This document shows, in pieces, positions 1 to 64,000 of a DNA stretch of 64,000 nt. Under the pieces are notes generated by a model, which was not told the DNA's origin, did not search any database, and saw nothing but the letters and a program-made list of their open reading frames with translations. The position numbers and the translations under genes were made by a program. The stretch lies in IMG/VR virus record IMGVR_UViG_3300017991_000003, positions 64,001-128,000 of that record; one strand, 5' to 3'. Position 1 is the first letter of the stretch, and every line of letters starts with the position of its first letter. Origin of the DNA: a virus.

Positions 1-302
1 AGGTATCCCATGATCTGGACGCCCTCGCTCAGGTAGCGCTTGATCACCGCCCGCCGGGCCTTGGATTGCATCTCACCCGGGACCAGGATTCCGAAGGTCA
101 GAAGCGCCCGGTAAGCCTCGTTGAGATGATCGTAGAGCGCTGCCCTGATATTGCTGTGCTCGGTTCGAGCGGCATCACCTAGCCGCTGATTGCGGCTGAC
201 ATGGGCGAGGGCGTAGTCCAGCGCTACGATGCGAGACTCGCAGTCCTTGATGCGCTCGAGGCAGGTGCTGAAAGCCTGCTCGATGATTGGTGTGTCGGTC
301 AT
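1..302 (-). CDS. hypothetical protein, 3' end truncated by window edge
   Basis: Minus-strand frame opens with ATG at 302..300 (MTDTPIIEQ...) and appears to run off the window start; its ATG overlaps the stop of ORF 299..628 (ATGA). Not in the ORF track; translated by eye only. Confidence 0.3.
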   Translation of the reverse strand, partial: MTDTPIIEQAFSTCLERIKDCESRIVALDYALAHVSRNQRLGDAARTEHSNIRAALYDHLNEAYRALLTFGILVPGEMQSKARRAVIKRYLSEGVQIMGY

Positions 303-628
303 GGCTTGTCGGGGGTTATCGCCAGGAGACGGCCTCGGGGGCAGTCGGTTTCGTGACCACCGTCGGGGAGGTGGGCGTGACAGGTCGGGCACGCATGGCC
401 CTGGCTTTTGCGGTAATCGTCCTCCTGACGAATGATGTCGATGGCTTCGTAGAGCGCCTCGATGATCTCGGGGATGTCACGCACCATGGCGACTGCCTCA
501 ACACCCGAAAGCGGGACTCGGCCAACGTTCAGGTAGTGGCCGATACGGGCCAGGTTCTCCGGGACATCCCAGGTCTGGGCGATCTCGGAATACATGTCGA
601 GCGGTAGATAGTGCCAGCGGTCGGTCAT
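299..628 (-). CDS. hypothetical protein with Cys/His cluster
   Basis: 109-aa ORF; CPTCHAH...H...C cluster suggests metal binding; overlaps neighbours by 4 nt. Confidence 0.5.
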   Translation of the reverse strand: MTDRWHYLPLDMYSEIAQTWDVPENLARIGHYLNVGRVPLSGVEAVAMVRDIPEIIEALYEAIDIIRQEDDYRKSQGHACPTCHAHLPDGGHETDCPRGRLLAITPDKP

Positions 629-1149
629 GCTTTGTCTCGTAGGAATGGAGCTAGCGCTTTGATCAAGGAGTCACGCTGCTCAGGTGTGAGGTCTTCTAGT
701 ACGGCCTTGGCGTTATCCACCAGGTCCTCGACAGCCGTCGGTTGAATCACATGGCCGTGGAGGACCATCGAGCCTTGCAGGCGGAACGCGCTCGTCTTGC
801 TCGGCATCATGGCAGCCATCCTGAACACACCACGACATCCGCTTCCAGCGTCGCAAAGATGTCCGAGCTTGTAGCTAGAGCCGAAGCCGCAGCCGGTGCA
901 GTAGCAGAGCCACGGGACATCGCCGTCAGGGTCGCTTCCCTCACGCCATTGATTCGCGCGCCGAAGCTCCTTGATCCGCTTTACCGTATGCAGCGGCGTC
1001 TCCGGATCACGGTAGCCGTTCAGCATCCGATTGACCCAGTCGCGCACGGACTCGCCGTGATCACGCTGCCATCCGGCGGCGCCGTGGGTGATCGAAGAGC
1101 CCTCAAGGGAGATGCGGAGCTCGGTCCACCAGTCGTGGTCGTCAGTCAT
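625..1149 (-). CDS. hypothetical Cys-rich protein
   Basis: 174-aa ORF with CYCTGCG...C...C motif; 4-nt overlap with downstream ORF. Confidence 0.5.
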   Translation of the reverse strand: MTDDHDWWTELRISLEGSSITHGAAGWQRDHGESVRDWVNRMLNGYRDPETPLHTVKRIKELRRANQWREGSDPDGDVPWLCYCTGCGFGSSYKLGHLCDAGSGCRGVFRMAAMMPSKTSAFRLQGSMVLHGHVIQPTAVEDLVDNAKAVLEDLTPEQRDSLIKALAPFLRDKA

Positions 1150-1579
1150 TTTGATAGAAGGTGTCAGAGCCTAGACCAGCGCGGTGAAGCTCGAAGACGA
1201 GCTCCTCGTGTAGAGGCTCGAGAGCCCGCCACGCTACAGCGTGAACGAGGTCGTTCAGGGCTTGGTGTTGATGCTGGGGGGTGGATCCAGCTGGGACAGA
1301 ACTCATCACCCTGAGAGGGTCAAGACGTGCCTCGAGCGTGCGCGTTTCAGTGTTGACCTGGATCAGCACCTCGACATACGCCGGCTCTAGGCGATCCCTG
1401 CACCCCGGGACTCGAGTGACCTGTAGGACGCGGATCAGGTTGCTCTGGATCTGGGAGAAGGCGTACTCTCGAGCAACCCGCTGAGCGATGTTTTCACGGG
1501 CCTCGACCTGCTTGATCAGGTCAAGCCGATGCTTGGAGACGAGGCGCTTCAGCTCTCGGCGATCTGGCTCAGTCATCAT
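1142..1579 (-). CDS. hypothetical protein
   Basis: ORF 1142..1657; start moved to internal ATG-ATG at 1579 (MMTEPDRREL...) because a GAGGAG Shine-Dalgarno lies about 6 nt upstream; the 1657 start lacks one. Confidence 0.5.
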   Translation of the reverse strand: MMTEPDRRELKRLVSKHRLDLIKQVEARENIAQRVAREYAFSQIQSNLIRVLQVTRVPGCRDRLEPAYVEVLIQVNTETRTLEARLDPLRVMSSVPAGSTPQHQHQALNDLVHAVAWRALEPLHEELVFELHRAGLGSDTFYQND

Positions 1580-1734
1580 AGCGCTCCTCTTGCCACTTCT
1601 TGTGGAGCCACTCAGCCAGCTCCTCCATGTCGCGCTCAGCCGCAGCTCTGCGGACATCGGAGTCGATGTAGGGATCTACGTGGTCGTCGTCGCACAGCTG
1701 GAGCAGGCGCTCCAAGAAGGCCGTCATGCGGGGG

Positions 1735-2040
1735 TTAGTCATCGGTCTTGTTCTCCATCATCCAGTGCCAGACGGAGTAGGCCCACTTGGAGCCGTAATC
1801 CACGTGGCCGGCAGCGGACTGCTCGGCCTCTTTGATGAGCTCGAGGGGCGGCCGGGGGAGGCCGTGAGCCTCCGCCTGGTCTCGAGCTTCTCGCCAGACG
1901 GCCATGACCTCAGCGTTGTGCCACTCCCGGAACCCGCGTTCTTCTCGATGAGCCGCCTCCTTCTGGAAGGCGTCGTAGAGAGCGCGCGGGATCTCGTGGG
2001 TCGGGCGGAACCAGTCCCTGCCGCCGCTCATGTCTGGCAC
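1735..2040 (-). CDS. hypothetical protein
   Basis: 101-aa ORF in co-directional array. Confidence 0.45.
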   Translation of the reverse strand: MPDMSGGRDWFRPTHEIPRALYDAFQKEAAHREERGFREWHNAEVMAVWREARDQAEAHGLPRPPLELIKEAEQSAAGHVDYGSKWAYSVWHWMMENKTDD

Positions 2041-2525
2041 TCCTCGGGAGTGTCAGCGAGTTGGTCGGGCTTGATGACCGTGGTCTTCACATCAGCCGTG
2101 CCAGTCAGCGCAGCCATTTCGAGCGCATGTCGAATAGCACTGTTGACCTGGTTCCAGCGCGCGCGGAGTACACCGGCCGTAGAGCCGAAGACGCAGTGGG
2201 GGTTGTGGTGCTTGACTAGCTCTTCACCGAACAGGGTCGTGATGGTAATGGAGCCATCACAAAGGGCGCAGGACTCGGTCGGGGCGCTTATGTCTTCCCC
2301 CTCGAGGCTCTCTGCGCAGTTGTTGCAGAGGCACATCCAGAGCCCGTCCGCGTACTTGAGCTGCGAGCACTTCTTGCAGGAGAACTCCCCGCAGGAGTCG
2401 CAGGTATCCGTGATCTGGCCTTCGGGATCACCAGGGGCCCAGCCCCCGCTACCACCCCACCCAGGTGGGGCAAGGCAGTCGTAGTCGGCTACGCGGCAGT
2501 AGCCCTTAGTGGCATCGTTTGTCAT
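2028..2525 (-). CDS. hypothetical Cys-rich protein
   Basis: 165-aa ORF with many CxxC pairs (CDSCGEFSCKKC, CLCNNC, CALC). Confidence 0.5.
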   Translation of the reverse strand: MTNDATKGYCRVADYDCLAPPGWGGSGGWAPGDPEGQITDTCDSCGEFSCKKCSQLKYADGLWMCLCNNCAESLEGEDISAPTESCALCDGSITITTLFGEELVKHHNPHCVFGSTAGVLRARWNQVNSAIRHALEMAALTGTADVKTTVIKPDQLADTPEECQT

Positions 2526-2763
2526 GGGCGCATGTTTGGCAGTAGCGATCGTCGGGAGTCTCTATCGGTTTGAAGCTGTCGCAGACGTCGGGGACGTCGG
2601 TGATGTTGCCCCAATCGCGAGGATCACACTTACACGTCAGAGGGATGAGTACCGGTTTGAAGTGGTGATGATCGTCCTCGGGTTGGAGGCAGTACTGGCA
2701 CATGTCGATGCGGCGTCTAGCCTTCGTCATTGATCGTCTCCATATAGATGCGGGTGGTGTCAC
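2506..2763 (-). CDS. hypothetical small Cys/His-rich protein
   Basis: 85-aa ORF, CQYC...HHH...CKC...CQTC motifs. Confidence 0.45.
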   Translation of the reverse strand: MTPPASIWRRSMTKARRRIDMCQYCLQPEDDHHHFKPVLIPLTCKCDPRDWGNITDVPDVCDSFKPIETPDDRYCQTCAHDKRCH

Positions 2764-2889
2764 CCTGCCGGTCGATTACAAGAGCTCGCCGCCCATCCAC
2801 CCAGTACAGGACGAATATGGCGGCGATGATGATGAGGATGGATGCGAGGTCTCCGCCGCAACCGCGGGGGGCCTGGACCTTGATCTCAC

Positions 2890-3306
2890 TCACCCGCGTC
2901 TCCGGTTACCGCGGGACTCACCCCGCTCCCAGAGGGTCTCGCACGCGTCGCATCGGCACTTGGTCCAAGGCCCGTCACGTAGCTTGCCGACGGCTCCGCA
3001 GAACTCACACTCCTGGCTACTACGCTCCTCTGCACGCTCAATGATGGGCGTGAAGACGTCCATGACTCCACTGGTATAGATGCGGAGCGTGCCGAACTTC
3101 TCCTTGATCTGGACAACTCGGCAGTCGTCTTGGATCACAGCCCGCCGACGCGGACTCATGTGCAGGGATAGCCGGGCAGCTTCCTCCATATCCTCGAGGG
3201 CCTCGAACAGGATGTTGAACCAACCGTCGTGGCAGGAGATGACGTCGGGGTCTGGGAGGGTTAGCGGGGCATGCGCCCCGAGGCATGTCCTAAGTGCTTT
3301 TAGCAT
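2890..3306 (-). CDS. hypothetical protein with C-terminal Cys cluster
   Basis: 138-aa ORF; CEFCG...CRCDAC zinc-ribbon-like tail. Confidence 0.5.
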   Translation of the reverse strand: MLKALRTCLGAHAPLTLPDPDVISCHDGWFNILFEALEDMEEAARLSLHMSPRRRAVIQDDCRVVQIKEKFGTLRIYTSGVMDVFTPIIERAEERSSQECEFCGAVGKLRDGPWTKCRCDACETLWERGESRGNRRRG

Positions 3307-3595
3307 GCTTCAAGGCGCGGCTGCGCTGGAGGTAGGTGAGCCGGATACTAGAGGCGCGGGCCCTCGAGGATGCCATCTCCGCTTTCCACAACTCGTGGTC
3401 ATGGATGGCTTTGAGGCAGTTCAAACAGGTTGTGCCCTCGATGTCCGGGTGCGCGTCCTGGCTGTAAGCCGGTTTGACAGTGTTGGGTACTTTTCGGCCG
3501 CACCATGTGCGCCAAGTCCCGTCATGTCGGTAGCTACCGCCGACGTAGTGACGCCAGGCGTGGTTAGCGCGTGCCACGAGCCTCGGCGACCTCAT
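3290..3595 (-). CDS. hypothetical protein
   Basis: ORF 3290..3682, start moved to internal Met to reduce overlap with 3564..3797; CLNC motif. Start uncertain. Confidence 0.35.
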   Translation of the reverse strand: MRSPRLVARANHAWRHYVGGSYRHDGTWRTWCGRKVPNTVKPAYSQDAHPDIEGTTCLNCLKAIHDHELWKAEMASSRARASSIRLTYLQRSRALKHAKST

Positions 3596-3797
3596 TCCAC
3601 CAACCCGGGCCAACCTGCCGACCCGTGCAGCCGGCGGTGCTGCAATCTTCGTTGAGCCGTTCCTCGGTACCCAGTACCCCACACGCGGTGCAGTAGATAC
3701 GAGTGTAGGGCGGGTCCTTACGCTTGGAGCAGATCCGGCGGTTCTCGCGTCGGACGGAGATAATGAGACGGCACGCCTCAGGAGTGAGCTCTTCCAT
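3564..3797 (-). CDS. hypothetical zinc-ribbon protein
   Basis: 77-aa ORF with CTAC...C...C motif. Confidence 0.4.
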   Translation of the reverse strand: MEELTPEACRLIISVRRENRRICSKRKDPPYTRIYCTACGVLGTEERLNEDCSTAGCTGRQVGPGWWNEVAEARGTR

Positions 3798-3799
3798 GA

Positions 3800-4249
3800 T
3801 CAGGGGATGAGGAGGTTGTGGCAGGGGACGCAGAGACTGGCGGACTCGCCGGCGTTACCCGAGTCGAACTCGACGGGCATCTCGCCGATCGACACGAGCT
3901 CGTGCTCCATGTGGATCGTCTCGCCGCAGTGGTCGCAGAAGACGGGCTCCTTGAGCTCCTCGTCGATGAAGACGATCTCAGCACGGGTCACGCGGCCCTC
4001 GTCGTTGGTGGTGACGATCACACGGTAGGCGCCGTCGCCGTATCCGCTGGGGATGGCCAAGCCGATGCCGGATCCGAGAGGTTCCTGCACACCCGAGCCG
4101 TCAGCCTTTTCGCTTCGGTCCAGGTCTTTGCAGAAGTCGGCCCAGGTCAAGGGCCCGTGGGAGGAGTCCGCGCCGATGATGTAGCAGGGGTCGCCTAGCC
4201 AGATCATGCCGGCGTCGACGCCGATGGTGTGGTAAGTGCGTTTAGGCAT
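3800..4249 (-). CDS. hypothetical protein
   Basis: ORF 3800..4345 trimmed to ATG at 4249 (MPKRTYHTIGVDAG...); CDHCG...CVPCH motifs. Confidence 0.45.
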   Translation of the reverse strand: MPKRTYHTIGVDAGMIWLGDPCYIIGADSSHGPLTWADFCKDLDRSEKADGSGVQEPLGSGIGLAIPSGYGDGAYRVIVTTNDEGRVTRAEIVFIDEELKEPVFCDHCGETIHMEHELVSIGEMPVEFDSGNAGESASLCVPCHNLLIP

Positions 4250-4427
4250 CAGGGGTCTCCTCGATGTGGGCAGCGGGATCGGGGCACGTGTTCGCAGCAA
4301 GCCTCGCCCGGTAGTCGACCGAGGTGAAGTAGACGACAGCGACAAGGAAGGCGCCTAGAGCGAGGCTGAGGGAGATGACAACAGCAGCGCTCGGCCAGTC
4401 GAGGCTTGTGGGTTTTTGGCTATTCAT
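4242..4427 (-). CDS. small membrane protein
   Basis: 61-aa ORF with one hydrophobic helix (AAVVISLSLALGAFLVAVVYF). Confidence 0.4.
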   Translation of the reverse strand: MNSQKPTSLDWPSAAVVISLSLALGAFLVAVVYFTSVDYRARLAANTCPDPAAHIEETPDA

Positions 4428-4486
4428 GAATCAGATAGGAGCAGGGCCTGGTGTACATGAGACTCATGCCACACCAGGCCCTCGCG

Positions 4487-7027
4487 TCAGTTGCGCATAG
4501 CTAGCTCTTCTTCCCGCGTCATGACTCGGGAGGTGCTGGGCTGGGTGATCAGCGGACCACGATCGGGGATCAAGGTCTTGCACCACTCCTGCTCCTCCGG
4601 GAGCAGACGCGCACAGCTGGAGGCCAGCTCAACATCGCCGTTCTCGTCGGCTTCGACGAAGTCGGCCCAGTTCTCTGCGGTGAACAACCGATCCTCGCCC
4701 TTGATCCGAGCGAAGAAGGTGCCGACGGGCGGGACGTTGTCATCGCCCTCTTCAGCCCAGTTGTTGTAGCAGATAGAGGTGTCGGCCAGGATCGGGACAG
4801 ACAGCCCGAACCAGTCGTACTCCATGACGTACTTGATGAGCATGGCCGCCTCTTTGGCGAAGCGGATCGGGCACGCATAGATCAGCTCGTCGTGGACCTG
4901 CCCGATCACCCGTAGGCCTGGGTATCGAGGCAGCACGTACTTGCGGATGATGAACATGTTGGCCTTGATCATGTCCGCCGAGGAGCCTTGCACCTTGGCG
5001 TTCAGGATCTTGCCGGGCATGACGTCGTTGTCGTTGAAGTGACGGTGACGTCCGCTGATCATCAGGAAGCTGCGTTGACCTTTCTGCCACTTACCCTGTA
5101 GCGCCTGCATGTAAGCAGGGATGCCGCTGTAGGTCTGGAAGAAGCCATCACGCCAGAGCGCTGCCTTTTCGATGTCGTACTCGCCCTTAGGCGTGAGTAG
5201 CGGCACCATACGGGCGAACTTCTCCGGCCCCATCCCGTAGTTGAAGCCGAAGTTGACGTTCTTGGCCGGCTTCCGCGGGATCCCGAGGCTCTGCGAGGTC
5301 TTGGCGTGAACATCGCCCGTGTGAAACACGAGCCCGTGGCTCGTGATCGTCTCGTGGTAGACGTTGCGTAGGTTGAAGTCGCCAGTGAAGTGAGAGATCA
5401 CTCGAAGCTCGACCTGGCTCTGGTCGCTGACGATCAGGCAGTAGCCCTCAGGTGCCCACTCATCAGGGGGCGGGCACACGAAGACTTCACGTAGCGCCGG
5501 GCCCAGGCCCTGGATCCTCTCGTCGAAGTGCGCGGGCTTTTTGCGGGAAGGGATGTTCTGGAGGTTGGGTCCAGAACTGCTGAACCGGCCAGTATCCGTA
5601 CCGAAGGAGTTGAAGCGACCGTGCACTTGACCATCCCCGGAGTCTTCAACCTTCTCGCCCATGCTTTCGACATAGGTGCTGAGGAGCTTCGAGACAGTTC
5701 GGAAGTTCAGGATGGCCTGCCCGATCGGATGATCGAGCATGCTCAGCGTGGTGGTGTCCGTGCTGATGTACTGCTCCCGGATCTCGTCCGGGATACGGTC
5801 CGGGTTGCGTAGGTCGACTACGCAGTCTTCCCAGAAGATCCGACCGTTGGCAGGGTTGCGCTTCATGTACCCCTGCTCGAGGCACCACTTGACGCCGTCC
5901 TTGGTCAGCTTCGGTAGCGGGATACGCTCCCCGTTGATCCAAGCCCACCGGAACGTGGGAGGCGTCAGGTACAGCGTCTGGAACAGGAGGGTGCAGAGCT
6001 GCTTCGGGCTGTTGGGGTTGAACTCCTGCTTGGCCAGCTCGTAGCAGTGGGAGCGGAACTCCTCGACTAGCGGACGCATGATATTGCCGCGCTTCTTGAG
6101 CTCCTCGAGATCGATCGTCATACCGGCGATCTCCATGCCGATGGTCTGCCACCGGACATCCATCTCGATCTCCATCCACGTACCTGCGCCATCCTTGCGG
6201 ACCTCGGCGAGGAGCTTACGCAGGAGGGGGAACAGGTAGCGGGCGTCGTCGCGGGCGTAGTCTTTGAGGAGCTTCAGAGCCTGCGCGCGCAGGTTGGCGA
6301 TCTTGGTCTCCGCTCGGGCTGTGTGGGCTCGGACGTAGTCCTCGTACTTCCACCGCTCGAGCTCATCAAAGAGTTCATCCCGCCAGGCCAAGAGAGCGCC
6401 ATTCTCCTCTTTCGACAGGTCCTTGCCGGTGATGCCGCGCTCGTCCAACACTTTCTTGCGGATGGCGTTCCAGGACATGGCAGGGTCGTCGAAGGACGGG
6501 TACGGCCGCCACCAGGTCCCAGGCTGGGACCACTTCTCCAGGTTGTCCTTGTGCATGGCCAGTCGCGCGTTAGTCAGATCGATCTCACGCAGGAGCGGAT
6601 TGTCGAGCGCCGCCTCCTCGTAGGTTGTCATCTGCTTACGCAGCCATTTCTGGACCAGCAGCTTGAGGCCCTTGGGACGCTCCTCGTCAACTGCCCAGGC
6701 GTAGCCGAGCGTGTCGAGGCAGCGGGCCTGCCACTCCTCGTACAGCACCATGCCGGCTCGATGGCCGACGATCACGTCGTAGGGGGCGTTGTGCGCCATC
6801 CCGAACAGCTTCGGGTTCGTAGCTAGGCGCTTGAATGTCTCGCACAGCTCAGGCGTGATCTCGAAAGCCCCGGCGCGGTTAGGTGTCGCCAAAGCTAGGA
6901 CGGTGGGTCGCGCCGTCCACGCGTTCTTCGCGTCCTCAGAGCGTCCGGTCTCCGACTCCGTCTCGAAGTCGAACGCAAAGTAGCCCGTCTCGAGGGCGTC
7001 GGCTTCAATCAGATGTAGAGGATCCAT
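4487..7027 (-). CDS. DNA polymerase, family A, with N-terminal 3'-5' exonuclease domain
   Basis: 846 aa; Exo I FAFDFETE; Pol motif A LIVSDQSQVELRV; motif B RKPAKNVNFGFNYGMG; motif C GQVHDELIY; ATG at 7027..7025. Confidence 0.9.
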   Translation of the reverse strand: MDPLHLIEADALETGYFAFDFETESETGRSEDAKNAWTARPTVLALATPNRAGAFEITPELCETFKRLATNPKLFGMAHNAPYDVIVGHRAGMVLYEEWQARCLDTLGYAWAVDEERPKGLKLLVQKWLRKQMTTYEEAALDNPLLREIDLTNARLAMHKDNLEKWSQPGTWWRPYPSFDDPAMSWNAIRKKVLDERGITGKDLSKEENGALLAWRDELFDELERWKYEDYVRAHTARAETKIANLRAQALKLLKDYARDDARYLFPLLRKLLAEVRKDGAGTWMEIEMDVRWQTIGMEIAGMTIDLEELKKRGNIMRPLVEEFRSHCYELAKQEFNPNSPKQLCTLLFQTLYLTPPTFRWAWINGERIPLPKLTKDGVKWCLEQGYMKRNPANGRIFWEDCVVDLRNPDRIPDEIREQYISTDTTTLSMLDHPIGQAILNFRTVSKLLSTYVESMGEKVEDSGDGQVHGRFNSFGTDTGRFSSSGPNLQNIPSRKKPAHFDERIQGLGPALREVFVCPPPDEWAPEGYCLIVSDQSQVELRVISHFTGDFNLRNVYHETITSHGLVFHTGDVHAKTSQSLGIPRKPAKNVNFGFNYGMGPEKFARMVPLLTPKGEYDIEKAALWRDGFFQTYSGIPAYMQALQGKWQKGQRSFLMISGRHRHFNDNDVMPGKILNAKVQGSSADMIKANMFIIRKYVLPRYPGLRVIGQVHDELIYACPIRFAKEAAMLIKYVMEYDWFGLSVPILADTSICYNNWAEEGDDNVPPVGTFFARIKGEDRLFTAENWADFVEADENGDVELASSCARLLPEEQEWCKTLIPDRGPLITQPSTSRVMTREEELAMRN

Positions 7028-7177
7028 TCAACTCCGGTGGTTAGTTGTAAGCGGGGCTCGGCCACCCGCACCCTCCAGCCCGTGCTAGAGCCAGGACCGA
7101 CACGTCCAAAGCACGTGGAGATTCGCCGAGGCGCAAAGAAGCCCGGACCCCGCGCGGGGATCCGAGCTCCTCAGTCA

Positions 7178-8539
7178 TCAGCCCGAGAAGGGGTCGCCGG
7201 CCAAGGGGTCCTGCCCCTCAGCCGGCTCCTTACCGTCACCGGCCTGCTGAGCCCCCGCATCCGGGAGATCCTGGAGCGCGCCCAGGGCCGATCCCGACGT
7301 CTGAACCGGCTGAGTCGCCGGAGCTTGCGTCACTTCGGGCTGGGCCGGCGGGGCAAGGGGCCCTCCAAGAGGAGGAGCGGCGGGGGCAGCGGGCGCGGGG
7401 GCTGCGGCAGGTGCGGAGCCGGGAAAGGGCAGGCCGCCACCCTGCGGGGCCGGCTGCGGCGCCGGGGCCTGCTGCGGGAAGAGGCCGCTACCCTGCGCCG
7501 GCTGCTGGAACAGCGGGGTCGGAGCAGGCTGAGGCTGAGCACCGGATTGCTGCATCGGCTGCTGCATCGGCTGCTGCATCGGCTGCTGCATCGGCTGAGG
7601 CGCCGCCCCGGCCGGCGGCATTTGACCATAACCCGCGCCGCCGGGGACCGTGCCGGTTGCTTGGGAGCCAGGACAGATCTGATCCATGACCCCCGCGTTG
7701 TAGGAGAGGCCTCGAACACCCGGGTGCTCGTCGCAGATCTGCCGGTGCAGACGCAGGATTTCACGAGCCTCCGCCTCGGAGTAGGCCGGGTAGATCTTGT
7801 TGAAGTCCACCGAGCCGGCCAGAGCCGCGAAGTCGCCCTCAGGGTTGGGGGCCATGTAGGCCGCTAGGGCTGTGACTAGCTCCTCGGTCGTGCCGAACGT
7901 CTGTCCCTGGTTCTCGCCCAAGTAGTACATCGGCATCCAGTTACCCAGCTTCGGGGCCTGCTTCTCGTGGGTGCGGTTCACGTTCCACACCGAGCCAAGG
8001 ATCGAGCGGTTCTTCATCTGACTGAAGGCCAGGAACTGATCGAGCATGGACTGGTTAGAGAACATGACCCAGCGGATGCTCCACGGGATCGTCTGCTGCT
8101 GCTTGTTGACCCAAGGGGTCATGTTGAGGACGGCCGCGGCCATTCCCAGCATCGGTTTCGGCTTACCGAGAGCGGGTCCGAACAGGTCCGGCTGACCGTT
8201 CTCGACCGGGTTACCCGCGTTATCGACGCCGGTGATGTGGGCAGCACGAACGATCTCCCACGTGGGGAAGCTAGCGTTCGGCGTGTTTTTCCACCCAGTA
8301 GCCACCCGGTAGTGCGGGATGAGGGTGACGTCGGAAAGGAAGGCGACCTGGATCTGCTGGCCGCGGGGCGCGAAGAACTCGCGATGAGGCTTGCGCTCGT
8401 CCCAGGTCTTGGACCACGGTCCGCTGCCGGCACCGATGGAGACGTTCTCGTTCTGGGCGATGGCCTGGTACTGCTGAAGGCCGCCCTGGGCTTGACCGCC
8501 TTGAGCGAAGGGGGTCGCGGGGTTCGTGGGGTCTGTCAT
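7178..8539 (-). CDS. hypothetical protein with Gln/Pro/Ala-rich low-complexity C-terminus
   Basis: 453-aa ORF between polymerase and primase; tail contains (QQPM)n encoded by a tandem 12-bp repeat. Confidence 0.6.
   Translation of the reverse strand: MTDPTNPATPFAQGGQAQGGLQQYQAIAQNENVSIGAGSGPWSKTWDERKPHREFFAPRGQQIQVAFLSDVTLIPHYRVATGWKNTPNASFPTWEIVRAAHITGVDNAGNPVENGQPDLFGPALGKPKPMLGMAAAVLNMTPWVNKQQQTIPWSIRWVMFSNQSMLDQFLAFSQMKNRSILGSVWNVNRTHEKQAPKLGNWMPMYYLGENQGQTFGTTEELVTALAAYMAPNPEGDFAALAGSVDFNKIYPAYSEAEAREILRLHRQICDEHPGVRGLSYNAGVMDQICPGSQATGTVPGGAGYGQMPPAGAAPQPMQQPMQQPMQQPMQQSGAQPQPAPTPLFQQPAQGSGLFPQQAPAPQPAPQGGGLPFPGSAPAAAPAPAAPAAPPLGGPLAPPAQPEVTQAPATQPVQTSGSALGALQDLPDAGAQQAGDGKEPAEGQDPLAGDPFSG
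7549..7596. repeat. tandem 12-bp repeat (about 4 copies of tgcatcggctgc)
   Basis: Direct tandem repetition read in the sequence inside CDS 7178..8539; in-frame. Confidence 0.8.
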
Positions 8540-8554
8540 GATTCGTTGCGTCTG

Positions 8555-9574
8555 CTAGAGGAGGGAGGAGTATCGATCTGAGAGGTCTTGTTGCGTCAGG
8601 TACTTCGGGTCCTGATCGAGGTGGTACAGCATGCTAGGCACGCCGTGCTTCGTCAATACTTTGTTGACATTTTTGGCGGCATTCTGACCCTCGACATCGG
8701 GGTCCAGGAGGATGCCCACCAGGGACGGTTCGGAGGCTCGAATCAGCTTGGCCTTCTCCGCTGAGAAGGCGAGCCCGTTGATACCCGCGGCACGAGCCCC
8801 AAGCTGGACCAGGTGCATCGCATCAAAGGGGCCTTCAACCAAGGACAGGGGCTTACCGGCCCCATAGGGCAGTAGATGCTCGCCGAACAGGTGACGGCCG
8901 CTCACGAAAGGCCAGATCGTCCAGTACTTGAGGCCGTTTCCTGCTAGGGGCCGAACCTGTGCTCCGACGCAGCGAACGATGCCGACGTCTGGAGACACCA
9001 GGATGGGGAATACGAGGCAGGGCGCCTTGGTCGTTTTCGGGTTGTCGTATCGGTCGGTCCCCATGCCGTCGTCGGTGTAACCGGCGGGGACGGTGGTGCA
9101 GTAGAACTGCTCGATGGCAAAATCGGGATCGACCCCCTTAGCGGCCAGCACATCCCGTCCGAGGGGGAGCATCGGCACACGTAGCAGGTCAGCTAGGAAC
9201 ACGGTGTAGTCCGTGTCCGGGGTCGTACGGGTCTGTCGAGTGACGCCGGCAGCGGAGAAGTCCAGGCTTTCTAGCGCCAACTCCCGCTCTCGGGCCTTCA
9301 TCTGGAGGGCCAATCCCGCATACTGACCACCACTGAGGCGGTTCAGCTCGAGGAGCGTATCCCCCAGTGATGACAGGTGTTTACACGCGTGGCACTTCAG
9401 GAGGGTCACTCCAGGACCCACCGTCGCGGTCATCGACGGCCTTCGATCAGATCCTTTCCCATGAGTCCACGGAGCCAGCAGGCAGGAAAACTTCACATGG
9501 CGGTCCCCCGCGGGTCGAAGCTCCCCCGCTTGGGGCAGCTGGGCGAGGACGGTTCGGAGCTCTACCTCTTGCAT
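8555..9574 (-). CDS. DNA primase, DnaG-like (zinc finger + TOPRIM)
   Basis: CHC2-like zinc finger (KFSCLLAPWTHG...LKCHACKH) and TOPRIM-like segment (LSLVEGPFDAMH...ILLDPDVEGQNAA). Track start 9634 overlaps the divergent gene at 9633, so internal ATG 9574 used; start uncertain. Confidence 0.7.
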   Translation of the reverse strand: MQEVELRTVLAQLPQAGELRPAGDRHVKFSCLLAPWTHGKGSDRRPSMTATVGPGVTLLKCHACKHLSSLGDTLLELNRLSGGQYAGLALQMKARERELALESLDFSAAGVTRQTRTTPDTDYTVFLADLLRVPMLPLGRDVLAAKGVDPDFAIEQFYCTTVPAGYTDDGMGTDRYDNPKTTKAPCLVFPILVSPDVGIVRCVGAQVRPLAGNGLKYWTIWPFVSGRHLFGEHLLPYGAGKPLSLVEGPFDAMHLVQLGARAAGINGLAFSAEKAKLIRASEPSLVGILLDPDVEGQNAAKNVNKVLTKHGVPSMLYHLDQDPKYLTQQDLSDRYSSLL

Positions 9575-9632
9575 CTTTTCGGGTTCTCGGGGTTGGACTT
9601 CATAAGCTAAGACAGGGGAGGACCCCACACAC

Positions 9633-12600
9633 ATGGCCGATAACGTCCAGCTCTACGACGCGCATCTAAACCTCTGGACCCTCAGGACATCCGAGGACAC
9701 AGAAATCCACACGCCGCACCACGTGTCGCGGCTGGCGGACGGGGAGGGGCGCTTCTACAGGCCCGGACGGCCGGTACCTGTGTCGATCTACGGGACGGAC
9801 GGGGTCGAGATCAACATCGAGGCCGGCTCGATCGCTGTCAGCACAGACCACAACGAGGACTCAGTAGCGGTCTTCGGGTCGTCGACCCCTGAGGGGCTGG
9901 AAAACTTCAGGTCGCTGGTGGTGGACCCCCAGGGGCACCTCCAGACCACAGTGGTCTCAGCGCCTGGGGTGGAGCCCGTCGGGGACTCGCCCGACGCGGG
10001 GCAGCTAGGTACGGTCATCCTAGGGGTCCAGGTAGGGGCAACGCCAGCTAGTCAGGTCACGGGGGACGGTCGGACAGCCCCTCTGATCATGGACGATCGG
10101 GGCCGGCTCTTCGTCTCTTTCGGCAACTCCGTCGCGGTTCTGCCCTTCACGCAAAAGGGTGACCTACTTACTTATGACGGATCTGACGAAGTTGTCCTGG
10201 GCCCGACGGTCGACGACGCGCTTCTGACACTGGACTCCAGTACCAGTACCGGCCTCAGGTGGGTGAGCCCGGTGACGAGCTCCCCCAGCCCCGTGCTCTT
10301 CCTACGCGAGGATCTAACATGGGCTCTGCCCTCAGCAGGGGCACCGGGCGGGGCTGCGGGCGGAGACTTGGGCGGGACCTATCCGAACCCGTCTGTGGTC
10401 GCTATCCAAGGGATTTCCACTTCTGCGGCTGCGCCAACGCCTGGGCAGACCTGGGTGTACACCGGCAGCGCTTGGAGTCCGGGAAGCCCGGCTACCGGAG
10501 CTGCTACGGACCACGGGACGCTCACAGGGCTCCTCGACGATGATCACACCCAGTACATCCTGGCTGATGGCTCTCGAGACTTCTCAGGCTCAATCGGCAT
10601 GGGTGGGAATGAGATCACGGATGTGGCCTCTCCTATCCTCGTATCCTGGGCAGCTAACAAGGGTTACGTTGATGATCAGATCACCGCGTCCGTCATCACG
10701 GACCACGGCGGGCTAGGCGGGCTCGGGGATGACGACCATACCCAGTACGTGTTGGTGGCTGGCACTCGTGCGTTCACGGGCGATCAGAGCCTAGGCGGTA
10801 ACAAGATCACGAGTCTGGGGTCCCCGACCACCGCAAGCGATGGAGCCAACAAAGGTTACGTCGACGCTAACGTGGTCACGGACCACGGCGCTTTGATCGG
10901 GCTGGGGGATGATGACCACACCCAGTACATCCTGACTGCGGGGACTCGAGCCTTCAGTGGTAACCAGAGCCTAGGCGGCAACCTGATCACAAGCCTAGGC
11001 TCGCCTACTACCGCAAGTGGTGGTGCTAACAAGGGTTACGTTGACGCGGCTATCACGTCGGCAGTGATCACGGATCACGGAGGGCTTGGCGGCCTGACGG
11101 ACGACGACCATACGCAGTACGTCCTGGTCGCAGGTACTCGAGCGTTCACAGGCAGCCAGAGCCTGGGCGGTAACCTGATCACGTCGCTAGGGTCTCCTAC
11201 TGTTGTAAGTGACGCAGCTAACAAAGGTTACGTTGATGCGCAGATCCCGACGAGCCTACCCCCTAGCGGGGCTGCTAGTGGTGATCTAGGCGGCACGTAC
11301 CCCGGGCCTACTGTGGTGGCCATTCAAGGCACCGGAGTCAGTGCAAACGCTCCAAGTACTGGTGATGGCCTGGTTTACACCGGAGCGGCTTGGAGTCCGA
11401 CCGCGGTCTATCGACCTGGCGGGACGGATGTGGCTGTGGCAGACGGGGGCACCGGGGCGTCGGACGCGTCCACGGCGCGTAGCAATCTAGGCCTGACCAT
11501 CGGGCTCGACGTCCAAGCCCACTCCGCAGTTCTTGACGCTACAACGGCCAGTTACACAACCGCGGCCGAGGGTAAGCTCTCGGGCATCGAGACCAACGCT
11601 GATGTCACGGACACAGCCAACGTGACGGCCGCTGGCGCTGTCATGATCGGCACAACGGCCGCGGCCGGGGACCTGAGCGGTACCTACCCGAGCCCGACGG
11701 TCGTGGCCATTCAGGGGACTGGCGTCTCGAGCACTGCGCCGAGCTCTGGGCAGGCCCTGATCTACTCCGGCACTGTCTGGAGCCCCAGCACGCTCCCCAG
11801 CGGGGTGACGGACCACGGGGCCCTGACCGGACTCGGAGACGACGACCATACCCAGTACATCCTGGTTGGTGGCACTCGCGCCTTCACGGGCAACCAGTCG
11901 ATGGGCGGCAACCTGCTCACGTCGTTGGGGAGCCCGGTGGCGGTAACAGACGCAGCTAACAAGGGTTACGTCAATGCCTCGATCACCGCGGCCGTCGTCA
12001 CGGACCACGGGGCCCTTGACGGGCTGGCCGATGACGACCACACCCAGTACCACAACGACGCTCGGGCGCTGACGTGGTTGGGGACGCGCGACACAGATGA
12101 CCTGGACCCGAGCGCCACCCGTCTCTACATGAGCCCGGGTGAGCGCACCAAGCTCGCCGGGATCGAAGCGCTTGCCGATGTGACCGATGCGGCCAACGTG
12201 GCCGCGGCCGGCGCTGTCATGGTCGGTGACGCTGCGGGCGGTGATCTTAGCGGTACCTACGCAAACCCGTCCGTGGTCGCGATCCAGGGTACGGGTTGCT
12301 CTTCAGCAACGCCGACCGCCGGCCAGACCTGGGTCTACTCCGGGTCCCAGTGGAGTCCTGGCTCACCCGCTGTTGGTGGCGCGTCAGATCACGGAACCCT
12401 GACCGGGCTGGGCGACGACGACCACACTCAGTACATTCTTGTTGACGGTACACGGGCCTTCACAGGCGCAGTTAGTCTCGGTGGGAGCCAGATCAACAGC
12501 CTGGCTTCGCCCACGCTCCCAGCAGATGCAGCCAACAAGGGCTACGTCGACGACCAGATCCCGACGAGTCTACCCCCTAGCGGGGCAGCGTCTGGCGACC

Positions 12601-13409
12601 TTGGTGGGACCTACCCGGGCCCAGACGTGGTGGCTATCCAGGGGACCGCGGTCAACTCGGCGACGCCGACGACGGGTGAGGCCCTGCTCTACTCGGGAAC
12701 GCAGTGGAGCCCTGGGCCGATCAACTTCCTCGAGCTCAACGACGTCGATCCCACAGGCCTGACCAACCTCGACCTGTTCTACTACAGCTCGGCGTCGGGG
12801 ACTATCGTCCGGTCTAGCGGCCTCACGACCTACGCGTTCTACACGCACAGCGGATCGCACATCCACGGACAGTACGACGCAATCGACGGGGATCAGCTAT
12901 CGATCACCCAGCCGGGCGTCAACTACTCCCCGACGACCGACGCGACATACGGCACCAACACGGCGCACCTCGCTGCCCATCTGCGGGGTATCGGTCTGGT
13001 CCTGGAGGATGTCAGTCCCGCGGTCACCAAGCTCGCCGGGATCGAGGCGGGCGCTGAAGCCAACGACGTTCAGACCAAGAGCATCACGATCGAGGCGCCG
13101 ACCACGACGGAAGACATCTCGTTCTTCTACGCTCCGGTAGCGATGACGATCTCAGAGATGGTCACGGTCCTGGTGGGCTCTCCTACGCCGTCCCTAGCGT
13201 GGACGCTCCGGCACAGCACCGACAGGAGCGCTGTGGGCAACGAGGTCATCACCGGGGGATCCACGGCGAATAGTACGACGACCGGTAACGTGCTGACCTC
13301 CTTCAACGACGCAACGGTCCCAGCCAACTCCTTCCTGTGGGTTGAAACGGCGAGCCCCAGCACGAACGTGACGAGCTTCCAGCTCAGCGTTGAGTACACC
13401 GACGACTGA
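9633..13409 (+). CDS. tail fibre protein, repeat-rich
   Basis: 1258 aa; about 7 copies of a ~60-aa unit (TDHGxLxGLxDDDHTQYxL...GGNxITSLGSP...ANKGYVD) resembling phage tail-fibre repeats, plus 5 copies of GDLGGTYPxPxVVAIQG; GGGAGG SD before ATG. Confidence 0.85.
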   Translation: MADNVQLYDAHLNLWTLRTSEDTEIHTPHHVSRLADGEGRFYRPGRPVPVSIYGTDGVEINIEAGSIAVSTDHNEDSVAVFGSSTPEGLENFRSLVVDPQGHLQTTVVSAPGVEPVGDSPDAGQLGTVILGVQVGATPASQVTGDGRTAPLIMDDRGRLFVSFGNSVAVLPFTQKGDLLTYDGSDEVVLGPTVDDALLTLDSSTSTGLRWVSPVTSSPSPVLFLREDLTWALPSAGAPGGAAGGDLGGTYPNPSVVAIQGISTSAAAPTPGQTWVYTGSAWSPGSPATGAATDHGTLTGLLDDDHTQYILADGSRDFSGSIGMGGNEITDVASPILVSWAANKGYVDDQITASVITDHGGLGGLGDDDHTQYVLVAGTRAFTGDQSLGGNKITSLGSPTTASDGANKGYVDANVVTDHGALIGLGDDDHTQYILTAGTRAFSGNQSLGGNLITSLGSPTTASGGANKGYVDAAITSAVITDHGGLGGLTDDDHTQYVLVAGTRAFTGSQSLGGNLITSLGSPTVVSDAANKGYVDAQIPTSLPPSGAASGDLGGTYPGPTVVAIQGTGVSANAPSTGDGLVYTGAAWSPTAVYRPGGTDVAVADGGTGASDASTARSNLGLTIGLDVQAHSAVLDATTASYTTAAEGKLSGIETNADVTDTANVTAAGAVMIGTTAAAGDLSGTYPSPTVVAIQGTGVSSTAPSSGQALIYSGTVWSPSTLPSGVTDHGALTGLGDDDHTQYILVGGTRAFTGNQSMGGNLLTSLGSPVAVTDAANKGYVNASITAAVVTDHGALDGLADDDHTQYHNDARALTWLGTRDTDDLDPSATRLYMSPGERTKLAGIEALADVTDAANVAAAGAVMVGDAAGGDLSGTYANPSVVAIQGTGCSSATPTAGQTWVYSGSQWSPGSPAVGGASDHGTLTGLGDDDHTQYILVDGTRAFTGAVSLGGSQINSLASPTLPADAANKGYVDDQIPTSLPPSGAASGDLGGTYPGPDVVAIQGTAVNSATPTTGEALLYSGTQWSPGPINFLELNDVDPTGLTNLDLFYYSSASGTIVRSSGLTTYAFYTHSGSHIHGQYDAIDGDQLSITQPGVNYSPTTDATYGTNTAHLAAHLRGIGLVLEDVSPAVTKLAGIEAGAEANDVQTKSITIEAPTTTEDISFFYAPVAMTISEMVTVLVGSPTPSLAWTLRHSTDRSAVGNEVITGGSTANSTTTGNVLTSFNDATVPANSFLWVETASPSTNVTSFQLSVEYTDD
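10506..12560 (+). repeat. intragenic array of ~180-bp diverged repeats in the tail fibre gene
   Basis: Repeated DDDHTQY / ANKGYVD units seen in the translation and DNA. Confidence 0.75.
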
Positions 13410-14545
13410 TGAGTGACTTCCTAGTCCAGCGCGATCAGACCGACGTGCCCACCGCCGGCACGACTGCGTCGATCACCGCCGTCTCGAGCCTGAACTCTGC
13501 ATTCGAGATGATGAGCAGCAACCGCCGGATGTCTGGCGGCCCCTCTGCGGTTACGACCAACCAGGAGGCTGATGACCTCTCCGCGGCCGGCGTGCTCACA
13601 GACACGAGCACGATCACCTACTCGCGAGTCTCCGGGTCGAGCTCGAACACGATGCGCTGCGCCATGGAGGTGGTGGAGTACACGGGCCCAGCGGGCGGCC
13701 CCAACGAGTTCATCGTGCGGGGGCGGTACACAGGTCTACTGACCGGCGGCACCAACTCAGTAAGTGTCACCGTGTCCGGTGTCTCTGACAAGGACAGGTG
13801 TATCCCGATCATCACCGGCATCTTGTGCGAGGACACAACGGACGGGGGTGCCCGGGCTACCGGTCTGGTCCTGCTCACAAACGCGACTACCGCAGTGGTC
13901 TATGCAGGCGGGTCCGCCTCTCGTGTGACTGTGCACTTCACGCTAGTTGAGTTCACTGGATCGGCGTGGACTGTCGGGCACGCTGCGGCTGGTCCTGTCT
14001 CGGCTGACTCGGGGTCCGCTACGATCGTCACGGGATCAAACGGCTCGAGCGGAACGACCGTGGATGTCGGGGACTGGGGTACCGCTTGCATCTTCGCGCA
14101 TCATGCGGGCGATCTGGGCTCGGACGCCAATCAGGCCATCGCAGATAACTGGCCCAACATCACACCCACCTCCGGGAGCACGACCTCAGTCGACTACACC
14201 TTCAACTCCCAGCACGACGGGGTCAACAACCTACACCTGGCTCACGTTCTCCAGCACGACGATATGGTCGTGCAGCGGATCACAGACACTGGCAGCCATA
14301 CCGGGGCACGGAACGTGTCGATCCCGTCCACGCTCTCGTCTATTAGCGAGGCTTTCGTGCGAGTGTGCCGAACCTCGAGCGGTGCGGGTACGGCCTACGG
14401 CCGTGGTTGGGTCAACGCCCGGCTGACTACGACCAGCAACGTAGAGCTCTGGGTCCACCGAAACGGCAACTCGATCGATACCCGCATCGAGGTTGTTGAC
14501 CTCTCTAGCATCTCCTCGGCTACCAGGAGGATCTTCGTCGTCTGA
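13409..14545 (+). CDS. hypothetical virion/tail-fibre-associated protein
   Basis: 378 aa, Ser/Thr/Gly-rich; start overlaps upstream stop (TGATG). Confidence 0.6.
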   Translation: MSDFLVQRDQTDVPTAGTTASITAVSSLNSAFEMMSSNRRMSGGPSAVTTNQEADDLSAAGVLTDTSTITYSRVSGSSSNTMRCAMEVVEYTGPAGGPNEFIVRGRYTGLLTGGTNSVSVTVSGVSDKDRCIPIITGILCEDTTDGGARATGLVLLTNATTAVVYAGGSASRVTVHFTLVEFTGSAWTVGHAAAGPVSADSGSATIVTGSNGSSGTTVDVGDWGTACIFAHHAGDLGSDANQAIADNWPNITPTSGSTTSVDYTFNSQHDGVNNLHLAHVLQHDDMVVQRITDTGSHTGARNVSIPSTLSSISEAFVRVCRTSSGAGTAYGRGWVNARLTTTSNVELWVHRNGNSIDTRIEVVDLSSISSATRRIFVV

Positions 14546-15354
14546 TGACTGACAACATCCGAATCCAGACGGTCGACGGAGAGCGGTGGATCCGCACCTC
14601 CGAGATCGGCGGGGTCCACCACCCACACCACATCGCGCGCCTGTCCGACGGCTTGGGCGTGGTGTACAGTCCGGGCTATCCCGTCCCGGTCTCGATCTTT
14701 TCCGCAGATGGGTCGGCAACCATTACGCTTAGCGGCGGCGACCTAGCTGTTGGTCTGGACCATACCGAGGACTCGATCACGATCTGGGCGCACACCAACG
14801 CGGCGGGCTCCGGCAGCCCTGTCGCTGTCGTGGTCGACACCGATGGCCACCTCCAGGTCGACGTGCTCTCGAGCGATTGGCCGCAGCAACCTTTCGACGA
14901 ACCGGTACCAGCTGAGTACTCCGGCATGGTTATGCTCGGGGTCCAGACGGGTAGCCCTGAAGCACAAGCCACGGATGGCGCCTTCGCGCCCTTCCAGTTT
15001 GACAAGCAGGGTCGCCTGATCGTATCGATCGACCAGTCCTACCAAGGCGGGGCCTTGAAGCTGGTATCGGCCACCAAGACGAGCCCGTTCGTCGTGTGGG
15101 AGGATGATGTGCCCGCCTCTCTCCACTATGTCGACGTCTATCGTTGTTCTGGAACGTACACAATTGGCCTCCCTTCTCCCGCTGATCCCGCGGCAGCGGA
15201 TGGCCGAGTAGTCTGGATCAAGAACATAGGCACAGGCATGCTTACACTGAGTCCTGAAGGCGGGACCCTTGAGCTCAAAGCGGGGCTACTGCTAGCTAGC
15301 CGATCCTCTATCACCTTGCGCTCCAACACTGTAGACGACTGGGAGATTCTCTAA
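14545..15354 (+). CDS. tail fibre/spike paralogue sharing the N-terminal domain of 9633..13409
   Basis: First ~160 aa align with the fibre N-terminus (RTSE, HxPHHxxRLxDGxG, PGxPVPVSI, GHLQ, LGVQ, GRLxVS); TGATG coupling. Confidence 0.6.
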   Translation: MTDNIRIQTVDGERWIRTSEIGGVHHPHHIARLSDGLGVVYSPGYPVPVSIFSADGSATITLSGGDLAVGLDHTEDSITIWAHTNAAGSGSPVAVVVDTDGHLQVDVLSSDWPQQPFDEPVPAEYSGMVMLGVQTGSPEAQATDGAFAPFQFDKQGRLIVSIDQSYQGGALKLVSATKTSPFVVWEDDVPASLHYVDVYRCSGTYTIGLPSPADPAAADGRVVWIKNIGTGMLTLSPEGGTLELKAGLLLASRSSITLRSNTVDDWEIL

Positions 15355-16127
15355 TGACGTTCCTACCGCTCGACACAGACTATTACGCCGCCGTCGAGGC
15401 AGGCGAGGTTCCAGGTGCGACCCTGCTCAACAAGTTTGGCAGGGCGGAGATCGGGACATCGTTGACGCCTATCAGTCGGGAGCTGGTCTACCAGACCCCT
15501 ACAACGGCCACAGTGCTGGAGTTTGTATCGGATGATGCCAACGATACGAGCGCAGGGACTGGGGCTCGGGAGATCTCGATCATTGGCCTGAACTCCTCGT
15601 GGGAGGAGGTGATGCAGACCGTCACAACAAACGGGACAACAGCGGTAGCCCTCTCGACCCCGCTAATCAGGATGTATCGGTGGTACGTGACGAAGTCCGG
15701 AACCTACGCCACGTCATCAACGGGATCACATGCCGGGACGCTGACTATCCAAGAATCTGGTGGCGGCACGGTGTGGTCGTCAATCGGCGTAACACCCTTC
15801 CCCACCGGGCAGTCCCAAATCGGGATCACGACCATCCCCATCGGTAAAAGAGGCGTCCTGCTGTCTACTCACGTGTTCGTTGACACGTCTAAGAGTGTTG
15901 ATCTGTACCTGTTTCAGCGGCCTAACGCGGACGTCGTTACAGCGCCCTACACAGGAGCGATGCGCGTTGTTCGAGAGTTCCAGGGTGTCACAGGCCCGAT
16001 TACCTACGTTCCCCGCGGAGGGGCCGGCGCATTCGTCGGGCCTTGTGATATCGGGTTTATGGGCCAGGTAACAGTTGGCACGGCCGCTGTGTCCTGCGAC
16101 TTCGAGCTGCTTCTGCTAGATCTTTAG
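15354..16127 (+). CDS. hypothetical structural protein
   Basis: 257 aa; TAATG coupling to upstream gene; last gene of fibre operon. Confidence 0.55.
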   Translation: MTFLPLDTDYYAAVEAGEVPGATLLNKFGRAEIGTSLTPISRELVYQTPTTATVLEFVSDDANDTSAGTGAREISIIGLNSSWEEVMQTVTTNGTTAVALSTPLIRMYRWYVTKSGTYATSSTGSHAGTLTIQESGGGTVWSSIGVTPFPTGQSQIGITTIPIGKRGVLLSTHVFVDTSKSVDLYLFQRPNADVVTAPYTGAMRVVREFQGVTGPITYVPRGGAGAFVGPCDIGFMGQVTVGTAAVSCDFELLLLDL

Positions 16128-16129
16128 GT

Positions 16130-16164
16130 AAAAAAGAGGAGAGTAGCGAGCCGCTGCCCTCCTC
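16130..16164 (-). terminator. candidate intrinsic terminator between convergent genes
   Basis: A-run 16130-16135 then GAGGAG...CTCCTC stem on plus strand (hairpin followed by U-run on minus strand); long loop, weak. Confidence 0.3.
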
Positions 16165-16208
16165 CACACCGTGGGTCATCACCCCCTAGGATCCTCCCCG
16201 CAGTGTCG

Positions 16209-17174
16209 CTAGATCTGGTACGCGTCCAGCGGCGTGCCGCGGGTCATCCCCAGCCTGAAGCCAGCCGCCTTCGCGTGACCGCCACCGGAGATGGCGATGC
16301 CGCGGTCGAACAAGTCGCGCGCGACGGCCGAGACGTCGATGTCGTTGTCTGCGTGAGTGCGGAGACTGACGATAAGCTGATTGGTATCTCGATCAATGCG
16401 CCAGTTGCCCACAATCGCATCGCCCATCTTGTTGTAGAGAAGCTCAGCAGCCTCAGAGATGTAACGATCCTCAGGAGCCAACCACATCTGGTACCCGCCG
16501 ATCTCGTACAGCGAGACGTTGTAGTTGCTCTCGGCTGCTTGCTTGTAGATGTGCCGGCGGATGCCTCGACCCTCGGCCACAAGCCGGTCCCGGCCATCCG
16601 GGCAATCAAGACTTTGGTTGAGCATGTCCCAGTTCTCCCAGTGCCGGGGATAGCTCTGGATAGCAGCGGCAATCTCCTCAGTGTCCGGAAGCTCCTTCAG
16701 CCATAGATCACGATCACGGATGTACTCGATGAGCGGGGTCGAGTGCTCGAAGAGCAGACGATTTGTCAAAGACGCTCCGCACTCCTCCATGTCGAACACG
16801 GCGAAGTCCCGGCATCCGCTGAGCGCATCCTTGGCGGTCTTGTGGTGATCGATGACCACCAGGTTCTTCATGCGCTCGAGCCAAGCGAGCAGGACATCAC
16901 GGCCCCAAGAGAAGTCCACGATGATGATCTGCCAACCATCCGGGACCTCTGGCACGGTGCCGTCGTAGTTGACTCCGCTGAAAGTCAGCTGGGTCTTACC
17001 GTCCCACAACGTATCGAACCCCTTGCAGAGATCCGTGAAGCCGTGGGCCATGAACCACTTGCGAACAAGCCACGCAGCCGTGAAGCCATCGGAGCAGGGG
17101 TCGTGATAGAACACGACTGTCGGGACGTCCAGGAGGATGCGGACGCCAGGCTCACTTCGGGGCTTGATAGACAT
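16209..17174 (-). CDS. DHH/DHHA1-family phosphoesterase (NrnA-like)
   Basis: 321 aa; DHH motif (VVIDHHKT), DHHA1 motif (SGGGHAKAAGF), N-terminal acidic motif (YHDPCSDG). Confidence 0.8.
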   Translation of the reverse strand: MSIKPRSEPGVRILLDVPTVVFYHDPCSDGFTAAWLVRKWFMAHGFTDLCKGFDTLWDGKTQLTFSGVNYDGTVPEVPDGWQIIIVDFSWGRDVLLAWLERMKNLVVIDHHKTAKDALSGCRDFAVFDMEECGASLTNRLLFEHSTPLIEYIRDRDLWLKELPDTEEIAAAIQSYPRHWENWDMLNQSLDCPDGRDRLVAEGRGIRRHIYKQAAESNYNVSLYEIGGYQMWLAPEDRYISEAAELLYNKMGDAIVGNWRIDRDTNQLIVSLRTHADNDIDVSAVARDLFDRGIAISGGGHAKAAGFRLGMTRGTPLDAYQI

Positions 17175-17562
17175 GAGGAAGTTTCTCGAGGATGAGGTAG
17201 ATGTCGCCAGCGTCCCAGGCAGCGGGATCGGTGAGGGCCTTGAGTACCTGAGTAGACGCCTTCAAATCATCCGGCGCGTAGGGGTCGCCGGTCTTGGCGT
17301 TCGACCACATTTTGGGCGTCAGTCGAAGCGGGCCGGCCCCAACCGGGGAGGACGCAATGTCGCCGCGGTACAGGAGCACGCTGATGACGTAAGCGATCTC
17401 TTGATCATCGAGGTGCTGATCCTCGACAACCTCGGAGGGCATCGACTTCGTCAGCTTGGGACTCACGTAGGTACTGAACAGGTCCCAGGACACGAAGCCG
17501 AGGAACCCGACAAGCAGGAGCGCTACTACGGTAGCGGTAACCCTAGCGATGAAGGTTTTCAT
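17152..17562 (-). CDS. membrane protein, lysis-associated (candidate holin or spanin)
   Basis: N-terminal hydrophobic helix (VTATVVALLLVGFLGFVSW); immediately downstream of the SLT-domain protein; start uncertain. Confidence 0.4.
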   Translation of the reverse strand: MKTFIARVTATVVALLLVGFLGFVSWDLFSTYVSPKLTKSMPSEVVEDQHLDDQEIAYVISVLLYRGDIASSPVGAGPLRLTPKMWSNAKTGDPYAPDDLKASTQVLKALTDPAAWDAGDIYLILEKLPHVYQAPK

Positions 17563-18107
17563 GGTAAGCGCGGACACGGGTCCAGAAGGGGATGGTGGAG
17601 ACCCGGGTCATGCCCATGGGTCCTCCGTTATGAATTCGAGCGATGGTCTCCAAGTCTCGAGCTGCCCAAGCCTCGGGGACCCAGCGAAGCATGTAGGCTT
17701 TGACGACCTGAGCTCCCATGGGGTAGATGCGGCAGAGCTCGTAGTCATCCGGGATACTTGGATCCTGCTCGCGAGCATCCTGCCAGTAGGCGCGGCTGAT
17801 CTGAAAGGGGCCGATTGATGTTCCGCCGCCCCCATCCGGCGGGTCGTACTGGCCGTCGGTCTCGGCAAGCCAGATCAGCTCGAGGACCTGCTCTTCGGTG
17901 AGTACAGGCTCTGCCGGAGCCGGGACACGGTCGGCCGCTTCAACGCCTGCGGCAGCACCATCCTTGAAGCCTTGGTCGTAGGCCAGGCCGCTGTCCTTGC
18001 GGTAGTTGTACGCGGTGATTGACGCACTCAGCACCACCAGGATGGCGGTGACGAGAAACCACGCGACCCAATCGCGGGTGTGGTTGGTGAATGGTTGAGT
18101 AGTCATG
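17543..18107 (-). CDS. membrane-anchored lysozyme-like/SLT-domain lytic transglycosylase (candidate endolysin)
   Basis: ORF trimmed to ATG 18107..18105 (MTTQPFTNH...); N-terminal TM helix (WVAWFLVTAILVVLSASITAY) then SLT-like motifs (LAETDGQ, GPFQISRAYW, IARIHNGGPMG). Confidence 0.6.
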
Positions 18108-18198
18108 CTGGTTCTCTGGGTGGTTGTTACAAGACGTTTGTAGCCAAGGGACTTATGACCGATAGGAGACCCGAGCTGAGCACCCGGATCCCCTGTGG

Positions 18199-19593
18199 CT
18201 AGTAGGCAGCCTGACCACCGCTGCTCGCCATGTCCTGGACAGGGCCGAGCTGCGCGAACCGCATGTCGTAGAGATCCCATTGAACACGATAGGGTTGGTC
18301 GACCGCACCGTCTCGGACCTTGCCGAGCTTCATGTCGATGACGCGGGCGTTGTTACCGGCATCCTTCGGCGGTACCAGGAAGACGAGGTTGTTGGAGTCG
18401 TGCGAGATGCTCTGGCTGAAAGCCACAGCATCAGCGTTCGACCGGGCCAGCGTGCCTTCATTTCGGCGCAGCTGCGTGGCCAGCATGTAGTGACGGTTGG
18501 ACATCAGCGTATGCAGACGCATCTGCCGCATGTTGCCCTCCACCTTCTGCCAGCGCTCCTTACCAGGGCCCTCCATGTAGTAGAAGCCGTCGATCAAGAC
18601 CAGGTCCGCGCCAAACTCCTCAGCCTGTGCGGCAACCTGATCAGGAGTCGTAGCCTGGTTAGGGCCCACGATGCGCAGGTTCTCACCAACGCGAGCGTGC
18701 GGCCCGTCTGCTTTCAGGCTACGCAATGCCTCGAAGTAGGCCGCCTTCTCCACGTCACTTAGCTTCTGCTTCATGAGGCGGTTGAAGCTAGTGCTCGAGA
18801 GCACCGCGGCTTGGCGTCGAGCCACATCGATGGGTGCCATCTCCAGACTGACGATCAAGACCCGAGCGCGGGCGGCGTCCTTCTGCTCCTGCGTCCACGC
18901 CGGGATGTCGGGTGGGCGGTGGAAGATGTAGGGATCTCCCAGGAGGCCGGCGGCACTGTTGAGCACGATGAACCAAGTCTTGCCGAGGCCGGTAGGAGCC
19001 ACACAGCTGGTGATCTGCGCAGGGTGCCAGCCCCCAAGCTGTTCCTGAATGAACAGGAACGGACAAGGGATGCCGAGCTTCACGCCGGCCAGCCGATCGT
19101 TGTAGTCCTGCTCGAGATCCTCAGCGTACTCTCGGAAGTCCTTGATCTCCGTCTTGTGTGCCGAGTACCTAGCTTGCAACGTATGAGCGTACAAGGACAT
19201 CGCGTCCTTGATGTCGAACGGGTCGGTGCGCTCGGTCAGCTGCTTGTGAAGATCCTGAAGGCTCTCTAGCACATCTACACGCACCGCCTCCTTAGCGACT
19301 TCGTCGTAGAGAACCGAGATGCTCGCTTCCGGGATCTCAGTACCAGCCAAGATCGTGGGAAGCTCAGGCCAGGCGCGCTGCGCCGTGTCAGGCGTAGGAA
19401 GCTCGTTGTACTGTGCTCGGTACCCGACGACCCACTCGATGATCTCCGTCATCGGCTCTTGAAAGAACCCGGGGTTGAGTCCGTTCTTGGCGACGTGGTG
19501 GTCGAAGGCGGCTAGGTTCCGGTCACTCAGGATCTTGGTCAGGAAGAGAGCCTCGACCCTGTCTCGAGAGTTGACGTTGGTGAACCCGGTCAC
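18199..19593 (-). CDS. replicative DNA helicase, DnaB-like
   Basis: 464 aa; Walker A (APTGLGKTWF), SLEM motif (LIVSLEMAP), Walker B-like (DLVLIDGF); likely GTG start overlapping upstream stop. Confidence 0.8.
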   Translation of the reverse strand: MTGFTNVNSRDRVEALFLTKILSDRNLAAFDHHVAKNGLNPGFFQEPMTEIIEWVVGYRAQYNELPTPDTAQRAWPELPTILAGTEIPEASISVLYDEVAKEAVRVDVLESLQDLHKQLTERTDPFDIKDAMSLYAHTLQARYSAHKTEIKDFREYAEDLEQDYNDRLAGVKLGIPCPFLFIQEQLGGWHPAQITSCVAPTGLGKTWFIVLNSAAGLLGDPYIFHRPPDIPAWTQEQKDAARARVLIVSLEMAPIDVARRQAAVLSSTSFNRLMKQKLSDVEKAAYFEALRSLKADGPHARVGENLRIVGPNQATTPDQVAAQAEEFGADLVLIDGFYYMEGPGKERWQKVEGNMRQMRLHTLMSNRHYMLATQLRRNEGTLARSNADAVAFSQSISHDSNNLVFLVPPKDAGNNARVIDMKLGKVRDGAVDQPYRVQWDLYDMRFAQLGPVQDMASSGGQAAY

Positions 19594-20159
19594 TGGTATA
19601 GCCCCAGCTCAATAGCTGTTCGGTACTCGCGATGCACCGGATAGGTCTCGATCACCTCTCTCGGGCAGATCACTAGCGTGACCTTGTTTGCAACTGATAG
19701 GCGCGGTGTGAGGATGCCTGACACACTTCGACAGAACCTATCAGAGACGTCGTACGGCGGGAGACCTGTCAGGACGGCGAAAGGACAAGCACGGAGCTCT
19801 TCCCACATGGTCAGCTCAGCGTTTTCGATGCGCGGCTGGTCACGGATAATGGCTCGCTCGGCTGCCGCAATGTCACACCAGAGCAGCCAGTCAGCCCGCC
19901 ACCGGTAGAGCGCGTACAGGGTCTTGAGATCGGCTAGAAACTCGGCATCAAGCTCGACGGCGTGGACGTATCCAGGCTGTTTTGCTAGCCGCGGTTCCCA
20001 ACGTTCTTGCTCAGCCGGGGTAGGTTCGGGCAGATCTTGGAGGGCCTGGATGACGGGAGCAGGGAACCCGTAGTCCGCCAACCAATCAGAGCCAGTCCCT
20101 CTGATCCTCTTCAAGTTGTCGCAGACCCCGTGGTCCGCGGGCCAGATTCGATAGCTCAT
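19590..20159 (-). CDS. hypothetical protein
   Basis: 189-aa ORF co-directional with helicase. Confidence 0.5.
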   Translation of the reverse strand: MSYRIWPADHGVCDNLKRIRGTGSDWLADYGFPAPVIQALQDLPEPTPAEQERWEPRLAKQPGYVHAVELDAEFLADLKTLYALYRWRADWLLWCDIAAAERAIIRDQPRIENAELTMWEELRACPFAVLTGLPPYDVSDRFCRSVSGILTPRLSVANKVTLVICPREVIETYPVHREYRTAIELGLYQ

Positions 20160-20394
20160 ACTGATCGTCGGTGTAGGAGTCGTATAGCTGCTTGATCACC
20201 GGCTCGGTAGCGATGATCCGGTCGAGCCGCTCACATTGAAAATCGGACAGCGCTTTCAAGGCGACGAGGAGCTCGAGCACCTCGAGGCGACTCTGGAGCA
20301 GCACGAACTTGTGCGTGGGGTCCTGAGTACGCAGCGCCTCGTGTTCGAGATGCTCGAGCTCCGTCAAGAGCTCAAAGGGATCGAGCTGGGTCAT
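20086..20394 (-). CDS. hypothetical protein
   Basis: 102-aa acidic ORF; 74-nt overlap with the downstream gene lowers confidence. Confidence 0.35.
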   Translation of the reverse strand: MTQLDPFELLTELEHLEHEALRTQDPTHKFVLLQSRLEVLELLVALKALSDFQCERLDRIIATEPVIKQLYDSYTDDQYELSNLARGPRGLRQLEEDQRDWL

Positions 20395-20711
20395 GTCGTG
20401 ACTTGTCGGGTCTTCACGGGAGGGCCGGCTCGCATGCCTTTGTAGCGGCGCTTCGGAGTCACCTTATTGCGCCGTCTACGTTCCCGCTCTCGAGCCTCCC
20501 GAGTACGGGCAGCGCGCTGAGCCTGAATCCGACGCAACGCATCATCGGCAAGACAGGCTGCACACCAGCCCTCTTTACCGTGATCGCTCAGGTCCGAACA
20601 GATGCTTCCGCCTTGGGACCACATCTCAGAGCAACCAAGGCTCCGGATGCGGACTAGCGCATCGCGCCAGACCCGCTCATCCGCATCCGGGCTTGAGAGC
20701 TGTCTAGGCAT
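20391..20711 (-). CDS. small basic Cys-containing protein
   Basis: Track ORF 20391..20897 trimmed to ATG 20711 (MPRQLSS...), 5 nt after the upstream stop; C...C...C...CAAC cluster, Arg/Lys-rich tail. Confidence 0.4.
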   Translation of the reverse strand: MPRQLSSPDADERVWRDALVRIRSLGCSEMWSQGGSICSDLSDHGKEGWCAACLADDALRRIQAQRAARTREARERERRRRNKVTPKRRYKGMRAGPPVKTRQVTT

Positions 20712-21924
20712 CGGACTCAGCCGGTGCCACCTCTTCAGGGGCCTCGGCCTCCGTGGGCTCCTCGGTCGGCTCTTCCTGGCACTGGGGGCCAGTGTCAGAG
20801 ATGGCCTCGCGATCGAGCTCGAGCCGGCCTTCGAAGAGCTTGTAGAGCGCCACATCGCTCTCCGCGCCAGCCAGGCCGGGCGCGTCCTCGAACACACCGT
20901 AGGTGTTCAGCGACACCGGCCCCTTCGGGTCCGGCTGCTGGATCGTCCAGCTCTTGCCGCCCATGATCAGGCCCTGGCCGGTGCGGATGGCCACACTGAC
21001 CGTGATACCCTGAGGCTGCTGGGCAGCTTCCTGCATGTCGATCACGCTTCCCGAGCGCTCCAGCGGACCCAACTGGGTCAGGAACAGGGCGTAAGCGTCG
21101 ATGCGGTCGATCTCACGGCGCAGAACATCGAGGCGATAGGCGTCGCTGTTGACGTTGCACTCGGTCAGGTTCATCAGGACCGTGACCTCCGGGCCGGCGA
21201 TCACGGCGATCATCGGCAGGGGAGCGGTGCGGTTCTGGATCATGGCCAGGCGGTTGGGCTGCTCCAGGATCCGGCCGATACCGAGGGTCACGGGCCTGTC
21301 GAGGTCCTTGTGCTCGTGGTCAGCCCACTGGAAGCGCGTCAGACCCTTAGCGTAGTTCGGGTCCAAACCCAGGCGGACGGTCGGCAGCTCCAGGAAGGGG
21401 CAGCCGTAGTCCACCCAGCGCGCCGGCTGGCAGTTGGCGATGGCGACGATCTCGGGGCGGGCCGAAGTGCCTAGGAAGGCGGGGAGCATGGCCTCGATGT
21501 CCCCCATGGCGCGGCTGTACAGGGAGCCTTGGGTGATGACGTCGCGGCTCATCACCACGGACTCGCCGGGGGTCGGCCGGCGCACGGTCACGGTGAAGGG
21601 CTCCTGCGCCGTGTTGAGCTGCAAGGGCAGCACACCCCCCAGCCGGCGGCAGACGCTGCGCAGGAGGGACGTGGATTGGGTGCTGTGACGGAAGCGCAGG
21701 TCTTCGAACTCGAAGTAGGACTCGGCTAGATCGGTGTCGACATCACCGGTCATCCGGGAGCAGCCGTTGAAGACCTCGATACGGAGCTCGTTGATGTCGT
21801 CAGCCATCTTGGCGATCTCCGAGAGCGACTGCTTCTCGGGATCGGTGAGGTCGATGACTTGGTCGACCTCGAAGGTGCGGCCGTTGATCAGAAACGTGTT
21901 GGGGGTTAGCTGTGCGGTGAGCAT
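20704..21924 (-). CDS. hypothetical protein with acidic C-terminus
   Basis: 406-aa ORF, ATG at 21924; no recognisable motif. Confidence 0.6.
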   Translation of the reverse strand: MLTAQLTPNTFLINGRTFEVDQVIDLTDPEKQSLSEIAKMADDINELRIEVFNGCSRMTGDVDTDLAESYFEFEDLRFRHSTQSTSLLRSVCRRLGGVLPLQLNTAQEPFTVTVRRPTPGESVVMSRDVITQGSLYSRAMGDIEAMLPAFLGTSARPEIVAIANCQPARWVDYGCPFLELPTVRLGLDPNYAKGLTRFQWADHEHKDLDRPVTLGIGRILEQPNRLAMIQNRTAPLPMIAVIAGPEVTVLMNLTECNVNSDAYRLDVLRREIDRIDAYALFLTQLGPLERSGSVIDMQEAAQQPQGITVSVAIRTGQGLIMGGKSWTIQQPDPKGPVSLNTYGVFEDAPGLAGAESDVALYKLFEGRLELDREAISDTGPQCQEEPTEEPTEAEAPEEVAPAESDA

Positions 21925-21980
21925 GGGCGTTCAGGGGGTTGCGGGTGTGTCGCTGATTGTTGACAGACGGCAGGCTGCTG

Positions 21981-23402
21981 TCAAGGGTTGGGGATGCCTC
22001 GGCGAGCGGCTGTGTACAGCGTGTCGAAGGCCTCGCCCCGGAGCTTGTAGGACGCCATGATGACGTCGCCTTTCCCGGTCGGAGGTGTCTTGTAGGACCT
22101 GAGAGCCTTGACGGCCAGCTCGAGGACCTCGGGCTCGTCGACCCACTCAGGGTAGATGTCCAGGACGCCGTTACGGATCATCGCGTCATGATCCTCGGTC
22201 GAGACAGGAGCGGCGTTGATGTACTCCATGTCGGACATCACGTGGTTGCGCAGCCAGGGGAAGATGTTGTTCCAGGCGGCGGTCCAGTAGGCAGGGATGA
22301 AACCGACGTCTTGGCACCTCTGAGGGCGCATGAAGTCCTTCCAGTCCCGGATCCAGACCTTCAGGAAGACGGCCTGCTGCTGGTTGGTCCTGATCCCCGA
22401 GCTGGCTAGGAGCTCGCGGAACTGGTTCATGATCTGGGTCGTACGGGCGATGGAGTGGGCTAGGCGACCGTTGGGGAGGGTCTCGTTGAACAGGCACTTG
22501 ATCCCTGAGGCCTTACAGGCTGCTCGGATCATGCGGACGAAGTCCATGGACTTCCAGCGATCGACGTGGGAGAGGTCGAGGGGATCGACTCGCTCAGCCG
22601 GCTTGGGGTGGGCTGGGTCCTCCTGAGGGGCCCTGTACTTGGACAGGGTCTGCTTGGACTTCTTCTTGACCCGGTCATCCTGACGGGCCTTCTCCTCGCT
22701 GTAGGCGGACCCACTGGTCACGTCTTGGATGCGCTTCTTCGGGGCCCTATCCCTTCGGGTCATATCCCCCTCCTGAGGGCTTGGCGGGTCCTCCCGCCTC
22801 GACGAGGAATGCGAAGCATTCCGAGGAGAGTCAGAGTCCTTGTAGGACTCTTCCTCGTAAGGGCGGAAGCCGGCTTCACCCTGCTGGCGGCCCCTAGAAG
22901 CGGGGTCACCCCCCGCCGCGGCCACGGTACCGGCCTTGGCCGCCTCCGGGCAGTGCTCCTGTACCCAGGGGTCGTCTCGGTACCTGGCCCACAGTGCTCG
23001 CCAGCACCTGTGGGTGATCGTTCGGGGCCGGAGCTTGACCACTAGGTCCAGCGTGATCGGGACCGGCACGAGCAGGCTCGAGGCCCGGACGCGGTGGGTC
23101 CGATGAAGCAGGCCCACCTCCACAAGCCGGTTCAGGATCGTACGGATCTGCCGGCTCGACAGGTCGCAGACGTCTCCGAGCACACGCGCGGACGCCGAGC
23201 AGATCCCGTTACTGGACGCCTCCGCGAAGGAGACCACCTCCTGATAGACAAAAACCTCGGTCTTGGTGAGGACCGAGGAGCGTCTGACAGCCTTGGACAT
23301 CCGGTCGTAGCCGGAGACCTCCGGGGAGGGGGGCAAAATAATCGCATTTCCCTTAGCAGAAGGGACTTGCGTTCTACCAGTCTCGTGTCCTAGACTACTC
23401 AT
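21981..23402 (-). CDS. winged-helix DNA-binding protein (possible replication initiator or regulator)
   Basis: 473 aa; N-terminal HTH-like segment (SASARVLGDVCDLSSRQIRTILNRLVEVGLL), central low-complexity basic linker. Confidence 0.55.
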   Translation of the reverse strand: MSSLGHETGRTQVPSAKGNAIILPPSPEVSGYDRMSKAVRRSSVLTKTEVFVYQEVVSFAEASSNGICSASARVLGDVCDLSSRQIRTILNRLVEVGLLHRTHRVRASSLLVPVPITLDLVVKLRPRTITHRCWRALWARYRDDPWVQEHCPEAAKAGTVAAAGGDPASRGRQQGEAGFRPYEEESYKDSDSPRNASHSSSRREDPPSPQEGDMTRRDRAPKKRIQDVTSGSAYSEEKARQDDRVKKKSKQTLSKYRAPQEDPAHPKPAERVDPLDLSHVDRWKSMDFVRMIRAACKASGIKCLFNETLPNGRLAHSIARTTQIMNQFRELLASSGIRTNQQQAVFLKVWIRDWKDFMRPQRCQDVGFIPAYWTAAWNNIFPWLRNHVMSDMEYINAAPVSTEDHDAMIRNGVLDIYPEWVDEPEVLELAVKALRSYKTPPTGKGDVIMASYKLRGEAFDTLYTAARRGIPNP

Positions 23403-23461
23403 GTCGAATGACTACTCGGCGTTGTGACCCAGGGCGCATACACCTTCAGGGTCATGAATAT

Positions 23462-23499
23462 GCGGGTGCCCGCCTTGTGCGGGCCCCGCTTCTTTTTTT
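23462..23499 (+). terminator. intrinsic-terminator-like hairpin plus T-run on plus strand
   Basis: gcggg-tg-cccgc-cttgt-gcggg-c-cccgc nested stem followed by ttcttttttt; lies between two minus-strand genes. Confidence 0.45.
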
Positions 23500-23563
23500 G
23501 GGTACCCCGCACCCTACGCGGTCCTGGGGACCGTTTCAAGGTGCGGGGCTCCACAAATCGCAT

Positions 23564-24193
23564 CTAGCCGTCCGTCGTTACCCAGGTGGTCGTCCAGTTA
23601 CCAGCTCCGGCGTCCGGCCCTGTGTAGGTCACCTGCATCACCTGGTCCGTCGTGAGGTCGACCCTCTGCACGTTTGGTTGCGGCTGGGGCCGGGGCTCCT
23701 CGTAGGTGAAGCGGCTCCAGAACTGATCCTCGTCGATAGCCTTCAGCTCGTTTGAGCGCCGGCGGATATCGACCGTACCTGGAGCTAGCTTGAATAGTGA
23801 GACGTGGAAAGTGCCTAGGAGCTCTGTCGCATTGGCCTCTTGGAGTTGCTCGTGACCGTCCAGGTGCCGGAACGGGTACCACCTGTCCGTGACGCCCTGC
23901 ATCCTGCCTCCGATGTCCGAGAAGTGCGGGTAGTCTCGCATGCACGCATTGAAGATACGCTTCCACCATCGGGAGGAGTAGAGCGGATTGGTGCGAGCTC
24001 CGATATCTCGGCCCCTGAGGTGCTCTTCAATGTGTTGGAGGACCCTGAAGACGACAGCGCGGTGATCGCGATCCGTCGGGCCTCGAGAGCGCAGGGTGCG
24101 GAGCGGGAACGTGGCTACGTGAATGCTCTGCTCCTGGAGGTGGCGGGTGTTCGTGATGTGGAGGACCTGGATAGGGCGGGGCCGGCGACTCAT
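23564..24193 (-). CDS. hypothetical protein
   Basis: Track ORF 23564..24298 trimmed to ATG 24193 (MSRRPRPIQ...), overlapping upstream stop (ATGA). Confidence 0.5.
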   Translation of the reverse strand: MSRRPRPIQVLHITNTRHLQEQSIHVATFPLRTLRSRGPTDRDHRAVVFRVLQHIEEHLRGRDIGARTNPLYSSRWWKRIFNACMRDYPHFSDIGGRMQGVTDRWYPFRHLDGHEQLQEANATELLGTFHVSLFKLAPGTVDIRRRSNELKAIDEDQFWSRFTYEEPRPQPQPNVQRVDLTTDQVMQVTYTGPDAGAGNWTTTWVTTDG

Positions 24194-24900
24194 GGCTTGG
24201 TCAGGGTCAGGATGGTGATCATGTAAGGCGTGCGCAGGAGTAGGTACTTGTCCTGGACTGCCCATAGCACGGGGCTCTTGCCTAGGAGGATCAGGCACTG
24301 GCGGAGCTTGGTGACGTTGACGGCCGGGTAACGGCGCTCACCCGAGATGGGGTACTCAGTCGGCTCGGCTCGAAGACCCTGCTGTGGGCAGATCTCCATG
24401 AACTGGTAGTTCAGGGCTGACTGATGTGCTCGCGATTGCGGGATGACACCCAGCGGGTCTCCGGTCACGCGCTTGAAGGCTGCGGAACGAGCAGCCAGTT
24501 GCTGCATCAGATCTGCGTGCGGGTAGTCAGGGCCGGCCTTCACTGGCGCAGCCCTCGGGGTGTCGAGCTGCGTGCTGCTGTAGATCGTGGTGACGGTCAT
24601 GTTGCAGACCATTCGATCTAGCGGCCAGTCCTCGACCCAGGTCAGCTCTTTGGTGATCGAGGGGTGCAGTTGGTAGAGCAGGCGGCCTCGACCGCGTGCT
24701 AGGTAAGGGCGCTTCCACGCAGCCAACCGGTGCGAGCCTTCGACCCGTTGAGGTGTTTGGTACTCCGCAAAGGGGCCGGCCGGTTCTGTCGGTTCTGCGG
24801 CTTTTCGAGGCTGCTCCAGGTGGGTCAGCAGGGTAAGGACTCGCGCCTGATCACCCGCGCTCAGGGCCTCGATACGCTCAGCGATGGTCTTGTCGGTCAC
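24190..24900 (-). CDS. hypothetical protein
   Basis: Track ORF 24190..25041 trimmed to GTG 24900 (VTDKTIAERIEAL...) preceded by AAGGAG about 7 nt upstream. Confidence 0.5.
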   Translation of the reverse strand: MTDKTIAERIEALSAGDQARVLTLLTHLEQPRKAAEPTEPAGPFAEYQTPQRVEGSHRLAAWKRPYLARGRGRLLYQLHPSITKELTWVEDWPLDRMVCNMTVTTIYSSTQLDTPRAAPVKAGPDYPHADLMQQLAARSAAFKRVTGDPLGVIPQSRAHQSALNYQFMEICPQQGLRAEPTEYPISGERRYPAVNVTKLRQCLILLGKSPVLWAVQDKYLLLRTPYMITILTLTKP

Positions 24901-25128
24901 TAAAAAGCTCCTTGGTGAATCAACCGGAGCAGAGCTCCGGAGGTGAAAGGTGCCCCACCCGCCGAGAGGCGAGTGGGGCGGTTGCCAGGATGCACACGAA
25001 CTACTGGAGTGGTGGACCTGAGCTGAGCCGGAGTATGGCACCGGATCGAGCCGGATTCAGTGACTGCGTATAGCTCGTTGGGTTTGTCTACCTCGTGGAT
25101 GAGCTCGGAGTCACGACTCGAGCGGAGT

Positions 25129-25290
25129 CGCCTGCCTCGAGCTCATTGTTGCCATCATCTCGTCTGGTTGATGAGATGGCGGCGGCTCCTCCTCTCCTGT
25201 TATCCTGCGCTTACAGTATTCTCGGTGCCCGAGCTCGACCCATCTCGTCAACCTGACGCGATGATGGCAACAATGAGCTCGAGGCAGGCG
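25129..25290. repeat. 36-bp inverted repeat (35/36 matching) with ~90-bp spacer
   Basis: Left arm 25129-25164 cgcctgcctcgagctcattgttgccatcatctcgtc; right arm 25255-25290 is its reverse complement with one mismatch. Confidence 0.85.
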
Positions 25291-25440
25291 CCGCAGCGAG
25301 AGGCGCCGTGGCTCAGCCTCGTGGTGGGCAAACCCACGAGTTATTCGCAGACACTGAAGCCGGCCCGGTTGACATGCTCTGGCTCAGCTCAGGGTCTACC
25401 CGTAGGTGCAAGTGTGGCCGAGGTTGCTGTTGCGCTATCT

Positions 25441-25455
25441 GCGGCGATGCGCCGC
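25441..25455. repeat. short inverted-repeat motif GCGGCGATGCGCCGC, copy 1 of 3
   Basis: CGGCG-ATG-CGCCG core read directly; recurs at 25787 and 26040. Confidence 0.8.
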
Positions 25456-25786
25456 AGGACCCTCAAGTCAAGAGGGAATAGCTCTTCGTGTGCGGGGATT
25501 CCAAGGCAAGAGCCTGGATGGGCGCGCAGAGCATGATCCCGGTCGTGGAGGCGTGCCCGAGCTTTGTACGCGACCCGGTTCGGGTCGAGGATAAAGCGAA
25601 GGACCAGCACGCTGTAACGATCCGTGGATTATGCTCCGCGCTGTCCCAGCCAGCGCTTCGTTGGTAGTGGGAGGCGCCTCCGCTAGGAGGCGACGTCCTC
25701 GAGTTGCGCTACTGAAGCGACCACACATGCTGGCATGTGTAGCTTCAGGTGCGCAGTGCTCGAGGCCCACGACCAGTCGTACAGTG

Positions 25787-25801
25787 GCGGCGATGCGCCG
25801 C
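25787..25801. repeat. short inverted-repeat motif GCGGCGATGCGCCGC, copy 2 of 3
   Basis: Identical 15-mer to copy 1; flanks extend the inverted repeat to 17 bp. Confidence 0.8.
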
Positions 25802-26039
25802 CTGAAGACGTTGTGGATTAGGCCTCCGGTAGGCCCGTTCCAGTCTTTCTACTCCCTTGGAAAGGTAGTCACCTCTTGCGAGGCTGGCTGGCTACCTTGG
25901 TATCGGCGCTCGTAGAGACTACCCGGTCACACGCCCGCCGGAGGCGGGCTTGTGGACGCGTGGTCTCAACGTAATGTGTCACAGGAGACAGCTCGAGGCG
26001 CAGCTCGAGCGGGCCTCCGGCCACAGTTTCTATCACTTG

Positions 26040-26054
26040 ACGGCGATGCGCCGC
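26040..26054. repeat. short inverted-repeat motif (a)CGGCGATGCGCCGC, copy 3 of 3
   Basis: 13-bp core identical to copies 1 and 2; spacing between copies about 345 and 250 bp. Confidence 0.75.
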
Positions 26055-26265
26055 CGCGGAAGTCAGATGGGCTAGCTAGACCACTTCTTTCCTTGCTCCG
26101 CCGAAGATGTACCTGTTGGCAGCCCTGGTACTGGGCTTTTGGCTATGAAGAACGGATCATCGGGGCCAACTACCCTCCTGCTCTTCGTGCCTGTTGGTAC
26201 CGGCCTTTGGCCGGCAGCCGAGCCTGCTCCGGATTATGTGGAGCAGACTCGGTTCACTTGGTGCG

Positions 26266-26733
26266 CTAGCCGCGCTCCTTGACGGGGACCTTCATGATGA
26301 GGACGTCGCCCTCCTTGAGGGTCATCCCGTCGGTCACCTCCTGGCCGCCGATGTGCGGCTTCGACCCCTCGGGGGTGCCGAAGCGGCGAGCGTACTCGGT
26401 CCGCGCGTCGGCGACCGAGGTGCCGGCGGCGACGTTGAGGCGGCCGGGCTCGCCCAGACCGTCGGTGGCCGCGGCGGTGACCGTGGCGACCGGACCCGCC
26501 TGCGGGGTCTCCTGGGTCGTCGGCGCCGTCGTGGCGGTGGGAGCGGTGCGCGTCACGGCGACGGCCACCTCGGTGTCCGTGGGCAGACCCGTGGTCTGGT
26601 CCCACTTGGTCGGATCCGAGTGGTCGACCTCGTAGAGCACGGGGTTGCCGGCCGCGTCGTTCGCGGGGGAGTCGGCGTAGCGGATGCGACGGTTGAGGGT
26701 GTCGAACGCGGGGCGCTTGATGTTTCCGGTCAT
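26266..26733 (-). CDS. small protein with candidate ThiS/MoaD-like beta-grasp (ubiquitin-like) C-terminal domain
   Basis: 155 aa; C-terminal ...IGGQEVTDGMTLKEGDVLIMKVPVKERG resembles ThiS/MoaD but ends RG, not GG; last gene of the RT-JAB-E1 operon. Confidence 0.4.
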   Translation of the reverse strand: MTGNIKRPAFDTLNRRIRYADSPANDAAGNPVLYEVDHSDPTKWDQTTGLPTDTEVAVAVTRTAPTATTAPTTQETPQAGPVATVTAAATDGLGEPGRLNVAAGTSVADARTEYARRFGTPEGSKPHIGGQEVTDGMTLKEGDVLIMKVPVKERG

Positions 26734-26756
26734 GGTGCAGAGGGTGTGTAGAGGGT

Positions 26757-27491
26757 TCAGGTGAGTTGGAGGGAGTGCTGCGTCTGCGGCGCGGCTTTCC
26801 CACCGAGCACGTCGACCACGATGGTGTTGAAGCTGGGCTTCATCGGGTCGTCGATCGTCAGGACCTGGGCGAACCAGGTCTGCAACATGGCCTGGGCGAC
26901 CGCTTGGTTCGCCAGAGCCAGTTGCGGCTGCGTCTCGTACTCCTGGGTGCAGTCCAGCTGATCGGGAAACTCGTTCCCAGGAGTCTCATGACGCATCTCG
27001 GGGTTCCGTTCGGTGAGCGACGCGCAGACGTCCTCGCTGTTGATGCGGCGCCAGAGCATGGCCTGGCCGCTGTCGAGGTCGTTGCCGCCGTCCACCCACG
27101 TGAACTCGTCGAGCTTGTCGAGCTGCTCCTCGAGGAAGCAGCGGGTCTTGTTGTTGTCCACGCAGCCGAACAGCGTGACGCCCTCGACCAACCACTCACG
27201 GTGGTGGTTCAGGAGCCGATCGCTCAGGTACATGGAGATCACCCGGACGTCCAGGCCCGGGAAGGTGTCTCGCAGGGTTCGGGCCATGATCTCGGCTTTG
27301 TTCTGGCCGATGGCCGCGGCGCCGTGCTGGCGCGCGAGGTTGTGGTCCTCGACCTCGTCGCCGTCGATGATGAAGAGGGTCGGATTCTGGATCCGATCCC
27401 CCACCATCTCAGGCGGGTGGGCGAGAAGACGAGCGAGCGGCTCGGCTAGGTGGTAGCCGATGCCGCCCGCTCCGAGGATGGCGTAGATCAT
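26757..27491 (-). CDS. E1-like enzyme (ThiF/MoeB/ubiquitin-activating family)
   Basis: Track ORF trimmed to ATG 27491 (MIYAILGAGGIGYHLAEP...); GxGxxG loop and E1 signature FIIDGDEVEDHNLARQ; collinear with ThiF/MoeB; starts 5 nt after the JAB gene stop. Confidence 0.8.
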   Translation of the reverse strand: MIYAILGAGGIGYHLAEPLARLLAHPPEMVGDRIQNPTLFIIDGDEVEDHNLARQHGAAAIGQNKAEIMARTLRDTFPGLDVRVISMYLSDRLLNHHREWLVEGVTLFGCVDNNKTRCFLEEQLDKLDEFTWVDGGNDLDSGQAMLWRRINSEDVCASLTERNPEMRHETPGNEFPDQLDCTQEYETQPQLALANQAVAQAMLQTWFAQVLTIDDPMKPSFNTIVVDVLGGKAAPQTQHSLQLT

Positions 27492-27495
27492 GAGG

Positions 27496-29394
27496 TCAGG
27501 GGTAGATGGGGAGGGTGGCTTCTGTTTCGGACTTGTTGCAGAAGGCGATCTCCTCGAGGAGGACATCGTCTTCCATGTCGTCGGGGTCCTCGAGGACTCC
27601 GTCCATCTCGAGCACCAGTCGATCCATCTGATCGAGGATCTCTTGGTAGTCCTTGCGGTAGGGAATGCCGGCGTTCTGGGCCGCCTTGCGGACGACAAAG
27701 TAGGTCAGCCGGAACCACTCGAGCAGGACGCCGTCGGAGTCCTCTCGCGAGAATGCCTCGACGTAGCTCAGGTTGGTCTCGATCACGGTCTCGATCACGG
27801 TGTCGATCGACGTCTCGGGGAACACAGTTTTCACCGTCGGGTCGGCGTAGACGTATTTCGAGAGCTTGTCGATCCGGGCATCCAGTGCGATCGACTTGAA
27901 TAGCCGGTCGAGAAGGTCGTCGATGCGATTCATCACCTCGTCGATGACGTCTCGAACCAGCATGCTGTAGAGGGTCTGACGACTCTCGGATGCGCTGTTC
28001 TGCGCTTCTTCGACGATCTCTTCGATCGTGGGGGCGTTATCGAACCACTCACTGGTCGAGGCGTGGTTCATGAGCAGATGCAGGGCTAGGGCCGTAGCGT
28101 TGCTCGACGTCAGACTGTCCTTGAACGAGGTGCAGTACGCCCACACGGCTCGTGGGAAGGTCGTTTGCTGACCCTCCGCCTTCTTGATCAGCTGAAGGGG
28201 GTAGTGCGCTTGCGGTGAGATCACCATGCCGTAGAAGCCGGTGTGCATCCGCTGGATGCGGAACTTCTTATCAGCGACCAGCGAAGGGCCAGAGGCTGTC
28301 TTGCTGACAGGTACCAGTGAGGTAGTCGTCTTCTTCGTCGTCTGGCCAAGGCCACCCTGCGCCCCCGTACCCCCAGTCTTGCCGCCAGGAGTCGAAGGCG
28401 TACCCGCTTTGCCGCCGGTCCACTTTTTCGAGCCATAGCCGCCATACCTGCTGGTCTTGGCTTTCTTCTCCGCCTCCTTGATGGCCTCGCTGGCCAACTT
28501 GAACGTGGTAAGACAACGGGCGGCCTCGCCCATCCTGTCCTTCCAACGCCCCAGGCTTTCCATCGACCCACAGAAGGTCATCACAGTGCTCGTGTCGACG
28601 TCCTCGAGCTTGTCGACGCTGAGACCGACGGCGAGCTCGTCGGGATCGACCCCGGCCTTCAGCATGGCTTCGCACAGTCCGGGGTGGGCGACCCGGTTCA
28701 GCCACAGCTGAATCAGATCCAGGCCGCCCTCCACGAAAGGGATGTCGAACAACTCCTCGAGACCGGTCGCGTGGCGGATGCCCTGCGCCTTCTCGTTGCG
28801 GTAGCCGGGGAGGGCGGTGACGAACGACGGGCACACCGAGAAGGGCGGCTTGTCCACGTTCCCGAAGGTGATGTGGAAGCCCGTCTGGTTGAGCTCGTTG
28901 GCGTCGTCGGTCGAGCTGTGGTAGGCTCCACCAGCGCCGTGACTGTGCGCGGTGCCGACGCAGATGAACTCGACAAGCTCTCCATCCTCGCAGATGGGGC
29001 AAGCGTTGCCGGCTTCGAGCTCGATCGAGCCGATGCGACAGGTCGTGCAGAAGCTCTTGACGTTGGGATCGTACTTCACGTGCCCCGCGGAGGCGGTGTA
29101 CCACGGCGGACTGACGAGGGTGTAGGCGTCGTCGACCGGCCCTCGGTGGAAGAGCACGAAGGCCTCGGTCTTCCACAGGCGGTAGACCTCGGCGAAGTAG
29201 CGGTAGACGAACATCGTCTCCGCCATGGAGATCTTGGGCCAGTTGGTGAGGTCCAGGTCACGCTGGATCTGGTCGGTTTCACCGAGGTCCTCGGCCCGGG
29301 CGGGAACGAAGGCCTGAGCCCAGGCGGCCCCGCCTGGGCCGATGGTCTTCAGCACGTGGGCTTGGTTGCCCTTGTAGTAGATGTCGGTGGTCAT
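27496..29394 (-). CDS. JAB/JAMM (MPN+) metalloprotease-domain protein with N-terminal zinc ribbon and long C-terminal extension
   Basis: Exact JAMM motif HSHGAGGAYHSSTD (HxHx7Sx2D) after CTTC...CPIC; Gly/Lys-rich linker; ATG 29394 overlaps upstream stop (ATGA). Confidence 0.7.
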   Translation of the reverse strand: MTTDIYYKGNQAHVLKTIGPGGAAWAQAFVPARAEDLGETDQIQRDLDLTNWPKISMAETMFVYRYFAEVYRLWKTEAFVLFHRGPVDDAYTLVSPPWYTASAGHVKYDPNVKSFCTTCRIGSIELEAGNACPICEDGELVEFICVGTAHSHGAGGAYHSSTDDANELNQTGFHITFGNVDKPPFSVCPSFVTALPGYRNEKAQGIRHATGLEELFDIPFVEGGLDLIQLWLNRVAHPGLCEAMLKAGVDPDELAVGLSVDKLEDVDTSTVMTFCGSMESLGRWKDRMGEAARCLTTFKLASEAIKEAEKKAKTSRYGGYGSKKWTGGKAGTPSTPGGKTGGTGAQGGLGQTTKKTTTSLVPVSKTASGPSLVADKKFRIQRMHTGFYGMVISPQAHYPLQLIKKAEGQQTTFPRAVWAYCTSFKDSLTSSNATALALHLLMNHASTSEWFDNAPTIEEIVEEAQNSASESRQTLYSMLVRDVIDEVMNRIDDLLDRLFKSIALDARIDKLSKYVYADPTVKTVFPETSIDTVIETVIETNLSYVEAFSREDSDGVLLEWFRLTYFVVRKAAQNAGIPYRKDYQEILDQMDRLVLEMDGVLEDPDDMEDDVLLEEIAFCNKSETEATLPIYP

Positions 29395-29816
29395 GTGGTG
29401 ATCAGGGGTGGGTGGAATCGACGTAGGACGGTCAAGACCGCCTGGGTGTCTTCGTTGATGTCTTGCTCGGCTAGTAGGTGATCGAGCCGGCGCATCCAAT
29501 CACGTAGGGTCGTGAGCTGCTCGGGGCCCATGCTCGCCGGAGGGTCGACGACAGGACGTCGGTCGCTCTCGTCTCGGATCAAGTTGAAGCGGATGTTGTT
29601 GATCCTTCCACCGTCTAGCGCAACTGGATAGGTGCGTTGGAAGATCTGACCAAGAGCCTCGATCATCTCTCGAGTAAGACCCGTCCCCTCAAGATCGAGA
29701 AGGTGCGGTCGGTTCTCGAGGATCCGAGATAGAAGCTCCTCGCGTCTCCGGATAATGGCCTGGTGATCATTGTGTCGATCACGCGCGCCTTGCACGGTGT
29801 CCAGAATGGTGGTCAT
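29391..29816 (-). CDS. hypothetical protein (operon member, no Cys)
   Basis: ATG 29816 (MTTILDTVQ...) overlaps stop of upstream gene (ATGA); 141 aa. Confidence 0.5.
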   Translation of the reverse strand: MTTILDTVQGARDRHNDHQAIIRRREELLSRILENRPHLLDLEGTGLTREMIEALGQIFQRTYPVALDGGRINNIRFNLIRDESDRRPVVDPPASMGPEQLTTLRDWMRRLDHLLAEQDINEDTQAVLTVLRRFHPPLITT

Positions 29817-30655
29817 CGGACCACCTCTCGCCACTTCTCGGCCGCCGTACCGAGCTCCCGGCCCAGTACGATCTCATCGACGTCCGTCTGCCAGGTCATG
29901 ATGCGATCCTCGGTCCAGCGCTGCCATCGACAGAACTGCCAGAGCATGACAGTGTTCATGTTCAGGCCCAGATCACGCCGCCTGTCGTAGTCGGTGTAGT
30001 CACCTTCGGGGAGTTGCTCGAAGTACGGGACCTCTCGAAGCGCTTCGGGAACCTCAAACCCCTCAGGGAGCGGCCCGCTGAAAGGTGGCATGGTCAGGGA
30101 GTGCTCGTAGTGCGCGTTGTAGCCGGACTCGTTGATGAGCTTGAGGACCATCTCCGGGATCGACTGGAGCCCGTTGTACCGGTACTGGCGGAACACAGCA
30201 CCCGTGCACATGCCTCCCGTATCTTGCTGGTTCGGTAGGAATGATTTGTACAGAACCGGGGTGTACCCCGCCTCCAGATGCGGCTGCTGCTTGGTGAAGA
30301 AGCAGCGGGCATCGGAGAGGCGCCCGTCGTAGATCGAGATGATGAAGACGCGCGCAGGCATGGCGACCAGGAATCGAAGACCCTCCGGCCAGCCGCGGTT
30401 CTCGCGGACGTCGATGGAGATCCTCTCAGCCCGCGGAGGCACGACTGCCATGAAGTGCTCGTTGTGGGCATCCTTGGTGTGTGCCAGGATGTTTACGTAG
30501 GGGTGGTACGGAAAGAGGGCGCCAGCGCGCCGGCCTCGTTCCTCGAGGGCGGTCACGACGTCTTCTTCCCGCGTGATGCGGTTGACGTGAACCGTTTGAT
30601 GGATCACGTGACCATCGACGATGACGAGTCGATCGTGGGTTTCGAAGTTGGTCAT
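29813..30655 (-). CDS. hypothetical protein translationally coupled to the reverse transcriptase (candidate accessory/effector)
   Basis: 280 aa; ATG at 30655 overlaps RT stop at 30652 (ATGA); no recognised motif. Confidence 0.55.
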   Translation of the reverse strand: MTNFETHDRLVIVDGHVIHQTVHVNRITREEDVVTALEERGRRAGALFPYHPYVNILAHTKDAHNEHFMAVVPPRAERISIDVRENRGWPEGLRFLVAMPARVFIISIYDGRLSDARCFFTKQQPHLEAGYTPVLYKSFLPNQQDTGGMCTGAVFRQYRYNGLQSIPEMVLKLINESGYNAHYEHSLTMPPFSGPLPEGFEVPEALREVPYFEQLPEGDYTDYDRRRDLGLNMNTVMLWQFCRWQRWTEDRIMTWQTDVDEIVLGRELGTAAEKWREVVR

Positions 30656-31755
30656 GGGAGGTACGCGCGTGTCTCGGCGCTGTAGTTGGTGGGGGTGTTG
30701 TGGTGCACGTCTTGCGCGACACGCAGTTGTAGTTGGAGCGAGGCTCCTTGATCAGGGTTGATGAAGTTGACGTGGTTGACGAGGCCGGCGAGGTGGTCAA
30801 AGTTCACCGGCACAGGGCCTCGGTGCGTCAGCTCTCCCCCACGGGGACAGCGGCCGAAGTGCGCGTCGCAGATGATCTTGTGCAGCCGGGCGCGAAGCGC
30901 GCGCCGTCGAGGCCTGGGAGCGCTTAGCTTCTCGTTGACGACGACGCCGCAGACCGTCATGCGACTGCCGATGGAGCGGAATCGGATCTTTTCGGGGGCG
31001 ACCTTGTAGCCCAGCTTTTTCAGGAACCCGATGACGGGGTACTGGAACTGGTACAGCTTTCTGTAATCCGCCGTGAAGGTCATGTCGTCGCTATAGCGGG
31101 TGTACGCGATCGGCAGGAGTCTGATCTGAGTCTGCGTCTTTCGCCGGCGCTCTCCGTGGTTGTCGACCCACCGCATCGTGGGGTTGGTCCGCCAGGACTC
31201 GATCAGCTTCAGGATGCCGAAGTCCACCTGAGCCCCTGCCAGGTTGGAGAGGAAGGGGGACGTGGGGGCTCCTTGTGGTAGGCCACCATCCAAGAAGCAG
31301 GCGCGTTTGACTCTGTCAAGGAAGAGCCTGTCGGCACGTGACATCGGTTGCATGTACCCCCTGGTCAGGAAGTACTCCAGCTGCTCGAGGACGACGTGGG
31401 GAGACACGGACGGGAAGAAGTCCCGCAGATCGATGTCCAGCTTGTACCGGTGACCTACATGCGGGGCGGCGTTGGTGTGGATACCACGCTTGCGGACGTA
31501 GGCATGAGCTGCTGGGGAGGCCCCGATCCCGAGCGCTTTGAGCTCGCTGAGGATGAGCTTTTGAGCAGCCATTAGCTCCGGGCAAGGGATCTGGAGCTTT
31601 CGCATCTTCTGACGTGTCCGACCGTTCGAAAGCGTCTCGAGTACCGGGACTTCTCGACCATCCCGGGTACGCCTGGTCTTGGGGATTCGTGCGAATCGGT
31701 AGTGCTCAGCTTGAGCGGTGTCCGTCAGGACATTGAATGATGGGTAGCCAGCCAT
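30652..31755 (-). CDS. reverse transcriptase, retron-type
   Basis: 367 aa; RT motifs: HTNAAPHVGHRYKLDIDLRDFFPSV (NAxxH + motif 2), LPQGAPTSPFLSNL (QGxxxSP), YTRYSDDMTF (YxDD), TVCGVVVN (VTG-like); GAGGGT SD before ATG 31755. Confidence 0.85.
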   Translation of the reverse strand: MAGYPSFNVLTDTAQAEHYRFARIPKTRRTRDGREVPVLETLSNGRTRQKMRKLQIPCPELMAAQKLILSELKALGIGASPAAHAYVRKRGIHTNAAPHVGHRYKLDIDLRDFFPSVSPHVVLEQLEYFLTRGYMQPMSRADRLFLDRVKRACFLDGGLPQGAPTSPFLSNLAGAQVDFGILKLIESWRTNPTMRWVDNHGERRRKTQTQIRLLPIAYTRYSDDMTFTADYRKLYQFQYPVIGFLKKLGYKVAPEKIRFRSIGSRMTVCGVVVNEKLSAPRPRRRALRARLHKIICDAHFGRCPRGGELTHRGPVPVNFDHLAGLVNHVNFINPDQGASLQLQLRVAQDVHHNTPTNYSAETRAYLP

Positions 31756-31811
31756 GATCTACCCTCAGATGACGGCGCAGATTGCGCTCAAGGCAAGAAG
31801 TAGCATGTGCT

Positions 31812-32414
31812 TCACTCCGTGGTTTGAGGAAGTAGCGGGAGGTCCGCCTGGTGAAAGGCCTGGAAGATCGCCGAGGCGACGGTCTTCAGACGGCTTTCGA
31901 AGATCAGGTGGTCCGGGTGAGACATCTCCCCAGCGGGCGGGAGCTCTTTGAACAGCCGGTCGATGATGGCTACGAGCAGGTCGTTAGCGTCGGCCTGGCT
32001 GACCAGGAGGCTCCGGGGGCGGAGGTTGATGTTCAGATTGGAGGCTATGCCCCGTAGCACCGGTGGACGGGACCGGGCCGCGTGGACGGCGAAGGCGATT
32101 GAGGCTAGCCGGTGGTTGTTGTCGGCCGCAGACGGTGTGGTGGTGGCGGGGTTGTGCTTGCGGAGCGGGTCCGTGTCGGGGACCGGGTCGGGCAGCACCA
32201 GGGGACCTACGCCGTTTTTGGCCAATCGGTGGTAAAGGCTTAGAGCTGCCAAAGCCCCGAGTCCCATAGCCGGCAGCAATGCGCGGTTGGAGACTCGAGC
32301 GGGGCGTGGTGCGTCGACTGAGTCGGTCGACCACCAGGCGGACAGCCCTTCACGAACGGGCCCTTCATAGAGGGGCCACGTCTTCGTCAAGGCATCAATG
32401 ACGGGGACGTACAT
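31812..32414 (-). CDS. hypothetical protein (uncertain; region may instead be non-coding leader of the RT operon)
   Basis: 200-aa ORF with no Shine-Dalgarno before its ATG. Confidence 0.3.
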   Translation of the reverse strand: MYVPVIDALTKTWPLYEGPVREGLSAWWSTDSVDAPRPARVSNRALLPAMGLGALAALSLYHRLAKNGVGPLVLPDPVPDTDPLRKHNPATTTPSAADNNHRLASIAFAVHAARSRPPVLRGIASNLNINLRPRSLLVSQADANDLLVAIIDRLFKELPPAGEMSHPDHLIFESRLKTVASAIFQAFHQADLPLLPQTTE

Positions 32415-32549
32415 TCAGATCCGGATAGGGAGGTGGAGATGTGTTCGTGTCGGCAAACAGTGGCTCACAGGACTCATGCCATGTCTGTTAGGTCTTTTCA
32501 TGCGGGCCCCCAGGCGCTATCCTGAGCCTGTCAACAACTGGAGACGACC

Positions 32550-33218
32550 ATGTCGCAACGACCCACAGGTTCTCGCCCCGCCCCGCGCGGCTCGATGATG
32601 TCCGCTGACGCCGCTGCCGCCGACGTGCGGGCTCGGCAAGAAGCCGCAGCCCAGGAGCAGCTACAGCAGCAGGCCCAGGCGGCCAATGAGGCTCCCTCTG
32701 AGGAGCAGACCGAGCTCGACGAGGCCATCAGCTCCCAGATCCCCAAGGAGGTTCAAACCTCCCGCGGGATGCGCCCCTACGCCCAGTTCAAGAAGGAGTT
32801 CGACGAGGTCTATGAGCAGGTCCGTGACAAGGACCACCTGCTCTCTGGTCGAGTGACATACTCGACCGAGCTGGCTGGTCTTCCTATCACCATCCAGAGC
32901 CTGCGCCAACGGGACCGGCGGCTGCTGGCGGCCTGGGCCCCTGACGCCCGGGATGAGCATCGGGCATTCATGGATGGGGAGTTCCAGTACCGCTCCCGCC
33001 TGATGGTCCTGTCCCTGGTCCGGGTTGGGGATGTGGAGTTCCCGAGCCTGCCGATCAAGACGGATCCGGAATCTTGGGAGAAGCAGGACCCGATCCAGCA
33101 GGCCCTGTCCTACGTTGAAGACTGGGACGAGACCCTGTTCAACGTGATCTTCGGGCTCCTATCTGACCTCGAGACCGCCAAGCACTTCGCGCTGCTGGAG
33201 AACCTGGGAAACCCCTAG
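32550..33218 (+). CDS. hypothetical protein
   Basis: 222 aa; GGAGAC SD before ATG; Gln/Ala-rich N-terminus. Confidence 0.55.
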   Translation: MSQRPTGSRPAPRGSMMSADAAAADVRARQEAAAQEQLQQQAQAANEAPSEEQTELDEAISSQIPKEVQTSRGMRPYAQFKKEFDEVYEQVRDKDHLLSGRVTYSTELAGLPITIQSLRQRDRRLLAAWAPDARDEHRAFMDGEFQYRSRLMVLSLVRVGDVEFPSLPIKTDPESWEKQDPIQQALSYVEDWDETLFNVIFGLLSDLETAKHFALLENLGNP

Positions 33219-33265
33219 CCACCCCGCTCGCGTACTACCGAGTCCGCCTGCTGCTGCGGGGCGGG

Positions 33266-33559
33266 GTGGATCTAGCGGAGTTCTCCTTCCTCGAGCAGCA
33301 AGACTTCATCGAGTACGAGCGGAAGGAGCAGGCGATGCGGTTCGTCGAGCAGGCGACCCAGATCTACGCCACCGCCAAGGATACGGAAAGTGCTAAGGCC
33401 CTCGTTGAGCGGCTCCGGGAGGAGCTCTTCATCGGCCAGGCCCAGGCCAAAGCTGAGCGCACCAAGCGTCTGAGTGACGAGCTGGTCGAGGCGATCCACA
33501 AGACCTATTCGATCACTACGGCCGGCGGAGCCGCTATCCTTGAGGTGAGCAATGACTGA
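33266..33559 (+). CDS. hypothetical protein
   Basis: 97-aa helical acidic ORF. Confidence 0.45.
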   Translation: MDLAEFSFLEQQDFIEYERKEQAMRFVEQATQIYATAKDTESAKALVERLREELFIGQAQAKAERTKRLSDELVEAIHKTYSITTAGGAAILEVSND

Positions 33560-34112
33560 ATCTTTCACCTCCCAGGTCCTCCGGCAGACCATCAAGCAGG
33601 TGCGGGCCGGGTCTCGAGACCTGACCAGCACCCGGCTTGAGCCTTACTACCGAGGGACGCGGCGCCTCTCGGCGGAGGAGGTGGCCAGCCGAGCCGCGGC
33701 CTCGGCCGCTTTTCGGCAGGAGGCTGGATTCCGACCTCTCTCCACGGCTGAGGCGGCCCAGCAGATCGGGGACAGCGGGGGCCGGGCCCTGTTCCTGACC
33801 CTCATGAGCGGGCTGGGACTGGAGCGTGAGTACGACGAGGACGTCGTCTCTCAGGATGCTGTGGAGGGGGTCCCGGATCTCGGGGACCGGACGACCTTTG
33901 CGGACACCAAAGCCGCCTCAGGCGCCTCGCTGACGGTCCAGGAGGCCCGTGCCGGCCTGCGGGCGGTCGAGGGCCTAGCCAGCCGCCTCCCCACGGGCGG
34001 GCAGGTCAAGCACATCCTTGAGCCCGCGCAGCCGGCCCTGGCGGATGATGATTCCGTGGTCCAGGAGCGGCTCGAGAAGATGTGGGACTACGTCCGCGAC
34101 CTGTTGCCGTAG
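33552..34112 (+). CDS. hypothetical protein
   Basis: 186 aa; overlaps upstream by 8 nt. Confidence 0.5.
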   Translation: MTESFTSQVLRQTIKQVRAGSRDLTSTRLEPYYRGTRRLSAEEVASRAAASAAFRQEAGFRPLSTAEAAQQIGDSGGRALFLTLMSGLGLEREYDEDVVSQDAVEGVPDLGDRTTFADTKAASGASLTVQEARAGLRAVEGLASRLPTGGQVKHILEPAQPALADDDSVVQERLEKMWDYVRDLLP

Positions 34113-34192
34113 GTCCGGTCGGAGCGGGGGTTTATACTCCTAGCAGGCGTAGGAGCCGCTTCTCTGGCACTGGGTGCCAGTGCCAGTAAACC

Positions 34193-36247
34193 ATGCCCGA
34201 CCCCTATCCGAACCAGAACCAGGCGCTGTACGCCCTCCAGCAGCGGATCCAGGCCCAGCAGCAGCAGCAAATGCGGGCTGAGTCCATGGCCGTGGGGGGC
34301 ACGAACTCCATGGCCACTGAGTCCATGCGGGTCTCGATGATGCTGCAACAGCAGCAGCTTCAGCTCCAGATGCAGCAGCAGATGCAGCAGCTGCGCTCGT
34401 CCATGTACGGGACGTTCACGGCTGGGGCGGGCGCCGCATCCCCGGTCATGCGCCAGAACTTCGGCTCTCTGGTGATGGGGGCTGGGGTGGCTCGGGGCGT
34501 CAACACGATGACCGGCGGGCTCCTATACCCGGACTACAACTACCATTGGGGCCTCACCCGGGCTCGGATGGAGCAGGACGCGTCGGACGAGCTCCGTCAG
34601 CGGATGTTCAGCGATGTCGGGAACGAGTTGATCGCTGGCCTGGTCCCGGACGTGATCCGACGCCGGACCGGGGCGGCCTTCGCAGGCTCGAGGCCTGAGT
34701 TTGTGCGGGCAGCTTATGCTCGCTACTCCGGTTTGCGGGGCGGGGACGTGGCCGCGTTCGGCGGTGGAGGTAACGTTGACGGACCTGGTCTGCGATTGCG
34801 GGCTGACGCGACACAGAGCTCAGCGCGGGCGTTCGAGGCCGGGCTTTTGAACCTCAACCGCCGGCTTGGGTATGCCCTCGGTAGCGATGAGGTGAGCATG
34901 CTCCAGGACGTCACGGCAGGCCTCTCGGTCCACCAGGCCTTCCGAGGTCAGCGCGCTGGGGAGTCGGTCCTTGCCTCGGATAACCGCCAGGTTCAGAGCC
35001 TGATTAGCAGCATTCATGACCTGAGTCGTGCTCTCCAGCTGAACGTTGATCAAACGCGCGAGATGGTGAACATGGGCCGGCAGCACGGCTTGATGCCTAA
35101 CAGCTCGGCGTTCCAGGCTCTGGGAGCCATCGGCCAGGGCGGAAACCTGATCCAGATGAGCAACGCGGATCGGGCCCGGTACGCTATGCCGATCATGGCT
35201 CAGGCCCGCGGGATGGGCATGGACGCGGTCACCGCAGTCAACCGGCGGTTCGGTAGTGCGGAGGGCGTCCTAGGCCGCTACCGGGCTGGCCTCATGTCTG
35301 ATGCGCAGCTGTTCCGATTCGGCGGGACCAGTGAGGACGACGCCGCGATGCGCGTCGCGGAGTATCAAGAGCGGCTCGGTCTGGGATACGCCTCGCGGTT
35401 CGGAGGCAGTCTTGGGGCACTCTCCTATGCGGGGCAGTCTGTCGGAGGTGCTATCAGCACCGGGGCCCGGTTGGGTGCGGTTCTTGGATCCAACCCTCTG
35501 GCAGGTTTGCGTGCTTCTATGAGTGGGGCGGTGCGCTCGAACATGGCAGGCTCGATGCAGATGGATGCTTACGCCTATGCGCAGGATGCCTACCGCATCG
35601 GCGAATCGATTCAACCGGGCGGCGGTGAGGTACTTGCCGCTCGAGTATTCGGCCAGATGATCGGTGAGTCTGACCCGGTTCAGGCTATGAACATGTATCG
35701 GCAAATTGCCGGTGAGGTCGGCGCTGTCCAGCGTGGTACGTCGCTCAGTGGGGCAGAGTCTCTGCGGTTTGTCCGTACCCGTCGAATGATGCAGCAGGTG
35801 ACCGGCGAAGCCCCGGATATGTTGGATACAGCTAGGCTGTATCAATCTTTGGCGGGACGGGATGTGACCGCGGTGAGTGTTGCCCGGGCGCTAGCCCTCT
35901 CGGGAGCAGGCAGCAACACGCAGACGTCGCGCGAGTCTATCAACAGTGGCTATCGACAGGCGTCCGTGGATAAGTTCCGAAAGCTGATTACGGGACAGAC
36001 GGATCCGTCGCTCCTAGCCGTGATTGCCGAGATCTCCAACCTAGATGGGACGGGACTATCGGTGGATGTTCTTCAGGACATGGCCATCAACAAGAACAGC
36101 TCTGGGTGGAACACCGACGCTGTCAGTGTTCGGGAGCTCCTGACGATGGATCAGTTCCTCGGTAACTTTGGGAAGATCAACAAGAACCCAGACAAGCCCC
36201 CGAGCGGGACTGAGAACAATCCGATCTACGTGAAGACGGTGAGCTGA
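34193..36247 (+). CDS. large hypothetical protein (possible virion or internal protein)
   Basis: 684 aa; Gln-rich N-terminus (QQQQLQLQMQQQMQQ), Gly/Ala/Ser-rich body; ATG 34193. Confidence 0.6.
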   Translation: MPDPYPNQNQALYALQQRIQAQQQQQMRAESMAVGGTNSMATESMRVSMMLQQQQLQLQMQQQMQQLRSSMYGTFTAGAGAASPVMRQNFGSLVMGAGVARGVNTMTGGLLYPDYNYHWGLTRARMEQDASDELRQRMFSDVGNELIAGLVPDVIRRRTGAAFAGSRPEFVRAAYARYSGLRGGDVAAFGGGGNVDGPGLRLRADATQSSARAFEAGLLNLNRRLGYALGSDEVSMLQDVTAGLSVHQAFRGQRAGESVLASDNRQVQSLISSIHDLSRALQLNVDQTREMVNMGRQHGLMPNSSAFQALGAIGQGGNLIQMSNADRARYAMPIMAQARGMGMDAVTAVNRRFGSAEGVLGRYRAGLMSDAQLFRFGGTSEDDAAMRVAEYQERLGLGYASRFGGSLGALSYAGQSVGGAISTGARLGAVLGSNPLAGLRASMSGAVRSNMAGSMQMDAYAYAQDAYRIGESIQPGGGEVLAARVFGQMIGESDPVQAMNMYRQIAGEVGAVQRGTSLSGAESLRFVRTRRMMQQVTGEAPDMLDTARLYQSLAGRDVTAVSVARALALSGAGSNTQTSRESINSGYRQASVDKFRKLITGQTDPSLLAVIAEISNLDGTGLSVDVLQDMAINKNSSGWNTDAVSVRELLTMDQFLGNFGKINKNPDKPPSGTENNPIYVKTVS

Positions 36248-36948
36248 TGGGGAGCATCGACGACGTCCTGTCTGGCACCGGCCCCGACGATACGGATCTG
36301 ACCCAGGGTCCGCAGGTGTCGAGCTCGGATGATTACGAGATCGTGCTTGGGTACGATCCTGCGGATTATCGCCACCTGGGTGCGGCGATGGGGGCGGAGT
36401 ACGACAAGGTCCCTGCCACGCTGGTAGTTCGCGACATCGGAGACGCGGCCACGGCGCAGGAAGGGATCATCGATGCAGCCAGCACAGCGTTGGCTCAAGT
36501 ACTGCCCTTCCCGCTCGGTCTGGTAGCTAATGCTGGGCTCGAGATCGCGCTCTCGCCGATCGTATTCATCACAGACAAGCTGATCCTTACCAGCGCGGTC
36601 GAGCCTCGCAGCGCCCGATCGGCTATGGTGATGAGCTTCAATCAGCCGACGGTCTACACGTCGGGCATGCAGCCCTACATTTTCCGGTACGCGGGTCACG
36701 TGTTGATCAACGAGCTGGATGGGGACGGGCGCAACCAGTTCTACGCTGCCTACCGGGAGTACCTGCGCGCCTCAGCTAGCCTGGTCGGGGCGGAGCGGCA
36801 GACCATGCCGTGGGTCGTAGAGCTCACCTTCCGAGATATGTTCCGCGCCGGGTATGTGGTCGACCTGTCGATGTCGATCAACGCAGCAGAGCCTAGCAAG
36901 GCTGACATCTCGTTCACCCTCTTCGTGATCGATGACCGGTTCTCCTGA
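36247..36948 (+). CDS. hypothetical protein
   Basis: 233 aa; TGATG coupling to upstream gene. Confidence 0.55.
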   Translation: MGSIDDVLSGTGPDDTDLTQGPQVSSSDDYEIVLGYDPADYRHLGAAMGAEYDKVPATLVVRDIGDAATAQEGIIDAASTALAQVLPFPLGLVANAGLEIALSPIVFITDKLILTSAVEPRSARSAMVMSFNQPTVYTSGMQPYIFRYAGHVLINELDGDGRNQFYAAYREYLRASASLVGAERQTMPWVVELTFRDMFRAGYVVDLSMSINAAEPSKADISFTLFVIDDRFS

Positions 36949-37502
36949 TGGCCTTTGAACCTCGAGACACCGAGCTGCGGGAGCGCTTCGGCGAACAGGC
37001 CCAGGAGCTCTACGAGGGCGACCGGGCGGCTGTCCGTGTCTTCCCCCTGGATGCGACAGGGGCTCTGGTTTTGACCAATCCGGTGGCCGAGTTCGATCAG
37101 CTCTTGATCGGACGAGTCGAGGAGCCGGATCGGGAGCGGGTGCAGTACAGCCAGTCGTTTGACGGCAACAAGCTCTACGCCTACGGCAACGATCACCGGG
37201 TCTATGCGATCTCCGCGGCCTTGCTCGATACGGACCTGGGGACGACGATTCAACCCCCATCAGGCAGCGAGGCGAGCGCGTGGGAAGGGCGCGGGCATCG
37301 TGACTGGGTGCAGTTCTTCGAGCAGTACGCTAGTCTGTGGGCATGCGCTCGGGATCGTCTGCTGGTCCAGCTGACCTACGGTCGGCGCCAAGTCTACGGG
37401 GCCTTCCTTGAGTCGACGCCCAACCTCGTGGCCTCAGCGCCGCACCGGCTGGATCTCCTGCTCTCCTTTTACGTGACCCACAGTCAGCCCATCGAGTTCT
37501 GA
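36948..37502 (+). CDS. hypothetical protein
   Basis: 184 aa; TGATG coupling. Confidence 0.55.
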   Translation: MAFEPRDTELRERFGEQAQELYEGDRAAVRVFPLDATGALVLTNPVAEFDQLLIGRVEEPDRERVQYSQSFDGNKLYAYGNDHRVYAISAALLDTDLGTTIQPPSGSEASAWEGRGHRDWVQFFEQYASLWACARDRLLVQLTYGRRQVYGAFLESTPNLVASAPHRLDLLLSFYVTHSQPIEF

Positions 37503-40500
37503 TGACTGCCGAGACCCGAGCCGGCCTCCTAGCATCCCAGTGGAAGATCTTTCTGGATGGCGTGGAGGTTCCGCACCATGGGTTCAGCATGGTCATGTCT
37601 CAGGATCAGGTCAGCGAGGTGATGCTGAGCCTGGAGCCGGACAAGATCCTGCTCGAGCTTCGGCCGCAGACGATGGTGCACATCTTCGCCAAAGATCGAT
37701 TCCCTGACCCGGCTCCTGGGCAGGAGGATGAGGAAGGTGGTGTGCAGTTTGCCAAGACCTATACCTCGGACGAGGACGAGCTCAAGGACACGTGGCACCT
37801 GTTCTGGGAGGGCGTGGCCGCTGGGCGCACCCACCAGAAATCCAAGGGCAATAGGTCCATCCAGGTTCGAGCACGAGCCTTGGTAGAGAGCCTAGAGCGC
37901 ACCCCGGCCTTCATGATGGGTATGGGAGGGATCGAGTACAGCTCTATTGCTTCCGGCAGCCGACTGCCTGCGACTGTGGCGGGTGTGATCGAGGGCGGCG
38001 GGCCTTCGTCGGTAGACACGCTCAGCCTGTTCACGCTGGCGGATCTCTTCACTAACGACGGGGAGACCGGTTCCGATGTTCCTGGCCGTGATAGCGCTAC
38101 TCCGCGGTTCGCTGAGCGCTTGATCCGCTTGATCACCTACCTCAGTAGTTACAACGGGGTGCTACGTCAGCACGTGGTCCGTGGCCGGCTCCTGAACAAG
38201 ATCGCGTCTATCCCGGATAGCATCCTCGAAGGGATCCTCGAACGATCTGTGGGCCTGAGCCTGCTGGGCGACATGCAGAACCGAATCACGTCGCGCAGCT
38301 CGGTGCTCGACATCATTCGGCAGGTGATGTCCTATGGGTTCTATCACCTGGTCCAGGTCCCTATGCCTTACCGGCCGAGTAAGCAGCCGGAGATGGGATC
38401 GATGATCCCTACTCTGACCGGGAAGCAGGATGAGGAGCAGGCTACCGCCCACCAGATTCCCTACGAGTACTACCGGAACGACTACGTGTTCGTGCCGGAG
38501 ACGTACTACGCGCTGCCGCCTCCGTGCAACTTCGTGTTCCCGGATGAGATGGCAGACCTGTCCATCGGGCGGGAGTTCCAGTCGGAGCCGACGCGGCACC
38601 TGGTACAGGACCCGCACCTAGCCTCCTTCGTTGGTAACTTCTTCTACTGGCTGGCTCCTGAGGACATCATCCGCAAGGCGCGGGAGGGTGCTGGTGATGA
38701 CGTGACCTCGGCGAACCTCTTCGCCATGGCGTCCACGTTTGGCCGCTCGATCAACGTGAGCGGGGCCACGTCACCGTACGCATACCCGGACTCCGCCGAC
38801 TTGGAGAGCGGGTCGGTGCGTAGCCTCCTTGGCGCTGTATCGGACCTAGAGCTGGAGAAGGGTATTGTCCCGAGCTTCGGGCAGAACCGGTTCGAAGCCT
38901 TGGCAGCCGCGGCGTACCTGAGCCGCACAATCCCACGCACGGAGGACCAGGCCACGGCCCAGTCGATCGAAGACTTTGCTAACCCGGAAAATGCTGCGTA
39001 CGCCGACCTGATGGCGGCGGTGGCTAACTACCAGCTTCAGCTGATGCGCTACCGGCGCCAGGGCCAGGTCTCGATGCTTGGGCACCGGTGGATCATCCCC
39101 GGGCTTCCAACCATCATCTTCGACTCGGACATCTCGTACTTTGGTCAGGTCGTGTCGACCACCTTCGTGGTCAACTCTGATGGCCAGGAGTCGACGACTC
39201 TTCAGCTGGATCGTACTCGGCCTGTTCCGAAGATGGAGATCGAGGAGATCCGAGCCGCGCTCGAGGGCCTCTCCACGAAGCTCCAAGAGCTGCAAACCCA
39301 GAAGAGCAAGGTTGCGGACCAGGCGCTGGGGCAGACGATCTCCTCGGCGCTCTCAGGCCCCCTCGCGTCTCAGACTACGCAGTACGGCGGGCTGGGCGCC
39401 AAGATCGAGCAGACTCAGTCCGCGCTCCAGAACTGGAACACGTACATCGGTGGAGATACCGTCGACCTGGTTACGACGACGGGCGCTCCGATCCAGGAGA
39501 CTCTGACGATTGAGGGCACGCAGTTCGATGGGACCGGCTTGACGACCTACTTCCAGGACCTATCGACGGAGGCTGCGGAGATTCAAGCAGGCCTGGATGA
39601 GCTTCTGGTCGATGGGGCGGCTGTCGCAAAGGCTCTCAATACTGGGGAGATCGCTGTTGGCGGATCTGCTTTCTCCACGACCCTGACCAAAGGTGACCAG
39701 ACCATCTACGCGGCGGGCAATGTCAGTCCAGCGTACTTGGCATACCTGTTCCTCGACGTCCCGGTCCTGGTTGATACGACTGGGCAGATCACAGCAGCCA
39801 AGGCGGCGTTGGGTGACGGCTTCTCGGTGTCGGGACTCAAGAGCGCGCTAGGCTCCATTGTCAACGGCGGCGCCTCCAGCGACGTGTTTACAGGTGGCGA
39901 GGCCCCGAACACCGTGGCCGGTGCCCTCGCGGTCCTGACCGTGGCGGCGACGTACTACGAGCTGGCCACGGCGGCGATTGTCGAGTGGCTTACGATTCAG
40001 AAGGACATCGCAGATTCTGGCGAGAACTTGGACTTCCTCGATCTCCCGCCCTCGACCCAGGCTGCGGCTGATCAATCCTACAAAGACCAGTACCAGACGA
40101 TCGTCGACACACTGACGAATGAGATCATCGAGGACGGCCAGAAGGTCCTTGAGGACTTCGATACCCGCTTGGACTGGCCGGCGCCCCCGGCCTTCTTCTC
40201 TGAGGACTTGATTGCCACGGAGAAGTTGGATGACCTGTACCAGACCTCTTTCGGATGTAAGCCGTTCTACACCGGCCCGTACACGGCGACAGCAACGAAC
40301 GAGACTGTAGCGGCCATCCGAGCATCCTTGACTGAGTTGGATCTTGGGGAGCTTGAGACTGAGTCGGGCCTGAGTATGCAGGATCGACTGGAGTACTACC
40401 TCGAGTATCTGTCCGGGGTCTCGGCGTTGAACAACGTCTACCCCATCCTGGAAGGGCAGGAGGAGCTGACGGACGACGTGGCCCCGCCGCCTAGCTGGCA

Positions 40501-40981
40501 TGACGTGGCGGCAGCTGGTGGTGGGCAGGCCACGCCTTTCGAGTGGGCGCATCGGACGTTCCTCAAACGAGAGGCCACGAGCTTGGGGCAGTTCCTCGAG
40601 GATCACAAGCTCGAGCTCGTGACGCAGTTTGCCGACCGACCCACCACCAAGGAGTTCTATCAGATGCGTCCGGTCTCAGGATCGCAGACGACAACCGGAG
40701 CTGGGCTGGTATTCGACGATAGCCTCTTCAGTAAGCTGGTGGATGAGAAGAAGATGACCAACCCTGCATCCACTGTGGTTAGTGATGTTCTTGAGCAGGT
40801 TCTTCCTGGACCCTTCAACGCGGTGGCCGCCTCCGCGGTAGACGCGGCTTCAAGCGATCCATTGATCCAGGAGGCTCGAGAGCAGGCCACCAACAAGTAC
40901 CTGACCACTCAAGCACGGCAGGAGTTGATCCTGTCCTATGCCCGCAAGCACTTCGGCGACCGAGGTTTCGATGGCACGTGA
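37502..40981 (+). CDS. very large hypothetical protein (possible virion structural protein)
   Basis: 1159 aa uninterrupted ORF; TGATG coupling; no catalytic motif recognised. Confidence 0.65.
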   Translation: MTAETRAGLLASQWKIFLDGVEVPHHGFSMVMSQDQVSEVMLSLEPDKILLELRPQTMVHIFAKDRFPDPAPGQEDEEGGVQFAKTYTSDEDELKDTWHLFWEGVAAGRTHQKSKGNRSIQVRARALVESLERTPAFMMGMGGIEYSSIASGSRLPATVAGVIEGGGPSSVDTLSLFTLADLFTNDGETGSDVPGRDSATPRFAERLIRLITYLSSYNGVLRQHVVRGRLLNKIASIPDSILEGILERSVGLSLLGDMQNRITSRSSVLDIIRQVMSYGFYHLVQVPMPYRPSKQPEMGSMIPTLTGKQDEEQATAHQIPYEYYRNDYVFVPETYYALPPPCNFVFPDEMADLSIGREFQSEPTRHLVQDPHLASFVGNFFYWLAPEDIIRKAREGAGDDVTSANLFAMASTFGRSINVSGATSPYAYPDSADLESGSVRSLLGAVSDLELEKGIVPSFGQNRFEALAAAAYLSRTIPRTEDQATAQSIEDFANPENAAYADLMAAVANYQLQLMRYRRQGQVSMLGHRWIIPGLPTIIFDSDISYFGQVVSTTFVVNSDGQESTTLQLDRTRPVPKMEIEEIRAALEGLSTKLQELQTQKSKVADQALGQTISSALSGPLASQTTQYGGLGAKIEQTQSALQNWNTYIGGDTVDLVTTTGAPIQETLTIEGTQFDGTGLTTYFQDLSTEAAEIQAGLDELLVDGAAVAKALNTGEIAVGGSAFSTTLTKGDQTIYAAGNVSPAYLAYLFLDVPVLVDTTGQITAAKAALGDGFSVSGLKSALGSIVNGGASSDVFTGGEAPNTVAGALAVLTVAATYYELATAAIVEWLTIQKDIADSGENLDFLDLPPSTQAAADQSYKDQYQTIVDTLTNEIIEDGQKVLEDFDTRLDWPAPPAFFSEDLIATEKLDDLYQTSFGCKPFYTGPYTATATNETVAAIRASLTELDLGELETESGLSMQDRLEYYLEYLSGVSALNNVYPILEGQEELTDDVAPPPSWHDVAAAGGGQATPFEWAHRTFLKREATSLGQFLEDHKLELVTQFADRPTTKEFYQMRPVSGSQTTTGAGLVFDDSLFSKLVDEKKMTNPASTVVSDVLEQVLPGPFNAVAASAVDAASSDPLIQEAREQATNKYLTTQARQELILSYARKHFGDRGFDGT

Positions 40982-41711
40982 TACGACTGATCGGCCGAGT
41001 AAGGCCATCCGAGACGCCCGGAAGGATACCGATCTAGGTCTGGTAGAGCGGGCGCAGAAGGGCGACAAGGAGGCGCTGAACCGGCTGATCCGTAGCCACA
41101 TGGATCTGATCCAGATGAAGGCCCGCGGGTTCCGTAACGCCCCCATCCCAATCGCGGCGATCGAGGGTGAGGGTATGCGGCTTCTGGCTTTGGCGGTTAC
41201 CAAGTTCGACCCGTCCCAGGGTGTGGCCTTCCGCACGTTCCTCGACAACTACCTGCGCGGGCTCTACCGCTACGTCAACAGCAACAAGCGCGTGGACCGG
41301 GCGCCGGAGCACAGGCACCTGCGCTTCCACCGGTACGAGGCGGTCAAGGGCCTCCTGCGGGTGGAGCATAGTCGAGAGCCCACGGTGGCCGAGCTCTCCG
41401 ATGCGTTGGGCTGGAGCCCTACGGATGTGAAGCAGATGGACCGGATGATGTCCCAGCGTAGCCTGGCGGGCAGCGGCCTCGAGAACGTCAAGGCACTGGA
41501 CCAAGCGCACAGCCGGTACCAGGAGTCGGTTGAGCTGGCGTACGCGGGGTGGACCAAGCAGCAGCAGGCTGTCTACGATCTCAGCATGGGCGCGCACGGT
41601 AAGCAGCGCCTATCATCTGTGCCGGCCATCGCCCGCACCCTTGGGATCACGGCCGACAAGGTCTACAAGATCAAGCGGGAGCTGGCCCAGGAGCTTGGTA
41701 GTTCCCTATGA
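40971..41711 (+). CDS. sigma-70-family RNA polymerase sigma factor
   Basis: ATG 40971 (MARDTTDR...) overlaps end of upstream gene; region 2-like (LVERAQKGDKEALNRLIRSHMDLIQ) and C-terminal region 4 HTH-like (SVPAIARTLGITADKVYKIKRELAQEL). Confidence 0.7.
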   Translation: MARDTTDRPSKAIRDARKDTDLGLVERAQKGDKEALNRLIRSHMDLIQMKARGFRNAPIPIAAIEGEGMRLLALAVTKFDPSQGVAFRTFLDNYLRGLYRYVNSNKRVDRAPEHRHLRFHRYEAVKGLLRVEHSREPTVAELSDALGWSPTDVKQMDRMMSQRSLAGSGLENVKALDQAHSRYQESVELAYAGWTKQQQAVYDLSMGAHGKQRLSSVPAIARTLGITADKVYKIKRELAQELGSSL

Positions 41712-42019
41712 GGATTCAGGACACACCAGAGAGTCTGCGCTTCAGTCACGTCCGCCGGCGGCCTCGATCCGAGTGGCCGAACAACTGGCTCAAGGGCGGG
41801 TCGGAGCCCGGCGACATCATGCTGCTCGAGGGAGACTGGGGGAAGATCGGCGGCATCCTCTGCTTGACCAAGACAGGGCGCTACATGGCGTTGACCGTGG
41901 CCCAGGTCTTCGAAGGCGCTGAGATCGAGTGGCCTGAGCCGGGGGCTGCCTTCTCGATTCACCTCATCGGCGACGCCGTCCAGCTAAAAGTAAAAGAAGA
42001 GCCCGAAGGCCCTTCCTGA
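41708..42019 (+). CDS. hypothetical protein
   Basis: 103 aa; 4-nt overlap with sigma factor gene. Confidence 0.45.
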   Translation: MRIQDTPESLRFSHVRRRPRSEWPNNWLKGGSEPGDIMLLEGDWGKIGGILCLTKTGRYMALTVAQVFEGAEIEWPEPGAAFSIHLIGDAVQLKVKEEPEGPS

Positions 42020-42033
42020 GCCCCGAGAGGCTC

Positions 42034-42252
42034 TCACAGGTCGCGGACGGTGAACCCGTACTGCTGGAACGTGGACCAAGTGTACGGGCTTGCCGTGCGT
42101 TCGGCCCAGTGCTTGGAGCAGTAGTAGGTCGTCTCGGTCCGGGTCAGTGCCTTAGTGGCCGGGGCATCGCACCGACCGCAGGGGATGCTGGCCCCGCCGC
42201 AGCTGGTGGCGACTAGCACGAGGAGCGCGAGCGTGGTGAGGAATCGTCGCAT
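42034..42252 (-). CDS. small putative lipoprotein
   Basis: Track ORF trimmed to ATG 42252 (MRRFLTTLALLVLVATSCGG...); signal peptide with lipobox-like VATSC. Confidence 0.4.
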   Translation of the reverse strand: MRRFLTTLALLVLVATSCGGASIPCGRCDAPATKALTRTETTYYCSKHWAERTASPYTWSTFQQYGFTVRDL

Positions 42253-42337
42253 GACTATGTCGGGTGAGGGTGGTGGTTGGGGTATACACTCCCCAGTCAC
42301 CATACTCATGCCCGACAGGCTCGCCGCTCTTGCTGGT

Positions 42338-42847
42338 TTAGGTGTCGAGCGTGCGAAGCGCCTCCCACTGCTCTTCCCACTTCTCAGCGTCGAAGATGCG
42401 GCGGTACTGCTCCACGGCTTCCGCCTCAGGAAGCGTTGGCATGACCGAAGTCTTGAACCAGTCCTCGATGCGCTGGAACAGCGGCCAGATGGAGCCGGTC
42501 CTTGGGTACACGTGAGCGCAGATCCGAGAACGCCTAGCAATCGTCTTTCGGGTCAGACGGGTGACTTCGAAGAAGGTCCAGTCTGAGGGGATCTGCCCAT
42601 CGTAGAGCAGTGGTGTCCCTGTCGGCCCGGTAGGGTGGAACCGCCACCCATCGCCGACCGGCGGCGCACCTAGCTCAGCTACATCGCCCCATGTTGCGAA
42701 CCCACGCAGGGGGTTCACGGTGAGGATGTCATCACGGACGCGGACATCCGGCCGCAGATCGAAGTGCACAGGGGTTAGTCCATCCATCAGGTGCATGATG
42801 ACTGGGCGCCAGATGTAGTCACCTACGCTGGTCTTGGGGAGGCTCAT
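42338..42847 (-). CDS. hypothetical protein
   Basis: 169-aa ORF. Confidence 0.45.
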   Translation of the reverse strand: MSLPKTSVGDYIWRPVIMHLMDGLTPVHFDLRPDVRVRDDILTVNPLRGFATWGDVAELGAPPVGDGWRFHPTGPTGTPLLYDGQIPSDWTFFEVTRLTRKTIARRSRICAHVYPRTGSIWPLFQRIEDWFKTSVMPTLPEAEAVEQYRRIFDAEKWEEQWEALRTLDT

Positions 42848-43401
42848 CAGAGGAAGTCGTCAAGGGCGTCAAGGGGATCGGTCGGCTTCGGTTTCTTTTT
42901 GCGGCGAGGAGCTCGCTTGGAGAGTGCCTCTCGAACCTGAGCCAGCGTGGCATCTCGAACGGCCACGTCAAAGGATAGCGGGTCTTTCCCAGCAGCCCGA
43001 TCGGCCGCAGCCTCCATACGAAGGTTTAGGTTGACCCATGCAGTCTCAGGTGTCGAGATAGTCTTGGTGCGCGGGAGGCGCCCAGCTGCTACGACAGGGA
43101 TTCGCGGTATCCCTTTGTAGATCCAGTACTTAGAGTAGAAGTGTCGGCCGACTGCGAGTTTGGCTCCCTGCTTCTGTACGTAGGCGCGTAGGCGCGCCCG
43201 CTGCTGTGCTGTGAGCGCGCTGAATCCTGCGACCAGGCTGCGCACGATCCATACGGCCGGCTCCTTGGTCGGGTGGCAGGCTCGATAGAAGCAAGGGGAG
43301 CAGGTGGGTTTGGCTCCCGGTCCGCCGAGATGCCCAGCAGCGGTGCAGCGTACCAGGTCCTCTTTGGCGGTAGGCCTGCCGCAGCGGCTGCACTTACTCA
43401 T
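42847..43401 (-). CDS. hypothetical zinc-ribbon protein
   Basis: 184 aa; N-terminal CSRCG...C...CSPC cluster, basic C-terminus. Confidence 0.5.
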   Translation of the reverse strand: MSKCSRCGRPTAKEDLVRCTAAGHLGGPGAKPTCSPCFYRACHPTKEPAVWIVRSLVAGFSALTAQQRARLRAYVQKQGAKLAVGRHFYSKYWIYKGIPRIPVVAAGRLPRTKTISTPETAWVNLNLRMEAAADRAAGKDPLSFDVAVRDATLAQVREALSKRAPRRKKKPKPTDPLDALDDFL

Positions 43402-43798
43402 TGGGCGAGATCAGGTCGAGCGGCTCCTCGGTGATTCCGGCCATTTCGAGGATCTGAATCGGGGTCAGCGCCTCGGTCGGGTCGTCGCTCCAGGTCATAC
43501 CGCCCGTGAGGAGGTAGACGCGCTTGTCGATGAGCAGCGTCCCCACGTCTCGGCGGTTGCTGTTCAGCACGTCGATCGCGCCCTTGATCGTTTCACTCAT
43601 CTCATCCAGGCGATCGTCCTCTGCATCGTCCTCGCCCCAGATGATGCTGCACATATCCAGCAGCCGGTCACGGGTCAGCGTCTCCGCCCTCTTCTCGAGC
43701 TCTTCGACGCCGTCAGGGTGGTCGGTGATGCAGTAGATCGTCTTACCGTCGTTGAAGGTCGGTAGCTGTGTGATGGCGAAGTTGAAGAATGCACCCAT
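43394..43798 (-). CDS. hypothetical protein
   Basis: 134-aa acidic ORF. Confidence 0.5.
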   Translation of the reverse strand: MGAFFNFAITQLPTFNDGKTIYCITDHPDGVEELEKRAETLTRDRLLDMCSIIWGEDDAEDDRLDEMSETIKGAIDVLNSNRRDVGTLLIDKRVYLLTGGMTWSDDPTEALTPIQILEMAGITEEPLDLISPNE

Positions 43799-43862
43799 AA
43801 GAGAAAGAGGTGGGGGAGGTGCCCCGACCGGTGAGGGTCGGGGCAGGATGGTGGTTGGTCGA

Positions 43863-44348
43863 TCAGTGCGTGTTGCCGGGGGCGGCCCAACCCGCGTGGG
43901 CGGGCACGGGATCGGCCGGCGGGTCCTCGACGGTGGTGGCCTCCGCGGGGAGCTCCGGCGGGTCCTCGTCGACCTCGGGGTGCTCGGCCGCCACGATCTC
44001 GTGGGCCGGCAGCACCTCGGTCGAGGCCGCGTGGACGAGGAAGACGTGACCGGCGGCGTTCGCGTTCTCCTCGGGGTAGAAGAGGTCCGTCCGCTCGACC
44101 ATCGCCAAGGCGAGGGCCTTGGGGACGATGAACACGGTGTCGTCCTCCCGCTCGTCGGGCATGTTGGCGACCTGGATCTGGACCTTCTTGATGTTCAGGT
44201 CCTGCGCGGGGTCGCCGGCCTCCTCGGGCATGTCGGCGAGGATGGGGTTGATCTCGACGGGGTCGATGTCGGCGGGGCGCTCGAGCATCAGGGTCCCCAA
44301 GGTGGTGAGGACGCGGACGGGGGCGGGAAGCAGGTTGATGATGCGCAT
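43863..44348 (-). CDS. hypothetical protein
   Basis: Track ORF trimmed to ATG 44348 (MRIINLLPAP...). Confidence 0.45.
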   Translation of the reverse strand: MRIINLLPAPVRVLTTLGTLMLERPADIDPVEINPILADMPEEAGDPAQDLNIKKVQIQVANMPDEREDDTVFIVPKALALAMVERTDLFYPEENANAAGHVFLVHAASTEVLPAHEIVAAEHPEVDEDPPELPAEATTVEDPPADPVPAHAGWAAPGNTH

Positions 44349-44463
44349 GGTGGTTGTGGGTGGTTGAGGCTCCTGTGAGCCAAATCGGGGTTCAGGGGAC
44401 TCATGACTGATTTCACCAGGAATGTAGGAGAGGCTTGCAGGCCGGGCCCACTTCGGCCTATGC

Positions 44464-44487
44464 TTGACATGTCGCCACTGTGACGAC
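44464..44487 (+). promoter_or_regulatory. TTGACA -35-like hexamer followed by an imperfect 17-bp palindrome (possible promoter/operator)
   Basis: TTGACA at 44464-44469; gtcgccactgtgacgac 14/17 palindromic; no clear -10 hexamer found. Confidence 0.25.
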
Positions 44488-44528
44488 ACTTCTGGGCCGC
44501 GGCCCACAACCCAAGAAAGAGCAAGCAC

Positions 44529-44846
44529 ATGCCGCCTGAACTAGATATCAAGTGGGACCAGGTCCGTGACAGCCTGGCTCTCCAACTGAAGGACGAGGCC
44601 CACGCGCTTCTGGAGTCCACTGATGGGGACCTCGGAGGCTGGGCCGCCCAGATCGCTGCTGACATCGTGGAGGCCGCCTCCCTGGGGCGTGACGATCTCC
44701 TCGAGCACCTCAAGTCTCAGATGCGTACCCTAGCTGGCTCTAAGCGGGTCGAGATCCGTGAGGCCGGCTGGCGCACCCTGGACGCGGCCGTGGGAGCGGC
44801 GGTCAACGTCATGTCCACCATGGTCCGAGCCGCGGTGGTGGCCTGA
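44529..44846 (+). CDS. hypothetical protein
   Basis: 105-aa ORF, first gene after the divergent region. Confidence 0.5.
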   Translation: MPPELDIKWDQVRDSLALQLKDEAHALLESTDGDLGGWAAQIAADIVEAASLGRDDLLEHLKSQMRTLAGSKRVEIREAGWRTLDAAVGAAVNVMSTMVRAAVVA

Positions 44847-45283
44847 TGAGTCGCCTCAAGACGCTTCTGACGGGCGCGGCTCTGCTAGTGGTTGCCGCCA
44901 GCTGCATCACTCCGCGCGCTACCGTCATCCTGGATGACGTGGAGGACTCCTCGATGCTAGTCATCGATGAGCACGATGCTTACGTCGCCCGTACAGATGG
45001 TGAGGGCTCCTGGGCTAGCATCGACGAGGCTGAGGCTGAGGCTATGCTCTCGCAGTCCGCGCTGTTCGCCGAGCTGTTCGCGGATGCCGACGGGACGGGC
45101 TACGTCCAGGTCTCGGTGTTCGAGGGCTTCGCTGACCCGGTGTTCGACCGCTACGTGGGCTGGGTCTCTGAGGAGTTCCCGTACGACCCCGCCGTCGACC
45201 CGATCGAGCCGCTCGACCGTCGAGTTAGGCTTCGAAGCGTCGCGCTGGTCCGTGATTACATCGAGCGGGTCAAAGGCGAATAG
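44846..45283 (+). CDS. putative lipoprotein
   Basis: Signal peptide MSRLKTLLTGAALLVVAASC with lipobox-like AASC; TGATG coupling. Confidence 0.5.
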   Translation: MSRLKTLLTGAALLVVAASCITPRATVILDDVEDSSMLVIDEHDAYVARTDGEGSWASIDEAEAEAMLSQSALFAELFADADGTGYVQVSVFEGFADPVFDRYVGWVSEEFPYDPAVDPIEPLDRRVRLRSVALVRDYIERVKGE

Positions 45284-45374
45284 CTCCGTCCGTCGAACCG
45301 GCCGAAGGCCCTGGAGTGCGATTTCCTCGTACTCCGGGGCCTTGCTCTATACTTGGGGGTGTGGAGGTAACCCC

Positions 45375-45641
45375 ATGACACCCGGTACGAAGAGCAGCGA
45401 GTACTCACTGACCAAAAATGCAGGCGCCGCGGGAGCGGCCGGTCTGTTGATCGCCTTGTTGACGGCGCTGCTCCAGGACGGCGGGATCCAGGATCTCGAG
45501 CTGACCTGGCCTGTGGCCGTGATCCTGGCTACCAGCATCGTAAGCCTGGCTGCCGTGGTCGTCAGCTATAACGTGTCCCGCGGCCTGGCTAAGAGCGAGG
45601 CGAGGGTCCCTGAGGATTACAAGAAGCCTGAGGGCTCGTGA
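45375..45641 (+). CDS. small membrane protein (two predicted TM helices; holin-like)
   Basis: ATG 45375 preceded by GGAGGT SD; hydrophobic segments AGAAGLLIALLTALL and WPVAVILATSIVSLAAVVV. Confidence 0.5.
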   Translation: MTPGTKSSEYSLTKNAGAAGAAGLLIALLTALLQDGGIQDLELTWPVAVILATSIVSLAAVVVSYNVSRGLAKSEARVPEDYKKPEGS

Positions 45642-46069
45642 CCGGCCGCCTGATCCTCCTGCTCACGCTCGTCAGCTGTGCGGTGTTTCAGCCGGACGAG
45701 CTGTCGATGACCTATGAGCGCGGCTTCGGCCACTATGATGCCGACCCCTGGGAGGCGCCGATCTCGGAGGATCAACACACGATCGGGTTCGGTTTGACGT
45801 GGTACATCGGTACCACAATGCCACCGGCTAGGGCTGCTGTTCTTCAGCCAGGCCTGCTCGAGGATGACGAGCCCCCTAAACCGGCCCCACCCCAGCCGCC
45901 CGCCAGTGTGGCACCGGCTACCAGTGCCACAGAGCCGTACAGCCCGGCCATGGATCGGGCCCTGATCTACCAGATCACCACGCTGCTCGGTGCGTTCGTG
46001 GTGGCTTACCAGAACCGTCAGCGCCTCCCAGGCGTGAAGAAGGCCTCGGACGAGGGGAGCGCTGAATGA
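45638..46069 (+). CDS. putative lipoprotein
   Basis: Signal peptide MTGRLILLLTLVSCAV (lipobox-like LVSC); Pro-rich linker; hydrophobic C-terminal segment. Confidence 0.5.
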   Translation: MTGRLILLLTLVSCAVFQPDELSMTYERGFGHYDADPWEAPISEDQHTIGFGLTWYIGTTMPPARAAVLQPGLLEDDEPPKPAPPQPPASVAPATSATEPYSPAMDRALIYQITTLLGAFVVAYQNRQRLPGVKKASDEGSAE

Positions 46070-46509
46070 GAGTTAGTCCAGACATCGTGTTCGGGATGCT
46101 TTGCGGCCTGGAGAAGCAGGCCGAGGAGCGTGAGGAGGTTACGGCCGAGGAGCTCGAGGAGGTTATCCCCGAGACGGACGATGAGCGAGACCTGCTCCAG
46201 CACATGATGCGGGTCGTTTGGGACTGCGGGGCTCGCCCGCTCCCGACCATGCCGCTGCTCTCCGAGAACGCCAAGCAACTAGAGAACACGGTTCTGCTCA
46301 GGGCCCTGGATCGAGCCAACAAGCGGCTCCTGCCAGGCGCCAAGCTGATCCGTAGCGGTCGTCCGATCACGGACATCTTGAAGAAGTTCAAGAAGATCCA
46401 GAGACGTGCCCTCAAGGGCTCGATGATCGGATTCCGCAAGACGATGAAGGCCAATCAGAAGGCTTTGATCACATCCGCGCGCCGCAGCGCCCGCTCCGCG
46501 TATCGATAG
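46066..46509 (+). CDS. hypothetical protein
   Basis: 147 aa; 4-nt overlap. Confidence 0.5.
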   Translation: MRVSPDIVFGMLCGLEKQAEEREEVTAEELEEVIPETDDERDLLQHMMRVVWDCGARPLPTMPLLSENAKQLENTVLLRALDRANKRLLPGAKLIRSGRPITDILKKFKKIQRRALKGSMIGFRKTMKANQKALITSARRSARSAYR

Positions 46510-46578
46510 TCTCGACGGCTCAGTTCGGCTGAGCGCTTCGGGGTATCGGTGCAAGGGGATCAACCACAGTAACTGCCC

Positions 46579-46872
46579 ATGACCAAAGCCAAGAAGAATG
46601 CCCGCGTCTTCGACTTCATTCAGTCTGAGTCGGAGCGAAAGCGCAAACGCCCCTGCCATGCCTGCATGACCGCCAAGGCTAAGCCTCAGGTGGACGAGGA
46701 TATTCGAGCGTGGCTCGAAGCCTGGTCGGCCGGCGAGGCTGGCGATACCACGTGGACTCGCTTCGTCGAGTGGCTCAAGCAAGAGCATGACATCAACCAT
46801 GGTCGCGTTCATCTAGCCAGGCATGCCTCGGAGTGTCTCGGCCTACCCAACCCAACGAAGTCCTATGCCTAG
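46579..46872 (+). CDS. hypothetical protein
   Basis: 97 aa; C/H-containing (CHACMTAKAK). Confidence 0.45.
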   Translation: MTKAKKNARVFDFIQSESERKRKRPCHACMTAKAKPQVDEDIRAWLEAWSAGEAGDTTWTRFVEWLKQEHDINHGRVHLARHASECLGLPNPTKSYA

Positions 46873-47941
46873 CCGTAAGCCCAAGAAAGAGCCGGACACG
46901 CTTCTCCGCATGGAGAAGGCGGAGCACCAGGAGACGCGAGCCAAGATGGAGCGCGCAGCCCGTGCGCATCGGGCCGAGACGACAGAGCTTCGCCTCCTAC
47001 TCAAGCACGCTGATAAGCGTCGGGAGGAGCTCGAGACTGAGATCGATGCCTATTCCCACGCCCTTCGGCCGATCCGCCCGCCGAAGAAGATCCGGCCCCG
47101 CAAGAAGTCCAGCGTCAGCGAGTCGGTCCCGATCGTACTGGCCTCGGATTGGCACCTAGAGGAGCTGGTCCCTAGGGAAACGGTACAGGGGCTCAACGAG
47201 TACAACCCCGAGATCGCGGAGAAGCGAGCTGAGCGGTTCTTCACCAGTGTCCTGCGGCTGATCAATCTGAACAGGCAGCACACGCGGATTGACGACATGA
47301 TCTTGTGGTGCGGCGGCGATTTCATCACCGGCCACATTCATGAGGAGATGAAGGAGACGACGGCGATGGCCCCGCTAGAGGCGGTGGACTTCGCCGCTCG
47401 CCTTTTGCGGCGTGGCTTCGAGTTCCTGCTCAACCATGGAAAGCTCGACAGGATCATCGTTCCATGCTCCTTCGGCAACCACGGCCGCCTCACCCGCAAA
47501 CCCTTCACGACGAAGGCCGCGGAGCACAACCTCGAGTGGTTCATGTATGCCCAGCTGCGGCAGGCCTTCGAGAGTGACGATGCGATCGAGTTCCACGTCA
47601 CCCGTAGTCGGCTGCATGACACGGTCTCGGTCTTTGATCGAAGGATCCGGTTCCACCACGGGGAGGACCTCAAGTACGCCGGGGGCCAGCAAGGCGTCTA
47701 CGGCCGGCTACACAAGGCCCACCAGGCCTGGAACCAGACACGGCCCTGCTACCTCACGTGTGTTGGGCACTGGCATCAAGCCAAAGCATTCCAGGACCTG
47801 GGGATGATGAACGGATCGTTGATTGGCTACTCTGCCTATGCTCAGCTGCTTCAGTGTCAGTTCGAGCCGCCCCGTCAGATGATGTGCTTGGTCGAGAAGG
47901 ACCACGGGATGACGGGGTCCCACCCGGTATTTGTCGAGTAA
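46865..47941 (+). CDS. calcineurin-like metallophosphoesterase
   Basis: ATG 46865 (MPSRKPKKEP...); motifs SDWH (DxH), CGGDFITGHIHEE (GDxx), FGNHGRL (GNH). Confidence 0.65.
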   Translation: MPSRKPKKEPDTLLRMEKAEHQETRAKMERAARAHRAETTELRLLLKHADKRREELETEIDAYSHALRPIRPPKKIRPRKKSSVSESVPIVLASDWHLEELVPRETVQGLNEYNPEIAEKRAERFFTSVLRLINLNRQHTRIDDMILWCGGDFITGHIHEEMKETTAMAPLEAVDFAARLLRRGFEFLLNHGKLDRIIVPCSFGNHGRLTRKPFTTKAAEHNLEWFMYAQLRQAFESDDAIEFHVTRSRLHDTVSVFDRRIRFHHGEDLKYAGGQQGVYGRLHKAHQAWNQTRPCYLTCVGHWHQAKAFQDLGMMNGSLIGYSAYAQLLQCQFEPPRQMMCLVEKDHGMTGSHPVFVE

Positions 47942-47943
47942 CT

Positions 47944-48282
47944 ATGAAGACTCAAGAACTCACCGTCGCCCGTGGTGACATGTACGGGCATCCTCTGGAT
48001 CACTTCTCCACCTCCGAAGAGCTCTACCAGCTGTGGCTCAAGCACTTCCGACACGAGCGTGAGTTGCTTGCCGAGGCCCTCTCAGGGATGCAGGCGGTGG
48101 ACGGTCGTCGGTACCTCTCAGATGAAGAGGCCCTTGCTATCCAACATGCGGCCAAGTTCGTGATCGACAAGCTGGTCCGAGCTGCGCGGTCGCCTCGGTA
48201 CGAAGATCATTGGGATGACATTGCCGGGTACGCCCGCACCGCCAAGATGGTTCTAGGCCTGATCCAGGAGGATGATGGCTAA
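47944..48282 (+). CDS. hypothetical protein
   Basis: ATG 47944 (MKTQELTVARG...), 112 aa. Confidence 0.5.
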   Translation: MKTQELTVARGDMYGHPLDHFSTSEELYQLWLKHFRHERELLAEALSGMQAVDGRRYLSDEEALAIQHAAKFVIDKLVRAARSPRYEDHWDDIAGYARTAKMVLGLIQEDDG

Positions 48283-48592
48283 GTTCGACAACAAAGAGTG
48301 GCGAGCCGCAATCCGTGCGCTGAAGGTGCTGTGCCCTTTGAGCGCTCGGGTTTCTGTCACTCGCGTCGAACTACCCGACGGTGATCTAGGCGACTGCGAC
48401 AACCGTCACGGCCGCTACTACATTCGGGTTCAGAAGATGGAGGACCTAGCCTTGTCCCTTCTGATCCTGACCCACGAGTGGGCTCACGCCATGATCTGGC
48501 CCCTGTACAAGGACCGCGACCCAGACCACACTGGGCACTTCGGGATTGCGTGGGCAGAGGCCTACCGCACCGTCTTCCACAACAACAAGTAG
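48272..48592 (+). CDS. small HExxH-motif protein (possible zinc metallopeptidase)
   Basis: 106 aa; LTHEWAHAM contains HExxH. Confidence 0.45.
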   Translation: MMAKFDNKEWRAAIRALKVLCPLSARVSVTRVELPDGDLGDCDNRHGRYYIRVQKMEDLALSLLILTHEWAHAMIWPLYKDRDPDHTGHFGIAWAEAYRTVFHNNK

Positions 48593-48593
48593 C

Positions 48594-49451
48594 ATGGTTC
48601 ATATTCAGTCGGTCAAGGCCGCCCGCACGAGCATCAACCGGCGGCGCGAGGATATCCAGGCGTTCGCCGCGGCTCCGAACCTTGACATGAAGGACAAGGT
48701 GGTGGTCATCCTCGGCAACAGCCCAGCCCTCAAGGAGGTTGACCTGTCTGTTCTGGACGACGTAGTTACCATCGGGGTCAACCGAGTCGCGGGGGTCTAC
48801 AAACCATCGGCGCTCTTGTTCACCGATCCACCGATCTACTACGTCGAGAAGGAGACCTACGACACTTTCGAGGGTCCCATCTTCACATGGCATGGGATCA
48901 CGCACAGCCTCGAGTGCTTGAAGCGGCCGAACGTCCGGTACTTCAATCTCCAGCCGGAGATCATGAACCTCAAGCACATCAAGTGGCCGTCGACACTCGA
49001 CGACCCTCTGATCCGTGAAGGAACCACCCCACCCTACGCTATCCAAATGGCAGTGCTCGGAGGCGCCAAGGCGGTGGGTATCCTCGGTGTCGACCACAGT
49101 GCGCCCGATCGGCATGCCCGTGGGCAGGAGACGCACTTCTTCGGAACTGTGCGCGGGTCCTGGTACTGCCGGGCCTGTACCCAGTGGTGCGGTCCTAAGC
49201 AGGTGGTTCGGCGTAACCGGGCTCGAGTCTGCCCGAACTGTCGAGCTGAGAATCAGCTGATGCGCCTAGCCAGCACAGGTGGGGGAGGGTGGACTAAGGT
49301 TCACGATGCGTTCTACAAGCAGTGCCGCCAGTGGGCGGCTGCTCGCGGTACCGCCATGTTCAACCTGTCGCCCTTTGCCGACACGCTAATCCATAAGGCT
49401 GAATGGCCTAAAATGACGTGTGAGGACCTAGTCCGCACACATCATGGCTGA
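48594..49451 (+). CDS. hypothetical protein with C-terminal zinc ribbon
   Basis: ATG 48594 (MVHIQSVKAA...); Rossmann-like N-terminal stretch VVILGNSPALK...IGVNRV; WYCRACTQWCG...CPNC. Confidence 0.5.
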   Translation: MVHIQSVKAARTSINRRREDIQAFAAAPNLDMKDKVVVILGNSPALKEVDLSVLDDVVTIGVNRVAGVYKPSALLFTDPPIYYVEKETYDTFEGPIFTWHGITHSLECLKRPNVRYFNLQPEIMNLKHIKWPSTLDDPLIREGTTPPYAIQMAVLGGAKAVGILGVDHSAPDRHARGQETHFFGTVRGSWYCRACTQWCGPKQVVRRNRARVCPNCRAENQLMRLASTGGGGWTKVHDAFYKQCRQWAAARGTAMFNLSPFADTLIHKAEWPKMTCEDLVRTHHG

Positions 49452-49695
49452 TCGCTTTGAGCCGCCGACCACCCCGCCGGCATCCCTACCGCCCTCCGAC
49501 TTCTACCTCGGAGCGAAACTCGCGTATCAGCGCCCTCCCCAGGTCCGCCGTCGTCCAGAAGTTCGAGATCGCACTCGACTTCCCGGCTACATGAACGAGG
49601 CCCGTGTAGCTGAGCAGTGGGACGAGGCCAATCCCACTCGAGGTTCTCAGTTCGGTCACCCCAACGACGAGGCTCATCTATGGGCATGGATCTGA
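49444..49695 (+). CDS. hypothetical protein
   Basis: 83-aa Pro-rich ORF. Confidence 0.35.
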   Translation: MADRFEPPTTPPASLPPSDFYLGAKLAYQRPPQVRRRPEVRDRTRLPGYMNEARVAEQWDEANPTRGSQFGHPNDEAHLWAWI

Positions 49696-50039
49696 AAGTC
49701 ACGGACAAGGAGTGGACCGACGTCTCGTTCAAGACGGTCTCCGAGGTGCTTGAGGCCTGCTCAAGCCTGTTTGGGAAGATCATCCGCACGGTGCACGGGC
49801 CGTTTGGTGATGTGTACGTGGAGTACGAGGCGCACAACTCCGCCGCGTCGGCGGCGTTGAACCTGATCCCTGACACGATCATCACTGTATGGACTTCGAC
49901 CCAATCCACGGGTACCAAGACCCTCAAGATCCAGGCCAGCTACGACGACGTCGATGTGCACGAGCTCGTACTCGATCTGTTCGACATCGTCGACAAGTAC
50001 GTGGACGATCCGGCCCCCTCCCACCACTCGGTGCCGTGA
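49680..50039 (+). CDS. hypothetical protein
   Basis: ATG 49680 (MGMDLKVTDKEW...) inside track ORF 49617..50039. Confidence 0.45.
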   Translation: MGMDLKVTDKEWTDVSFKTVSEVLEACSSLFGKIIRTVHGPFGDVYVEYEAHNSAASAALNLIPDTIITVWTSTQSTGTKTLKIQASYDDVDVHELVLDLFDIVDKYVDDPAPSHHSVP

Positions 50040-50494
50040 AGTGCGACGCTCAGGTCACTCGGTTCGTGCATCGCCCCTACCGGGTGCCTGAGAAGGGTTA
50101 CAGGGTCACAGAGGATCAGGACTACGACTTCACGCGTTGCTACAGGGTGTTCGTCGCTCGCGGTACCGCGGAGGCGCGCAAGCTGGTCGACGTCGTAGCA
50201 CTAGCCGATCGAGACTGCCCTAGCGGTCATCGATCCTTTCAGGTGGTGCGTACCTTCTCCTTCGGGGCGGAGGATGACCTGGACCGGTATCTGCTTTGGC
50301 TCTTCGAGGAGTCGCTGATCGACTCGTTTGGTAACCGACCCCAGCTCGTCGTAGCCGAGCAGTGGAGTGTGACTGCTCAGGAAGAGCTGTCGGCCAAGAA
50401 TCTCCGGACGGCCTTCATCCATCCGGGCCGCCTCGATGAGTGGGGCGTGCTCTCCGGGGACACTGCGCGTAAAGGCGACCTGTCGATGTACTAA
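50036..50494 (+). CDS. hypothetical protein
   Basis: Probable GTG start overlapping upstream stop (GTGA); VKCDAQVTRF...; start uncertain. Confidence 0.4.
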   Translation: MKCDAQVTRFVHRPYRVPEKGYRVTEDQDYDFTRCYRVFVARGTAEARKLVDVVALADRDCPSGHRSFQVVRTFSFGAEDDLDRYLLWLFEESLIDSFGNRPQLVVAEQWSVTAQEELSAKNLRTAFIHPGRLDEWGVLSGDTARKGDLSMY

Positions 50495-50516
50495 AAAGAG
50501 ACGCCTCAGCGTCTCT
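50493..50516 (-). terminator. intrinsic terminator between convergent genes
   Basis: A-run 50493-50497 then 7-8 bp stem gagacgc/gcgtctc with CTCA loop on plus strand (hairpin plus U-run on minus strand). Confidence 0.5.
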
Positions 50517-50521
50517 ACGCC

Positions 50522-50896
50522 CTAGGCGCGGTTCTTCAGGATCCAGTCGACGGGTATCTGAGCCAGCTCGGCGCTGTGCTTGGTGTAGGCTCGCCAGAAC
50601 CAGTCAGAGGTGAGCGCTCTCTGCTCCTCGTTGAGTGCGGGGTTCTCGTCGATAAGCGCTAGGATCTCGTTGATGAGGCGGTAGACGTCGAGCTCATGCC
50701 GCTGTTGCTGTGTTGCCTTGATAGCCAGGCGCCGATGCTGCTCGAAGTCGATATCTCGAAGGGCTGCTGACTGATTGATTAGTCGAACGAGCCCTTCGGA
50801 CGGGACCCACTCGGTGCGGGCGTAGCTGATCAGGTGTAGGAGGCGCTGGTTGATCTCCAGGCGCATCTCCACCTCGGGGCGTGTCGCTAGTTTCAT
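50522..50896 (-). CDS. hypothetical protein
   Basis: 124-aa helical ORF. Confidence 0.5.
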   Translation of the reverse strand: MKLATRPEVEMRLEINQRLLHLISYARTEWVPSEGLVRLINQSAALRDIDFEQHRRLAIKATQQQRHELDVYRLINEILALIDENPALNEEQRALTSDWFWRAYTKHSAELAQIPVDWILKNRA

Positions 50897-50980
50897 TACA
50901 TGAGTCTACCCGCTCGGGGCAGCTCTAGGCAAAAGAAGAAGGGCGCTGGTGGGCGCCCCTCTTCGGGGATGGAAGAGCGG

Positions 50981-51352
50981 CTACTTGCCGTCCACCTCCT
51001 TGGCCTCCTCCTCGGGGGCCGGGACCTCCTCGAGCTCGACGCCGGCGGCGTTGCCGAGGGCCGCGTCGAGCTTGGCGCGGTTGCGCTCGTTGGCGATGTG
51101 CATGTCGGTCAGCTCGTTCTGCTTGGCCTGACCCCTCACGTACCTGTACACGAAGTAGGTGAAGGCGCACGCGGTCAGGAGGCTCGCGCCGGCCTGGGCG
51201 TAGTTGAGCCGGCTGGCCGACTTGGCCACGCCGACCTCGGCGTTGACCAGCTGCTGGGTCTGGTCGTCGGTGAGGGCGCCCAACCCTTCGAGGGGGTTGA
51301 CGGCGTCCAGGGAGGTGTCCAGGTCGGAGGCGATGCGGTTGATCGTTTCCAT
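50981..51352 (-). CDS. hypothetical membrane-associated protein
   Basis: Track ORF trimmed to ATG 51352 (METINRIASDL...); hydrophobic segment AGASLLTACAFTYFVY. Confidence 0.45.
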   Translation of the reverse strand: METINRIASDLDTSLDAVNPLEGLGALTDDQTQQLVNAEVGVAKSASRLNYAQAGASLLTACAFTYFVYRYVRGQAKQNELTDMHIANERNRAKLDAALGNAAGVELEEVPAPEEEAKEVDGK

Positions 51353-51488
51353 GATGGGTGTTGATGTTGGGTGGTGCAGCGGATCTAGCCCCGTCTGGGC
51401 TGGAAAGATCCCCCGCTCACCAGACTCTTGCCACACAGCCCCCTGTTTTTGGCTTTCTAGGTACCACCAGGAGGCCTAAACTGGCTGT

Positions 51489-52151
51489 GTGCCCTCGACG
51501 TCGACTTTCCACTACGAGCATGTCTTTGACCCGTCCCAGACCGTCCTCAAGGGGCGGTCTATGGATAGTGGCCACGGGACTGATCACGGATCTGGTCGTG
51601 GACGGCACGCTGCGGATGAGCCGCCGGAGCGCGTAAGTAAGGCGAGGAGGCTGAGTTACCGCGAACGACGTAAGCGCGGGCTGTCGCTGGCTGAGAGCTG
51701 GCTCACGGAGGATCGACCGGTGGAGCAGATGAACGACGAGGGTGCCAAGTACGGCGAGGCCAAGATCCGCACCTACCACCCATCCGGCCGGGTCACGGAC
51801 AAGAAGCATGTTCAACACCGCACCAAGCAGGGGAAGAACCCGGCGGGGCTCCAGCACAAGGAGACGGGTAGCACACCTGGCGGCCCTAAATGCAACGGCG
51901 GTAACCCCATGGTGAAGCGAGGGATGTCGGTGGCGGATGTGCGTCGAGTGGTTGAGGAGCCGCGCCTCGAGGGGATGGGGGAGAAGCTGGCTGAAGAGTT
52001 GGCTCCTGCGATTGATCCTGCGACCCGTATCCCGGGTGAGGACCCGAAGAAGCGGCTAAAGCGTCAGGCAGTTGCTTACGCCCATGAGGGGCTCCAGGCG
52101 CGGCGCAAGCTCGAGGCTCACTATCAGAATCGAGCGTTGAGGAATGGCTGA
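51489..52151 (+). CDS. hypothetical basic protein
   Basis: 220-aa Lys/Arg-rich ORF; start uncertain. Confidence 0.4.
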   Translation: MPSTSTFHYEHVFDPSQTVLKGRSMDSGHGTDHGSGRGRHAADEPPERVSKARRLSYRERRKRGLSLAESWLTEDRPVEQMNDEGAKYGEAKIRTYHPSGRVTDKKHVQHRTKQGKNPAGLQHKETGSTPGGPKCNGGNPMVKRGMSVADVRRVVEEPRLEGMGEKLAEELAPAIDPATRIPGEDPKKRLKRQAVAYAHEGLQARRKLEAHYQNRALRNG

Positions 52152-52350
52152 GCGACAGTCTCGAGCGGTAGGTCGGCGACAGCGGCACGGCATCCCGGTC
52201 TCTGTCCCTCTCCCTAAGTTCTTGAAGCCAGCCAACTTGCGTCGAATCTCAGAGCGCAAACAAGAGAGCCCGGGTCGGACGTGGCCAGAGCTGATCCGCG
52301 AGGAGATCCTCAAGAGCGCCAAGAGCAAGAAGGCAGCCCGCCCGAACTAA
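52144..52350 (+). CDS. hypothetical small basic protein
   Basis: 68 aa; ATG overlaps upstream stop. Confidence 0.35.
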   Translation: MAERQSRAVGRRQRHGIPVSVPLPKFLKPANLRRISERKQESPGRTWPELIREEILKSAKSKKAARPN

Positions 52351-52384
52351 AAAACAGCTAGACCCCGAGGGAGGGGCCTAGCTG
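52349..52384 (-). terminator. intrinsic terminator (possibly bidirectional region)
   Basis: A-run 52349-52354 then 11/12-bp stem cagctagacccc/ggggcctagctg, loop gaggga; a second GC stem with CGAA loop follows at 52391-52411. Confidence 0.5.
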
Positions 52385-52429
52385 CGGGCAAGGAGGCCCG
52401 AAGGCCCCTCCTGCCCCACCATCACCTGG

Positions 52430-52918
52430 TCACGCGAGCTGCTCGGTCGGGATGACCCGGCCGTTCTGGCTCGCGCGGTGAGCGCGTCGGACCACTTCGG
52501 GGTCCTGGTGGGGGTGGTGGTCGTCGACGGTTCCGACGACCGGGAAGGTCTGCCGCTTGCGCGGCACGGCGATCCTGACGAGGCTGAAACCTTCCTTGCG
52601 GCAGTTCTTCTGCCACGTCCGTGCCTTCTGATCGATGAGCATGTCGCCGAGATCGTCGACGGTGATGGTCATGCGCAGCAGCCAGGGCGCGGCCTTGGCC
52701 AGCTGATCCAGGTCGAGGAGGAGAACGACCGGCATCTGGTCGCCCTTGAACCAGACCTCGTAGGCCTGGTACGCCTTCTGGCTGTCCCCGACCGTGATGA
52801 GGTCGTTGGGGTTCAGGGGGATTGCCGCGAAGATGCGGTCGGCCTGGCAGGCGAACTTTACGGCGTGCCCGCCGCGGAGTTCGAAGGCCCGGAACAGCCG
52901 GGGTTTGTAGTTAGCCAT
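52430..52918 (-). CDS. hypothetical protein
   Basis: 162-aa ORF. Confidence 0.5.
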   Translation of the reverse strand: MANYKPRLFRAFELRGGHAVKFACQADRIFAAIPLNPNDLITVGDSQKAYQAYEVWFKGDQMPVVLLLDLDQLAKAAPWLLRMTITVDDLGDMLIDQKARTWQKNCRKEGFSLVRIAVPRKRQTFPVVGTVDDHHPHQDPEVVRRAHRASQNGRVIPTEQLA

Positions 52919-52970
52919 GGGTGGTGTGATGGTGGTGGGGTGAAACGGATCGTCACCCTACTTATGCCAC

Positions 52971-53642
52971 CTACCCCTCCTCTTCTGGCCGGTCAGGGTC
53001 CACGACCCGGTCAGGGTCCAGACCCTCGACCTTGATGACCTCGGCAGCCGACAACCACTCCACACTGTCCACCGGGACGGCATAGGTGCCTACGGATTGA
53101 TAGTGCTTCTCGCTTAGCATCGTCATCAAGCCGAGGTACTCCGTAGAGTCGCGCAGGCGCAGCATGACTTGCGTGTGGTGCGCGGGGCAGATCACGTGGT
53201 AGACGAGGGTCTCGTGATCATCCAGCTCTTGCTGAGCCCTGTGCCACGTTTCTGGCTCAGGCTTCAGAGCTCGGCCGATAATCCCGCGGCTGATCATGGA
53301 GGCACCTTCTTGATCCGCAGCCTGGGCGCGGTGTAGGGCCTCAGGGATGGGGGGTGCCTCGTCGACGGCGCCGGCGATCATCACGATCGGCTTGTCCCCG
53401 AGCATCTGAACCATGCCCAGCGAGATGTCTATGTCAGGATCTCGGCCCAATAGCCTCTCGGTGATCCGCAAGATCTGATTGGGGTCGATCTTGACGCCTA
53501 CCTCGATACGCAGCGTTCGCCCCTCGTACCCCTCCTTGAGGATGGCGAAGGGCATGGAGCTGTCGATCAGGTAGTTCAGGACAATCTGAACCAGCTCGTG
53601 ATCGTTTCGAGCCAGGTGGATGGTGTTAGCCATGTCGGTCAT
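52971..53642 (-). CDS. hypothetical protein
   Basis: Trimmed to ATG 53642 (MTDMANTIHL...), overlapping upstream stop by 1 nt (TGATG). Confidence 0.5.
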   Translation of the reverse strand: MTDMANTIHLARNDHELVQIVLNYLIDSSMPFAILKEGYEGRTLRIEVGVKIDPNQILRITERLLGRDPDIDISLGMVQMLGDKPIVMIAGAVDEAPPIPEALHRAQAADQEGASMISRGIIGRALKPEPETWHRAQQELDDHETLVYHVICPAHHTQVMLRLRDSTEYLGLMTMLSEKHYQSVGTYAVPVDSVEWLSAAEVIKVEGLDPDRVVDPDRPEEEG

Positions 53643-53935
53643 CAGGCGCCCTCCGGAGAGCAGTAGATTACCCACTGGGTCCCTTTGGGGAGACCCGGGA
53701 TCTCGGTGTAGGACAGGCCCCCGCCGACCAGGGCGAACAGCTGATCGAGCTCGTTGCCGAAGACGGAATGCTCAGGCACCTCGAGGCCGTATGTGTCACT
53801 GTACGTGACTTCGAGGGCGGTGATGTGCTGCATCTGGCCATTGATGGTGAGCCACATCCCGTCCTTAGGGAGCGCTCGGCCGGGGTGATCGGGGTCGAGC
53901 TCCCAGTCTGGGAGCAGGTTGACGATGTTCGTCAT
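53642..53935 (-). CDS. hypothetical protein
   Basis: Trimmed to ATG 53935 (MTNIVNLLPDWEL...), 97 aa. Confidence 0.45.
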   Translation of the reverse strand: MTNIVNLLPDWELDPDHPGRALPKDGMWLTINGQMQHITALEVTYSDTYGLEVPEHSVFGNELDQLFALVGGGLSYTEIPGLPKGTQWVIYCSPEGA

Positions 53936-53981
53936 GGTGGTTGTAGGGGGTAAAGGGGGCGCGTCACTGGACTTATGACCC

Positions 53982-55907
53982 ATGCGTCCGCGCGCTTGGC
54001 TTACACTTTTGGACGTGGCTACGATCAAGAACACCCCGCAGAGCGAGCTCATCGAGAGCCAGACCTGTCCCTCGGCTCTCCAGGAGCTTGTGGACCTAGT
54101 AGATACCCAGCTGGAGACCGTCCTAGGGCCGCTGGGGTTCGATCTAGAGATCATCTACGCGGAGATCAAGGGCAAGCAGGCGGGGGATCTCTGGGACGCG
54201 GTGGTGACGGGCCCTCTCGAGGCGGCAGGCTCGGCGGTGGAGGAGGCGTTCGGATACGACCCGACGTCCATCTCAGCTAGTAAGGCGGAGATCGAGAACG
54301 CGCTCACGGCCATCGTGGATCCGAACAACATCCTGGCGGCCCTCACCCCAATCAAGGAACTAGGCGGGGCGCTCCTGTCTACGGACAAGCTGGTAGAGGG
54401 GGATCTGAGCCCTACGGGGCTGATCAACCAGATCCTGGACCCGACCAAGGAGAAGCAGCTCGACGGTCTTACCGAGTGCAATGAGAACGTGGTCACGGCC
54501 ACGGCGGCAACGATCACTCAGGTTGTAGCCGGTGCGGCTAACGAGGTGCTCAAGAAGGTGGGGGCAGCTCAGTCGATCCTCAGCATGGGTATGTCGCAGC
54601 TGGAGAACTTCGGCGAAGGCCTCTTCCTGCTCGCGGGAGACGCGCTGAACACGGTTCACAACGCTGAGATCATTCTTATCGACCAGATCCTCGACGTCCT
54701 CGTTGAGATGCGAGCGCTGGTGGAGGAGATGGGGAACGAGCCCTTCGGTTTCAACCACTCCAAGGTGGTGCAGGCGGCTCAGACCAACCTGCTCCAGGCG
54801 GACTCCCTCCTGTCGGCGGTCCAGGCAAAGATCGAGACTCGAGCGGGGTTTGACGGCACCTCCTACGACGCGGCTCGATCGATCATCCAGTACGTAGAGG
54901 AGCTCTTGTGCGAGGCGTCAGATGAGTTCGATCTCGGCTTTAGCTCGAAGCCGTATCGACTCCTGTCCCTGGTCTTGACCCTCGAGGCCTACCAGGCTCT
55001 CTGGTATGCCCGGGCTCAGAAAGGGGAGAGCAGCGCGGAGGGGTTGATCAGCTTCCCTGGCAGCCTGCTGAGCCAGCTCCAGACGGATAACTTCTTCTCC
55101 CCGATCATCGCTCTGGTTCGTTGCCAGTTGAACAAGGTGATCCAGGACATGGCGGATACGGACATCCGCGGCGAGCTCCTGCTCTACATCACCAAGGAGA
55201 AGAAGTGGTGCCTCGAGCTCAAGGTCCTGAACGAGACGATGAAAGCCTCGCGCAGCCTTCTTGAGGCGGGAGATGAGGCAGCCGAGTTCTCGGATCTGAT
55301 CCTGGAGGGTGTGGAGACCTACGAGGATACCAAGAAGCTGGTTACAGCTACCGCAGCCGAAGCGCAGGAAAGCATCACAGATGTCCTCACCTACGCACGA
55401 CTCAAGGTCCAGAACCAGTTGACCCCCACTAACCGAGTGACCTCTCGAATCGACGAGGCGGTATCCATCCTCACGCTTCGACGCTCTCAGATCCAGGCGC
55501 AGAGCCAGGCGCTCCTCAGCCTGCTCGGCTTGGGTAACACTGATTTCCTGCAAGGGCTGGCCTACGCCAAGCAGTTCGCAGAGTTCCTATCAGGCAAAGG
55601 CCTGGACGCCATGCTAGGGAGCCTACTTGACGGGGACTTCGACGGTGTCTTCGGGGCTGACGCCTTGACAGCCTCGATAGGCGGCAAGGTAGAGGCCTAC
55701 GCCACCAAGGTCCTCGGCTGTCTAGACACCCAGGACCCAAGCGCGACTGACAAGCTATACACAGTAGCAAAGCAGGCCAACGACGATCTTCGGGCCCAGG
55801 ACGTGCTCGTCAATCTCATCGACGGCTCTGCTTCGCTGTTTGCTCAGGGGGCGCTACTTGAGGCGCAAGAGCGCAGCGTCGACCTGAGCACGATCGAGCT
55901 AAGCTGA
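53982..55907 (+). CDS. large hypothetical helical protein
   Basis: 641 aa, Leu/Ala/Glu-rich, no catalytic motif recognised. Confidence 0.6.
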   Translation: MRPRAWLTLLDVATIKNTPQSELIESQTCPSALQELVDLVDTQLETVLGPLGFDLEIIYAEIKGKQAGDLWDAVVTGPLEAAGSAVEEAFGYDPTSISASKAEIENALTAIVDPNNILAALTPIKELGGALLSTDKLVEGDLSPTGLINQILDPTKEKQLDGLTECNENVVTATAATITQVVAGAANEVLKKVGAAQSILSMGMSQLENFGEGLFLLAGDALNTVHNAEIILIDQILDVLVEMRALVEEMGNEPFGFNHSKVVQAAQTNLLQADSLLSAVQAKIETRAGFDGTSYDAARSIIQYVEELLCEASDEFDLGFSSKPYRLLSLVLTLEAYQALWYARAQKGESSAEGLISFPGSLLSQLQTDNFFSPIIALVRCQLNKVIQDMADTDIRGELLLYITKEKKWCLELKVLNETMKASRSLLEAGDEAAEFSDLILEGVETYEDTKKLVTATAAEAQESITDVLTYARLKVQNQLTPTNRVTSRIDEAVSILTLRRSQIQAQSQALLSLLGLGNTDFLQGLAYAKQFAEFLSGKGLDAMLGSLLDGDFDGVFGADALTASIGGKVEAYATKVLGCLDTQDPSATDKLYTVAKQANDDLRAQDVLVNLIDGSASLFAQGALLEAQERSVDLSTIELS

Positions 55908-55922
55908 CACTGGGAGGGAGTG

Positions 55923-56780
55923 TCAGTAAGGCTGCGTCTGCATGCCTGTGATCTCCAGAAGTCCGTCGACCTCTTCGGTCTGAGCATCGAACAAGAGGCC
56001 CGGGCACTGCTCCATCAGGATCTCGTAGACCTGGTTGAAGATCAGGCGGATTTCCCATTCGGCATGCCGGGAGGTGCGCATCATCAGCATGTGCCGCAGG
56101 GAGCGGACGTTAGCGGACCACCCCAGCTCGTTGGCTTGCCCGTTGGGAAGGACGCGTCGCAGGGCCGAGGTGACCTTCTTCTTGGTAGCGAAGTCCCGGA
56201 TCGGCTCGTCCGGTAGGGCTGATGGGTCTCCCCAGCTGCGGCGCGCTTCCTCGAGCTCGTCATCGGAGCAGACGCCCAAGCGGAGCCGCATCGCGTCGTA
56301 GTGGTCTGTGATGGCGTTGATGACTAGCTCTACTTCATCCATGACCGGAGCCAGGATAGGGTCGACGACGACGTCCAGCTGATCCGTGCGGACGTACCGA
56401 CCACTGGTTTGACTGAAGGCCGTGCCGGCGCGATGCCGAACCATCTCGTGGGTGAAGACGCGGGAGCAGTTCGTGGTTACGAAGTTGAAGGACACATGCT
56501 CGAAGACGCTGCCGTGTCCGTGCTCCAGGGTGGCTCGCACGTTGTCGGCGATGTCACGCGTGCGGCTGATGTTCTCGTTCTTGCCTGGGGTCAGGGCGCT
56601 GTAGCAGAGCTTGGCGTAGAAGCTCGAGATGATCTCCAGATCAGACAGCCCCTGCTGCCTCGCCTTGGCGATGTCAGCCAAGAAGGAGGATTGGTTCGTG
56701 GCTCGGAGATACCCGCTGACAGCGTGGAGGTCCAGCTGGGTGCATCCGATGAGGTGTGTGGTGGGTTCGACGATGGTCAT
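55923..56780 (-). CDS. thyX: flavin-dependent thymidylate synthase ThyX
   Basis: ThyX signature HEMVRHRAGTAFSQTSGRY (RHRx7-8S...RY); trimmed to ATG 56780 (MTIVEPTTHL...). Confidence 0.8.
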   Translation of the reverse strand: MTIVEPTTHLIGCTQLDLHAVSGYLRATNQSSFLADIAKARQQGLSDLEIISSFYAKLCYSALTPGKNENISRTRDIADNVRATLEHGHGSVFEHVSFNFVTTNCSRVFTHEMVRHRAGTAFSQTSGRYVRTDQLDVVVDPILAPVMDEVELVINAITDHYDAMRLRLGVCSDDELEEARRSWGDPSALPDEPIRDFATKKKVTSALRRVLPNGQANELGWSANVRSLRHMLMMRTSRHAEWEIRLIFNQVYEILMEQCPGLLFDAQTEEVDGLLEITGMQTQPY

Positions 56781-56857
56781 AGGTGTAGGGGGCTGCGGGG
56801 TTGAGGCTCCAGTAAAGCAGATGGGACCGGCTTCTGCCTTGTTCTTGTCTCTTTTTC

Positions 56858-56886
56858 TTGACAAGCAGGCACACGCGCAAGAGACT
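56858..56886 (+). promoter_or_regulatory. candidate promoter (TTGACA, 17-bp spacer, weak -10 gagact)
   Basis: TTGACA at 56858-56863 in the divergent region between thyX and the exonuclease gene; -10 is weak. Confidence 0.25.
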
Positions 56887-56962
56887 GAGTCAGATCGGTC
56901 ATGAGTCCTATGAGGCCACCGGTGTTGATCACATCCCTAGGCCACACCCGAACTAGGTGAGA

Positions 56963-56990
56963 GCCGGCTCCTGCCGGCCCTTCTGTTTTT
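56963..56990 (+). terminator. hairpin plus T-run immediately upstream of the exonuclease start (terminator/attenuator-like)
   Basis: gccggc-tcct-gccggc stem then ccttctgttttt ending about 10 nt before ATG 57001. Confidence 0.4.
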
Positions 56991-57000
56991 GGAACCAAGC

Positions 57001-57792
57001 ATGAAACGACCCTTCGCTCCCTTTGACATCGAGACCGCCAAGGTCCTTCCAGAGGATGTCGAGGACATCCGAGAGCATCGCCCGCTGGGAGTCTCCTGCG
57101 CCGTCCTCGTGGTCGGTGATTCGGTCCCTCTTCGTTTCTTCAACCCCGACGATCTCGCGTGGACCCAGGAGCATGCGCAGATGTTCCTGACCACGCTCGA
57201 GCAACACATCGAGGACGGCATCCGCGTGGCTAGCTGGAATGGTCTTGGCTTTGACCTTGACATCCTGGCCGAGGAGGCTGGGGAAGGGGAGTGGCGCGAG
57301 AAGGCCCGCAAGATCGCACTCAACCACTACGACTTGATGTTCCAGGTCATGTGCACCAAGGGCTATCCGGTTAGCCTCCAGAACTCCTGCAAGGGCTTCG
57401 GCCTCGAGGGTAAGCTGGCATCGGTCGGCGGCGCCAAGGCCCCCGCCATGTGGGCGGAGGGGCATAGGCAGGAGGTCCTGGACTACTGTGCTCAAGACGT
57501 GAAGGCGACCCTCGAGGTCTTCGAGTCTGTGGAGTATGCAAGCGAGTTCCGGTGGATCTCTAAGAAAGGGCGCCCGAACTCGTTCGACTGTCCGGAGCTC
57601 CTGACGGTTTCGCAGTGCTTGGAGCTCCCGGAGCCGAACACGAGCTGGATGGACAACCCTATCCCGCGGACGGCTTTCACCCACTGGCTGTACGAGGATG
57701 TCGAGCGTCCGATGCAGCAACCTGTCACGAAGCCCGCAGACCCCACTCCAACAGGGTTTGGTGAGCTGGACTTCATTCAACCCAGGCAGTAA
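57001..57792 (+). CDS. DnaQ-like 3'-5' exonuclease (DEDD family)
   Basis: Exo I FDIETAK, Exo II WNGLGFDLDIL, Exo III YCAQDVKA; track start 56989 is TTG so first ATG 57001 used. Confidence 0.75.
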   Translation: MKRPFAPFDIETAKVLPEDVEDIREHRPLGVSCAVLVVGDSVPLRFFNPDDLAWTQEHAQMFLTTLEQHIEDGIRVASWNGLGFDLDILAEEAGEGEWREKARKIALNHYDLMFQVMCTKGYPVSLQNSCKGFGLEGKLASVGGAKAPAMWAEGHRQEVLDYCAQDVKATLEVFESVEYASEFRWISKKGRPNSFDCPELLTVSQCLELPEPNTSWMDNPIPRTAFTHWLYEDVERPMQQPVTKPADPTPTGFGELDFIQPRQ

Positions 57793-57794
57793 TC

Positions 57795-58106
57795 ATGGCC
57801 ACACACTTCTGCGTCCTTCAAGACGCTATTCGACCTCTGAGTTCCGAAGAGGACGCGACCCTCCTGGCGTTCCTTCAATGGTGCCGAGAGAGCGAGACCC
57901 GCGCTGCGTGGGTAGATGCCTCTGCTTACGTGCTCGAGGGCACGCATTCCGTCATCATTGATGCAGGACTTCTGCGGGGTAACCTGGAGTCTGCGTACTC
58001 ACTCAACCAAGGAGAGCTTCCCTGCCCGGACGCTGTTCGAGACGTCCTCCCCATCCTGGCCAAGCTCTGTGATCAGGATACTCCCCTCGTCTGGCTCAGT
58101 TGGTAA
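57795..58106 (+). CDS. hypothetical protein
   Basis: 103-aa ORF. Confidence 0.45.
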   Translation: MATHFCVLQDAIRPLSSEEDATLLAFLQWCRESETRAAWVDASAYVLEGTHSVIIDAGLLRGNLESAYSLNQGELPCPDAVRDVLPILAKLCDQDTPLVWLSW

Positions 58107-58109
58107 CCC

Positions 58110-58343
58110 ATGCAAGACAAAACTCACATCGTCGTGATGACTGTTACGAGCGGCCGACCCTCCGATGAGGTGGCCAAGCAGGTCCGGCAGCAGTTGGCTC
58201 ACGCAGACTGCCCGTTCACGACCACGCGCGTGCAGGCGGCAGAGCTACCGGAGCACGCGCAGATCACGCAAGTAACGGTGGGGGCCAAGACGCACCCCGA
58301 GTCCCTGATCTTTCCCATCGAGCTGGTCTCGAGCAATGACTGA
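58110..58343 (+). CDS. hypothetical protein
   Basis: 77-aa ORF. Confidence 0.4.
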   Translation: MQDKTHIVVMTVTSGRPSDEVAKQVRQQLAHADCPFTTTRVQAAELPEHAQITQVTVGAKTHPESLIFPIELVSSND

Positions 58344-58869
58344 GCATCTATCCCTCACGCCTAGGGTCAAAGGCGCGCATGCCTTCGCAACCGCGGCCCA
58401 CATGGGCCAAGAGCGCTTCACCGGTGAGAACTACATCACCCACCCTGAGGCCGTGGCCGAGATCGTCTATCAGGCCTTTGGCCACGAGGCGATGATCGAG
58501 TCGCTCCTCATCCTCGCGCTGCTTCACGACGTCTTGGAGGATCAAGGGGAGCACATCTTTCTCGAGGAGCTCCAGGTCGTCGACGGGTTCAGCTACAAGC
58601 TGGTCCTTGAGAAGGATGTGGGGATGATCAAGCTGGCATCCGAGGTCTTGCTCCGTCGTGATGAGATGGGCGCCCTCTGGGCTCTAACTAAGGGATCGAA
58701 AGAGCCGTACGACCAGTATGTCGATCGGTGCCTAGGTAACGCGCTGGCTCGCAAAATCAAGTGGGCCGACACGACGCACAACCGGAGCACGTTGCCCGAG
58801 GGGCACAGCCTCTTCGCGCGCTACAACAAGACCCTGGCCCGTCTAGACGAGGTGCTGTCCGATGAATAG
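58336..58869 (+). CDS. HD-domain hydrolase, SpoT/Mesh1-like (candidate small alarmone hydrolase)
   Basis: 177 aa; AFATAAHMGQERFTGENYITHPEAVAEIV then ILALLHDVLED matches the RelA/SpoT hydrolase H...HP...HD...ED pattern. Confidence 0.7.
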   Translation: MTEHLSLTPRVKGAHAFATAAHMGQERFTGENYITHPEAVAEIVYQAFGHEAMIESLLILALLHDVLEDQGEHIFLEELQVVDGFSYKLVLEKDVGMIKLASEVLLRRDEMGALWALTKGSKEPYDQYVDRCLGNALARKIKWADTTHNRSTLPEGHSLFARYNKTLARLDEVLSDE

Positions 58870-59098
58870 CCACCCGTACCTAGAGCGGTGCCCGTGCTGC
58901 GGGGATGCGCCGTTCGATCCGTTCATGTACGGGTCAGTGTTCCTCGATGGCTGGCAGCGTGTCTGGGAGGGCATCAAAGCCTTCCTCGGGCGCCGCCCCC
59001 CGCGGTACATGACCCTCATCTGCTGGAAGTGCAAACACATCGTCGCCCACGTAGGGATCGACGGCGGCATGAACATGGAGAAGAAGCATGGCTCGTAG
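58862..59098 (+). CDS. hypothetical zinc-ribbon protein
   Basis: 78 aa; CPCCG...CWKCKH. Confidence 0.45.
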   Translation: MNSHPYLERCPCCGDAPFDPFMYGSVFLDGWQRVWEGIKAFLGRRPPRYMTLICWKCKHIVAHVGIDGGMNMEKKHGS

Positions 59099-59621
59099 CT
59101 GGACGCAGTTCGAGCAGCAGGTAGCTAGCCCCCCGTACGCGCTGTCCGAGGAGGCAGCGAAGGACTGGGTTACTCACGCTGAAGCCGGGAACATCGAACT
59201 CTGGGTCAACAACCTCTACCTGGTACTGATCTACCGAGGCGACATCGTCCCGTGCGACGACGCCCTTCGCCCGCGTAACCCGGTGTGGTTGAGCATCCGG
59301 CGTGTGGAGCGCGGGAAGCTACCTCGAGACTGGCGTGACCTCCAGAGGATCAAGAATGAGATCCTGGGTACGCAGTACGAGCTGGTTGAGCTCTTCCCTG
59401 CTGAGGAGCGGCTCGTGGACGAGGCGGATCAGACGCACCTCTGGGGCTTCGAGTCTGTCGGCGCGCGCTTCCCGTTCGGCTACACCGAGCGGGTCATCGG
59501 TACCCCTGAGCAGGCTGAGTCTCTTGGTGGAACCCTACGTGAGTTTGAGTACAAGCCTGGCGAGTGGCATCACCCGCCGGCTCGCGAGCGTCGTGAGGCG
59601 CAGGAGGGCTCTGATGCCTGA
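59088..59621 (+). CDS. hypothetical protein
   Basis: 177-aa ORF. Confidence 0.5.
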   Translation: MARSWTQFEQQVASPPYALSEEAAKDWVTHAEAGNIELWVNNLYLVLIYRGDIVPCDDALRPRNPVWLSIRRVERGKLPRDWRDLQRIKNEILGTQYELVELFPAEERLVDEADQTHLWGFESVGARFPFGYTERVIGTPEQAESLGGTLREFEYKPGEWHHPPARERREAQEGSDA

Positions 59622-59805
59622 GTATCGTGTGTATGCCCTTGTGCGCGGTTCTAAGTACCTCGGCACGGTCGAGGCTGACAGCAAGGAAGAGGCCGAGAAG
59701 GTCGCATGGAATGAGCTCGATCACTTCGTGGGGCTATGCCATCAATGCTCCAAAGAGATTGATGATCCTGAGGTCGATGAGCTCGACATCCTGGAGAACG
59801 AATGA
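59614..59805 (+). CDS. hypothetical small acidic protein
   Basis: ATG 59614 (MPEYRVYALV...), overlaps upstream gene by 8 nt; CHQC motif. Confidence 0.4.
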   Translation: MPEYRVYALVRGSKYLGTVEADSKEEAEKVAWNELDHFVGLCHQCSKEIDDPEVDELDILENE

Positions 59806-59823
59806 GTAAGAAGACGAGCGCTG

Positions 59824-60084
59824 ATGAGTGACGCAACCAAGCAGAGGAGTCTGGATCGAGAACTGTGTGGCGTTCCACGCTACGAGCTGTGGCTGGAGTA
59901 CCCTGAGAGCGATTCATGGAGGTGCCTTGATCTGCGGCAAGAGCATCGCTTCAGCAGCAAGAAGAAAGCCTTCCAAGACGCTAAGTACTACACCCAATGG
60001 CATCCAGATCGTGGACGTGCCTGCGTGTTCGATCGTAAGACAGGACATGTCATAGCGGTTTTCTACCCGGAGCAAGGCAAATGA
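59824..60084 (+). CDS. hypothetical protein
   Basis: 86-aa ORF. Confidence 0.45.
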   Translation: MSDATKQRSLDRELCGVPRYELWLEYPESDSWRCLDLRQEHRFSSKKKAFQDAKYYTQWHPDRGRACVFDRKTGHVIAVFYPEQGK

Positions 60085-60332
60085 GTAAGAAGATGAGCTC
60101 GGCTGTGGCCGAGGCTTTGAACATCAAGCGGGCTCATCGAGCCATCACTGCGCTCGCCGCGTACAAGCAAACGCAGCTCGGCGAGTCTGGTCCTGTGTGT
60201 CGGGATACCCTTGTTGACCTGTTGGTTGATCTGCGGCACGCGCTGGACGTCGTGGATCTAGGCATCACGCTCGAAGAGGCTCTTCGGATCTCCGAGGACC
60301 ACTACACCATCGAATCCGCCGAGGCCGAGTAG
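60081..60332 (+). CDS. hypothetical protein
   Basis: 83 aa; 4-nt overlap. Confidence 0.45.
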   Translation: MSKKMSSAVAEALNIKRAHRAITALAAYKQTQLGESGPVCRDTLVDLLVDLRHALDVVDLGITLEEALRISEDHYTIESAEAE

Positions 60333-60366
60333 CCTCACAACCCTGGGACCTAGGTCCCTTTTAGCC

Positions 60367-62778
60367 ATGCACCGAGCCACACTCATTACCACCGTCCCCA
60401 ACCTCCCCAAGTTCATCCTACGCGGCGTTGTACCACTGCCGCGTGGCTACACATTCGGCGGACCCGGCCAGGACTGCCCTTTTACCATCAAACACCCCCT
60501 GCTGGATGAGAACTGCCCGACGCAGTGGCAACCGGTAAGCTACTACCCGTCGGAGGTGGGACAGGACGCCGAGGTCGCGTCGGCCGAGATTCTTGCCGTG
60601 ATCGACCGCGATGATCTTCCGCCGGGTGTGCGCGCCTTCTTCCAGCTACATGAAGAGGCCAGTGCCTGGTCGTACCCCGAGCCGGCCACCGAGGCGATCC
60701 TGATGACGCAGATGAAGGACGCGGTGCGTCTGCGCGCTACGGATTTCTTCGGCAACGTCTACGAGGCATCCCTGTCTCGCAACATGTTTGCGCAGGTCCC
60801 CGGAGGCCCGAGCGGGCTACCCACCGGTCCGGGAACGATCCTCGACACGCGGACGCATCGCATGGGCTGTGCGATGGGCACGGTGGAGACACACGGGTGG
60901 CTTGACAAGAAGGGCCCGGGTACGGCGGAGGCCCTGCCGTGGTTCTTGGGCTGGCAGGCATTCTTCTCTGTCCGCACCGGCTCGGACGTGGTCGAGCTCG
61001 CGCTCAACGTGCACAACGCCTTCAGCCCTCCCAAGAATCTGTCGGACCCTGCGGGCCATATGTACTTCAAGGAACTCAGCCTGGTGGTGCCCAAGGGCTG
61101 GGCGATCATGTCGGAGTGGCCAGAGCCGTCGATGGGTTCTCCGAAGCCTGATGACAACGACGCCTTCTACGTCATCCCGCTGGTGGCGGCCAATGAGGAC
61201 GGCACGATGCATATGATGGCGCAGCAGGCGGAGCGGGAGTGGCGCCTAGTCCTCTTTGAGGAGGGGAACCAGAGCAACGCACAGGAGGTGCTCAACCAGT
61301 ATGGTTGGGCTGTCCCCGCGCACGACACTGCCGAGGCGGGCCTTGAGAATCCCTGGTGCTGGCAGAACGAGGAGACGGGGAACTACCAAGCACAGCGTTT
61401 CCCGGTCCCGTCCCTGGACCCGCAAGCCTGCCTGGAGCGCACCCTCGTCGAGTACTCGAAGATCCGGGCGGCGTTGGCCTCTCGTACGGCGGTGCAGTAC
61501 CCCGACGCCAAGCCTTATGGTTACTTCCATCCCTACGGCGTGTCCTATGGTGGCATGACTGGGGGCAGCGAGATCTTCCCCTTCGACGGTCTCGTGGAGC
61601 TTACGGCCGGGTCGGTCGAGGGCTTGCTCTACACCCGAGCGCTGCACTTCATGTACAGCTGTCGTCAGCAGGGGATGATCTACAACATCAAGGGCAAGCC
61701 GACCCGCTTCGAGGACTACCTCAAGGATGGGACGTGCGACTGGCACTACCTCAACGCCAAGTGGTATCCCGGCTATGACGGGGACTACGACTTCCTGAAC
61801 GCTGTCTCGACACACCGGCCGGCCATCGAGGCCGCGGGACAGCTCCCGGTCTACGAGCCGCAGGTGACTCGCGAGTATGGCAGCTACTCTTCGTACTATC
61901 AGCCGCAGGACTTCCAGCACTACGTCCGACGCACGCGTAGCTGTCGGACGCTGGCGTGGCTGGACAACGACCCGCTAGCCAAGCGCAAGCTCGAGATGCT
62001 CGCCGAGATCGGGCTGATGTGGTACCACGACATGCCGAGCAACTCGGCGGCCGGCGTCTTCGGCCACCTCTCCACGGAGATCACCGACGGCGGCGACGGC
62101 ATGACCATCCCCGAGGGGCGTGGCGCTGCTTGGGTCATGGACACGGCGGCCGCGGCCTATGCCGTAGGTGAGAAGAGCTGGCGAGACCGCGCTGTCGTCC
62201 GCTCCTGGTTCGAGGCGGTGACCTTCGTACTACGCTCAAGCCTGACCCCGGCCGGCATCTGTCAGGGCTACCGCAAGGGCAAGATGGTCACCATGCACCC
62301 CTTCCTGGGGCAGTACGTCGTCTGCCACCCGTTCGAGCAGGGCCTCCTAGCCCACGGCATGCAGGCCATCCTCAAGTCGGTGTGTGAGGGGCTCGAGGGC
62401 GCCGAAGAAGGACTCTGTCGTGAGTTCCTCCAGATCCAGGCTGATGGGCTGGCCCGCTACATGTGGCGTGACGGTACTGGCGGCGCGTGGACGAAGATGG
62501 CGGTGGGCCCACTCGATGGTGAGCCCTTCGAGTCCATTGACGAGGTCCCCGAGGACGGGTTCTATGGCCCCTACCCCGAGGTCTGGCAGATCGTTCCCGG
62601 CATGGCCTACGCGCTGGCCGATCCCGAGCTCTCCAACGTGACGCGCACCGCACTCATGGCTCGGGTCACGGACTATGCTGGCGGGCACCCGGATCCTGTG
62701 GAGTGGTTCGAAGGGCAAGGCCTGAAGATGATCGAAAACCGGGCGCCGCTGCTTGCATGGCTCCAGTTGAACGACTAG
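60367..62778 (+). CDS. large hypothetical protein
   Basis: 803 aa uninterrupted ORF, aromatic-rich; no catalytic motif recognised; followed by a strong terminator. Confidence 0.65.
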   Translation: MHRATLITTVPNLPKFILRGVVPLPRGYTFGGPGQDCPFTIKHPLLDENCPTQWQPVSYYPSEVGQDAEVASAEILAVIDRDDLPPGVRAFFQLHEEASAWSYPEPATEAILMTQMKDAVRLRATDFFGNVYEASLSRNMFAQVPGGPSGLPTGPGTILDTRTHRMGCAMGTVETHGWLDKKGPGTAEALPWFLGWQAFFSVRTGSDVVELALNVHNAFSPPKNLSDPAGHMYFKELSLVVPKGWAIMSEWPEPSMGSPKPDDNDAFYVIPLVAANEDGTMHMMAQQAEREWRLVLFEEGNQSNAQEVLNQYGWAVPAHDTAEAGLENPWCWQNEETGNYQAQRFPVPSLDPQACLERTLVEYSKIRAALASRTAVQYPDAKPYGYFHPYGVSYGGMTGGSEIFPFDGLVELTAGSVEGLLYTRALHFMYSCRQQGMIYNIKGKPTRFEDYLKDGTCDWHYLNAKWYPGYDGDYDFLNAVSTHRPAIEAAGQLPVYEPQVTREYGSYSSYYQPQDFQHYVRRTRSCRTLAWLDNDPLAKRKLEMLAEIGLMWYHDMPSNSAAGVFGHLSTEITDGGDGMTIPEGRGAAWVMDTAAAAYAVGEKSWRDRAVVRSWFEAVTFVLRSSLTPAGICQGYRKGKMVTMHPFLGQYVVCHPFEQGLLAHGMQAILKSVCEGLEGAEEGLCREFLQIQADGLARYMWRDGTGGAWTKMAVGPLDGEPFESIDEVPEDGFYGPYPEVWQIVPGMAYALADPELSNVTRTALMARVTDYAGGHPDPVEWFEGQGLKMIENRAPLLAWLQLND

Positions 62779-62824
62779 ATTGAGGGTCGATCGCAGGTAG
62801 GCATCTGTGGTCGGTGTAGAGGTA

Positions 62825-62863
62825 GGCCCGGTACCGCACGCAGCGGCGCCGGGCCTTCTTTTT
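62825..62863 (+). terminator. intrinsic terminator
   Basis: Nested stem ggcccgg-ta-ccgc...gcgg-cg-ccgggcc followed by ttcttttt. Confidence 0.7.
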
Positions 62864-62889
62864 AGCTGGCACTGGCTAGGAGTGTCAGT

Positions 62890-62912
62890 AAAAAGAGAGC
62901 CCCGAAGGGCTC
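62890..62912 (-). terminator. intrinsic terminator for the minus-strand gene
   Basis: A-run 62890-62894 then gagccc-cgaa-gggctc hairpin on plus strand; 13-bp direct repeat gggctccggcccc follows twice. Confidence 0.5.
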
Positions 62913-62944
62913 CGGCCCCTGAGGGCTCCGGCCCCGCAGGGGGC

Positions 62945-63352
62945 CTACTGGTCTCGGCGCTTCTTGAGATCCTCGATCCAGCGGGAGACCGCTTCGATCA
63001 TCTCGTACGGCACGCCCTCGTGCCGAAGGATCGCCTCGGCATCGGCGATCTGCTGGTTGAGCTCCGGGCGGGCCAGCTCCGGTTCGGGCTCCGGCTCCGC
63101 CGTCTTCGCGGTGCTGGCGCCGCAGGCCGCGAGACCCATGACGGCCTCGCCGACCTTGGCGATCTCGCCCGCGAGCTCGACGACGTTCCCCTCGAGCTCC
63201 CAGCTCGAGGCGCTTTTGAGGACCTCGCGACCGTCATCGGTCAGGACGGTGAGGGTGTAGGCGGGGATGTTGATCGAGATTTTCATCTGGGTGGGTGGTG
63301 GTGATGGTGTCTCCGGAGTAGACATCTCCGGATCACTAAACACATGCCCCAC
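62945..63352 (-). CDS. hypothetical protein
   Basis: 135-aa ORF. Confidence 0.5.
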   Translation of the reverse strand: MGHVFSDPEMSTPETPSPPPTQMKISINIPAYTLTVLTDDGREVLKSASSWELEGNVVELAGEIAKVGEAVMGLAACGASTAKTAEPEPEPELARPELNQQIADAEAILRHEGVPYEMIEAVSRWIEDLKKRRDQ

Positions 63353-63386
63353 AACCCCCTCTTAGTTGCTGTTTCAGGTACCAGCT

Positions 63387-63407
63387 AAAAGAGGGGCCGA
63401 AGCCCCT
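63387..63407 (-). terminator. intrinsic terminator
   Basis: A-run 63387-63390 then aggggc-cgaa-gcccct hairpin on plus strand, just downstream of minus gene 63430..63627. Confidence 0.45.
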
Positions 63408-63429
63408 AGCCGGCTTACGGGCCGGCGAC

Positions 63430-63627
63430 CTAGCTCACGATAGCGGCATAGAGTGCACCTGATCCCAGGGCCATCCACAGGATGACACCCACGATCATGG
63501 CTCCGATGAAGAGCCAACTCACAGTCGCCTCATACCAGTCGGCGTCCGCGCCGGGTCTGAGATCCTCTCTGCCGCGGATCAGCCACGGGATGAACTTGAA
63601 GGCCATGACGAGGGCGAAGGCCAGCAT
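63430..63627 (-). CDS. small membrane protein
   Basis: 65 aa, two hydrophobic segments. Confidence 0.4.
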   Translation of the reverse strand: MLAFALVMAFKFIPWLIRGREDLRPGADADWYEATVSWLFIGAMIVGVILWMALGSGALYAAIVS

Positions 63628-63662
63628 AGGAGCCCAACTACCCAGCAGAACAATACCATGGT

Positions 63663-63956
63663 CTATACCTCCTCCTCGAAGAGCTTCCAGACCTCGAAGT
63701 CGCTGAGCCGGCGCCTCGAGCCGTCCTGCATGACCCAGCAGGGATCACCCATCACATCGAACTGGGCCAGCGTTACGCGGTCGTTCACGTCATGCCACGT
63801 CTGGGCTACATGCACCGGGTGAGACCGGAGCGTCGTCGGCACGACCCGGGGCAGGACCTGGTCCGTGCGGCTCCACAGCTTGGTGGATGGCGTGCGGCTG
63901 AAGGTCAGCTGACCGTCCAGCAGGATCTTCTCGAGTCGACGAACGTCCTCAGCCAT
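63663..63956 (-). CDS. hypothetical protein
   Basis: 97-aa ORF, ATG at 63956. Confidence 0.45.
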   Translation of the reverse strand: MAEDVRRLEKILLDGQLTFSRTPSTKLWSRTDQVLPRVVPTTLRSHPVHVAQTWHDVNDRVTLAQFDVMGDPCWVMQDGSRRRLSDFEVWKLFEEEV

Positions 63957-64000
63957 TCGGTCCTCACCAGCGGCCTCAAGGCTTTCTCGATCGGCAGCCA

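What the first reader, a model, noticed from the sequence alone, without database searches (positions are those of the whole stretch)
30652..31755. Retron-type RT with no recognisable msr-msd non-coding RNA beside it
The RT carries NAxxH (HTNAAPH), QGxxxSP, YxDD (YSDD) and a VTG-like triplet (VCG), as expected for retron RTs and not for DGR RTs. The usual upstream position is occupied by a 200-aa ORF lacking a Shine-Dalgarno (31812-32414), and I could not find a1/a2 inverted repeats by eye. Either the ncRNA is unusually placed or cryptic, 31812-32414 is really a leader RNA, or this RT is not a retron.
Basis: partly seen in the sequence, partly recalled or inferred. Interest (0 to 1): 0.7.

Follow-up and report, generated by a model that had tools for sequence, protein, structure and literature searches.

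The report
Phage retron-like RT with giant hairpin RNA
A large environmental phage carries a retron-type reverse transcriptase inside a ubiquitin-like conjugation operon, and its apparently missing template RNA is most likely a giant structured RNA about 5 kb downstream, whose 377-base hairpin looks selected to fold as the DNA copy rather than as the RNA.

Summary
A 367-aa retron-type RT lies at 30652-31755 (-), a 200-aa ORF sits directly upstream, and no msr-msd lies beside it.

The "leader RNA" reading fails. ORF200 is a conserved protein gene, and the region folds no better than shuffled sequence (z -1.07).

The RT is the second gene of an operon conserved in about 14 lineages of large metagenomic phages. 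The order is membrane protein, 13-codon micro-ORF, RT, E2-like protein, 147-aa protein, JAB protein, ThiF/E1, and a Ubl ending in Gly.

A 1365-nt ORF-free, strongly structured stretch (24901-26265) follows the operon. It holds 7-bp/3-nt-loop hairpins (SH) whose wobble pairs favour the operon strand (14:2). It also holds a 377-nt imperfect hairpin (25017-25393) whose wobble pairs favour the opposite strand (82:15 over seven lineages).

Covarying 7-15-nt arms (a1/a2) close the unit SH + giant hairpin in five lineages. That is retron msr-msd architecture, and the hairpin polarity fits selection on a cDNA.

An 11-13-nt motif in this RNA is the exact complement of the RT start-codon region in four lineages.

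My best reading (about 0.5) is a new retron variant with a 3'-placed, giant ncRNA and a Ubl-conjugation partner. No msDNA evidence exists, and the giant hairpin is missing from several relatives.

The parts
31812..32414 (-). ORF200: conserved protein gene with a probable membrane segment (LLPAMGLGALAALSLY). It is not a leader RNA.
   Evidence: GC3 is 0.77. More distant relatives carry a 66-136-aa ORF at this position; in two of them (L008, L009) it contains a hydrophobic segment.
31765..31806 (-). 13-codon micro-ORF MLLLALSAICAVI* between ORF200 and the RT.
   Evidence: It is conserved at the amino-acid level, with synonymous changes, in the window, L001, L004 and L005.
30652..31755 (-). Retron-type reverse transcriptase, 367 aa.
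31742..31755 (-). RT start region ATGGCTGGCTACCC. It is identical, including synonymous sites, in four lineages and is the exact complement of the motif at 25885-25897.
29813..30655 (-). E2-like protein, 280 aa, with invariant P141-N142 and C150 followed by a nearly invariant G152.
   Evidence: Alignment A4. The L013 homologue has a weak Prok-E2_D match at 0.009. hhalign aligns the PN..C stretch with HPN..Cys85 of UbcH5B, but at low probability. The single-sequence AF2 model was unusable at pLDDT 36.
29391..29834 (-). Conserved 147-aa protein of unknown function.
   Evidence: A 119-163-aa gene occupies this position in the relatives.
27496..29499 (-). 667-aa protein with a JAB/MPN metalloprotease motif (HSHGAGGAYHSSTDD).
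   Evidence: Prok-JAB 2.9e-05. PRTRC protein A 5.7e-4. The relatives also carry Prok-JAB matches.
26757..27491 (-). ThiF/E1-like adenylating enzyme. The probable start is the ATG at 27491; the longer 313-aa ORF reaching 27698 overlaps the JAB gene.
   Evidence: ThiF 9.2e-14. PRTRC ThiF 5.8e-15. PADLOC E1-E2 models. Relatives are 241-259 aa. Start position.
26266..26733 (-). Ubiquitin-like protein candidate, 155 aa. The C-terminal ~70-aa domain ends K-E-R-G.
   Evidence: Alignment A7. Sub-threshold profile matches to SUMO, Ub-RPS31, PF1061 and SAMP2.
24901..26265 (-). 1365-nt ORF-free structured RNA region that follows the operon.
   Evidence: The 872-nt part has z -7.75. The equivalent ORF-free stretch is present in all relatives. 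The next gene most likely starts at the GTG at 24900, after an AAGGAG.
26039..26055 (-). SH1: small hairpin GGCGGCG-CAT-CGCCGTC, with a G.U pair on the operon strand.
25885..25897 (-). Motif AGGTAGCCAGCCA at the 5' edge of a ~120-nt conserved module (..CAAGGGAGT..hairpin..CAG-SH2). It is the complement of the RT start.
25786..25802 (-). SH2: small hairpin GGCGGCG-CAT-CGCCGCC.
25698..25764 (-). 67-nt hairpin downstream of SH2; candidate template of a second, smaller unit.
25485..25493 (-). a1: GCACACGAA, the 5' arm of the closing helix. A G follows immediately.
25460..25476 (-). H1: hairpin CCCTC-TTGACTT-GAGGG.
25440..25456 (-). SH3: small hairpin TGCGGCG-CAT-CGCCGCA, starting 63 nt before the giant hairpin.
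25017..25393 (-). Giant imperfect hairpin (GH), 377 nt; candidate msd template. The predicted cDNA would have the + strand sequence from about 25001 to 25400-25435.
   Evidence: Nested inverted repeats. MFE -243 kcal/mol, z -16.2. It folds better as the + strand, and mismatches on the operon strand are mostly A.C.
24992..25000 (-). a2: TTCGTGTGC, the 3' arm of the closing helix.
   Evidence: 9/9 nt paired to a1 in the MFE fold of the 514-nt unit.
24952..24979 (-). GC-rich hairpin followed by ACCTTTCACC; probable 3' end or terminator of the RNA.
   Evidence: (I19). The same hairpin-plus-ACYTTTC arrangement occurs in L001 and L005.

Best explanation
This is a retron-like system carried as a vertically inherited module of a family of large (about 90-190 kb contigs) environmental tailed phages. 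One leftward operon encodes a small membrane protein, a 13-aa peptide, a retron-type RT, an E2-like protein, a 147-aa protein, a JAB protease, an E1 (ThiF) and a Ubl ending in Gly.

The RT's template is not upstream. It lies at the 3' end of the operon, in a 1.37-kb non-coding stretch transcribed on the same strand. The unit there has retron msr-msd shape. In order it reads: a 9-nt arm a1 followed by a G; two stem-loops (H1, and the conserved 7-bp/3-nt-loop SH); a ~45-nt spacer; a 377-nt imperfect hairpin; and arm a2.

Inferred mechanism: the RT binds the SH/H1 part and primes near the G after a1. It then copies the RNA from just 5' of a2 through the hairpin. The product would be a ~0.4-kb single-stranded DNA with the + strand sequence, which folds into the hairpin.

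Shown here: the operon and its conservation; the structured RNA region; the opposite strand polarity of wobble pairs in SH and in the giant hairpin; the covarying a1/a2 arms; and the complementarity between an RNA motif and the RT start codon region.

Inferred only: that this RT copies this RNA; that priming is 2'-5' branched; and that the RT-cDNA complex works with or controls the Ubl-conjugation enzymes, by analogy with retron effectors. The motif complementary to the RT start may repress RT translation or compete with the closing helix.
For: RT classification.

Operon conservation: the same gene order occurs in L001-L010, L012, L171-L174, L295 and L298. L013 and L297 keep RT + JAB + E1 with rearrangements. 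RT identity falls in step with the neighbouring 222-aa protein.

Structure: the giant hairpin has z -16.2. Hairpins of 213-494 nt occupy the same position, with unrelated sequences, in L001, L005, L009, L012, L174 and L298.

Polarity of the giant hairpin: in six lineages it carries 77 A.C pairs (which are G.U on the opposite strand) against 14 G.U pairs on the operon strand. L298 adds 5 against 1. Composition at 4-fold degenerate sites predicts fractions of 0.41-0.56; per-lineage binomial p values run from 0.12 down to 4.6e-4.

Polarity of the small hairpins: an unbiased count gives 14 G.U against 2 A.C inside the gaps, and 21 against 22 outside. These hairpins are about 10-fold enriched in the gaps.

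Closing helix: a1/a2 arms of different sequence occupy matching positions (a1 ends 23-29 nt before SH, a2 starts 4-17 nt after the hairpin) in the window, L001, L005 and L009. Fisher's combined p is 0.0046 over six lineages. The arms pair in the MFE fold of the whole unit at 9/9, 7/8, 11/11 and 7/7 nt. L298 has a 15-nt a1/a2 pair.

Transcription direction: tRNA genes lie on the operon strand in the same gap in six lineages, so this strand is transcribed there.

Link to the RT gene: GGTAGCCAGCC(A) in the RNA is the exact complement of (A/G)TGGCTGGCTACC at the RT start in four lineages. The minor codon GCT is invariant there.
Against: There is no experimental msDNA and no expression data.

The giant hairpin is not found in L004/L091, L171, L173, L013 or L297. 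L004 has only a ~70-nt hairpin inside an a1/a2-like closure. L013 has no RNA region next to its operon.

The same gap holds tRNA genes in six lineages. It may therefore be a general RNA-gene cluster kept next to the operon by synteny alone.

Each a1/a2 pair is only weakly significant on its own (p 0.01-0.13), and none was found in L012 or L174. The position of the branching G is not conserved.

A template 5 kb from its RT, and an msDNA of about 400 nt, are both far outside known retrons (my recollection of the retron literature, not tested here).

The complementarity to the RT start is not an outlier in strength within any single genome. A matching covariation in distant lineages was seen only as a single 11-mer in L012.

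The RT score is below NCBIfam's curated retron cut-off, and no formal phylogeny was made.
Confidence: 0.5

Rival explanations
1. The RT-Ubl operon is real, but the downstream stretch is an independent phage RNA-gene cluster (tRNAs plus structured small RNAs). The giant hairpin would then be a separate antisense hairpin RNA transcribed from the + strand. The RT would use another template elsewhere in the ~190-kb genome, or none (for example protein-primed or untemplated synthesis, as in some Abi/DRT enzymes).
For: tRNA genes lie in the gap in L008, L009, L171, L174, L295 and L297. The giant hairpin is absent from several RT-bearing lineages. L013 has the operon without an adjacent RNA region. 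Only 64 kb of a 193-kb contig was examined.
Against: No promoter or gene on the + strand was found between 21981 and 32414. SH, H1, the terminator-like hairpins and the tRNAs are all on the operon strand, on both sides of the giant hairpin. The a1/a2 arms close SH and the hairpin into a single unit. An RNA motif is complementary to the RT start. PADLOC and NCBIfam rank Abi/DRT models far below retron models.
Confidence: 0.28
2. The small hairpins and the giant palindrome are DNA elements of the phage replication origin. The SH copies would be dyad-symmetric binding sites for the O-like initiator encoded just downstream. The giant hairpin would be a strand-specific single-strand initiation site or an origin palindrome.
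For: The region lies directly upstream of the replication module: O-like initiator at 21981-23402, DnaB at 18199-19593, primase and DNA polymerase. Three exact copies of CGGCGCATCGCCG occur only here in 64 kb. A strand-specific ssDNA hairpin would also show G.T wobble on one strand.
Against: The SH copies are 253 and 346 nt apart rather than clustered. Their asymmetry is directional, at 14 G.U against 2 A.C, which a symmetric dsDNA site would not show. SH and the giant hairpin have opposite polarity. The region is not AT-rich, at GC 0.60-0.67. In my understanding, single-strand origins of this kind are known from rolling-circle plasmids and ssDNA phages, not from large dsDNA phages.
Confidence: 0.12
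3. GGCTGGCTACC at the RT start and GGTAGCCAGCC in the gap are DNA-level inverted repeats that bound a mobile or invertible 5.9-kb cassette (RT to Ubl).
For: Exact 11-13-nt inverted repeats are conserved in four lineages.
Against: No recombinase or transposase was detected in the operon. All fetched lineages show one orientation. The operon is syntenic and appears to diverge in step with its neighbours, which suggests vertical inheritance. The repeat sits on the RT start codon, so inversion would decapitate the RT.
Confidence: 0.04
4. The RT belongs to another RT class (DGR, group II intron, Abi/UG/DRT), or ORF200 is a leader RNA.
For: The NAxxH asparagine is not conserved in the family, whose consensus is MAxPH. 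The RT score is below NCBIfam's retron cut-off.
Against: No template/variable repeat pair exists in 64 kb. No group II intron RNA is found. The group II maturase model scores 2e-10 and Drt2 1.4e-4, against 1.8e-38 for the retron model. ORF200 evolves as a protein and has no excess RNA structure.
Confidence: 0.04

Closest known systems
Bacterial retrons (RT + msr-msd ncRNA + effector; the 13 types of the Mestre et al. 2020 classification, recalled from memory)
   Same: The RT is most similar to retron RTs and carries QGxxxSP, YxDD and a VTG-like VCG. The candidate ncRNA is on the same strand as the RT. It has flanking complementary arms, 5' stem-loops and a 3' long hairpin. Accessory genes are co-conserved in the same operon.
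   Different: The RT fits no defined type: the best PADLOC models III-A, XIII, Ec107-like, X and II-A all score about 138-150 bits. The candidate ncRNA lies 5.2-6.8 kb downstream of the RT start, after five further genes, instead of directly upstream. The hairpin is 213-494 nt, whereas known msDNAs are shorter than about 200 nt as I recall. Several SH units may share one RT. The system is a syntenic, apparently vertically inherited part of phage genomes rather than a bacterial defence-island element. The partner genes form a Ubl-conjugation set not listed among retron effectors. A search of the held literature for retron + ThiF found nothing relevant.
Bacterial ubiquitin-like conjugation operons (Bil; type II CBASS Cap2/Cap3; the PRTRC cassette of mobile elements)
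   Same: The operon has an E1 of the ThiF family, a JAB protease, a small beta-grasp-like protein ending in Gly, and a protein with a PN...C motif like the E2 active site. The nearest NCBIfam models are PRTRC ThiF (5.8e-15) and PRTRC protein A (5.7e-4).
   Different: All scores are below the curated cut-offs. No ParB is present, so this is not a PRTRC cassette. No CD-NTase is present, so it is not CBASS. The JAB motif lies inside a 570-670-aa protein. The operon is coupled to an RT and a structured RNA. It is encoded by phages, next to their tail and replication modules.
Single-strand initiation hairpins (sso/ssi of rolling-circle plasmids, minus-strand origins of ssDNA phages)
   Same: They are long imperfect hairpins that function in only one strand polarity.
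   Different: Those elements are about 55-300 nt and occur in replicons that pass through an ssDNA stage. Here the replicon is a large dsDNA phage. The hairpin is embedded in an RNA unit of the opposite polarity.

Membership tests
Retron | RT belongs to the retron RT clade | tested here: met
   The top 25 PADLOC matches are all retron RT models, at 2.4e-44 to 3.4e-26. NCBIfam retron_St85_RT scores 1.8e-38, against 2e-10 for group II and 1.4e-4 for Drt2, but its 132 bits fall below the curated 235. The 12 best PDB matches are retron RTs. No tree was built and no retron type could be assigned.
Retron | Retron-specific motifs NAxxH and VTG | tested here: inconclusive
   The window has NAAPH and VCG. 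Across the 12-member family, A96, H99 and G270 are invariant, but the Asn is usually Met (consensus MAxPH), and the family consensus reads VCG rather than VTG.
Retron | msr-msd ncRNA next to the RT, flanked by a1/a2 inverted repeats, with msr stem-loops and an msd stem-loop | tested here: inconclusive
   Nothing lies adjacent to the RT. A unit with this shape lies 5.2-6.8 kb downstream of the RT start. Its a1/a2 arms covary in five lineages. It matches no Rfam model.
Retron | Branching G and production of RNA-linked multicopy ssDNA | not testable with these tools
   A G follows a1 within 1-4 nt, but its position is not conserved. The wobble polarity of the hairpin is consistent with selection on a cDNA. 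That is indirect evidence.
Retron | Co-conserved effector gene(s) | tested here: met
   The E2-like, JAB, E1 and Ubl genes follow the RT in all lineages examined. Whether they act as effectors is not known.
Diversity-generating retroelement | Template repeat and variable repeat pair near the RT | tested here: not met
   blastn of the gap against the whole 64-kb window finds only the self-match, the hairpin arms and chance matches of 19 nt or less. The RT motif is QGxxxSP.
Group II intron | Intron RNA domains around an RT/maturase ORF | tested here: not met
   No Rfam intron match was found. The maturase model scores 40 bits against a cut-off of 300.
PRTRC cassette | ThiF, protein A (JAB-like), proteins B-F and ParB together | tested here: not met
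   Only the ThiF and protein A models match, both below cut-off. No ParB or other PRTRC model matched the operon proteins.
Ubiquitin-like conjugation system (generic E1-E2-DUB-Ubl) | E1 adenylation domain | tested here: met
   ThiF scores 9.2e-14, above Pfam's cut-off.
Ubiquitin-like conjugation system (generic E1-E2-DUB-Ubl) | E2 fold with a catalytic Cys after an (H)PN motif | tested here: inconclusive
   PN and C are invariant, with a nearly invariant G two residues after the Cys, in 13 sequences. hhalign aligns the stretch to the UbcH5B active site at 6.9% probability. One homologue has a weak Prok-E2_D match. The profile finds no PDB match. The structure model failed.
Ubiquitin-like conjugation system (generic E1-E2-DUB-Ubl) | Beta-grasp Ubl with a C-terminal Gly, and a JAB protease | tested here: inconclusive
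   The C-terminus K-x-R-G is nearly invariant. Profile matches to SUMO, SAMP2 and PF1061 are only at E 0.2-0.6. The window's Prok-JAB match is 2.9e-05 at 24.3 bits, against a cut-off of 25. The L297 homologue is a strong match at 1e-16.

The most novel reading that the evidence does not exclude
A family of large phages keeps, as a core module, a retron whose RT copies a 3'-placed template into a ~0.2-0.5-kb hairpin DNA. That would be the longest retron product by far. This RT-DNA complex would act together with a complete phage-encoded ubiquitin-like conjugation machine (E1, E2, JAB, Ubl). It could serve as scaffold, sensor or regulator, and the RNA could feed back on RT translation by pairing with the RT start codon. 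This would be the first link between reverse transcription and ubiquitin-like conjugation, and the first retron used by a virus for its own cycle.
Probability: 0.3. Interest if true: 0.9.

Novelty: new variant of a known kind. Interest (0 to 1): 0.8.

Why it matters
Retrons are known as bacterial anti-phage systems with short templates placed directly upstream of the RT. If this reading is right, three things follow.

- Phages themselves maintain retron-type RTs over long evolutionary distances. RT identity falls to 24% while synteny is kept.
- ncRNA searches confined to the RT's immediate upstream region miss part of retron diversity.
- A natural RT may make structured ssDNA several hundred bases long. 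That bears on retron-based genome editing, where template length and processivity are limiting.

The co-conserved E1/E2/JAB/Ubl set would also be a new class of retron partner. It could show what phage-encoded ubiquitin-like conjugation does.

Finally, the opposite wobble polarity within one RNA unit is a purely computational signature. It could be used to find other templates whose functional form is the cDNA.

Tried and rejected
- **Rfam searches.** Gathering score on the whole window, E<=10 on 24000-33000 and E<=10 on the gap alone gave only chance-level matches to miRNA and sRNA models.
- **Folding 31756-32549 as a leader RNA.** z is -1.07, so this reading was rejected.
- **Promoter/terminator consensus scan.** It was uninformative, with 0 promoters found.
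- **Pattern scan of viral contigs.** It was discarded.
- **RNAduplex of the RT start against the gap.** Long sequences with large internal loops made it uninformative. One earlier script timed out.
- **Ungapped complementarity scoring.** The RT-start pairing is not an outlier within any single genome. The claim therefore rests on cross-lineage conservation.
- **Whole-flank strand comparison by MFE.** It gave mixed results, possibly because one strand is G+U-richer. I replaced it with pair-type counts.
- **Microdiversity.** L001, L002 and L003 are essentially identical (one difference in 8.3 kb) across the operon and gap, so they give no compensatory changes.
- **Search for RT-less relatives.** Using the neighbouring 222-aa protein as query found only the window itself and L297, which also has an RT. 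The co-occurrence test could not be done.
- **Homologue search for the E2-like protein.** It returned only the query itself. The single-sequence model was unusable.
- **Literature.** No paper in the held library links a retron or RT with ThiF/E1/JAB operons, and the exact phrase 'phage-encoded retron' occurs in no held paper.
- **L013.** It has no clear ncRNA upstream of its RT.
Full report
**1. What the window is**

The 64-kb window (GC about 62%) is part of a phage genome. The same sequence is an IMG/VR viral contig, and the RT protein occurs on a 193-kb contig.

The window encodes a DNA polymerase, a primase, a DnaB-like helicase, an exonuclease, a collagen-like tail-fibre protein and an O-like replication initiator. 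It has no tRNA gene and no Rfam match at gathering score.

**2.

- Pfam RVT_1 matches at 4.4e-14.
- PADLOC retron RT models occupy all 25 listed places, at 2.4e-44 to 3.4e-26. No single type stands out: III-A, XIII, Ec107-like, X and II-A all score about 138-150 bits.
- NCBIfam gives retron_St85_RT 1.8e-38, group II maturase 2e-10 and Drt2 1.4e-4. The retron score of 132 bits is below the curated 235.
- The 12 best PDB matches are retron RTs.

The RT is therefore retron-type but belongs to no defined type.

There is no DGR-style repeat pair in the window. No retron msr or other known RNA family is found near the RT.

**3. ORF200 is a protein gene**

Three relatives whose RTs are 49-52% identical carry a 187-201-aa ORF at the same position, at 38-52% amino-acid identity and with a conserved hydrophobic segment.

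Codon-position differences are 0.57-0.67 at position 3, 0.40-0.49 at position 1 and 0.31-0.39 at position 2. Between 46% and 66% of identical residues use different codons.

The RNA of 31756-32549 folds no better than shuffles, with z -1.07. The "leader RNA" alternative is rejected.

The 56-nt space between ORF200 and the RT is taken up by a conserved 13-codon micro-ORF, MLLLALSAICAVI.

**4. The RT sits in a ubiquitin-like conjugation operon conserved across phages**

Downstream of the RT, on the same strand, lie five genes.

- A 280-aa protein with invariant PN and C plus a nearly invariant G, spaced like the HPN...Cys active site of E2 enzymes. One homologue has a weak Prok-E2_D match.
- A 147-aa protein of unknown function.
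- A 667-aa protein with a JAB motif.
- A ThiF/E1 enzyme.
- A 155-aa protein whose conserved C-terminal ~70 residues end K-E-R-G. Its profile gives sub-threshold matches to SUMO, SAMP2 and PF1061.

The same order is found in L001-L010, L012, L171-L174, L295 and L298. All are on metagenomic contigs of up to 183 kb whose flanks carry tail-like and replication genes.

L013 and the most distant relative, L297, keep RT + JAB + E1 with rearranged domains.

RT identity (52% down to 24%) falls in step with that of the neighbouring 222-aa protein (58% down to 28%). This suggests vertical inheritance as part of the phage backbone.

The nearest named relatives of the E1 and JAB proteins are the PRTRC cassette proteins. 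Both scores are below cut-off and no ParB is present. I found no paper in the held library linking an RT with such an operon.

**5. A structured RNA region follows the operon**

After the Ubl gene there is a stretch with no credible ORF. It spans 24901-26265, because the next gene most likely starts at the GTG at 24900 after an AAGGAG.

Every relative has such a gap, 0.6-2.3 kb long. In six relatives the gap contains tRNA genes on the operon strand, which shows that this strand is transcribed there.

The window's gap is strongly structured. The first 872 nt have z -7.75, and the 411-nt segment 25000-25410, which contains the giant hairpin, has z -16.2.

**6. Small hairpins (SH) work as RNA on the operon strand**

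Three exact copies of CGGCGCATCGCCG occur in the gap and nowhere else in 64 kb. Each is a 7-bp stem with a 3-nt loop.

Hairpins of this form, with covarying stems, occur 1-4 times in 12 of the 13 relatives' gaps examined; L173 has only a single variant carrying an A.C pair. They are about 10-fold denser in the gaps than in 259 kb of flanking sequence.

I then made an unbiased count allowing one non-Watson-Crick pair of any kind. Inside the gaps there are 14 perfect stems, 14 with one G.U on the operon strand, 2 with one A.C and 4 with another mismatch. Outside the gaps, G.U against A.C is 21:22. The element therefore functions as RNA of operon polarity.

**7. The giant hairpin (GH) has the opposite polarity**

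Nested inverted repeats make 25017-25393 a 377-nt imperfect hairpin. Hairpins of 213-494 nt lie at the same place, 42-63 nt after an SH, in L001, L005, L009, L012, L174 and L298. They share no sequence similarity.

In every one of these lineages the strand opposite to the operon folds better, by 23-56 kcal/mol.

Counted over the union of both folds, six lineages have 77 A.C positions (G.U on the opposite strand) against 14 G.U on the operon strand. L298 adds 5 against 1.

Base composition at 4-fold degenerate sites of the operon genes predicts fractions of 0.41-0.56. The per-lineage binomial p values are 0.12, 4.6e-4, 8.6e-3, 5.3e-4, 7.8e-4 and 2.8e-3. Mutational strand bias therefore does not explain the pattern.

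The hairpin appears to be selected as a single strand complementary to the transcript that carries SH. Most medium-sized hairpins in the gaps show the same direction.

**8. The unit has retron shape**

In the window the order on the operon strand is as follows.

| Element | Sequence | Coordinates |
|---|---|---|
| a1 | GCACACGAA, then G | 25493-25485 |
| H1 | hairpin | 25476-25460 |
| SH3 | hairpin | 25456-25440 |
| spacer | 46 nt | |
| GH | giant hairpin | 25393-25017 |
| spacer | 16 nt | |
| a2 | TTCGTGTGC | 25000-24992 |
| 3' end | GC-rich hairpin, then ACCTTTCACC | 24979-24952 |

L001 (ACTTCTAA/TTAGAAGT), L005 (GCAGCAGTTGA/TCAACTGCTGC) and L009 (AAGGATC/GATCCTT) have arms of different sequence at matching positions. 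In all four lineages a1 ends 23-29 nt before SH, and a2 starts 4-17 nt after GH.

The shuffle p values are 0.025, 0.11, 0.0105 and 0.125. L012 and L174 show no such pair. Fisher's combined p is 0.0046 over all six lineages.

In MFE folds of the complete 514-605-nt units, a1 pairs with a2 at 9/9, 7/8, 11/11 and 7/7 nt, and H1, SH and GH all form. L298 has a 15-nt a1/a2 pair enclosing two SH and its GH.

This matches the retron ncRNA layout as I know it from the retron literature: a closing helix, 5' stem-loops as the msr, and a 3' long hairpin as the msd. In retrons the cDNA is complementary to the msd RNA, which is the polarity seen in section 7.

**9. A direct sequence link to the RT gene**

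A ~120-nt module precedes SH2. It reads RAGGTAGCCAGCC..CAAGGGAGTRATRAG-hairpin-CTCACAG-SH and is conserved in the window, L001, L004/L091/L092 and L005.

Its first 11-13 nt are the exact reverse complement of (A/G)TGGCTGGCTACC at the RT start. That sequence is invariant in the same four lineages, including the minor Ala codon GCT, while the following codons vary at synonymous sites.

Within any single genome a 12-mer complement is not unusual. The argument is the joint invariance of two complementary 11-mers in sequences that are otherwise diverged.

In L004 the same motif also pairs with a downstream UGGCUACC after a 70-nt hairpin, closing a smaller retron-shaped unit.

I read the RT-start complementarity as either translational feedback on the RT or competition with the closing helix. 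This is inference. A DNA-level inverted repeat is a minor alternative.

**10. Weighing the readings**

The most economical account of sections 5-9 is that the missing ncRNA exists but lies at the 3' end of the operon, and that its msd is a giant hairpin copied into DNA.

Several points weigh against it.

- GH is absent from L004/L091, L171, L173, L013 and L297.
- L013 has no adjacent RNA region.
- The gap also holds tRNA genes, so synteny alone might explain the adjacency.
- The a1/a2 arms are short.
- No relatives lacking the RT were found, so co-occurrence could not be tested.
- There is no expression or msDNA evidence.

The origin-of-replication rival draws on the position directly upstream of the replication module. 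It does not explain the opposite, directional wobble patterns.

I put the retron-with-distal-giant-ncRNA model at about 0.5. An unrelated RNA cluster or antisense RNA gets about 0.28, an origin element about 0.12, and the remaining readings share about 0.1 (0.04 each for the two named, the rest unassigned).

**11. Verdict**

What is really there is a phage-borne retron-type RT embedded in an E1/E2/JAB/Ubl operon, followed by a retron-shaped giant RNA. I found no description of such a system in the held literature. It is best filed as a new variant of the retron kind, and it is of high interest pending a simple experiment: detection of RT-dependent ssDNA.

Noticed in passing
window 31765-31806 (-): A 13-codon micro-ORF (MLLLALSAICAVI*) lies between ORF200 and the RT. 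It is conserved at the amino-acid level, with synonymous changes, in the window, L001, L004 and L005. L009 and L010 have similar short hydrophobic ORFs. It may be a leader peptide or a mini membrane protein.
   Followed up: partly
window 31742-31755 (-) and 25885-25897 (-): The RT start codon region ATGGCTGGCTACC and the gap motif GGTAGCCAGCCA are exact reverse complements. Both are invariant in four lineages whose proteins are only about 50% identical.
   Followed up: partly
window 26039-26055, 25786-25802, 25440-25456 (-): Three copies of one 7-bp/3-nt-loop hairpin are spaced 253 and 346 nt apart. Each may head a separate RNA unit, so one RT might serve several templates.
   Followed up: partly
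L008 15796-15949, L009 15087-15160, L171 8163-8324, L174 7618-7690, L295 12286-12357, L297 2047-2122: tRNA genes (Ala, Gly, Ile, Leu) lie on the operon strand in the equivalent gap of six relatives. The window's own gap has none.
   Followed up: partly
L174 7242-7539 and 8052-8355: This relative has two giant hairpins in a 2.3-kb gap, separated by a tRNA-Ala gene. Both fold better on the strand opposite to the operon.
   Followed up: partly
window 26757-27698 (-) and 24190-25041 (-): The longest ORFs overstate two genes. The E1 most likely starts at 27491, because relatives are 241-259 aa. The gene after the gap most likely starts at the GTG at 24900, after an AAGGAG, so its apparent N-terminus overlapping the giant hairpin is not coding.
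   Followed up: yes
window 32550-41711 (+): The divergent cluster encodes proteins of 222, 97, 186, 684, 233, 184, 1159 and 257 aa and is conserved in all relatives. Its sizes and order recall a siphovirus tail-tip module. The 684-aa and 1159-aa proteins match no PHROG. One member shows a faint Sigma70_r3 match in relatives.
   Followed up: no
window 4487-23402 (-): A replication module lies on the same strand as the RT operon and directly after the RNA gap. It comprises an O-like initiator (21981-23402), a DnaB-like helicase (18199-19593), a primase (8555-9634) and a DNA polymerase (4487-7027).
   Followed up: partly
window 9633-13409 (+): A 1258-aa protein with collagen-like tail-fibre repeats is inserted between replication genes on the opposite strand.
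   Followed up: no
L013 7984-8652 and L297 3160-3726: Distant relatives rearrange the Ubl machinery. L013 has a shorter, 222-aa E2-like protein with a weak Prok-E2_D match. L297 has a stand-alone 188-aa JAB protein (Prok-JAB 1e-16) and two unknown proteins of 507 and 552 aa between the RT and the JAB gene.
   Followed up: partly

Follow-up and report, generated by a model that had tools for sequence, protein, structure and literature searches.

We analysed a 64,000-nucleotide stretch of viral DNA, hereafter the window (W), and compared it with related loci designated by L-numbers. A predicted sigma factor gene is the fifth of six ORFs in a packed rightward block (34193-42019; Table 1); the six encode 684, 233, 184, 1159, 246 and 103 aa, and successive overlaps measure 1, 1, 1, 11 and 4 nt. 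Gene content supports the phage origin proposed in an earlier note on this DNA, as does the listing of the contig in IMG/VR under IMGVR_UViG_3300018080_003942. The window encodes PolA, a Toprim primase, DnaB, ThyX and exonucleases in addition to a tail-fibre-like ORF of 1258 aa, and these replication genes, the tail-fibre-like ORF, a baseplate hub fold (see below) and the viral contig place it among tailed-phage genomes. No capsid, portal or terminase gene was seen in the 82 kb examined, and the 30-50 kb region showed no DNA similarity to known phages. We rejected a DGR reading of a nearby reverse transcriptase (RT) because no template/variable repeat pair occurs anywhere in the window.

Table 1 Genes and candidate regulatory elements at the sigma locus and elsewhere in the window.
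Feature	Position	Strand	Details
Sigma-70-family sigma factor gene (predicted)	40971..41711	+	246 aa; profiles and structure model
Baseplate hub / tail-associated protein, 1159 aa	37502..40981	+	gp27 / Mu gp44 / P2 gpD fold in first ~575 aa
Conserved 103-aa ORF, function unassigned	41708..42019	+	4-nt overlap with sigma stop
684-aa ORF, possibly tape-measure	34193..36247	+	position, length, composition
Two ORFs, 233 and 184 aa, between 684-aa ORF and hub	36247..37502	+	1-nt overlaps
First three ORFs of rightward block (222, 97, 186 aa)	32550..34112	+	order conserved in L004, L008, L009
Class A candidate heading sigma block	32495..32523	+	TTTTCA, 17 nt, TATCCT; 27 nt before start 32550
-10-like TATACT, possible internal promoter	34133..34138	+	80-nt gap before 684-aa ORF
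Class A candidate heading next rightward operon (44529 onward)	44435..44464	+	TTGCAG, 18 nt, TATGCT
Class B candidate, GGCATGAGT	4462..4470	-	116 nt before start 4345; co-directional flanking genes
Class B candidate, GGCATGAGT	32472..32480	-	57 nt before start 32414 of leftward operon (200 aa, RT, JAB, ThiF)
Class B candidate, GGCATGAGT	42304..42312	-	51 nt before 72-aa lipoprotein gene (start 42252)
Class B candidate, GTCATGAGT	44399..44407	-	50 nt before start 44348; syntenic L004 copy is GGCATAAGT
Class B candidate, GGCAAGAGT	51424..51432	-	71 nt before start 51352
Class B candidate, GGCATAAGT	52960..52968	-	41 nt before start 52918; co-directional flanking genes
Class B candidate, GTCATAAGT	53971..53979	-	35 nt before ATG 53935
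Class B candidate, GTCATGAGT	56898..56906	+	82 nt before exonuclease operon (56989 onward)

The longest form of the sigma ORF spans 40938-41711 (+); homologue alignment and public gene calls back ATG 40971 as the start, with GAGG lying 6-9 nt 5' of it. Codon-position GC in the ORF is 0.65/0.44/0.82, the pattern of real genes here (window GC 62%). The preceding 1159-aa ORF terminates at TGA 40979-40981, which gives the 11-nt overlap with the sigma start; the earlier note had pointed out that these two ends overlap. That note had further placed the sigma last in a coupled operon and called it co-translated with large, probably structural proteins. The coupled operon is borne out, except that the 103-aa ORF comes after the sigma gene; "co-transcribed" is the better word, and the stop/start overlap together with the gene's own GAGG suggests that translation of the sigma is probably coupled to, and dependent on, that of the upstream hub gene.

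The structural character of the large neighbours is supported by the 1159-aa protein, for which sequence searches of Pfam, PHROG and PDB gave no match and only fold comparison was informative: its structure model, of low overall confidence, contains the gp27/gp44/gpD hub fold with tandem beta-barrel domains. From known baseplate hubs (T4 gp27, Mu gp44, P2 gpD, siphophage Tal and VgrG) it differs in having no sequence-level match in these databases and in carrying a C-terminal extension of ~580 aa, function unassigned. The 684-aa protein likewise has no Pfam, PHROG or PDB sequence match, and its place before the hub, with its length and composition, is what makes it possibly a tape-measure protein; a large ORF (653-1019 aa) occupies the same position in L004, L008, L009 and L013-L016. 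Neither the 233-aa nor the 184-aa protein was matched in Pfam, PHROG or PDB sequence searches, and ORFs of like size are present in several relatives. The 103-aa ORF, also without a match in Pfam, PHROG or PDB, has an orthologue directly 3' of the sigma in L004, L007, L008, L010, L013 and L017 as it does in W, and in L009 one gene further on, past a 243-aa Metallophos protein. An anti-sigma reading of this ORF was tried and rejected: eight family members gave no Pfam match, and the best PDB profile reached an E value of 0.015.

The 246-aa protein is almost certainly a sigma-70-family sigma factor, predicted to be functional, to belong to a tailed phage of ~175-193 kb and to have a group-3-like layout (sigma2-sigma3-sigma4, without region 1.1). 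Pfam Sigma70_r3 scores 30.8 bits against a curated cut-off of 25.3, Sigma70_r2 stays sub-threshold (14.8 bits against 24, E 0.026), and region 4 was not recovered by the Pfam search, in which no other HTH family outscored sigma-70. Full-length models cover region 4: NCBIfam sigma models match with E values of 4e-12 to 1e-9, TIGR02997 being colinear with residues 23-237 (model positions 63-292 of 298) and NF005642 with residues 26-242, in both cases through the C-terminal HTH, and PHROG 351, "RNA polymerase sigma factor", matches residues 24-240 (E 8e-19). PDB sigma chains were recovered at E 4e-9 from the single sequence (RpoS) and at 3e-11 from the family profile; residues 24-157 (sigma2) are colinear with RpoS, RpoH and SigA structures (E 4e-9), and the family-profile alignments to M. 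tuberculosis SigB and an RpoD extend to profile positions 235 and 233. The AF2 model has an overall pLDDT of 75, and all three sigma domains reach about 80-90 (sigma3 helices 115-161, ~80-87; sigma4 helices 196-206, 217-224 and 228-245, 85-90). Foldseek alignments of this model to entire sigmaS, sigmaA and sigma32 chains run to about 230-270 columns, and its best 50 PDB matches all come from sigma-factor entries. The sigma-70 assignment made in the earlier note is thus confirmed by Pfam r3, by the full-length models and by the structural match to PDB sigmas. The outcome that would have told against it, regions 2 and 4 escaping profile searches or another HTH family matching better, did not materialise: region 2 appears below threshold and region 4 through the full-length models.

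The presence of sigma3 separates the protein from ECF (group 4) sigmas. It belongs to none of the named subfamilies (RpoS, RpoH, SigB/F/G, FliA, cyanobacterial group 2) because every NCBIfam score falls far under the family cut-off, the best being 46 bits against 384 and all 25 listed models lying far below theirs. In length (~250 aa) and in domain order it resembles the bacterial group 3 sigmas (RpoH, SigB/F/G, FliA) and the group 2 sigma RpoS; it is colinear with RpoS, RpoH, SigF and FliA models or structures and shares with them the region 2.2 motif and the C-terminal HTH. Unlike these, it is phage-encoded inside a tail module, and identity in Foldseek alignments is 23-25%. Homologues comprise 41 cluster representatives (50% identity) at E<=1e-30 and 1362 at E<=1e-10, and nearly all of the best 150 of the 1362 (to E about 4e-22) match end to end, defining a sizeable family without a name, the ~230-250 aa sigmas of large uncultivated phages. 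At sigma70 positions W433, W434, Q437 and T440 in region 2.3/2.4 (E. coli sigma70 numbering), the phage protein has N, Y, G and Y, replacements that fit an altered -10 specificity.

Sigmas carried by phages redirect polymerase to phage promoters, an established takeover device. The gene itself is therefore no surprise, since re-programming of polymerase by phage sigmas is well established, and in carrying its own sigma this phage is like those encoding SPO1 gp28/gp34, the phage K gp117 homologue, T4 gp55 and the "group 2" jumbo-phage sigmas. Iyer et al. 2021 (PMC7824862) describe RpoD-like sigma factors in jumbo phages devoid of an RNA polymerase. In phage databases nothing closer to our sigma was found than a match of 24-29% identity, and in contrast to T4 gp55 our sigma has sigma3 and sigma4.

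What is unusual is the location. Hub and sigma genes lie no more than 14 nt apart, or overlap by no more than that, in W, L004, L007-L011, L013, L014, L016, L018 and L021-L025. For L015 the comparison extends to the sigma match, at which an ORF of hub size likewise terminates. Sequence identity of the sigma to its L014-L017 versions is 40-43%, and to that of L018, 34%. In distant relatives a hub homologue bearing SLT and gp25-like and gp6-like baseplate wedge genes adjoin the sigma, which in L021-L025 sits between hub and wedge genes. Placement directly after the hub is ancestral in a broad clade of large uncultivated phages. However far the genomes have diverged, the sigma gene keeps to the hub gene, a fixed position that we did not find described for phage sigmas.

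Two classes of candidate promoter were recognised. Class A is a canonical sigma-70-like candidate (TTGCAG/TTTTCA-17/18-TATNCT) kept between W and L004 at four syntenic places: the L004 counterpart of 32495-32523 reads TTTTCT, 17 nt, TATGCT, that of 44435-44464 reads TTGCAA, 18 nt, TATGCT, and the L004 gap syntenic to the 34133 site carries TATAAT. Eight of the 28 TATNCT occurrences are intergenic, against 8% of the window being intergenic, and the boxes at 34133 and 45348, like their L004 counterparts, have no -35 at 17-18 nt. A canonical promoter scan of 31.5-46 kb returned no matches at threshold, a result that is uninformative in GC-rich DNA, and the divergent upstream region is too diverged to align with L008 and L009. 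The block containing the sigma would, with moderate likelihood, be transcribed from the promoter at 32495-32523 by the host primary sigma. One point against a switch role is timing: expressed from a tail/baseplate operon, the sigma would be made late, should the operon be a late one, and late synthesis does not suit a switch factor well.

The earlier note had taken a private sigma to imply phage-specific promoters and had proposed motif discovery for a shared one. Such a search supplied the candidate, class B (GGCATRAGT-N3-RTGA), the sole non-terminator word enriched in intergenic DNA of the window; its connection to the sigma is one that we infer. The window holds ten copies where 2.8 are expected, and none of 100 shuffles reached ten, statistics that are inflated because the pattern was defined from the same instances on which it was tested. 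Eight of the ten fall in non-coding DNA, which makes up ~8% of the window. Four of these lie in divergent regions and four between co-directional genes, and the latter, the copy at 42304 among them, fix the orientation of the motif. The orientation fits the downstream gene in all eight, with starts 34-117 nt downstream, and the motif stands in front of seven leftward transcription units, while the only intergenic copy on the plus strand precedes the exonuclease operon. The copy at 32472 and the class A promoter that heads the sigma operon stand back-to-back. Class B recurs at syntenic sites in L004 and L008, including those of the 32472 copy, and also in L007, L010, L013 and L237; no copy was found in the 20 kb examined of L014-L017. 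The genes behind it include small unassigned ORFs and the RT/JAB/ThiF cluster, which look like early or anti-defence cargo.

Alignment of 17 copies brings out a candidate -10, CATRAG, separated from a weak -35 patch (nCnAAA) by 17 nt, the last three of them TGG, and a TGA conserved at the predicted transcription start. Class B is accordingly a candidate sigma-70-type promoter in which position -12 is C and position -7 is G. A sigma54 reading (TGGCA...) was discarded because four of the ten copies in the window have GT in place of GG, and the ATG within the motif, which does not share the reading frame of the ORFs downstream, was discarded as a start codon. Class B as a -35 element is less likely, since the 34-41 nt to the starts at three copies (53971, 52960 and L237 18027) would leave no leader.

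In our preferred reading, the phage sigma would replace the host sigma on the host RNA polymerase core and direct it to phage-specific promoters. Use of the host core is fairly probable given the function of the family. That class B sites are the targets is put forward tentatively, as the best candidate; the grounds for this link are exclusion, since class A looks host-like, and the promoter geometry. The explanation as a whole (the sigma, its placement, a block read by the host sigma and redirection to class B promoters) seems to us somewhat likely. A further difference from known phage sigmas would be the candidate -10, CATRAG, and the resulting promoter prediction is testable: primary sigmas require T at both -12 and -7, whereas the candidate has C and G there.

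Class B might instead serve a phage DNA-binding regulator as its operator, or an alternative host sigma as its promoter, with the phage sigma reading TATNCT or another motif, an arrangement that we regard as unlikely. Operators are common in divergent regions, where four copies lie, and the A-rich -35 and CAT core loosely recall sigma32 promoters. Several TATNCT sites (34133, 45348 and their L004 counterparts) have no recognisable -35 and in this resemble the reported late promoters of phage K, where a -10 alone is kept and the sigma is SPO1 gp34-like (PMC9241854). However, a promoter explains better than an operator the fixed orientation of class B and its distances to the starts, the 17-nt spacing to the A-rich patch and the TGA where transcription is predicted to begin, and the copies are not palindromic, 4462 excepted.

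It is improbable that the sigma serves a phage-encoded fused beta-beta' RNA polymerase from the rest of the genome and not the host enzyme. The idea comes from the remote relatives L011 and L018, which hold both this sigma family and a phage-encoded beta-beta', and this reading and its like are where N4 vRNAP and the phiKZ/AR9 multisubunit RNAPs become relevant. L011 has the order hub (746 aa), sigma (260 aa), 845-aa ORF and a 2120-aa protein, the C-terminal half of which matches bacterial beta' at E 6e-87 and which also matches phage RNAP PHROGs; the same polymerase is on the L018 contig, whose sigma is the 34% identical version. Polymerases of the phiKZ type are split and highly divergent, whereas L011 encodes one fused chain that is close to the bacterial beta'. 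No sigma factor turned up in the phiKZ-type (group 1) jumbo phages examined by Iyer et al. (PMC7824862). The 82 kb examined represent part of a genome of ~175 kb, leaving room for such a gene. However, tblastn of the L011 polymerase against the window and a set of related loci gave no homologue, the precomputed Pfam matches of the two 10-kb window flanks include no RNA polymerase domain, a viral-collection scan with the RNAP family alignment returned no contig of close relatives, and neither did two scans with beta'-motif patterns among the matches listed; canonical promoters before several operons also argue for use of the host holoenzyme. If the beta-beta' pairing extends to this clade, the question becomes how these phages assemble their own holoenzyme.

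Could the sigma be a virion protein, made with the tail, packaged and injected, so that class B sites are early promoters read by host core plus injected sigma? We give this very little chance, and only slightly more to the broader form, in which the gene stays in the tail/baseplate module because its product is delivered with the virion and class B promoters are immediate-early for host core or a co-encoded beta-beta'. How deeply and stably the sigma is set among the baseplate genes, with hub and wedge genes on either side of it in L021-L025, would be accounted for, as would the RNA polymerase gene within the same co-directional module in L011 and the early- or anti-defence-like cargo behind class B sites. 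Gene order alone is nevertheless weak evidence, neither Pfam nor the AF2 model reveals an extra domain recognisable for virion association, and we know of no precedent for an injected sigma. If true, this would be the first virion-delivered sigma-70-family factor, and the L011/L018 lineage would have a phage-encoded minimal "bacterial" holoenzyme.

Finally, a degenerate relic or decoy that attaches to core or DNA but starts no transcription, such as one that shuts off the host, would agree with the weak sequence signal of region 4 and of Pfam region 2 and with the replacement of several sigma70 melting residues, but it is scarcely credible against end-to-end conservation, HTH included, in the 41 closest representatives and many more beyond, three domains modelled with the confidence given above, and a core-binding region 2.2 motif that is retained in the PDB alignments.

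The 246-aa protein is a sigma factor of the sigma-70 family, as the earlier note had proposed; Pfam region 3, full-length NCBIfam models, PHROG 351, solved structures and Foldseek concur. Pfam Sigma70_r3 scores 30.8 bits against a curated cut-off of 25.3, PHROG 351 (“RNA polymerase sigma factor”) matches residues 24-240 at E 8e-19, and solved sigma chains are recovered at E 4e-9 with the single sequence and 3e-11 with the family profile. Profile searches for regions 2 and 4 gave a divided answer: in this protein Pfam region 2 is weak (E 0.026) and region 4 is not reported, but full-length sigma models align colinearly, TIGR02997 with residues 23-237 (model positions 63-292 of 298) and NF005642 with residues 26-242. 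A few family-profile alignments to solved sigma chains extend to profile position 233-235, which lies in region 4. The NCBIfam models of RpoS, RpoH, SigF and FliA match at E 1e-11 to 1e-9; since all NCBIfam scores fall far under the family cut-offs, the protein belongs to no named sigma subfamily. An AlphaFold model (six family members as input, pLDDT 75) has three helical domains, with linkers of low confidence (108-113, 162-177) between them. Its top 50 Foldseek matches in the PDB are all from sigma-factor entries, nearly all being sigma chains (sigmaS, sigmaA, sigma32, sigmaB) of holoenzyme or initiation complexes, with ~220-270 columns aligned. The protein thus has the domains that define the sigma-70 family, and the presence of sigma2, sigma3 and sigma4 without region 1.1 makes it group-3-like.

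In the window (62% GC), an ORF scan detects an ORF at 40938-41711 (+), for which homologue alignment and public gene calls support a start at ATG 40971, with GAGG 6-9 nt upstream. Its codon-position GC (0.65/0.44/0.82) agrees with that of other long genes of the window. The preceding 1159-aa ORF has its stop codon at 40979-40981, which confirms that the sigma start overlaps the last codons of that gene, by 11 nt. Six successive ORFs occupy 34193-42019 (684, 233, 184, 1159, 246 and 103 aa; overlaps of 1, 1, 1, 11 and 4 nt). The tight overlaps bear out a coupled operon of large proteins, but the sigma gene is not at its end as the earlier note had it, being followed by a conserved 103-aa ORF. 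Similarly, “co-translated” overstates the relation to the 1159-aa gene; the two are probably co-transcribed and translationally coupled.

Sequence searches of Pfam, PHROG and PDB recover nothing for the 684-, 233-, 184- and 1159-aa proteins. Residues 1-580 of the 1159-aa protein give a model of low overall quality (pLDDT 45) with confident beta-rich segments, and Foldseek against viral models returns gpD/late control D, baseplate hub and tail lysin proteins. Over its first ~575 residues the 1159-aa protein shows homology with the protein preceding sigma in three related-phage loci, L018 (E 4e-24), L021 (5e-9) and L011 (1e-10). The L021 homologue bears a lytic transglycosylase domain, and behind it come sigma, then a protein with an amidase domain and a gp25-like wedge protein; corresponding blocks of other relatives hold gp6-like wedge subunits, tail sheath and tail proteins. 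Together, the fold matches and the homologues and neighbours in distant relatives point to a tail/baseplate module with the 1159-aa protein as its predicted hub, in line with the earlier suggestion that the large neighbours are structural. By position and size, the 684-aa ORF could encode the tape-measure protein.

The placement of this large-phage sigma factor, overlapping the hub gene, is conserved across a wide clade. Sigma homologues with 81-45% identity, together with more distant ones (to ~25%) from viral and genome collections, occur on contigs 45-200 kb long. For most of the 20 related lineages examined (L004, L007-L011, L013, L014, L016, L018 and L021-L025), sigma directly follows a 746-1166 aa ORF with a gap or overlap of at most 14 nt. 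In L015 a 1109-aa ORF ends at the sigma match, whose start is ambiguous there; L017, L019 and L026 are exceptions with a 220-354 aa ORF before sigma, and the ORF scan found no ORF of at least 150 aa ending within 250 nt of sigma in L020 and L027. In an exhaustive profile search, the number of cluster representatives is 41 at E<=1e-30 and 1,362 at E<=1e-10, rising to 17,467 at E<=0.001; among the best 150, nearly every one aligns with the profile over its whole length. These short sigma factors form a sizeable, unnamed family. The 103-aa ORF (41708-42019) is conserved in eight lineages; in L009 its orthologue lies one gene further, behind a 243-aa Metallophos protein. The family shares the motifs WP..WL, PG..L.L.G.WG..GG.L and Q.F....I.W. 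Since its eight members have no detectable homologue of known function, it could be a partner or regulator of sigma.

In E. coli sigma70 numbering, the phage sigma keeps F427 and T429 and has F for Y430, N for W433, Y for W434, G for Q437 and Y for T440. Alignments show the equivalent of H455 (PEH) in most family members. Because of these replacements, the -10 specificity of the phage sigma is expected to differ from that of a primary sigma.

Two classes of promoter candidates occur in the window. TATNCT hexamers are over-represented in non-coding DNA (8 of 28 copies). At four syntenic positions they are shared by the window and L004, whose sigma is 76% identical, although the spacers around them have diverged. 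Two of the four have a good -35 at canonical spacing and look like promoters for the primary host sigma (class A). Terminator words aside, CATGAGTC / GGCATRAGT (class B) alone is enriched in intergenic DNA, so that the search for a shared promoter prompted by the earlier note does yield a candidate, whose link to sigma we infer. GKCAWRAGT has 10 copies against 2.8 expected, a count reached in 0 of 100 shuffles, and 8 of the 10 lie in the ~8% non-coding part of the window, statistics that are inflated by refinement of the pattern on the same copies. Independent support comes from consistent geometry and from conservation: L004 and L008 have copies at the syntenic sites, and further copies occur in L007, L010, L013 and the flank locus L237. 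Copies at 4462, 42304, 52960 and L237 18027 lie between co-directional genes, which fixes the orientation, and the eight intergenic window copies and the L237 copy are each 34-117 nt upstream of a start codon. Alignment of 17 copies gives, in order, a weak A-rich nCnAAA patch, a 17-nt stretch with T-G-G at its end, C-A-T-R-A-G-T, three bases that vary and a conserved T-G-A. This can be read as a candidate sigma-70-family promoter in which the -35 is weak, the 17-nt spacer contains an extended -10-like TG, and a -10 hexamer is followed by a pyrimidine-purine start site. In the hexamer A-11 is kept, position -12 is C and position -7 is G, a base that a primary sigma should disfavour there.

No class B copy precedes the tail block in the window. 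A degenerate core, CCCATGAGTC, at 9460-9467 (+) inside the primase gene, lies on the strand of the tail-fibre operon, 165 nt before the operon's start, and lacks the GG and the A-rich -35 patch. The class B-led 72-aa ORF has a lipoprotein-type signal (LVATSC), stands alone behind its motif, convergent with the sigma operon end, and could be a spanin or superinfection-exclusion protein. Leaders directly behind class B (window 42252, 44348, 51352, 52918, 53935; L237 17992) are C/A-rich (ACAACCACC-ATG twice, CACACCACCC-ATG, CCACCTACCC-ATG) and carry no purine-rich ribosome-binding site, which suggests a second, non-Shine-Dalgarno mode of translation initiation. Only about one quarter of all window genes have a Shine-Dalgarno-like motif.

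We propose that the host holoenzyme would transcribe the tail/baseplate block, including sigma, from the class A promoter at 32495-32523; the phage sigma would then compete for core and direct it to phage-specific promoters, for which class B would be the best candidate set. The timing is awkward: were the virion-gene operon a late one, a switch factor encoded at its end would also appear late. The sigma-carrying operon may not be late, the class B units may be expressed last, or sigma may travel with the virion. The partner could also be a phage-encoded beta-beta' polymerase. In L011 (sigma 25% identical) the order is hub, sigma, 845-aa ORF and a 2120-aa protein whose C-terminal half matches bacterial beta' at E 6e-87 and which also matches several phage RNAP PHROGs; a 36%-identical copy lies on the contig of L018. 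By tblastn, no homologue of this polymerase occurs in the window or the relatives' loci compared. Precomputed Pfam matches of the two 10-kb window flanks include no RNA polymerase domain, flanks and window together covering 82 of the ~175 kb of the genome, and three collection scans found no polymerase on close relatives' contigs, in two of them among the matches listed. Either a virion-delivered sigma or a phage holoenzyme, if true, would make the finding of high interest. The L011 polymerase gene lies two genes after sigma, within the tail/baseplate block, and beta' genes with NADxDGDTM are common on large IMG/VR contigs (at least 120 matches).

Phage sigma factors are well known (SPO1 gp28 and gp34, T4 gp55, phiEco32 gp36), and the one identified here, correctly called, is of an already known kind. 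It is predicted by analogy to work like them; its nearest phage database match is 24-29% identical, and no close relative was found among deposited phages. “Group 2” jumbo phages without RNA polymerase carry sigma factors, some close to RpoD (Iyer et al., PMC7824862), and in a metagenomic lineage of large aquatic phages the shared genes include one for a sigma factor, while a polymerase is absent (PMC12619734). Phage K, whose late promoters keep only the -10, encodes gp117, a sigma like SPO1 gp34 (PMC9241854). A shallow literature search found no description of a sigma gene fixed to a baseplate hub gene. New here are the proposed hub identity of sigma's neighbour, the observation that the hub-sigma-small-ORF unit is deeply conserved, two candidate promoter classes with a concrete, testable -10 prediction, and the link through remote relatives to a phage-encoded bacterial-type beta-beta' polymerase.

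Features of the window and of related-phage loci
Feature	Position	Strand	Details
Class A candidate	32495-32523		TTTTCA, 17 nt, TATCCT; 27 nt upstream of first gene of sigma-carrying block
Class A candidate	44435-44464		TTGCAG, 18 nt, TATGCT
Class B-led operon		leftward	reverse transcriptase, JAB, ThiF/E1 protein
Class B-led units (five)	starts 4345, 44348, 51352, 52918, 53935	leftward	1-4 small ORFs each
Class B-led lipoprotein gene	42034-42252	-	72 aa
Class B-led exonuclease operon		rightward	
Fused beta-beta' polymerase	L011 13257-19616; L029 10001-15997 (L018's contig); L030		2000-2120 aa
Family A DNA polymerase	4487-7027		
Toprim primase	8555-9634		
Repeat-rich 1258-aa ORF	9633-13409		tail-fibre PHROG matches
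DnaB-type helicase	18199-19593		
O-like replication initiator	21981-23402		
ThyX	55923-56864		
Operon 26266-32414: ThiF/E1-like protein	26757-27698	-	
Operon 26266-32414: JAB-domain protein	27496-29499	-	667 aa
Operon 26266-32414: reverse transcriptase	30652-31755	-	RVT_1
Operon 26266-32414: other proteins		-	200 aa; 280 and 147 aa; 155 aa

An identical sigma is also found on contigs up to 193 kb and on IMGVR_UViG_3300018080_003942. Further window functions are a DHH phosphoesterase, a destabilase-type lysozyme domain and two exonucleases; no tRNA or Rfam match occurs in the whole window. The tail-fibre-like 1258-aa ORF, which starts 1-2 nt from the divergent primase gene, has, between 10.3 and 12.7 kb, four to seven internal repeat copies of ~90-215 nt that are 60-83% identical, indicating a modular repeat protein. 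A 1.2-kb stretch without a credible ORF (25042-26265) holds an inverted repeat of 66 nt (25114-25179 / 25240-25305) whose arms are 86% complementary. In the same stretch GGCGATGCGCCGC occurs three times without mismatch on one strand, at 25443, 25789 and 26042 (0.34 expected). The stretch is ~1.6 kb away from the O-like initiator ORF, which makes it a candidate for a replication origin or a regulatory region. The genes at 26266-32414 (-) make up a single leftward operon with a class B motif in front. Its reverse transcriptase is not evidently part of a diversity-generating retroelement, since no template/variable repeat pair occurs anywhere in the window. The combination of reverse transcriptase, E1 and JAB enzymes is unusual on a phage.
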